Positions 1 through 25,081 of a stretch of DNA of 25,081 nt are shown here, in pieces. The notes below the pieces were generated by a model that worked only from the letters and a program-made list of their open reading frames with translations, was not told the DNA's origin and did no database searches. Source of the stretch: Acaryochloris thomasi RCC1774 (GTDB taxonomy: Bacteria > Cyanobacteriota > Cyanobacteriia > Thermosynechococcales > Thermosynechococcaceae); NCBI RefSeq assembly GCF_003231495.1, contig NZ_PQWO01000038.1, forward strand, positions 1 to 25,081, written 5' to 3'. Each line of letters opens with the position of its first letter. Position 1 is the stretch's first letter. The position numbers were made by a program, and so were the translations under genes.

Positions 1-123
1 AACTTTTTTGCCAAGATCAAGCAGTATCGGGCAATTGCCACACGCTACGATAAACGAGCCGTCAATTTTCTAGGAGCTATTTACCTAGCAGCCTCTGTTA
101 TATGGCTTAATTGATGACACGCC
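1..123 (+). mobile_element. Right end of an IS5-family insertion sequence. It carries the last 37 codons of the DDE transposase (stop TGA 112-114, second TGA 115-117) and a few terminal bp.
   Basis: Frame 1 reads NFFAKIKQYRAIATRYDKRAVNFLGAIYLAASVIWLN*, the conserved C-terminal signature (RxIATRYDK...F...L.A..IWL) of IS5-family transposases. The host SDR reading frame resumes at about 121. CTAG at 124-127 fits the YTAR/TNA target preference of this family. The exact terminus is not determinable without the other end. Confidence 0.75.
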
Positions 124-900
124 CTAGACAAAGCCGAACAAGCAAAAAAGTCTATTCTCGCGAAAGTACCGGATGCAGACCTCGACATCATTGAGCTAGA
201 TCTCAGCAAACTATCCTCAGTCCGGGCGTTTGCCGACACCTATCGGCAGCAGTTCTCTCATCTGGATTTACTGATCAACAATGCTGGCATCATGATTCCG
301 CCCTATACAAAGACAGAAGATGGTTTTGAAAGCCAGATGGGCGTCAACCATTTGGGCCACTTTTTGCTGACGACTCTTTTAATTGATCTAATGCCCGATA
401 CCTCAGAGGCCAGAGTGGTTTCCCTCAGCAGCAACGCCCACAAGCTCGGGAAAATCAACTTTGATGATTTGCAATCAGAACGTAATTATTCTCGATTTTG
501 TGCTTACGCTCAGAGCAAATTAGCCTGTCTCATGTTTGCCAACGAACTGAGTCGCAAGCTAGTCGCTTCAGACCGCCAAACGCTGTCCGTCTGCGCCCAT
601 CCTGGTGGCTCCGATACCGAACTCAGCCGACATATGTCTACAGGCACCATTAAGCTACTGAAGCTGAGTGGCTTATCTTTGATCACCCACTCTCCGGCAG
701 AGGCAGCCCAACCCACTCTATATGCAGCGTTGGCCCCCGATGTTAGCGGCGGGGACTATTTTGGTCCCCAGGGCTTCTTAGAAATGAGCGGAAAACCTGG
801 CAAAGTATCTCAGTCAAACTCAGCACAGAACCGAGGCGTGGCTCAACAACTATGGGAGACCTCCGAAGATCTCACTGGAGCAGCAGATCTTTGCAGATAA
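121..900 (+). pseudogene. 5'-truncated classical short-chain dehydrogenase/reductase (retinol-dehydrogenase/WWOX-like), lacking the Rossmann TGxxxGxG region.
   Basis: The in-frame translation from 121 reads ALDKAEQAKKSILAKVPDADLDIIELDLSKLSSVRAFADTYRQQFSHLDLLINNAGIM... It then continues through NNAG, SLSS and YAQSK (catalytic YxxxK) to the stop at 898-900. No upstream glycine-rich cofactor loop exists, because the frame runs directly into the IS transposase stop codons. The track ORF 292..900 is only the part after an internal Met. Confidence 0.75.
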
Positions 901-1410
901 AGAGTAGATTCACCATCTGAAAATCCCCACTCATTCGATTGACTCTCTACCGCTAAAAGATTTCATCTGCTTGCCGCTTCGAGCAGATTGACGCAAGCGG
1001 TATATTCACAGATTGCTAGAGTTTAATCATCATTGATTAAGAATTATAAACAAGCGCATATTTCGCTCGCCTCTCATTGATATGAAGCTTGGGTATGCAA
1101 ACAGTCGGGAGCTATTTCTCTACAGGGAAAAATGCTCCTAATAATGCATGAATTCAACTGACTTGTGATTGTCTCCAGAATTTCATTAGCGGCTATGACT
1201 AAAGGATATTTTTCACACTCATTTCTGCAGAATGTACTCAAAATCCTACTCTCGACCCTCGGCATATGGATAGGGCGGGAGGCTTTTTTATCCTCCGTTT
1301 CTGCCCAAATCCTCCTACGTCCGTTGATTTTACCGAGTCTTAACACCGAAAGCCCTGACTATTATTTTGACTTCAGTGAAGACATCTTCCTAAAAAAAAC
1401 TGCCGAAGGA

Positions 1411-1686
1411 TGCGTTCCAGGGAAATTCGTTCATATAGGAAGAGGCGGCTTGCCTCCAAGACCAACAGACGTCTTGACTTTCCCAGCGGTTTGGCATGAC
1501 TTACGCCAATTGCCCCGACCCTTTAAAAAAGTAGAGCAGCGTAAGCTGCAAAAGAATGTCATACCGGCGGCAGAGATTCCTATTGAAGCCCAAAATTGGC
1601 AAGCTCAAGCAAATAAACAGCTAGCACTAATTACGCCGAACCCGAAGTCAGAATTTTCCGCCCTAGATGATACAAGTACCTGTTAA
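1411..1686 (+). pseudogene. Orphan C-terminal tail fragment resembling cyanobacterial filamentous-haemagglutinin-type (two-partner-secretion) exoproteins.
   Basis: The 3' part of track ORF 1165..1686 reads CVPGKFVHIGRGGLPPRPTDVLTFPAVWHDLRQLP...IPIEAQNWQAQANKQLALITPNP...DDTSTC*. The motifs xFxxxGRGGLPxxPxxxL...VWxDLR and xxEAQGWxxxxxGxxxLxx, ending in a terminal Cys, are what I recall from the extreme C-termini of large cyanobacterial FHA-family proteins. No haemagglutination domain or repeats lie upstream. The 5' part of the ORF (GTG 1165 onward) is AT-rich and looks non-coding. Confidence 0.4.
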
Positions 1687-2435
1687 TAGGAATAGGGATT
1701 TCGGGGTTCTGGAATGGGCTTGAGGGAATCAGCCACGATCACAAGCTGCCGTTTGCTGTCTAGGGTTTCAGTCTGCATCTGCCCCTTGACAGCAAACCAT
1801 TGGTCGATGGGGTAAGCTTTGCGATCTGCCTTGAGCTTTACGGGTAAACCAATTGGATAGGCATCTGCCGCACAGCAGGTAATGGCAAATCGGGCCAGGG
1901 TCAGATAAGTATCAGGCAAGTTGTCAGGATACACGACGAAACCCTCAACATTCACTTTCTGGCCTTGATAGGCATCAGGTTCAGGGTAGACATCCAGGGT
2001 ACGGACCCAGTCGAGGAGCGTTCTTGATTCGGGATTACTCTCGGTGCGAAAGGCCTGGGGATTGGCCCGAGTCACCACCGTTGTATCTTGCAGTCCCCGT
2101 TGAATCGCTGTCTGACTCGCAAACGGTCTCAGCGGAACAAGAAAGCCCACTAGGGCTGACACCAGCAAAATGATGCTCAGCCACTGGGGAGACAAAAATG
2201 AAAAATGCTGCATTCTCACTCCTTGGGGCTGTCGCCACAGCTTCAGCCCCTGGAAGATCGCTACGATCACCATAAAGAAACCACCACCAATGGTGAGGGC
2301 AAAATAGTTAGGGTGAATCAAAATTCCGAGCCTGCCAGAGATCCAGAATTTGATTAGTAAGGAACCCCAGGCTGCCATTGCCACCACCGTCAGCCAATCC
2401 GTTATTTTGATCCAGGGGAATGATTTAACTGTCAT
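1683..2435 (-). CDS. TIGR03943/DUF1980 (YcgQ-like) membrane protein, putative second subunit of a two-component permease.
   Basis: 250-aa ORF with three N-terminal hydrophobic helices and a soluble C-terminal domain carrying the ITCCAADAYPIG (CCxxD) motif typical of this family. It starts 15 bp downstream of the UPF0718 permease gene on the same strand, which is the canonical gene pair. Confidence 0.75.
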   Translation of the reverse strand: MTVKSFPWIKITDWLTVVAMAAWGSLLIKFWISGRLGILIHPNYFALTIGGGFFMVIVAIFQGLKLWRQPQGVRMQHFSFLSPQWLSIILLVSALVGFLVPLRPFASQTAIQRGLQDTTVVTRANPQAFRTESNPESRTLLDWVRTLDVYPEPDAYQGQKVNVEGFVVYPDNLPDTYLTLARFAITCCAADAYPIGLPVKLKADRKAYPIDQWFAVKGQMQTETLDSKRQLVIVADSLKPIPEPRNPYSY

Positions 2436-2450
2436 TTCAATATCCTCCGC

Positions 2451-3455
2451 TCAGCTAATCCAGAGATTGATTGCTAGCGTAAACAAAAAGGTCAACTGCA
2501 GAATCAGCACAAAAATATAAACGACGGCCCGTGTTTTGAACACCGTCAGCAACAGGCCCAAACTCTTCAGGTCAAACATGGGACCAAACACCAGAAAAGC
2601 TAGCAGTGCGCCGCCGGTAAAGGTGGAGGCAAAGGACAAAGCAAAGAACGCATCCACAGTGGAGCAAATCGAAATCACGCCGCCCAGGGTGATCATAGAG
2701 ACAATCGATGACACCGGACCTTGGCCTAGGCTCAAGACAATCTCGCGGGGCACTGCCACTTGAATGATGGTTGCCAGCGCACTGCCCAGAACCAGGATGG
2801 CTCCCATTTCGCGCAATTCCTGGATGGTGTTTTCAATGAAAAGGGGAATGCGATCGCGCACCGAAAGTTTTGCTGCCGGATTCGCCGCCAGCACTGACTG
2901 CAGATTGGTGGTATCGAGTTCGATGGGCTGACCGGGTTGACCCAGTAAAAACGTGCCTGTTCTGAGCAGTGCAGGTTTATCGTCTTGATCTGATTTGGGC
3001 ATGGCCGCAGCGATGGTGGGCTGCAAAAAGGGTTTGAGGTCAGCTTGGCTGCTAAAGACGAGGGCGATGATGGTTGCTATTGCCAGTGAAAATACCACCC
3101 GCAGCACCACCAGTTCAGGCTGATCTCGAAATGCGGTCCAGGTAGCCCAAATCACCACCGGATTAATAGTGGGAGCCGCCAGCAGGAACCCAATAGCCAC
3201 CGGGGCTGAGACCCCTTGCATAATCAGCCGCCGCGCCACCGGCACATTGCCGCATTCACACACCGGAAAGAGAAAGCCAAACAGGCTACCCGATAACGCT
3301 CCCAGTAGGGGATTCTTGGGGAAAAGTGTAATCAGCTTCTGTTCATCGACGAACAGCAATAGCAGACCCGACACTACGACGCCAAAAATTAGAAAGGGCA
3401 TCGCCTCAGCCAGCAAACTGAAAAAGAGTGTCAATGCACTCCCAAACTGCTCCAT
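2451..3455 (-). CDS. UPF0718/COG0701 (YraQ/ArsP-like) multi-pass permease.
   Basis: 334-aa highly hydrophobic ORF with about 8-10 predicted helices. It has the PVCECGNVPVARRL motif characteristic of the family and is paired with the downstream TIGR03943 gene. Confidence 0.75.
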   Translation of the reverse strand: MEQFGSALTLFFSLLAEAMPFLIFGVVVSGLLLLFVDEQKLITLFPKNPLLGALSGSLFGFLFPVCECGNVPVARRLIMQGVSAPVAIGFLLAAPTINPVVIWATWTAFRDQPELVVLRVVFSLAIATIIALVFSSQADLKPFLQPTIAAAMPKSDQDDKPALLRTGTFLLGQPGQPIELDTTNLQSVLAANPAAKLSVRDRIPLFIENTIQELREMGAILVLGSALATIIQVAVPREIVLSLGQGPVSSIVSMITLGGVISICSTVDAFFALSFASTFTGGALLAFLVFGPMFDLKSLGLLLTVFKTRAVVYIFVLILQLTFLFTLAINLWIS

Positions 3456-3553
3456 TCAATTCCGTCCAGACATTGCGGAAACTCCAGAGTCTAGGTTAGC
3501 GCAACGGCAACCCATGAAGCGCAGCAGGGCTGAGAGGTGAGCACGAACTTTCA

Positions 3554-4960
3554 TTAGGGCACCCATTGGGGCTTTAGACCTGCCGCAATTCTCTGAGGGA
3601 CTGACGTTGACTCAGCTTCTTTTGATAGGGGTAATAACCAGAGCTGACTCTCTGTGATCGTTTGACCGAAAATGTTCTGTACGACGCTGGGATGGGGCTG
3701 ATCCGTGACGGTTATTTCTTCATAGAGCAGCCCTGAACGATCGGGAGCCAAACTAAAATGCCCCGTGGCTTGTCCAGGAAATGTTTTCAGGATTCGTGGT
3801 TGACCACCTTCGAGTTCAATGGCGCTCAGATGCAGGTCAGACCGAAACCCCTGTTCAGGGTTGAATTGAGAATAGAGACAGTAAACAGTCTTGGTCTGCG
3901 AATCGAGCTGAGCATCAAAGAAGACGCCTGTGGTCGTTAGCAGTTGTTGCGCCGAGCCATTGTTGGGGACTAAGAATAGAGAACGTGTCGAATCTGAATT
4001 GTATTTGACCATCAGTGCTGACGATCCGTCCCTTGTAAAGCTAATGGCATGATGGAAATTCGGTAAAAACCGCGTAGGTTGTTGAGAAGACTGGGGCGAA
4101 AGGGCTAAAACCGCGAGTCCTTGATTTTGACTGACGGCTACAGTTTGACCATCAGGTGTAATCAACACGTCACTATCTACATTCTTATTCGTGACGAATT
4201 GAGGTGTTCCGTCGGCATCTAATGTCCAGAGACTGACTTGGCCGTCTTTGCTGCGATCGAAACGCTGAACAATGGTCGTCTTGCCGTCTAAAGTCACGTC
4301 AAATTTGAGGATCTGATATTGGGTATTATCGAGCAACAGTTTGATCTGTCCTGGTGCTTCGAGCAACACCGTATAGAGCTGAGCTTCAAAAATTGTTTGC
4401 TCCGGTTGGGTTCGATCGAGTGCTCTAAATAAGATGCGATCGCGACCTGGATCGACCCTAAAATCAAGCACGGTAAAATTGGGCGGCGTTAGCATCACCT
4501 GCGTGTTGCGGGTCAAATTTTTGAATATTAACCGCCCGTTCTCTTTTTCTGAAATGCCCAGGTAGACAAACGCCTTATCTCGACTGCGGAACGATCTCTC
4601 AAAGGTCTGCATCGTTTCGCCCTTGGTCCCTGTAGCCTGGGCCAGCATGAGTTGAAATTTCTGACCGTAGGGAATGGGCTGCGTCAGCGTATAGGCCAGT
4701 CGTCGGCCTGACCAGCTCATTTTGCCGGGGAGTGGTGGGCTAATGGTCAGATTCTCAGTAACGCTTTGCCAATTCATCGCGCGGTTGAAGGTCAAGGTAA
4801 AGGCCAGATCGTTGACCCCTACTCGCTGATTCTGCCAGCTAAAGTCTCGCACTTTAGGATAGGTGCGATCTCCACTTGCCAACACTAGGCCAATCAGGAG
4901 CGTGAGACAAAGGATCAACAACAATGCGACCCGATCTAGAGGCTGGAGTTTGTTCTTCAT
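3554..4960 (-). CDS. Membrane-anchored protein of unknown function (N-terminal helix, Ig-like domain, TolB-like beta-propeller region); paralog A.
   Basis: 468-aa ORF with the N-terminal anchor LLLILCLTLLIGLVLA. The region after it (FTLTFNRAMNWQSV...ISPPLPGKMSWSGRRLAYTL) looks like an SbsA/Big_5-type Ig-like domain. The C-terminal two thirds contains repeated xxSPDGxxxxF-like strands (ITPDGQTVAV, FTRDGSSALM, LAPDRSGLLY). It is collinear with ORF 6863..8278. The function assignment is weak. Confidence 0.6.
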   Translation of the reverse strand: MKNKLQPLDRVALLLILCLTLLIGLVLASGDRTYPKVRDFSWQNQRVGVNDLAFTLTFNRAMNWQSVTENLTISPPLPGKMSWSGRRLAYTLTQPIPYGQKFQLMLAQATGTKGETMQTFERSFRSRDKAFVYLGISEKENGRLIFKNLTRNTQVMLTPPNFTVLDFRVDPGRDRILFRALDRTQPEQTIFEAQLYTVLLEAPGQIKLLLDNTQYQILKFDVTLDGKTTIVQRFDRSKDGQVSLWTLDADGTPQFVTNKNVDSDVLITPDGQTVAVSQNQGLAVLALSPQSSQQPTRFLPNFHHAISFTRDGSSALMVKYNSDSTRSLFLVPNNGSAQQLLTTTGVFFDAQLDSQTKTVYCLYSQFNPEQGFRSDLHLSAIELEGGQPRILKTFPGQATGHFSLAPDRSGLLYEEITVTDQPHPSVVQNIFGQTITESQLWLLPLSKEAESTSVPQRIAAGLKPQWVP

Positions 4961-5020
4961 TGCTCACATATAGACGCCTGAAAATACTCTCCAGCAGGGG
5001 ATACAACAACTCTGTAGCAG

Positions 5021-5812
5021 CTACTGTTTCTCCATAGACTGCTGTGACATTTTCAGTAACATCTTGCGCGGGAGGAAAGGAACAAACCAGTTGATCAGGA
5101 AGCTCAGTCTTGCCTCATTGATTTTGACCAAATCGCCTTTGAACATGGCTTCATAGCCACACTTAGCAACGGATTCAGGAGATGCTGCATTGTTCCAGGT
5201 TGACGTCCCTTCAAGGTCACCAGCTTCAACAAATTCAGTAGCAACTGGCCCTGGACAAAGGGCCGTCGAGGTGACGTTCGTATCAGATAGTTCCTGAGCG
5301 ATCGCCTGAGAGAAAGAGACCACAAAGGCTTTTGTAGCATAGTAAACGGCCTGTAGGGGTCCTGGCAGAAAGCCTGCAGTCGATGCCACATGCAATATTT
5401 TTCCAGAATTGCGGCTTACCATTCCTTGCAAATACAGGTGCGTCAGGTTCACTAGAGAAACCATATTGACCTGCATCATGGCCTGATCTTGCGTAAGGTC
5501 TCGCTCGTGGAACTTCCCGTGGCCGCCGAAGCCCGCATTATTGATCAAAATATCGATTTGGATTCCAGATGCTTCCGTGGCTGCAAAGATTTTTTCAGCC
5601 GAATCAGGTTGGGCTAGGTCAGCAGCAATAACGGTTGCTTTGATACTGTGAGCGCTCTCCAGTTCGGATTTCAATTCGTTTAGGGCACTTTCACGACGGG
5701 CAACTAATACAAGATCCCCCCCCTGTGCTGCATGTAGGCGTGCGAGTTCGGCACCAATACCACTTGATGCGCCGGTCACGAGTGCAGTATTACCGACCAT
5801 TATTTTCTCCAT
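5021..5812 (-). CDS. Classical SDR-family oxidoreductase (COG0300/DltE-like) with a hydrophobic C-terminal tail.
   Basis: Motifs TGASSGIG, NNAG, S...YYATK (YxxxK) and PGPV are present. The start is placed at ATG 5812 (MEKIMVGNTALVTGASSGIG), with ATG 5800 as an alternative. The track start at 5914 adds 34 residues with no family counterpart. Confidence 0.85.
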   Translation of the reverse strand: MEKIMVGNTALVTGASSGIGAELARLHAAQGGDLVLVARRESALNELKSELESAHSIKATVIAADLAQPDSAEKIFAATEASGIQIDILINNAGFGGHGKFHERDLTQDQAMMQVNMVSLVNLTHLYLQGMVSRNSGKILHVASTAGFLPGPLQAVYYATKAFVVSFSQAIAQELSDTNVTSTALCPGPVATEFVEAGDLEGTSTWNNAASPESVAKCGYEAMFKGDLVKINEARLSFLINWFVPFLPRKMLLKMSQQSMEKQ

Positions 5813-5966
5813 GTTGTTTTGAACAAAATGATTCAAATGACTTAATGACCTAGCCAAAAGCTCGTGCGTTGAGGTTCTACTACCACCCAGCTTAGAAGAT
5901 GCGGGGAAGACCATTAAGCTATTAAGGGTTACGTTGACGTTAGGCCGTAGTTCCAGGACAACTCTG

Positions 5967-6833
5967 ATGGCACAATCACTTGAACTGGATGCTTACAAGC
6001 AAGGGGTTGCGGACTTCTATGATCGCAGAAGTCAAGGCTATGACGAGGGTGAGTGGCGTGTTCAAGTTTGCCATCGTCTGCTGGCATATTCGCCCGTTAG
6101 TATCGGGGAATCTGTTTTAGATATTGGGACAGGCACAGGCTGTGTTGCGATCGCATCCGCCAAAACCGTCGGTACTCAGGGACATGTCACTGGGGTAGAC
6201 ATCTCTCCTAGAATGCTGAAGCAAGCACACCGCAAAGTTACCGCATTAGGACTCAATAACGTCACGTTTCAACTGGCAGACGCTGAGACCCTCGACGACC
6301 CAGCCCATCAGTTTGATCATGTCCTGTGCGCCAACACATTCCCCTGGATGAAAAATAAAGCAGCGACATTACGCCTTTGGCATCGATTTCTCAAGCCAGG
6401 GGGTCGAATCGCGGTTCATACCCCTGCTGATACTGCATATGTGGGAGCCGTTGTTCTACGGAGAGTATTGGCAAGACACGGTCTTGCTCTAGAAGCCAGC
6501 AATCGGATGGGTTCAATTGATCAGTGTCGAACGTTATTTGAAAATGCTGGTTTTGAAGCTGTTGAACTCAAAACAGAGCAGCACGGAAGCTTCACCACCC
6601 TGGATAAAGCAAGAGCAACCTGGGAAAGCGTCGTTGTGAATCCTTCAGTTACCTCCCCGCAAGTAGCGAACGATGGGTTGTCGACTCTTTCCCAACCGCA
6701 ACTAGCGCGCATCAAAGCCGAGTTTGCTACAGAGCTAGAAACCCTCCAAACTGAGCAAGGAGTTTGGGATGATCTCACTACGCTGTATATCTTGGGCCGT
6801 AAACCTGTATATACAGAGATAGCGTCGTCCTAA
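5967..6833 (+). CDS. Class I SAM-dependent methyltransferase (Methyltransf_11/UbiE-like).
   Basis: Motif I is VLDIGTGTGCVA, post-I is VTGVDISPRML, motif II is FDHVLCANTF and motif III is LKPGGRIAV. The start is placed at ATG 5967 (MAQSLELD). The track start at 5934 is a TTG extension. Confidence 0.85.
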   Translation: MAQSLELDAYKQGVADFYDRRSQGYDEGEWRVQVCHRLLAYSPVSIGESVLDIGTGTGCVAIASAKTVGTQGHVTGVDISPRMLKQAHRKVTALGLNNVTFQLADAETLDDPAHQFDHVLCANTFPWMKNKAATLRLWHRFLKPGGRIAVHTPADTAYVGAVVLRRVLARHGLALEASNRMGSIDQCRTLFENAGFEAVELKTEQHGSFTTLDKARATWESVVVNPSVTSPQVANDGLSTLSQPQLARIKAEFATELETLQTEQGVWDDLTTLYILGRKPVYTEIASS

Positions 6834-6862
6834 GATAGACCCAGGCAACCCAAATAACAGAT

Positions 6863-8278
6863 ATGAAACGGCTTCAACCCCTTGACCGAGCAGCGATTTC
6901 ACTCATAACCATCTTCACGGTTTTGATAGTCTTGCTCTTGCTATCAGGAGATCGCACCGTTCCTCAGGTGCGGGACTTCAACTGGAACAATCAGCAAGTC
7001 GGCGCTGAGAACACGGCCTTTACGCTGGAATTCAACCGGACAATGGACTGGGAGCAAGTCGAAGAGAACCTGCAAATTACTCCCCCCTTGGAAGGGAAAG
7101 CGAGCTGGTCGGGTCGGCGTTTTGCCTATACCCTCACAGACCAAATGCCCTACGGGACTGAGTTTCAGGTACAGCTTGCTAATATCCTTGAAGCCAGTCG
7201 AGGCTCGCGCCATCAGCCAAAAGTGATGCAGCCCTTCACAGGGGAGTTTCAGAGTCGCGATCGCGCCTTCGTATACCTAGGTATAAACGGTGAAGAAGCG
7301 GGACGACTTATTTTGCGGAACCTTACCCAGGACGAGAAGACCGTTCTGACCCCCAAGAATCTATACGTCGTTGATTATCGTATATACCCATTGGGCGATC
7401 GCATCCTCTTCGCCGCCAACGATCTCAAAGTCCAAGAACAACAGGACTTCAACCCCCAGCTTTATACAGTGACCACTGGCCTCAAAATTGACGCCCCTGA
7501 TCTCCCTGCTACCCCCACCTCAGACCCCGGCAAAACCAAGCTGGTCCTTGATAACGAAAAATATCAAATCCTTAAGTTCGAGCTATCGCAAGATGGTGAG
7601 CGGATCGTTATCCAGCGATCATTAAGGCGAGGCGAAGGCTTAGGAGCCGTAGATCTTTGGCAGCTAACCAACGGTTCACTAAAGCAACTTGAAGGCGTGA
7701 CCGGTGGAGACTTTTTGATTGCCCCTGATAGCAACACCCTTGTAATTGCCCAAGGCGAAGGCATTGCCCTCCTCCCACTCGAAAAACAACAAACTGGCGA
7801 ACCTCTGGGCTTCTTACCTCAGTTTGGCGTCGTACTCAGCTTTGCCCCAGATGGAACGGCTGCCACCATGCTGAGATTTAACCCAGACTACAGCCGCTCT
7901 CTATTCTTGGTCACCAATCAAGGCATTCAAAAAGAGTTATTGAAAACAAAGGGATCGATTCTCAAAACTGCCTTTGGACCTCAAAAGCAGTTCCTTTACG
8001 GTCTACTCACCCAAGTTCAGCCCGGAGAAGAATATATCGAGAATCCTTATCTGGCTAAGATTGATTTAGAGTCAGGTCAGCTCACCCGGCTTCTCAACCT
8101 TTTGCCACAGGAGCGAACCAACATTAGTCTGGCCCCTGACGGTTCAGCCCTTCTCTTTGACCAAGTGAATACTGAAGGCGTTGAAGAGAGCAGTACGCTC
8201 AAGCTCCTTCCTTTAGACTCTGATAGCCAAGAACCGAATTTAGTCGCTGCTGGCTTAAATCCTCGCTGGCTCCCCTAA
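6863..8278 (+). CDS. Membrane-anchored Ig-like plus beta-propeller protein of unknown function; paralog B of 3554..4960.
   Basis: 471-aa ORF that aligns end to end with paralog A. Shared blocks: LQPLDR, SGDRTxPxVRDFxWxNQxVG, FTLxFNRxMxW, SWSGRRxAYTLT, SRDxAFVYLGI, GRLIxxNLT, DRILF, QLYTV, YQILKF, RSLFLV, SLAPDxSxLL, AAGLxPxWxP*. Confidence 0.6.
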   Translation: MKRLQPLDRAAISLITIFTVLIVLLLLSGDRTVPQVRDFNWNNQQVGAENTAFTLEFNRTMDWEQVEENLQITPPLEGKASWSGRRFAYTLTDQMPYGTEFQVQLANILEASRGSRHQPKVMQPFTGEFQSRDRAFVYLGINGEEAGRLILRNLTQDEKTVLTPKNLYVVDYRIYPLGDRILFAANDLKVQEQQDFNPQLYTVTTGLKIDAPDLPATPTSDPGKTKLVLDNEKYQILKFELSQDGERIVIQRSLRRGEGLGAVDLWQLTNGSLKQLEGVTGGDFLIAPDSNTLVIAQGEGIALLPLEKQQTGEPLGFLPQFGVVLSFAPDGTAATMLRFNPDYSRSLFLVTNQGIQKELLKTKGSILKTAFGPQKQFLYGLLTQVQPGEEYIENPYLAKIDLESGQLTRLLNLLPQERTNISLAPDGSALLFDQVNTEGVEESSTLKLLPLDSDSQEPNLVAAGLNPRWLP

Positions 8279-8289
8279 AGTCGTCTCTT

Positions 8290-8341
8290 TGTAATCTAAG
8301 ATTCTGGTGCTATTCTTTAACTGTACAGGTTTCAGGTACAA
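8290..8341 (+). promoter_or_regulatory. Putative sigma70-type promoter and operator of the TA operon.
   Basis: TTGTAA (8290-8295), a 16-nt spacer, then TATTCT (8312-8317). TGTACA (8323-8328) and GGTACA (8336-8341) follow with centres 13 bp apart, immediately before ATG 8344. TGTACA-core palindromes are the known YefM/YoeB operator motif in E. coli. Confidence 0.4.
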
Positions 8342-8343
8342 CT

Positions 8344-8706
8344 ATGCTGATCAGTAAAGCAGAGTCCGCTACGAACGCCCGTAAGGAATTCTTTAAAATC
8401 CTGGATGAGGTTGCCGAAGATAGTTCCGTTGTGATCGTGAAGCGTAAGGATGCGCCTAACGTTGCCATTCTGGCTGAGTCTGAGCTGAGTAGCCTAGTGG
8501 AGACAGTACATTTGTTGCGATCGTCCAAAAACGCTGAGCGATTATTCTCAGCTTTAGAAAAATCTCAGACTCGTGATCTAGATAGACCTGAGCAAATCGA
8601 TCATGAGCAGACACTAGCAGAACTGCGGCAATACTGTGAGCAAACGGAAGAAGCGGATACAGTCAACATCACCGGGAGCATTACCGCAGAGAGTTCCGAT
8701 CTTTGA
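8344..8706 (+). CDS. yefM: Phd/YefM-family antitoxin.
   Basis: The N-terminus SATNARKEFFKILDEVAEDSSVVIVKRKDAPNVAILAESELSSLVETVHLLRS matches the YefM/Phd fold consensus (ATEARxxFxxLLDEV...PVxIxRxG..AVLxSxxEYxSLxET). It sits directly upstream of and overlaps a YoeB gene. At 120 aa it is longer than typical members. Confidence 0.8.
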   Translation: MLISKAESATNARKEFFKILDEVAEDSSVVIVKRKDAPNVAILAESELSSLVETVHLLRSSKNAERLFSALEKSQTRDLDRPEQIDHEQTLAELRQYCEQTEEADTVNITGSITAESSDL

Positions 8707-8947
8707 AGCTGAATTCCGCGAAGATCTTAAGTTTCTCGCTCGAACCAATCCGACCGCCTACGATAAGGTTTGGAGATTTATCGACGAATGTCTAGAGCAT
8801 CCATTCACCGGCACGGGAAAGCCTGAACCATTGAAATACGTTGGGCCTGATATCTGGAGCCGTAGAGTAACGCTGGAGGATCGCCTAGTTTACCGGGTTG
8901 GCAACGCCAAGGTAGATTTTTTAACCTGTCGCTATCATTATAGCTGA
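8636..8947 (+). CDS. yoeB: Txe/YoeB-family mRNA interferase toxin.
   Basis: HPFTGTGKPEPLKYVGPDIWSRRVTLEDRLVYRV...LTCRYHYS matches the YoeB core, including the GKPEPL, WSRR and C-terminal RYHY catalytic motifs. The only canonical in-frame start is GTG 8636. This gives a 21-aa basic N-terminal extension and a 71-nt overlap with the antitoxin gene. The conserved core begins near 8693. Confidence 0.85.
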   Translation: MSKRKKRIQSTSPGALPQRVPIFEAEFREDLKFLARTNPTAYDKVWRFIDECLEHPFTGTGKPEPLKYVGPDIWSRRVTLEDRLVYRVGNAKVDFLTCRYHYS

Positions 8948-9041
8948 CGAGTTTTACGCATTAAGCCAACGAATTTCAAGCTGTAGTTCAGAGGCAAGTC
9001 GCAAGAACGTCGAGAAATCTCTGCTAAGATAGACGAGCTTT

Positions 9042-9115
9042 GGGCTTGTAGCTCAGTGGACTAGAGCACGTGGCTTCGGACCACGGTGTCGGGGGTTCGA
9101 ATCCCTCCTGGCCCG
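9042..9115 (+). tRNA. tRNA-Arg, anticodon UCG (9076-9078); no encoded CCA.
   Basis: Manual cloverleaf: acceptor GGGCTTG/CTGGCCC (one U-U mismatch), D arm GCTC-AGTGGACTA-GAGC (A20 present, an Arg identity element), anticodon arm CGTGG-CTTCGGA-CCACG, variable loop GTGTC, T arm GGGGG-TTCGAAT-CCCTC, discriminator G. Confidence 0.9.
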
Positions 9116-9139
9116 TTTACTGTTTATGATTATTGTATT

Positions 9140-9166
9140 CCCCAGTTTCTTCTGGGGATTCTTTTT
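9140..9166 (+). terminator. Rho-independent terminator after the tRNA gene.
   Basis: CCCCAG (9140-9145), loop TTTCTT, CTGGGG (9152-9157), followed by ATTCTTTTT. Confidence 0.7.
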
Positions 9167-9181
9167 AGTTCGGTTAAGTCC

Positions 9182-9805
9182 ATGCCCCTGGTTCGAGTGC
9201 GTCAGCACGTTAATCCCCTCAGTCAGAAATATTTGGTGGCCACTGCGCCTCCAAACTTGCAAGATATTTTTGCCAAGCCCGAACGACCTCTGCATCTCGA
9301 TATTGGCTGCGCCCGAGGTCTATTTCTACTAGAGATGGCGGAGCATCAGCCCGACTGGAATTATCTAGGTGTGGAAATTCGCCAACCCTTAGTTGACCGT
9401 GCCAATCAAGATCGCAATATGCGGCAGCTCAACAACCTGCACTATCTTTTCTGCAATATCAATACATCCTTAAAGACGCTTCTCCCGCCTCAATCTGTGC
9501 AAGCGGTCACCATCCAGTTTCCAGATCCTTGGTTTAAGCGGCGTCATCAAAAGCGGCGGGTGGTGCAACCAGAGTTAGTAGAAGCCCTAGCGGGTTGTAT
9601 AAAACCCGGCGGCTGGATCTTGGTTCAGTCTGATGTATTGGAAGTAGCGGAAGAGATGTGCGATCGCATCTCTGAAAATCCTGCATTTACTCGGCAGAAC
9701 CAGAACTGGCTCCCAGAGAATCCATTGCCAGTGCCCACAGAGCGAGAGCGCACCACATTAGAGCAAGGAATGCCCGTTTACCGCAGCCAGTTTCAAAAGC
9801 CATAG
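9182..9805 (+). CDS. trmB: tRNA (guanine46-N7)-methyltransferase.
   Basis: MPLVRVRQHVNPLSQKY...LHLDIGCARGLFLLEMAEHQPDWNYLGVEIR...IQFPDPWFKRRHQKRR...GGWILVQSD are the hallmark TrmB motifs. The start is placed at ATG 9182. The track ORF start at 9086 would overlap the tRNA gene and its terminator. Confidence 0.9.
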   Translation: MPLVRVRQHVNPLSQKYLVATAPPNLQDIFAKPERPLHLDIGCARGLFLLEMAEHQPDWNYLGVEIRQPLVDRANQDRNMRQLNNLHYLFCNINTSLKTLLPPQSVQAVTIQFPDPWFKRRHQKRRVVQPELVEALAGCIKPGGWILVQSDVLEVAEEMCDRISENPAFTRQNQNWLPENPLPVPTERERTTLEQGMPVYRSQFQKP

Positions 9806-9893
9806 CAGGTAGTTACCAAACCTGAAACCAATGCAGTGCGATCCCGTGAGCGGGGGCATACTGAGTTGTATTGCCTGCGCCCCCTCAGTCCCT

Positions 9894-12800
9894 ATGCGCT
9901 TCTCTAGCCATCGCTTCTCGTTACTGCTGCTGTTGTCAATGTCAACATTTGGGCTTACCCCGCTGATGCAGCATTCTTGGGCTAAACAAAGTGTCAAAGT
10001 GCAAGGTGCTGATGTTCAGGCTGATTCATTGCGGCTCAGTCTTGGCCAGAAACCCCAATGGTCTGGTTCCCTGTTGATGGCACAGGCCGATATAGATGGT
10101 GAAAGACAGCGATCGCTTGAAGAAGCTAAGCAGTTAAATCAGCAAGTTGTTCAGCTATACAAACAGGGACGTTTCTCAGAAGCTGTTGCGTTCTCACAAC
10201 GCGTACTGAGTATTCGAGAAAAAGTACTTGGAGCAGGACACCCTGATATCGCCACCAGCCTCAATAACTTGGCTCTGTTGTATCATTCTCAGGGGCTTTA
10301 CTCAAAGGCTGAGCCGCTTTTCCAACGCGCCCTGAACATTGACGAGAAAGTACTTGGAGCAGGACACCCTGATATCGCCACCAGCCTCAACAACTTGGCA
10401 GAGTTGTATCGTTCTCAGGGGCTTCATTCAAAGGCTGAGCCGCTTCACCAGCGTGCGCTGAGTATTCGAGAGAAAGCACTCAGTGTCGAGCACCCTCACG
10501 TTGCCATCAGCCTCAATAACTTGGCAGGGTTGTATCATTCTCAGGGGCTTTACTCAAAGGCTGGGCCGCTTTTCCAACGCGCTCTGAGCATTCGCGAGAA
10601 AGTATTTGGAGCAGACCACCCTGATGTCGCAGTCAGCCTCAATAACTTGGCTCTGTTGTATCGTTCTCAAGGGCTTTACTCAAAGGCTGAGCCGCTTTTC
10701 CAACGCGCTCTGAGCACGAATGAGAAAGTGCTCGGAGCCGAACACCCCAATGTCGCCACCGGCCTCAACAACTTAGCAGAGTTGTATCGTTCTCAGGGGC
10801 TTTACTCAAAGGCTGAGCCACTTCACCAACATGCACTGAATATTCAAGAGAAAGCACTTGGAGCAGACCACCCTGATGTCGCAGGCAGTCTCAACAACTT
10901 GGCGCTGTTGTATCGTTCCCAGGGCCTCTATTCAAAGGCTGAGCCGCTTTTCCAACGCGCTCTGAGCACGTATGAGAAAATGCTCGGAGCCGAACATCCC
11001 AGTGTCGCTACCGGTCTCAACAATTTGGCCGAGTTGTATCGTTCTCAGGGGCTTTACTCAAAGGCTGAGCCGCTATGCCAACGCGCTCTGAATATTCGAG
11101 AAAAAACGCTCGGAGCTGACCACGCTGATGTTGCACAAAGCCTTAACAATTTGGCGCTGTTGTATAGTTCCCAGGGCCTGTATTCAAAGGCAGCTCCCCT
11201 TTACCAACGCGCACTGAGCATTCGAGAAAAAACGCTCGGATCACAACACCCTGATGTAGCAGATAGCCTCAACAACTTGGCAAGCCTATATGATTCTCAG
11301 GGCCTGTATTCCAAGGCAGTCCCCCTTTACCAACGCGCACTGAGCATTTACGAGAATGTTCTGGGAGCAGAGCACCCTCATGTCGCCACCAGCCTCAACA
11401 ACTTGGCACTGTTGCATCACGAGCAAGGAAATCTTACCCTTACCCATCAACTCTTTAGTCGTGCTGCGGATATCGAAGAACGGAATCTAGATCTGATGCT
11501 CTCCACCAGCTCTGAATCTAGGAAACAAGCCTACATTGCCACTCTGGCGGGAACAACAGATGCAATGCTCTCCTTCAGCATAGATGCTTCTGAGTCTCCT
11601 TCTTTTTCCCAACTGGCCTTCATAACTATCCTGCGCCGTAAAGGGCGAGTCTTATCTTCACTGATTAATAGCTTTCAATCTCTGCGCCAGAATCTATCCT
11701 CTACCGATCGCCCCCTTCTTGATCAACTCCAAGCTCTTCGTTCTCAACGAGCTACCCTCACCTTCCAGGGTCCAGATCAGCTCCCACCCAAACAACATCA
11801 GGCCACCCTTACTCAGCTTAAAATTCAAGAAGACCAGCTAGAGAACCAATTAGCCCGTAAAAGCGCAGAATTCCAAGCTGAGACCCAATCCGTCACCACT
11901 GCTGGTATCCAAGAACAAATCCCTCAAGGTGCAGCCCTAATCGAACTCGTCAAGTACAGCCCCTTCAATGCCAAAGCCATCAAGCAAGAATCTCAGTGGG
12001 GAACTCCCCACTACGCTGCCTACATCCTCAACGCAGACGGCACCCTCCAATGGACTGATCTCGGCAAAGCAGCCCCCATCGACCAGACCGTCACCCAATT
12101 CCGCCAAGCCCTCAAATCAAACACCTCCAACATCAAGCCCATCGCCCGCAAGCTCGACCAGCAGATCATGCAGCCCATCCGAGCAAAACTGGGCAACACC
12201 CGCCAGCTTCTTCTATCTCCCGATAGCCAACTCAACCTAATTCCCTTTGCCGCCCTCGTCGATGAGAACAATCAGTACCTGGTCGAGAACTACGACATCA
12301 CCTACCTCTCCTCCGGTCGAGATCTCCTCACACTCCAGACCACAAACTCTAAACAGAAGCTGCAGCCACCCGTCATCATTGCCAACCCCGACTATCAAAG
12401 TCCGGGAGAAAGCATCAAAATCGCATCCGCTCAAGCAGCAAAAAACCGCAGCTCCCAAGACCTAAACCTCAGTTTCGGCCCCCTACCCGGCACCAAAGCA
12501 GAAGCAGAGCAGCTTCAAAAACTACTCCCTCAATCGACACTGTTTACCCAGAACCAAGCCACAGAGAATGCCCTTAAGCAAGTCAAATCTCCAGAGATAC
12601 TCCACATCGCCACCCACGGCTTCTTTCTAGAAACCGATCTAGAGGCGGTCTCTACTCCCAATAACAATAGAGCCAGCATTAGTGTTGTTTCTCAAAAGCC
12701 CCCTAAAGCAAAGCAGGAGAAAAAGTACGAGAACCCTCTGCTGCGCTCCGGTCTAGCCCTAGCAGGAGCCAATCCACGCAAGAGTGGCACCGAAGACGGC

Positions 12801-13151
12801 ATCTTTACCGCCTTAGAAGCAACCAACCTCAATCTGCAGGGGACCAAGCTCGTGGTTCTTTCTGCCTGCGAGACAGGTCTGGGCAACGTGGAAAATGGTG
12901 AAGGTGTTTATGGTCTTAGACGCGCCTTCGTGATGGCGGGGTCTGAAAGTCAAGTGCTCAGTCTCTGGAAGGTGGATGACATCGGCACCAAAGATCTAAT
13001 GGTGAAGTACTATCAGCGTTTGCTCAATAAAGAGGGTCGGGGAGAAGCGCTACGGAAAACGCAGCTAGAGATGCTGAACAGTCCTAAATATCAGCATCCC
13101 TACTACTGGGCGGCCTTTATCCCGTCCGGTGACTGGAAGCCCATCCGCTAA
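9894..13151 (+). CDS. Exported TPR-repeat / CHAT-domain (caspase-like) protein.
   Basis: The likely start is ATG 9894, giving a signal-peptide-like N-terminus MRFSSHRFSLLLLLSMSTFGLTPLMQHSWA|KQ. About ten 42-aa KLC-type TPR units follow (LNNLAxLYxSQGLYSKAEPLxQRALxIxEKxLGxxHPDVAxS), then a coiled-coil-like linker. The C-terminal CHAT domain has a His/Cys dyad in ILHIATHGFF (His codon 12615-12617) and LVVLSACETGLG (Cys codon 12867-12869), and ends in HPYYWAAF. Confidence 0.9.
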   Translation: MRFSSHRFSLLLLLSMSTFGLTPLMQHSWAKQSVKVQGADVQADSLRLSLGQKPQWSGSLLMAQADIDGERQRSLEEAKQLNQQVVQLYKQGRFSEAVAFSQRVLSIREKVLGAGHPDIATSLNNLALLYHSQGLYSKAEPLFQRALNIDEKVLGAGHPDIATSLNNLAELYRSQGLHSKAEPLHQRALSIREKALSVEHPHVAISLNNLAGLYHSQGLYSKAGPLFQRALSIREKVFGADHPDVAVSLNNLALLYRSQGLYSKAEPLFQRALSTNEKVLGAEHPNVATGLNNLAELYRSQGLYSKAEPLHQHALNIQEKALGADHPDVAGSLNNLALLYRSQGLYSKAEPLFQRALSTYEKMLGAEHPSVATGLNNLAELYRSQGLYSKAEPLCQRALNIREKTLGADHADVAQSLNNLALLYSSQGLYSKAAPLYQRALSIREKTLGSQHPDVADSLNNLASLYDSQGLYSKAVPLYQRALSIYENVLGAEHPHVATSLNNLALLHHEQGNLTLTHQLFSRAADIEERNLDLMLSTSSESRKQAYIATLAGTTDAMLSFSIDASESPSFSQLAFITILRRKGRVLSSLINSFQSLRQNLSSTDRPLLDQLQALRSQRATLTFQGPDQLPPKQHQATLTQLKIQEDQLENQLARKSAEFQAETQSVTTAGIQEQIPQGAALIELVKYSPFNAKAIKQESQWGTPHYAAYILNADGTLQWTDLGKAAPIDQTVTQFRQALKSNTSNIKPIARKLDQQIMQPIRAKLGNTRQLLLSPDSQLNLIPFAALVDENNQYLVENYDITYLSSGRDLLTLQTTNSKQKLQPPVIIANPDYQSPGESIKIASAQAAKNRSSQDLNLSFGPLPGTKAEAEQLQKLLPQSTLFTQNQATENALKQVKSPEILHIATHGFFLETDLEAVSTPNNNRASISVVSQKPPKAKQEKKYENPLLRSGLALAGANPRKSGTEDGIFTALEATNLNLQGTKLVVLSACETGLGNVENGEGVYGLRRAFVMAGSESQVLSLWKVDDIGTKDLMVKYYQRLLNKEGRGEALRKTQLEMLNSPKYQHPYYWAAFIPSGDWKPIR
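10134..11490. repeat. 126-bp tandem repeat array (about 10 units plus degenerate flanking units) encoding the TPR region.
   Basis: Unit starts (CTCAAyAAyTTrGC) fall at 10260, 10386, 10512, 10638, 10764, 10890, 11016, 11142, 11268 and 11394. A 44-nt exact duplicate occurs at 10221-10264 and 10347-10390. Units 10638-10889 and 10890-11141 look like a two-unit (252-bp) duplication. Confidence 0.9.
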
Positions 13152-13160
13152 AGACCAACT

Positions 13161-14453
13161 CTAAATCACAGTCCCGTCAGGAATCACGGCATTCTTCAGC
13201 ACCACCGTCACACCGCTGCGAATCATGAAGCCATCGCTTTCGCGATCTGCTTCCTCGACACGATCTTTGTTGATGATTTGTACATTAGAACCAATGCAGG
13301 CATTTTTATCCACAATTGCCTTTTGAATCGTCGTATCACGACCAATACCGAGGGGCACCTGCTGATGGCTCGGATCAGCAGCGTGTTCTGGAGACTTCTT
13401 ATAGTAGTCAGACCCCATAATCATGGCTCGGTCAATCACACAGCCGGATTCAATGCGTGATCGGACCCCCAAGACCGAATTATTAATCTGACAGTTTTTG
13501 AGAATACAGCCTTCACTAATCATCGACTCTTTGACCTGACAGTCGAGCATTTTCGTCGGCGGCAGGTAGCGAGATCGGGTATAAATAGGCGCTTCACGAT
13601 CGTAGAAACTAAAGGGTGGTGCAGGCTGTCGGGTCAGCGCTAAATTCGCCTCATAAAACGATTCAATCGTTCCAATATCTTCCCAATAGCCGTTAAAAAG
13701 ATAGGCTTGGACGTTGTGGTCCGCCGCGGCCGATGGAATAATCTCTTTACCAAAATCTGTCGATTCCGGCGAATTCTTCAGCAGATCAATCAAGACATCT
13801 CGCTTGAAAACATAGATCCCCATAGAAGCGATGTAGGGCTTCTCTTTTGCCTCAGATGCAGAGAGTCCCAGCGTCGAGGTATCAACCTGCATTGCTCTGA
13901 GGGCATCCCCCGTGGGCTTCTCACTGAAGTCAACAACGCGACCCGACTGATCGATCTTCATAAGGCCAAAGCTGGAGGCCCTTGACTCACTGATAGGCAC
14001 AACCGATAGCGTGATATCTGCGTTGGTCTCCCGGTGACGGTGGACAAACTCTCGGTAATCCATCCGGTAAAGATGGTCACCAGACAGAATAATAAACTCA
14101 TCAATATCTTTTGATTCCGACAGCATCCATAGGTACTGCCGCACAGCATCTGCTGTGCCCTGAAACCAGTTGGGGTTTTCTGGCGTCTGCTGGGCTGCTA
14201 AGACCTCAGTAAAGCCATCAATAAAGCCAGAGAACGTATAGGTTTGGCTGATGTGCCGATTGAGAGAGGCTGAGTTGAACTGAGTCAACACGTATATCTT
14301 TGTAATCTCAGAGTTAATGGAATTACTAACAGGAATGTCGATCAGACGATACTTACCAGCCAACGGCACAGCAGGTTTGGCGCGTTGCTTGGTTAGCGGG
14401 TAAAGCCGAGTACCTGCTCCGCCCCCCAAGATAATCGCCATCACTTTTTTCAT
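13161..14453 (-). CDS. glgC: Glucose-1-phosphate adenylyltransferase (ADP-glucose pyrophosphorylase).
   Basis: [48 protein letters not shown]...[11 protein letters not shown]...FSEKP...[19 protein letters not shown] is unmistakably GlgC. The start is placed at ATG 14453. The track start at 14498 adds 15 non-conserved residues. Confidence 0.95.
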
Positions 14454-14590
14454 GAAATAACCTCTTAACTGCCAATCCGCTCTACAGTCCAGTGTCAACC
14501 GCTAGGGGGCAGTTGACAAGGGCAAATTCGTTAAGAGACCGGTAAGGCCCCCGCCAACTCCAGATAACAAAGGTCTCTCGGATAATCTCG

Positions 14591-17500
14591 TTAATCCGAT
14601 CTCGAATCGTGTCTCTCGCTGTCTTGAGCCTGAGGCCCTATCTCTAGCATTTGGAACAGCTCATCGGCCTGCGCTTGATGCCATTGGCGAGATGGATCGC
14701 TCGAGAGACAGAGGCTCCACATGCGATGGATTTGGGCTTGCTCATAGGGCATCTCAAGCTGCTGCGCTATATCGAGTCCTTTTTTCCACAGACGCTTAGT
14801 TTGTTGAACCTTGCCCTGAATCCAATTGGTATATCCCAGCCAATACAGCTGTCGTGGTTGTCCGATTTGAAAAGATTGGGCATATTTTTGTAGAGCGCTC
14901 TGGGCTTGGCGGCAGAGAGCGAACTCACCCAGCAAATAGGATACGTCTAAGACGCTACCGTACCCTTCTAAGACATAGAGTGCGATCGGTGGGGACTGCT
15001 GAATAGAGTCTAGAGCTAGGGCAACAGCCTGCCGGGATCGCGCCAATTCTCCTTGACAATAGAAGATCAGCGATGATAGACCTTGCAGCCGGATCCGCTC
15101 ACTCACTAAATCAGGACGCTCTCTGAGCAGTTTTTGAGCTGATTGCATAAGGTTTAGGGTTTGAACTCCAACGGTCATTAAAGAGTCTGTGGGGAGTCCT
15201 ATGCCCAAAGCTGTCAGGGATTGGGGGCGACCGATATTTGACATCGCTAAGCGCTCTTCAATCTGTCCCAACAGCCCCCAGGCCTGGGCTTGAATATCGC
15301 CGCACTGATGACCCGTTTGATAGATTTGCTCCCAGAGGAGCAATGCGTCTCTAAAGCGGCCCTGGCAATGTTTGACCAACGCCAAAGCTGCTAGGGATTC
15401 AGCCAAATGGTGGTGATCACTAAGGGTACGATAGGCATCAATGGCAACCTGAAGACGTTCCTGTGCGGGAGACCACCGGCCCCCGCCGCTGCGATAGGCT
15501 CCCGTGACCAGGGCGACCCACCCAACACATGAAAGCGAGGCATCCAGCTCGTGCAGAGTGATCTCGGCGAGGGTACTGTATCGACGGGCGAGGCCATGAA
15601 GCTGGTTGAGTCCGGCAGCAAAGCACACATTCGCATAAATCCGAGCGAGCTCTGAGGAAGGAGCAGCGGTCTCTGCGATGTTAAGCCCTGTAATGCTGGC
15701 ATAGGTGGCGAGGGTCCGGCGATGCGTGTAGTAGTAGACTTCTCCCAAGGTGACGTAGGCTCTTGTCAGCTCTAGGCGTTTGAGCTGAAGCGCGGTGGAG
15801 AGAATTTCAGGAGAGCGAGACCTCAATCGATGCCAGGTTTGTTGTCCAATCTGTCTTAGCAAGTTTAGCCAAAGAGACCGCTGCGGCATGGCTTGTCCGA
15901 GTTGTGAGAGTGCGGCCTGCAAGTGATGCTCACTTTTTTGGAGCTGCCCTAGACTTAGGCAAGCTTCTCCTAACTGTCGATGCCATCGAGCCTGACGCGG
16001 CTGGTCAGTCTGGGTTCGCTCTAGGGCTTGGGTCAAAAACGCAATGGCTTCCTGATAGGCACCACTGGTGAGGGCCTGTTCACCGGCCTTGTCGAGATAC
16101 TCAAGGGCTTTGAGGTTGTCTTCCGCACGGCTCCAGTGGAAGGCAAGCAGTCCATAGGCGTCTTGACGGGATGAACTTTCGTACCAGGTTGCGATCGCAC
16201 GATGCAGCTCTCGTCGCTGAGAAAACAACATCAGCTGATAGGTGACTTCCTGCATCAGCACGTGGCGAAACATATAGGCCAGGGGTTCTGGCGATTCCAG
16301 CACCAGCAGTTTTTGTTGATATAGCCCCTGAACATTCTGGGGAAGCTGATGTTTATCAGCAGACAGCGGGTAGATTTCGTACAGCAACGGATAAAGGAAG
16401 CTACGGCCAATGACGCTAGCGGACTTCAGCAGAAGCTGCTGAGCAGGGGTCAAACGATCAATTCGGCTGGTGATCAGTCCCTGCAGCGTGGTGGGCAAAT
16501 TCAGCTCCTGTTCGTGAGGGCCATCGGCGGTCCAGTCACATTGATTATTTGCGATCGCAACCCCCCCCGCATCTCGCAGCGCGTAGGCCAACTCTTCACT
16601 CAAGAACGGATGTCCCTCAGCCTTCTGATAAATAAAGGTGGTGACCGACTCTGACAACGTCTGGATCCCAAGCTGCTGACAGACAAACTGTTGGGTTTCA
16701 GCACGGGACAGCCCCGCCAACCGCAAATACTTTGTTTGGTCCGCCGTCAGCAACTGTTGATAATCATCGGGACGTGAGCCTGTGCGGGGACGAGTGGCAA
16801 TCACAATCAGGACGGGCCACTTTTTCTGGCTGAGGGTACGTAATAATGCCCATGAGGCAGAATCAAGCCAGTGAGCATCCTCAAACGCAAATAACATGGG
16901 CGCTGATGTAACGCCTAGCAAATGCAGCAGCAGTGCTCGGATATTGTCCGCACGGACCGCCCCCTGCATCTGCTGCGTGAGCTCTGTTTCTGGGAAATCA
17001 ACATCGAACACAACATTGAGTAAGGGCGCAATGGCCTCAGGGCTCTTTGCCAACCGCGTGGGCACATCTGAATCTGATGCTAAAAGCGTTAATAGCTGCT
17101 GACGTCGCTGACGGGTATCGGTCTCTAGCCCCAGTCGTTGAGCGAGAATAGGTCGCCAAGCATAGTAGGGCGTAAATTGCTCAATGGCGTCTCCGGCCCC
17201 TGAGGTAAAAGACAGATTTTGGGTTTTAGCCCAGTGCAAAAAGTTGGCGAGCAGTTTAGACTTTCCGATCCCGGCCTCACCCTCAAGGATTGCGATGCTG
17301 GGTCGCCGCTTCTTTCGCCAGCGTCGCACCATTTCGATCAGATGTTGACGTTCACGCTGGCATCCGATTAGATCGGTCTCTGCAATCAATGGCGGTGGGG
17401 TAAGACCCAGGGGCTGATAAACAGACACTGGTCTATCGAAACCCTTGAAGAGCCGGGGTGACAGTGCGTTATAGGTGAGTTTTGATCGGCTAGCTCGGTA

Positions 17501-18679
17501 GGTCTCGCGATCACAGAGAACTTGCCGATCAGCCGCCTGCATCAGTCGAGCCGCTAAATTCACGACCGCCCCAATCATCGTGTATTCGCAGCGCTGAACG
17601 CTCCCAATCGTGCCGCAGAAAACATTGCCTGTACTCACCCCAATTTTGCAATGCCACCCCTGAGCCTGTAGCTTTTCCTGCATTACCAATGCAGCCTTGA
17701 TCCCACGTTCCGGGTCATCTTCATGGGCCAAAGGCGGCAGCCCAAACGCGGCAACAAGCGTACTCCCCTTCTCATCAACGCTAATTTTGTTAACGCTGCC
17801 CTCTAGGCGATACAAAATGCGCTGCAGCATCACCATCGTGGCCTGCATCTGCTCCAGCGACGCTGAGTCACTCAACTGCGGCAAATGAATAAACAAGAGC
17901 GTAATCTGCCGGTACTCAGCCAACCAATCCATCTGCCCCGCAGACAGACGGGCCAGAATTGCCCCTGGGATGTAAGAGCGCAGGCCTTCTGAGAGGACAC
18001 CGGGCACCGGTTCATCGGCCACAGGACACTGAGAAGAGGGGGCAATTGATCTGAGTAACCGATCCCCCTGGGGTAACGGCTTTCCCTGGCCCACTACCTG
18101 CACAAGCGCCCAAGCAGAAGCCGACAAAGCCACTCCCCCTAGCGGAACCTGGATAAAAAGCCGGCTGAGTTGACTGAGGGGTGGCCCCGTTACGATATAG
18201 TCCCATCGGTTCAAGACGCCCCCCACATAGGCGACCGTGATCTCCCCCACAGCAACACAGATGCGAAGCGTTAGATCAACGTTCTCAGGCGGTTCATAGG
18301 TCTGGGCATAGGCCTGAATGATGAGTCCACATTCTGCGGCTTGATGAGTAACCGTTTCCAAAGAACCGCTTTCTGTGACCGTCCATGCAGCCAGCAGCGA
18401 GTCACCCGCAAACTTAATCACGTCCCCTCCGTGGGCCAAGATCAAATCTGTAATATCGCCAAAGTAAGTATTGAGAATTTGGGTCAAATCCTCTAAACCC
18501 GTTGGTCCAGATTGAGCAAGCGCCTCAGTGAGAGAAGTAAATCCTGAGATGTCAGCAAACAAGAGAGCTGCCGAATATTGTTCAGATCGATGCGGACGGA
18601 GGGGACTTGCTTCCTCTGACAGATGGCGCACAACCAAACGGGGCACATAGCTAGCTAAGGTATCGATCAATTCGACCAC
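14591..18679 (-). CDS. Soluble-adenylyl-cyclase-like protein: tandem class III cyclase homology domains, STAND/AAA_16 P-loop NTPase, and a TPR-like helical repeat region.
   Basis: CHD-1 spans aa ~36-200 (nt 18080-18574) with FADISGFT and GGDVIKFAGDSLLAAW. CHD-2 spans aa ~256-425 (nt 17405-17914) with ITLLFIHL, VDEKGSTLVAAFGLP, IGVSTGNVFCGTIGS and EYTMIGAVVNLAARLM. Walker A GEAGIGKS is at nt 17258-17281 and Walker B-like MLFAFEDAHWLD follows. The C-terminal ~750 aa is helical and repeat-rich (ALEYLDKAGEQALTSGAYQEAIAFLTQAL etc.) with no recognisable HTH. Confidence 0.9.
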   Translation of the reverse strand: MVELIDTLASYVPRLVVRHLSEEASPLRPHRSEQYSAALLFADISGFTSLTEALAQSGPTGLEDLTQILNTYFGDITDLILAHGGDVIKFAGDSLLAAWTVTESGSLETVTHQAAECGLIIQAYAQTYEPPENVDLTLRICVAVGEITVAYVGGVLNRWDYIVTGPPLSQLSRLFIQVPLGGVALSASAWALVQVVGQGKPLPQGDRLLRSIAPSSQCPVADEPVPGVLSEGLRSYIPGAILARLSAGQMDWLAEYRQITLLFIHLPQLSDSASLEQMQATMVMLQRILYRLEGSVNKISVDEKGSTLVAAFGLPPLAHEDDPERGIKAALVMQEKLQAQGWHCKIGVSTGNVFCGTIGSVQRCEYTMIGAVVNLAARLMQAADRQVLCDRETYRASRSKLTYNALSPRLFKGFDRPVSVYQPLGLTPPPLIAETDLIGCQRERQHLIEMVRRWRKKRRPSIAILEGEAGIGKSKLLANFLHWAKTQNLSFTSGAGDAIEQFTPYYAWRPILAQRLGLETDTRQRRQQLLTLLASDSDVPTRLAKSPEAIAPLLNVVFDVDFPETELTQQMQGAVRADNIRALLLHLLGVTSAPMLFAFEDAHWLDSASWALLRTLSQKKWPVLIVIATRPRTGSRPDDYQQLLTADQTKYLRLAGLSRAETQQFVCQQLGIQTLSESVTTFIYQKAEGHPFLSEELAYALRDAGGVAIANNQCDWTADGPHEQELNLPTTLQGLITSRIDRLTPAQQLLLKSASVIGRSFLYPLLYEIYPLSADKHQLPQNVQGLYQQKLLVLESPEPLAYMFRHVLMQEVTYQLMLFSQRRELHRAIATWYESSSRQDAYGLLAFHWSRAEDNLKALEYLDKAGEQALTSGAYQEAIAFLTQALERTQTDQPRQARWHRQLGEACLSLGQLQKSEHHLQAALSQLGQAMPQRSLWLNLLRQIGQQTWHRLRSRSPEILSTALQLKRLELTRAYVTLGEVYYYTHRRTLATYASITGLNIAETAAPSSELARIYANVCFAAGLNQLHGLARRYSTLAEITLHELDASLSCVGWVALVTGAYRSGGGRWSPAQERLQVAIDAYRTLSDHHHLAESLAALALVKHCQGRFRDALLLWEQIYQTGHQCGDIQAQAWGLLGQIEERLAMSNIGRPQSLTALGIGLPTDSLMTVGVQTLNLMQSAQKLLRERPDLVSERIRLQGLSSLIFYCQGELARSRQAVALALDSIQQSPPIALYVLEGYGSVLDVSYLLGEFALCRQAQSALQKYAQSFQIGQPRQLYWLGYTNWIQGKVQQTKRLWKKGLDIAQQLEMPYEQAQIHRMWSLCLSSDPSRQWHQAQADELFQMLEIGPQAQDSERHDSRSD

Positions 18680-18803
18680 AGGAATTCTAGGCCCTTCGCA
18701 AATTAAGGTGCGTTTCTTCGTTTCTTCTATTTAACAATGTTCAAAAAGTTAAGATCCGTGAGCTTTTAGATCTAGGTGCAGACAACGATACGAATCAGAC
18801 CTT

Positions 18804-19385
18804 TTAGGGATTGACGGGCTGAACAGACCATTGACCCGATGATTCTAAGTGATATAGGCGTCGCTGCTGCGGCATTCCGCGTAGTTCTAAATGATCGACC
18901 CGATTCGGCTCTAGCAATACGAGGCAAAATGATAAGAGGGGGCGGTCTGCGTCAAGGGACTCTATTGCAGCAGGATTCTCCGTCTGCGGCATTCCGGGTG
19001 TCGGCCATGCAAACTGTTCTTGCGCCGACTCTGAGAGTGCTTTCCAGGTCAGCTGACGCTGGCGCTGTAGGGATGCATCAGCACAGTCTCGATCAATGAG
19101 CCGCAGCTGACCCGAAATCCGAAACTGCTCTCGCGTTTTTGGGAAGTACCAGCAGGCTTCAGTCCAGCTACAGCTCTGGATTTGCCCAACTTTGGCGCTG
19201 CGCTGGTCGGTCACAAATTTAAGCTGATTAGAGGCCTCAAGAAAACCACGAAAAACGACGGTGCGGTTAGCAGGCTTCTGATCTCGCGTGAGCGTGGCCA
19301 ACTGCAGATAGCGGGCATTGGGGAGAGACCGATTGCGATGAAGGGCGCGGGCCAATGTGGGTCGCCAAGGCGTTGGAGGAGTCAT
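18804..19385 (-). CDS. PPOX-class FMN-dependent flavoprotein (pyridoxamine 5'-phosphate oxidase-related, cyanobacterial alr4036-type).
   Basis: YLQLATLTRDQKPANRTVVFRGF...LKFVTDQRSAKVGQI...EACWYFPKTREQFRISG...EQFAWPTPG... matches the PNPOx-like split-barrel pattern. The start is probably ATG 19385 (MTPPTPWRPTLARAL). The track start at 19412 is a TTG. Confidence 0.75.
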   Translation of the reverse strand: MTPPTPWRPTLARALHRNRSLPNARYLQLATLTRDQKPANRTVVFRGFLEASNQLKFVTDQRSAKVGQIQSCSWTEACWYFPKTREQFRISGQLRLIDRDCADASLQRQRQLTWKALSESAQEQFAWPTPGMPQTENPAAIESLDADRPLLSFCLVLLEPNRVDHLELRGMPQQRRLYHLESSGQWSVQPVNP

Positions 19386-19453
19386 GACAGGGTTGGTTAG
19401 GCGCAGCTTCAAAACACGATTATCGAGCCTTTAGCCCCCGAAGTCACGGGCCT

Positions 19454-20695
19454 TCAAAAAACAAGGCTCAATGCTTTCTTACCGGTTTGCGTTAAGAGCC
19501 GCACCGGACGCAAAAAGTAGTAAAGAAAGTAAAAAGGGCGCGGCAGAGGTAAAAATTCATGATCTAGGGTATTGGGTAATACCTTGATCACTTTTGATCT
19601 CATGTGACGCCTGATCTCTTTCAAGCTGTCCCATCGGTCCTGGGGATGCTCAACCGACCGCAGATGGAACCAAAATTTTTCGCGCGTAAAGCGCCGGCCC
19701 AGGCGATTGTTAGAATCGAACAATTTCTGAACGCACTGGTGGGTGAGCTGCTGACCAATGACATCCTGGGCAAGCTTTTGCTCAATTAAGGGGGGAAGGG
19801 GAGTACCTAAAAACGTATGGGCTAGTGATAGCCCCAACAGCAGTCGCCGCTCGCATCGTAGTACTTGCGATCGCATCAGTATTTCTGTCCAGTTGGCCTG
19901 GGGAGAGTTTTGGACCCACTCAGCAACATCACAGATCCATTTGAGACCGCGCCAGCACTCTTTCGAGCCGTGCAGACAAAGGTAGATTAAGAGATCGGCT
20001 TGGCTAAAGCTAGGGACTGACTGACCCGCAATCGTGATCATTTCGCGGCGCTCCCACAGCAGATCGAAGGTCAAGGCCGACGAAAGAAAATCCTCTACGG
20101 TCAGATTTCGATGCAGATCGATGGGGACGATGCCTTTTCTGAGACCGTATTCCCGCCAAGAATTCATAAATGACGCTTCCTGAGCAGGATCTAAAAAATG
20201 CCACTGCCGCCCAGAACAGTAGCCTGCCTCTGTGGTGAGAATTGCGATCGCATCTAACACCCTGTGCGGCTCCACCCAAATATCTAGGTCACAGAAATTT
20301 CTCAGCGCCAGATTCCCATAGGCAGAAACGGCCAGAACCGGACCCTTAAAAGGCAAGGCGCGAATACCGTGCGTTTCTAGAAGCTGCAGAATACTGAGCA
20401 GTTCCCGCGTGAACAGAGTATTTTTCAGAGCAATTTGCTGTACAAACTGTCGCAGCTGCTTCAGCATTTGTTGCGGGACAACATCAGGGGCAACAGCGCT
20501 CAAGCTTTGATAGAGCAACGGGAGAACACCGTGATTACCTGCCGTTTCAATCAGATAATCCCAGTCCAGATCATTTTGGCCTGCCAACACCTCAATCTCC
20601 TGAATCGAGGCATCCTGAATTTGGGTGGTTGCACAGCGAAGCAGCAGGCGAAGCTCAGACCCTAAAGATACGTTGAGACTTTCCACAGACAACAC
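19454..20695 (-). CDS. Uncharacterised nucleotidyltransferase-family protein (NTP_transf_5/PF14907-like).
   Basis: The 413-aa ORF contains LDWDYLIETAGNHGVLPLLYQSL...IRALPFKGPVLAVSAYGNLALRNFCDLDIWVEP...IDLH. This resembles the family signature GxxxR.FxDLDxLV as I recall it. The start is GTG. The call is from memory of the family only. Confidence 0.65.
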   Translation of the reverse strand: MLSVESLNVSLGSELRLLLRCATTQIQDASIQEIEVLAGQNDLDWDYLIETAGNHGVLPLLYQSLSAVAPDVVPQQMLKQLRQFVQQIALKNTLFTRELLSILQLLETHGIRALPFKGPVLAVSAYGNLALRNFCDLDIWVEPHRVLDAIAILTTEAGYCSGRQWHFLDPAQEASFMNSWREYGLRKGIVPIDLHRNLTVEDFLSSALTFDLLWERREMITIAGQSVPSFSQADLLIYLCLHGSKECWRGLKWICDVAEWVQNSPQANWTEILMRSQVLRCERRLLLGLSLAHTFLGTPLPPLIEQKLAQDVIGQQLTHQCVQKLFDSNNRLGRRFTREKFWFHLRSVEHPQDRWDSLKEIRRHMRSKVIKVLPNTLDHEFLPLPRPFYFLYYFLRPVRLLTQTGKKALSLVF

Positions 20696-20836
20696 TTCTT
20701 TCTCTAAACTGCGCCCTCAGATCCTAAACACAAGACCTATTGACCAGTGTACCCAAATCAGGCCAAACGCTCTCAGCATCTGCCCTCAGCCGTTTGGTAA
20801 CGGCAAAACAGCCAATGTTGTTTTGCTAGCGTGACA

Positions 20837-21814
20837 TTAATCAAACCAGAGAGATAAAAGCTCCTGCCCCAATAGCTCATCGAGTCCAGCCAGCTCCTTT
20901 TTAAAGAAATCATCTAAAAACTGCTTGGTTGACGCTCTCATCTTAGGAGGTCTGCTGTCGGTGAGCGGATTAATAAGCCGATGGGCCTTATTAACTATTT
21001 TTGGAATATTGAATTTTGACTTAGATTGACCGTGGTGAGTGGGCAGAAAATCGCCATAGTTAATCGTGTTTAGCTGGCGGAACCATTTGTTTCTTAAGAT
21101 CTGAATCTTTAAATATTTTGGAATTCGAGCAGAGTTTTCATGAGATTTAAAAGCAGCTGTTGGTAGTGCTTCAAAATCAACGCCGACATGCTCACAGACT
21201 GACCGTACAGTCTGTGCTTTATTCGCAATAAATTCTTCAAACAGAACGATCTTAATGCGCGCTCTCGGAATATACCTTAGAAAATCTTCCAGTTGCTCAT
21301 AGTACATGCTCCGTCCTAAAACACTGTAGGGATCATACTGAATCATCTGTTCAAAATCATAGACAGCCCTACCCGTTCTAAGCATGTGCCAATACTGAGA
21401 ATAGGCTCTGCTGGTCGGGTGGCGAAGCATGACCACAACTTTGATGTCTTTGGGCTGTAGGGCAATTCTCTGCGCCGCTCGTTTAGAACTGAGATAAACG
21501 GTAGAGTCTTCGCCAATCATCTGACCGGCTTGAGCTGCGGCAAAATGACGGGCATACCAGCGCCAAAATTTTTCCGGATCTTCATGGATATCTTGCGAGA
21601 TCCACTGTCCTTGCTTAAATAAGAAGAAGTCAGGGTGTTCCAATAAGTTATCAATATCAAAAAAATGGATCTCTTTCTCAGGTATATAGATATCTGGATG
21701 TTGATCAAGAACATGGTGCAACGTTGTCGTTCCAGACTTCATTGCGCCACAGATAATAAAGTCTGGAATTTTAATTTTTTCTGGAGCAATCCACACGTTA
21801 GTCAGCTGAGTCAT
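20837..21814 (-). CDS. PAPS-dependent sulfotransferase (Sulfotransfer_1/3-like).
   Basis: The 5'-PSB loop is FIICGAMKSGTTTLHHVL and the 3'-PB motif is VVVMLRHPTSRAYSQYWH. The gene is markedly AT-rich relative to its neighbours: spot counts of two 60-nt lines gave about 35-40% GC against about 52-53% in lines from the cyclase and lyase genes. Confidence 0.85.
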   Translation of the reverse strand: MTQLTNVWIAPEKIKIPDFIICGAMKSGTTTLHHVLDQHPDIYIPEKEIHFFDIDNLLEHPDFFLFKQGQWISQDIHEDPEKFWRWYARHFAAAQAGQMIGEDSTVYLSSKRAAQRIALQPKDIKVVVMLRHPTSRAYSQYWHMLRTGRAVYDFEQMIQYDPYSVLGRSMYYEQLEDFLRYIPRARIKIVLFEEFIANKAQTVRSVCEHVGVDFEALPTAAFKSHENSARIPKYLKIQILRNKWFRQLNTINYGDFLPTHHGQSKSKFNIPKIVNKAHRLINPLTDSRPPKMRASTKQFLDDFFKKELAGLDELLGQELLSLWFD

Positions 21815-21946
21815 TATATTTTAGGTTCGGTATATTTCAGTTCAGGAGGGCACCTTATAGGGTCTGACCTGTCGTTCATTGACGCTCGCGAAGAGGGGAT
21901 TGAGGTCTGTCTATCACTTTAAATACAGGATAAGAGTACAGGAGAT

Positions 21947-21980
21947 AGCTCACGTTTAGATCTGATACGTGAGCTTTTTT
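21947..21980 (+). terminator. Strong intrinsic-terminator-like hairpin with no upstream plus-strand ORF.
   Basis: AGCTCACGT (21947-21955), 11-nt loop TTAGATCTGAT, ACGTGAGCT (21967-21975), then a T-run to 21980. The stem is a perfect 9 bp. The minus-strand reading has no trailing U-run. Confidence 0.6.
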
Positions 21981-22020
21981 GACTGAAGATAACGCCTATT
22001 CTTTCTAGGTGTGGCCACCT

Positions 22021-22046
22021 GTTCCAGGTCTGGCTGGAACGTTTTT
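22021..22046 (+). terminator. Second terminator-like hairpin, about 40 nt downstream of the first.
   Basis: GTTCCAG (22021-22027), loop GTCTGG, CTGGAAC (22034-22040), followed by GTTTTT. Confidence 0.45.
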
Positions 22047-22257
22047 CCGAACCTTGAGTCCAGTACTTATGGGTAGGCTGCCCTCTCGTCTCGTCATGAT
22101 CTAAAGACTTCTTCGTTATCCTGAAGGAAGTCAATGGGCTTGGCAAGCAGAGCATTGGCGCTACCAATGGCGTCTCCTCCGGCTAATACACGCCGTTCAA
22201 GCTCTGTATTCGTCCAAATCCGTTCCCGTTTTCCCTTGCTCCTTGCATCACTCACTC

Positions 22258-23577
22258 ATGAAACTCCAATCCATTGCTTTACCGCTTGTTTTTCTGATGC
22301 TGTGTCCCCCGGCATGGGGAGAGATTCTCATGTCAGTCGATGCTGAAGGGGCGAGCATTCGCAGCCGTCGAGATGGCAAAGACAACTATGTCAAGAACAG
22401 CGTTGATGGTGACCTGATTGACAACAGCTTAGTGTTAGAAGGACAGGTGCATGGGCATGCTCGCCCGCCCGCCATCAGCACAACGGAATATCGCCAAGGC
22501 TCTCACTCTCTCATGTTTCAAGTGTTGCCCAACAATCGCGGTAAGGAGCGGTCTGAGCTGTGGTTTGAGGGGTCGCGCACGGGCAGGAAATCACGCCGAA
22601 AACCGTTTGACCCCAGCTTTACCGGTGGCTCGCGCACATCCGTTATTCCCTGGGGCGAAGAGCGGTATACGGCTTTCAGCTTCAAGCTGCCGACTGACTA
22701 TCAAGTCGGTAGTGGTCTTTTCATTACCCAATTTTGGCAGGTTTCTCCCAAGGGTCCACCTGCGTCGCTATTGCTCTATCGCAAGGACGGGCGTCTAAAG
22801 GGCACGCTTCAGATTCTCAACGATCGCGGTATGCAAATTGTGGATCGATTCACGGTTAAAAGAGGGGTCTGGCATGACGTAATTCTCAATTACAAATTTA
22901 GTCTCAATCCCAGCGAGGGGTTTATGCAGGCGTGGGTCAGACCCGTCACCAACAAGCAGTACCGCAGACTTAAGCGATATCAGGGAGCCATTGGCTTTAC
23001 TAGCAACTCCAAGCGGCGCAGCAAAGGATTGTTTCATAAGTTCGGCATTTATCGTCCCGGTAAAGATAGTCGGAAGCAAACCGTTTTCTTTGATGAAGTT
23101 CGCAATGCAAGGCCTAGCCCCAATATTTTCTATGAGCTTGATCCATCCTTTATCAACCCACGTCAGTTTTATGTGCTCAAAAATCTAGGGGCCAACGCTG
23201 CGCTCTCGGTTCCGAATAGCAGTCAAACGATTACCAGCGGCAGCAGCGCGATTTTATCTGCTGCGTCGCGTCGGGGCTGGCAGTTTATTTATGTAGAGGA
23301 TGGATACTATCAGCTTCTTAGCAGCGGTAAGGCTCTAGAAGCGAAGCAAGGTAGCAGCCAGACCTGGAATGATGGCGATCCGGTTCAGCTAACGGATCGA
23401 ACGGACCAGCCGAGTCAGCACTGGTACTTGATTGATCAGGGGAAGGGGAACTATCAAATTATCAATCGAGCCAGTCGCCTGTCACTTGCGGGCAGTCCAG
23501 GCACGTCGGATGGCCAATTGGTCCAGTTGGCACGCCCAACCACTCAAGCTCCCCAACTTTGGCGATTTGGGTCTTAA
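22258..23577 (+). CDS. Secreted two-domain protein: polysaccharide-lyase-like (PF14099-type, concanavalin-like fold) N-domain plus a C-terminal ricin-B (beta-trefoil) lectin domain.
   Basis: ATG 22258 gives the signal peptide MKLQSIALPLVFLMLCPPAWG. N-domain blocks: RSELWF, RYTAFSFKLP, FITQFWQ, GVWHDVILNYKFS, GFMQAWV, HKFGIYRPG, VFFDEVR. These fit the heparinase-I-like Polysacc_lyase pattern as I recall it. The C-domain has three QxW-type motifs (RGWQF, QHWYL, QLWRF). The N-domain assignment is less certain than the ricin domain. Confidence 0.65.
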   Translation: MKLQSIALPLVFLMLCPPAWGEILMSVDAEGASIRSRRDGKDNYVKNSVDGDLIDNSLVLEGQVHGHARPPAISTTEYRQGSHSLMFQVLPNNRGKERSELWFEGSRTGRKSRRKPFDPSFTGGSRTSVIPWGEERYTAFSFKLPTDYQVGSGLFITQFWQVSPKGPPASLLLYRKDGRLKGTLQILNDRGMQIVDRFTVKRGVWHDVILNYKFSLNPSEGFMQAWVRPVTNKQYRRLKRYQGAIGFTSNSKRRSKGLFHKFGIYRPGKDSRKQTVFFDEVRNARPSPNIFYELDPSFINPRQFYVLKNLGANAALSVPNSSQTITSGSSAILSAASRRGWQFIYVEDGYYQLLSSGKALEAKQGSSQTWNDGDPVQLTDRTDQPSQHWYLIDQGKGNYQIINRASRLSLAGSPGTSDGQLVQLARPTTQAPQLWRFGS

Positions 23578-23618
23578 CTCGATCCCGTCTCTGATAGCTT
23601 TACAGCTTTAGGTGCCAG

Positions 23619-24770
23619 CTACGTTGGTTCAGATGAGAGGGGCTGCAATATTTGTGCCAGCTGCTGATTAACAACAGATAGATTGAAATCTTGACTCGCT
23701 TTTTGCTGAGCGGCTTTAGCGATGACCTGACTTTGTTCGGGGTGCTGGTGGCAAAAGATAATTTGGTCTGCGAGCTGTTGCGGAGCATTCGATTCACAAA
23801 GCCATCCGGTCTGACCAGAGTTAATGAGTTCGGTGGCTCCCCCTGCGTTGGCGGCGATGACGGGGCGTCCACAGAGCATGGCTTCAACAATGACGCGCCC
23901 AAAGGGTTCGGGAGCCGTTGAGGTATGAGTAATCAGATGGCAAAGACTCATCATTTGAGGCACGTCATTCCGAAATCCAAGGAAACGAACCCGGTTCTCT
24001 AGCCCTAAGTCTTTAACTTTTGCCTGTAGGTGTTGAACATAATCGGCTTCACCGAATAGCGCATCACCGACGAACAACGCTGAGATCTCTTCAGGGCAAA
24101 GCGCCAAGGCATCTAGCAGTATGTGCTGACCTTTCCAGTGCGATAGGCGGCTAAAGTGACCGACCCAAAAGGTATCGCGGTTGAGGTCAAGTTCTTTGGC
24201 CAACGCCTCTTGTTCATGGAGCGGAATCAGATAGTTATCAGGCTGAAAGCCATTGTATAGAATACGGGTTAGCTCTGGCCGTCCTCCGGCTTCAATGAAG
24301 GCGGCTTGCGTGGCGTGGGAGTTGGCGATCACGAGGGTGGCGCGGTTAGCTAAGGTGACGGCGATCTGTCGATTGGTATGACTAAAGTGGCTGGCCGATA
24401 AAATGTCGTGGAGATGGTAGACCAGGGGGCGGCGGGTGATAAGGCTTGCGATCGCACCCACAACCAGCGCCTTGGGCGTATTGGCGTATATCACATCAAA
24501 CTGACGCGCCAGTTTCACGACTTGGCCGAGCAGGGGCAGCAGAGCTGGAATACGGCTGAGTGCCAGCCACAAACTGCTGTCTTTGCGAATCTCAATCGAC
24601 TGCTGTGCCAGCACCTGCACCGGAATTTGCTGCTGCTCTAGCAGGTCTTTAAAGGGACCATCGACCAGCAGCGCCACCAAACACCGATCTCGATAGGGAC
24701 GGGCAATATCCATCAGGCATAGCTCTGCCCCACCGGGTTGACCACTTTGATCAATAAACAGAATTTTCAT
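23619..24770 (-). CDS. GT4-family (GT-B fold) glycosyltransferase.
   Basis: MKILFIDQSGQPGGAE... is at the N-terminus. The C-terminal half has the EX7E region TSTAPEPFGRVIVEAMLCGRPVIAANAGGATELI..GQTGWL. It lies 10 nt downstream of the truncated GT gene on the same strand. Confidence 0.9.
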   Translation of the reverse strand: MKILFIDQSGQPGGAELCLMDIARPYRDRCLVALLVDGPFKDLLEQQQIPVQVLAQQSIEIRKDSSLWLALSRIPALLPLLGQVVKLARQFDVIYANTPKALVVGAIASLITRRPLVYHLHDILSASHFSHTNRQIAVTLANRATLVIANSHATQAAFIEAGGRPELTRILYNGFQPDNYLIPLHEQEALAKELDLNRDTFWVGHFSRLSHWKGQHILLDALALCPEEISALFVGDALFGEADYVQHLQAKVKDLGLENRVRFLGFRNDVPQMMSLCHLITHTSTAPEPFGRVIVEAMLCGRPVIAANAGGATELINSGQTGWLCESNAPQQLADQIIFCHQHPEQSQVIAKAAQQKASQDFNLSVVNQQLAQILQPLSSEPT

Positions 24771-24779
24771 GGCGGTCTC

Positions 24780-24980
24780 TTAGGCGAGTAAAACTTGGCG
24801 AACCTGCTGGGCAATCACTGGCCAGCTATAGTGCTCGGTGGCAAATTGACGGCAGGCATCTCTAGAGGGGAGCGGCTGAGGATTTGTGAGATGGGTCTGG
24901 AGACGGGATGCGATCGCATCCACACCCACCGCATCTGTCACCAGCTCCGGGCTGGGTAGTCCGCCAGATGTAAGGATAGA
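24780..24980 (-). pseudogene. 3' remnant (last ~66 codons) of a second GT-B glycosyltransferase gene, cut by the IS1-family element.
   Basis: The minus-strand frame reads ...SGGLPSPELVTDAVGVDAIASRLQTHLTNPQPLPSRDACRQFATEHYSWPVIAQQVRQVLLA* (stop complement at 24780-24782). This is the typical GT1/GT4 C-terminal tail (ar..a.e.fSW..ia.q). The frame hits a stop at 24987-24989 inside the presumed IS end, and no N-terminal domain is present in the window. Confidence 0.6.
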
Positions 24981-25081
24981 GGTAGCTCAATCGTTCATGC
25001 TCAACAATGTCACCCCTAATCTGTCCTAGCTGCGGGTCTCAAAAGGTCGTCAAAAACGGTCGCATCCATAACGGCAAGCAA
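24981..25081 (+). mobile_element. Left end of an IS1-family insertion sequence, with the first 25 codons of its Zn-finger (InsA-like) transposase ORF (25007..25081, partial).
   Basis: ATG 25007 is followed by MSPLICPSCGSQKVVKNGRIHNGKQ, the CPxC...KNGxxxxGKQ N-terminal motif of IS1-family transposases. The sequence from 24981 starts GGTAGC..., and IS1-family inverted repeats begin with GGT. The exact boundary is uncertain. Confidence 0.7.

Follow-up and report, generated by a model that had tools for sequence, protein, structure and literature searches.

The 25,081-nucleotide window that we analyzed, from Acaryochloris thomasi RCC1774 (contig NZ_PQWO01000038.1), encodes a protein with the domain order of mammalian soluble adenylyl cyclase (sAC), and we consider it likely (probability of about 0.8) that the gene is a cyanobacterial ortholog of that enzyme (sAC/ADCY10 family, class IIIb). 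The likeness to ADCY10, which extends domain by domain over nearly the entire protein, is one of homology and not a coincidence of motifs. The gene (14591..18679, minus strand) is a single intact open reading frame of 1,362 aa with a GTG start, and its N terminus, when aligned with homologs, matches their consensus MxxxxxTLASYVP. Two class III cyclase domains are followed by a P-loop STAND NTPase and then by TPR-like repeats.

A Pfam profile search returned two separate PF00211 matches, at aa 36 to 161 (41.2 bits) and aa 256 to 400 (39.2 bits), the second of which scores as a cyclase domain by itself (cut-off, 21.9 bits), together with an AAA_16 match at aa 441 to 626 (57.8 bits), a TPR_12 match near aa 870 to 925 and related TPR matches. 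No HTH or GerE match appeared in the protein in this search, even at E ≤ 1, and it contains no membrane segment. The first-pass annotation had described this same combination of two cyclase domains, AAA_16 and TPR without an HTH, and every motif that it quoted is present in the protein. All features lie on the minus strand. Cyclase domain C1 (aa 8 to 215; 18035..18658), aligned with human sAC 16 to 197, carries FADISGFT (aa 41 to 48) and KFAGD (aa 89 to 93); cyclase domain C2 (aa 229 to 427; 17399..17995), aligned with human sAC 261 to 466, carries LLFIHLP (aa 261 to 267), VNKISVDEKG (aa 296 to 305), EYTMIG (aa 365 to 370) and VNLAAR (aa 373 to 378). The STAND (MalT/AAA_16-type) NTPase module (aa 441 to 840; 16160..17359) comprises a nucleotide-binding domain, a helical arm and a winged-helix region, and approximately 26 TPR-like α-helices, recognized by Pfam, AlphaFold2 (AF2) and hhalign, occupy aa 842 to 1345 (14645..16156). 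The repeats had thus been identified correctly, but they span about 500 aa instead of the roughly 750 aa proposed, because the segment from the P-loop to about aa 840 is the rest of the STAND module.

Among proteins of solved structure, human sAC was the best relative (E = 2.2e-44, 155 bits), followed by CyaB (1e-17, 67 bits), which bears out the earlier suggestion that generic cyclases are more distant from the protein than ADCY10 is. The homodimeric class IIIb cyclases of cyanobacteria scored 48 to 61 bits (1e-12 to 1e-16). The alignment to human sAC is collinear, each domain pairing with its own counterpart (C1 with C1, C2 with C2). Domain-wise BLAST gave the same pairing: C1 scored 96 bits against macaque C1 and 13 bits against macaque C2, while C2 scored 93 bits against macaque C2 and 24 bits against macaque C1. 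BLASTP against full-length ADCY10 (platypus and macaque) was likewise collinear, aligning aa 5 to 771 with 15 to 853 (E = 1e-72) across C1, C2, the P-loop, Walker B and the winged-helix region, and further collinear HSPs reached aa 1059. The noncatalytic C terminus matched that of mammalian sAC over 844 profile columns (hhalign, 99.8%, E = 3.8e-30). An AF2 model of aa 1 to 440 (pLDDT 89.6, pTM 0.88) pairs C1 with C2 within one chain and superposes on human sAC (TM 0.80 to 0.84), in line with the pseudo-heterodimer first envisaged; its top 24 Foldseek matches in the PDB were all human sAC (TM 0.78 to 0.84), followed by the soluble domain of tmAC9 (approximately 0.72). Compared with mammalian full-length sAC (sACfl), overall identity is only about 25%, and the cyanobacterial protein is smaller by about 250 aa, both its C1-C2 linker and its C terminus being shorter. 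Haem-binding and autoinhibitory segments have been proposed for sACfl.

We then mapped the catalytic residues onto sAC, with roles taken from PMC12867704 (Table 1) and PMC12250328, and scored their conservation in 119 bacterial relatives and five mammalian sACs. As claimed at the outset, C1 retains both metal-binding aspartates (D43 and D93), which are present in all 119 bacterial relatives, along with K89 (human K95) and R139, the equivalent of human K144, which has been named a PPi “receptor” (PMC12867704). C1 lacks the Asn and the Thr/Asp of the catalytic set. C2 has H265 at the first metal position and keeps K298 (K334), D302, T367 (T405), N374 (N412) and R378 (R416). Conservation in the bacterial set was complete for the C2 Arg, and it was 117/119 for Asn and 105/119 for Thr. 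The first metal position of C2 was never Asp in either the bacterial or the mammalian sequences, and the second (D302) was Asp in 119/119 bacterial relatives, so the first Asp is the only metal ligand that C2 lacks. The two domains therefore degenerate in a complementary manner, as had been noted, and do not form two full catalytic sets. Of the motifs assigned earlier to C2, the His and the Asn/Arg pair hold, but VDEKGS is not the source of the base-recognizing lysine: K304 corresponds to human K340 of the FDKG loop, and the K334 equivalent is K298 in VNKISV. The split of catalytic residues, the class IIIb Thr and the K95 equivalent are shared with mammalian sACfl, whereas mammals have Asn in place of H265, and Phe at position 338 in place of the Asp found here.

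Based on the model, C1 and C2 of one chain would pack together as a pseudo-heterodimer with a single active site, to which C1 would contribute D43, D93 and R139 and C2 the base-recognizing K298 and T367 and the transition-state residues N374 and R378. The symmetry-related pocket, in which H265 occupies the C2 metal site and C1 supplies neither Asn nor Thr, would be catalytically dead; it retains K89 and is a candidate regulatory site. The C-terminal 930 aa are homologous to the C terminus of full-length sAC and consist of a STAND NTPase of the MalT type, in which the Walker A and Walker B motifs are both intact, followed by a TPR-like superhelix. Walker A (GEAGIGKS, aa 467 to 474; 17258..17281) aligns with GLPGYGKS in macaque and GSAGYGKS in platypus sAC, and its three glycines and its lysine do not vary among 55 sequences. 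Walker B (LFAFED, aa 596 to 601; 16877..16894), which runs into FEDAHWLD (aa 599 to 606) and an AHWLDSAS motif, aligns with IFIIHEAQFVD (macaque) and IFIIDEAQFID (platypus). The P-loop and Walker B-like motif had thus been placed correctly after C2. Family-invariant positions in the NTPase are G467, G470, G472, K473, D606, R630, G689, P691 and H826. An AF2 model of aa 431 to 1362 (pLDDT 89.8) was all-helical across the repeat region and gave 6mfv (a STAND-TPR protein), MalT, Apaf-1 and CED-4 as its top Foldseek matches. By analogy to STAND proteins in general, the module probably fixes the cyclase in an off or on state that depends on nucleotide, until the repeats bind a ligand or partner. This regulatory role is drawn from analogy only, since nucleotide tests on purified mammalian sACfl gave no sACfl-specific effect (PMC12802110).

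The first-pass annotation, which saw in the protein a putative inorganic-carbon sensor, had equated the Lys of KFAGD with the bicarbonate-contacting K95 of sAC, and the residue map places K89 there, conserved in 115/119 bacterial relatives. The equivalent of R176, the human bicarbonate “switch,” is displaced by one residue: the cyanobacterial protein has S172-R173, and Arg or Lys at either position occurs in only 26/119 relatives. It is therefore a serious, if tentative, possibility that this sAC-family enzyme does not sense bicarbonate or CO2 and is set instead by pH, ATP level or a STAND-TPR ligand, as in sea urchin and salmon sAC; alkaline pH, rather than HCO3−, is what regulates nonmammalian sACs that lack K95 or R176 (PMC12867704). 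Against this, the basic residues at the R176 site are concentrated in cyanobacterial clades, and R173 has the spacing canonical for the catalytic Arg (Gly+8) and could therefore still reach the pocket; its C2 counterpart, R378, points into the active site. An inorganic carbon response has also been reported for a Chloroflexus sAC-like cyclase and for all prokaryotic class IIIb cyclases tested.

The most likely product of the sAC-like enzyme is cAMP, as suggested by the Lys/Thr pair: K298/T367 is the class IIIb adenine-recognizing signature, shared with K334/T405 of human sAC, and it differs from the Glu/Cys pair canonical for guanylyl cyclases in the class III family. Homology alone leaves the product uncertain, because the Dictyostelium sAC homolog reportedly encodes a guanylyl cyclase (Roelofs et al. 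2001), and Rv2488c-type cyclase-ATPase proteins have a reported side activity as guanylyl cyclases; we nevertheless regard cGMP or another cyclic nucleotide as improbable. In two orders of Chloroflexota, a gene downstream of the homologous cyclase and in the same orientation encodes a cNMP-binding protein, which fits a cyclic-nucleotide output for the sAC-like family; the window lacks this cluster.

On its downstream side, the cyclase gene is adjacent to glgC (ADP-glucose pyrophosphorylase; 13161..14453, minus strand; PF00483 and LbH_GLGC), whose likely ATG at 14453 gives the 137-bp, same-strand gap recorded previously. This adjacency is kept in relatives L006 and L010 and absent in L008, L009 and L013, and the L007 contig stops at the cyclase; the proposed glgC link thus stands as adjacency in close relatives (65 to 84% identity) only. 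Upstream lies a Pyridox_oxase_2 family gene (18804..19412, minus strand), syntenic in the close relatives L007 and L010. Also near the cyclase are the gene for a TPR-CHAT protein (9831-13151) and an open reading frame for a Phd/YefM antitoxin.

The suggestion that the protein is an NLR- or Avs-like antiviral sensor, whose TPR region would detect a phage protein and whose cyclase would raise a cyclic-nucleotide alarm as in Pycsar, is highly improbable. It draws on the formal layout (enzymatic head, STAND NTPase, repeat sensor), the TPR-CHAT and antitoxin neighbors, the Chloroflexota cNMP-binding protein and PADLOC matches of up to 70 bits between the cyclase domains and the Pycsar cyclase PycC, but those matches span only the generic cyclase fold, and PADLOC matched no Avs or other STAND defense model, its noncyclase matches being marginal (E of about 0.002 to 0.004). 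The housekeeping neighbors (glgC, the pyridoxamine-oxidase-like gene and polysaccharide genes) are syntenic in relatives at 65 to 84% identity, the repeat-region motifs are conserved in 119/119 relatives, unlike those of fast-diversifying defense STAND sensors, and the closest characterized relatives, sAC and the Chloroflexus sAC-like cyclase, are signaling enzymes.

Spirulina CyaC, Anabaena CyaB1 and Synechocystis Slr1991/Cya1, for which an inorganic carbon response is reported, share the catalytic fold and class IIIb signature of the sAC-like protein, but they have a single cyclase domain, form symmetric homodimers with two active sites and lack the STAND-TPR region. Mycobacterial Rv0386-type proteins also join a class III cyclase domain to a MalT-type ATPase and TPR, a layout resembled by C2 plus the STAND portion (aa 246 to 903), which partially matches a TOMM kinase/cyclase fusion model. 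Rv0386, in contrast, has one cyclase domain, and so must homodimerize, belongs to class IIIc and has a LuxR HTH at its C terminus, whereas our protein has two complementary, class IIIb-like domains and no HTH. Papers that cite Kobayashi, Buck and Levin 2004 (PMC6660944, PMC11006738 and PMC2613629) describe bacterial sAC-like cyclases with a P-loop NTPase domain, among them bicarbonate-stimulated Chloroflexus enzymes published that year; as described there, those of Chloroflexus aurantiacus (Dev Genes Evol 214:503) share the conserved functional domain structure and P-loop NTPase domain. The novelty implied at first is thus not sustained, and the cyanobacterial protein is an additional member of a family known since 2004. 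Thousands of bacterial proteins in Chloroflexota, cyanobacteria and Planctomycetota have the same architecture, as do all 119 aligned full-length relatives (36 to 96% identity), with conserved motifs throughout the repeat region, and the nearest noncyanobacterial relatives found are Chloroflexota proteins (39 to 44% identity over 96 to 100% of the length). The abstract of the 2004 study is said to have regarded cyanobacterial sAC-like cyclases as single-catalytic-domain enzymes; if that was the view, a cyanobacterial member with the full architecture would widen the known range of the family.

The cyclase is encoded by an uninterrupted open reading frame of 1362 aa at positions 14591-18679 on the reverse strand, which starts with GTG and whose N terminus agrees with the consensus of its homologs. 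When the two cyclase homology domains (CHDs) were scanned apart against Pfam, each returned a class III cyclase match (PF00211) at aa 36-161 (41.2 bits) and aa 256-400 (39.2 bits), respectively. The second domain (CHD-2) is thus a cyclase domain in its own right, as its score lies well over the PF00211 cut-off of 21.9 bits. Further Pfam matches were to a STAND-type ATPase (AAA_16, aa 441-626) and to TPR repeats around aa 870-925; at E ≤ 1, the protein gave no match to an HTH or GerE domain. The first-pass annotation had described the same reading frame, the same succession of two PF00211 domains, AAA_16 and TPR repeats, and the lack of an HTH, and all of the motifs that it quoted were found at the expected positions. 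The 19-aa hydropathy windows peaked at 1.6 to 1.7; two of the peaks (aa 138 and 178) coincide with beta-strands in the core of the cyclase domain, which is modeled with confidence, and another (aa 580) with the strand that precedes Walker B. Set against the AF2 fold, these windows revealed no plausible transmembrane segment.

We then compared the catalytic part of the protein with known cyclases. A phmmer search of all solved structures with aa 1-439 returned human soluble adenylyl cyclase (sAC; ADCY10) as the first match (4clf; E 2.2e-44, 155 bits), with collinear alignments of aa 8-193 to 16-197 and aa 229-427 to 261-466. The second-ranked relative, CyaB, scored 67 bits, in agreement with the proposal that the protein is closer to ADCY10 than to generic cyclases. 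The correspondence also holds domain by domain: the first cyclase domain (C1, aa 8-215) matched macaque C1 with 96 bits and the second (C2, aa 229-427) matched macaque C2 with 93 bits, whereas the crosswise pairs scored 13 to 24 bits, and C1 and C2 of the window protein did not match each other. Because the domains match like to like and not crosswise, the divergence of C1 and C2 is older than the split of the bacterial family from animal sAC. For the full-length comparison, a human ADCY10 sequence served as a search probe only, and the comparisons themselves were made with retrieved database sequences (P0219, P0249, P0303, and others); a search for eukaryotic sACs with a PDB-derived C1+C2 sequence had returned short proteins only. 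BLASTP aligned the whole reading frame with platypus ADCY10 in a single collinear alignment (aa 5-771 to 15-853; E 1e-72, 25% identity) that spans C1, C2, the P-loop, Walker B, and the winged-helix region, and further collinear but weaker segments against full-length ADCY10 reached aa 1059 of the window protein.

The predicted structure leads to the same enzyme. An AF2 model of aa 1-440 (pLDDT 89.6, pTM 0.88) forms an intramolecular C1-C2 dimer, and every one of its best 24 Foldseek matches in the PDB was human sAC, with E values of about 1e-33 to 1e-36, coverage of all 440 aa, and TM scores of 0.80 to 0.84 for most entries and a minimum of 0.78. The next match, the soluble domain of the transmembrane cyclase AC9, had a TM score of about 0.72. 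The packing of C1 against C2 that had been anticipated from the sequence is therefore reproduced in the model, and a pseudo-heterodimer fold within one chain, as in sAC, is predicted. The likeness to sAC is real at four levels, namely, catalytic sequence, individual domains, full length, and fold.

To map the catalytic residues, 119 full-length bacterial relatives were aligned with five mammalian sACs, with residue roles taken from PMC12867704 (Table 1) and PMC12250328. In C1, the metal-binding residues D47 and D99 of human sAC correspond to D43 and D93, both Asp in 119/119 bacterial relatives, and the pyrophosphate-contacting K144 corresponds to R139 (Arg in 93 and Lys in 18 of the 119). In C2, the base-recognizing residues K334 and T405 correspond to K298 (Lys in 101/119) and T367 (Thr in 105/119), while N412 and R416 correspond to N374 (Asn in 117/119) and R378 (Arg in 119/119). 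K298, and not the Lys of VDEKGS that had been assigned this role, is thus the Lys that recognizes the base. None of these relatives has Asp at the first metal position of C2 (Asn in 77 and His in 25 of the 119); the window protein has a His here, H265, as had been noted. C1 in turn lacks the Asn and the Thr/Asp, as judged by motif register. For these two reasons, the complementary degeneration that had been described for this one protein extends right across the family, with the metal Asp pair in C1 and the Lys, Thr, Asn, and Arg in C2. The second metal position of C2, D302 (positions 17774-17776), is Asp in 119/119 bacterial relatives, whereas mammalian sAC has Phe here (F338); the degenerate bacterial pocket therefore retains one acidic metal ligand that was lost in the animal enzyme.

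Together, the sequence, domain, full-length, and fold comparisons support the interpretation originally put forward, that of an sAC-type tandem cyclase followed by a STAND NTPase and repeats. We consider it probable (about 0.8) that the gene is a cyanobacterial sAC ortholog and that its product is a pseudo-heterodimeric adenylyl cyclase with a single site and under the control of its STAND-TPR module. C1 and C2 of one chain would form one active site with cAMP as the product, and the STAND-TPR module would gate the cyclase. A product other than cAMP is unlikely, as the Lys/Thr pair speaks against it.

Other assignments of the whole protein fared less well. The first-pass annotation had raised an Avs-type antiviral defense role as an alternative, and the window does contain a TPR-CHAT gene and a Phd/YefM open reading frame within about 6 kb of the cyclase. 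The immediate neighbors of the cyclase are housekeeping genes that are syntenic in close relatives, its repeat region is conserved, and PADLOC returned no match to an Avs or STAND-defense model, leaving this alternative unsupported. PADLOC did match PycC on the cyclase domains, along with marginal TPR and PDC-M16A matches (E about 0.002 to 0.004). A Pycsar system was rejected, since no cyclic nucleotide monophosphate (cNMP)-binding domain was found in the window open reading frames scanned with Pfam and the PycC likeness reflects the generic cyclase fold only. Regulators of the Rv0386 type have one cyclase domain and a C-terminal LuxR HTH, in contrast to the two PF00211 domains and the absence of an HTH or GerE domain at E ≤ 1 in the window protein, and the distinction drawn earlier between the two types stands. 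A TOMM kinase/cyclase fusion (TIGR03903) was dismissed because the match reached 155.5 bits where the cut-off is 705.75 and covered C2 and the STAND region only (aa 246-903), and because the protein has no kinase domain.

Among the candidates scored in a homolog search, 2891 proteins passed E ≤ 1e-10. Of these, the best 120 are nearly all full length (1290 to 1465 aa, bar one of 1089 aa), with identities of 39 to 96%; all of the 120 carry cyclase and AAA_16 domains and most carry TPR repeats too. Their named sources include cyanobacteria (Acaryochloris, Altericista, and Thermosynechococcaceae), many orders of Chloroflexota, and Gemmataceae. The nearest relative, from a "Cyanobacteria bacterium," is 96% identical; others are Thermosynechococcaceae (64%) and Acaryochloris (49%) sequences. 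A scan of genome contigs with a single protein as the query recovered five distant loci of 27 to 29% identity. Platypus sAC aligned with all 121 bacterial sequences at 160 to 299 bits, and the window protein, at 254 bits, showed no unusual closeness. In the 2004 work of Kobayashi et al., cyanobacterial relatives of sAC were reportedly still thought to be single-domain proteins. If so, a cyanobacterial member with the full architecture represents a modest extension. Bicarbonate-activated sAC-like cyclases were described in Chloroflexus by Kobayashi, Buck and Levin in 2004, as cited in passages of PMC6660944, PMC11006738, and PMC2613629. Within a large family that has been described before, the gene is an ordinary member, and with this kind of protein in the literature and 2891 homologs among the candidates scored, the novelty implied at first does not hold.

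In two Chloroflexota orders, the sAC-like cyclase heads a conserved same-strand cluster, found at positions 6001-15157 of a Herpetosiphonaceae contig (L011) and 6001-15366 of an Anaerolineae contig (L012). The cyclase is followed by a protein of ~310 aa without a Pfam match, one of 552 aa that carries a cNMP-binding domain at its C terminus, a predicted ribosomal peptide of ~66 aa (PF14407, "Frankia_peptide"), and a protein of ~650 to 680 aa, again without a Pfam match. The cluster may constitute a cyclase-receptor-peptide module. Its content agrees with a cyclic nucleotide as the output of the family, but the window is without this cluster.

Human sAC holds bicarbonate between K95 and R176, with R176 acting as a switch (PMC12250328). 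The Lys of VIKFAGD, previously equated with K95, does align with it as K89 and is Lys in 115/119 bacterial relatives. The R176 position is occupied by S172 in the window protein, and an Arg, R173, comes one residue later and out of register (positions 18161-18166). R173 is spaced at Gly+8, as is canonical for the catalytic Arg of C2, while human R176 lies at Gly+7. An Arg or Lys at the R176 position or the next residue occurs in only 26/119 bacterial relatives, and the commonest residue at the R176 position across the family is Gly. In the first 30 relatives of the list, almost all Arg/Lys cases at the switch belong to cyanobacterial clades (SR, NR, RR, RL, and KQ), with the Acaryochloris clade carrying "RLAQ" in the human register, and the three non-cyanobacterial proteins (P0029 to P0031) have SM, ST, and SA. 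With the basic switch residue concentrated in cyanobacterial members, mutating it would be a simple way to tell whether the ability to sense bicarbonate is ancestral or confined to certain lineages. Not every sAC ortholog responds to bicarbonate: in a 2026 study, sea urchin sAC, which lacks R176, and salmon sAC, which lacks K95, responded to pH and not to bicarbonate (PMC12867704). A response to inorganic carbon has been reported, in PMC6660944 and PMC11006738, both for the sAC-like enzyme of Chloroflexus and for further class IIIb cyclases from prokaryotes. The window protein may or may not be a carbon sensor of the kind suggested at first.

Downstream of the cyclase on the same strand lies glgC, with a likely ATG at 14453, confirming the 137-bp spacing noted at first. 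No promoter or terminator consensus was found in this gap or in the upstream gap, which has no bearing either way on cotranscription. Across eight contigs with homologs, the order Pyridox_oxase_2-cyclase-glgC was present, whole or in part, in three (L006, L007, and L010; 65 to 84% identity), of which L007 stops at the cyclase. The order was absent at 46 to 49% identity, in Altericista, Acaryochloris, and one further cyanobacterial contig. The adjacency to glgC is most likely a local, clade-level synteny, and a functional tie of the cyclase to glycogen synthesis is possible but unsupported.

A polysaccharide-related gene set upstream of the cyclase (19454-24770), syntenic in L006 and L007, comprises an NTP_transf_5 gene (19454-20695), a sulfotransferase gene (20837-21814), a polysaccharide lyase gene with a ricin-B lectin domain (22243-23577, forward strand), and a GT4 glycosyltransferase gene (23619-24770). 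On the other side, the TPR-CHAT gene (9831-13151, forward strand) is convergent with glgC, with stop codons about 10 bp apart. Its 1106-aa product has a hydrophobic stretch at the N terminus, about 8 to 10 repeats of the NPHP3/TPR_10 type, and a caspase-like CHAT protease domain at the C terminus; proteins built in this way are typical of conflict or NLR-like systems in bacteria. The Phd/YefM-type antitoxin reading frame (8344-8706, forward strand; PF02604, E 2e-12) overlaps a 103-aa reading frame (8636-8947, forward strand) that could be its toxin partner. Two reading frames of ~470 aa (3554-4960, reverse strand; 6863-8278, forward strand) gave weak N-terminal Big_5 (bacterial Ig-like) matches and nothing else; they may be paralogs for secreted proteins, placed on either side of a short-chain dehydrogenase and a methyltransferase.

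A broader proposal, which we regard as improbable, is that the sAC ortholog of this clade acts as an inorganic-carbon and energy sensor. Bicarbonate would bind in the degenerate pocket at K89/R173, ATP would be sensed via the STAND NTPase, and cAMP would tune glycogen synthesis through the adjacent, possibly cotranscribed glgC. Control of glycogen metabolism by sAC has been reported in mammalian cells in a preprint (bioRxiv 10.1101/2022.09.01.505928). If true, the proposal would point to an ancient link between sAC and glycogen, and the soluble bacterial protein would be a workable model for the C terminus of full-length sAC (sACfl).

The C-terminal module (STAND NTPase, aa 441-840; TPR-like repeats, aa 842-1345) is itself homologous to that of sACfl. 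With the catalytic domains removed, hhalign aligned the bacterial C-terminal profile with the mammalian sAC profile over 844 columns (2-885 of 932 to 12-1081 of 1140) with a probability of 99.8% and E 3.8e-30. An AF2 model of aa 431-1362 (pLDDT 89.8) shows an NTPase of Rossmann-like fold together with a region of helical and winged-helix parts and some 26 helices in the repeats. No sequence relatives of this C terminus were found among solved structures, and the best fold matches of the model were the STAND-TPR protein 6mfv, MalT, Apaf-1, and CED-4. In a passage of PMC12802110, sACfl is said to contain a predicted STAND domain, after Leipe et al. 2004. The mammalian protein is difficult to express, and the same 2025 study reported no regulator specific to the sACfl isoform (PMC12802110). 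The role of the large STAND/TPR C terminus in full-length sAC is still unexplained, and herein lies the interest of the bacterial ortholog: with a C terminus homologous over ~850 positions and a confident AF2 model, it might ease both biochemistry and structure determination. What makes the protein chiefly valuable is its possible use as a bacterial model of the C terminus of full-length sAC.
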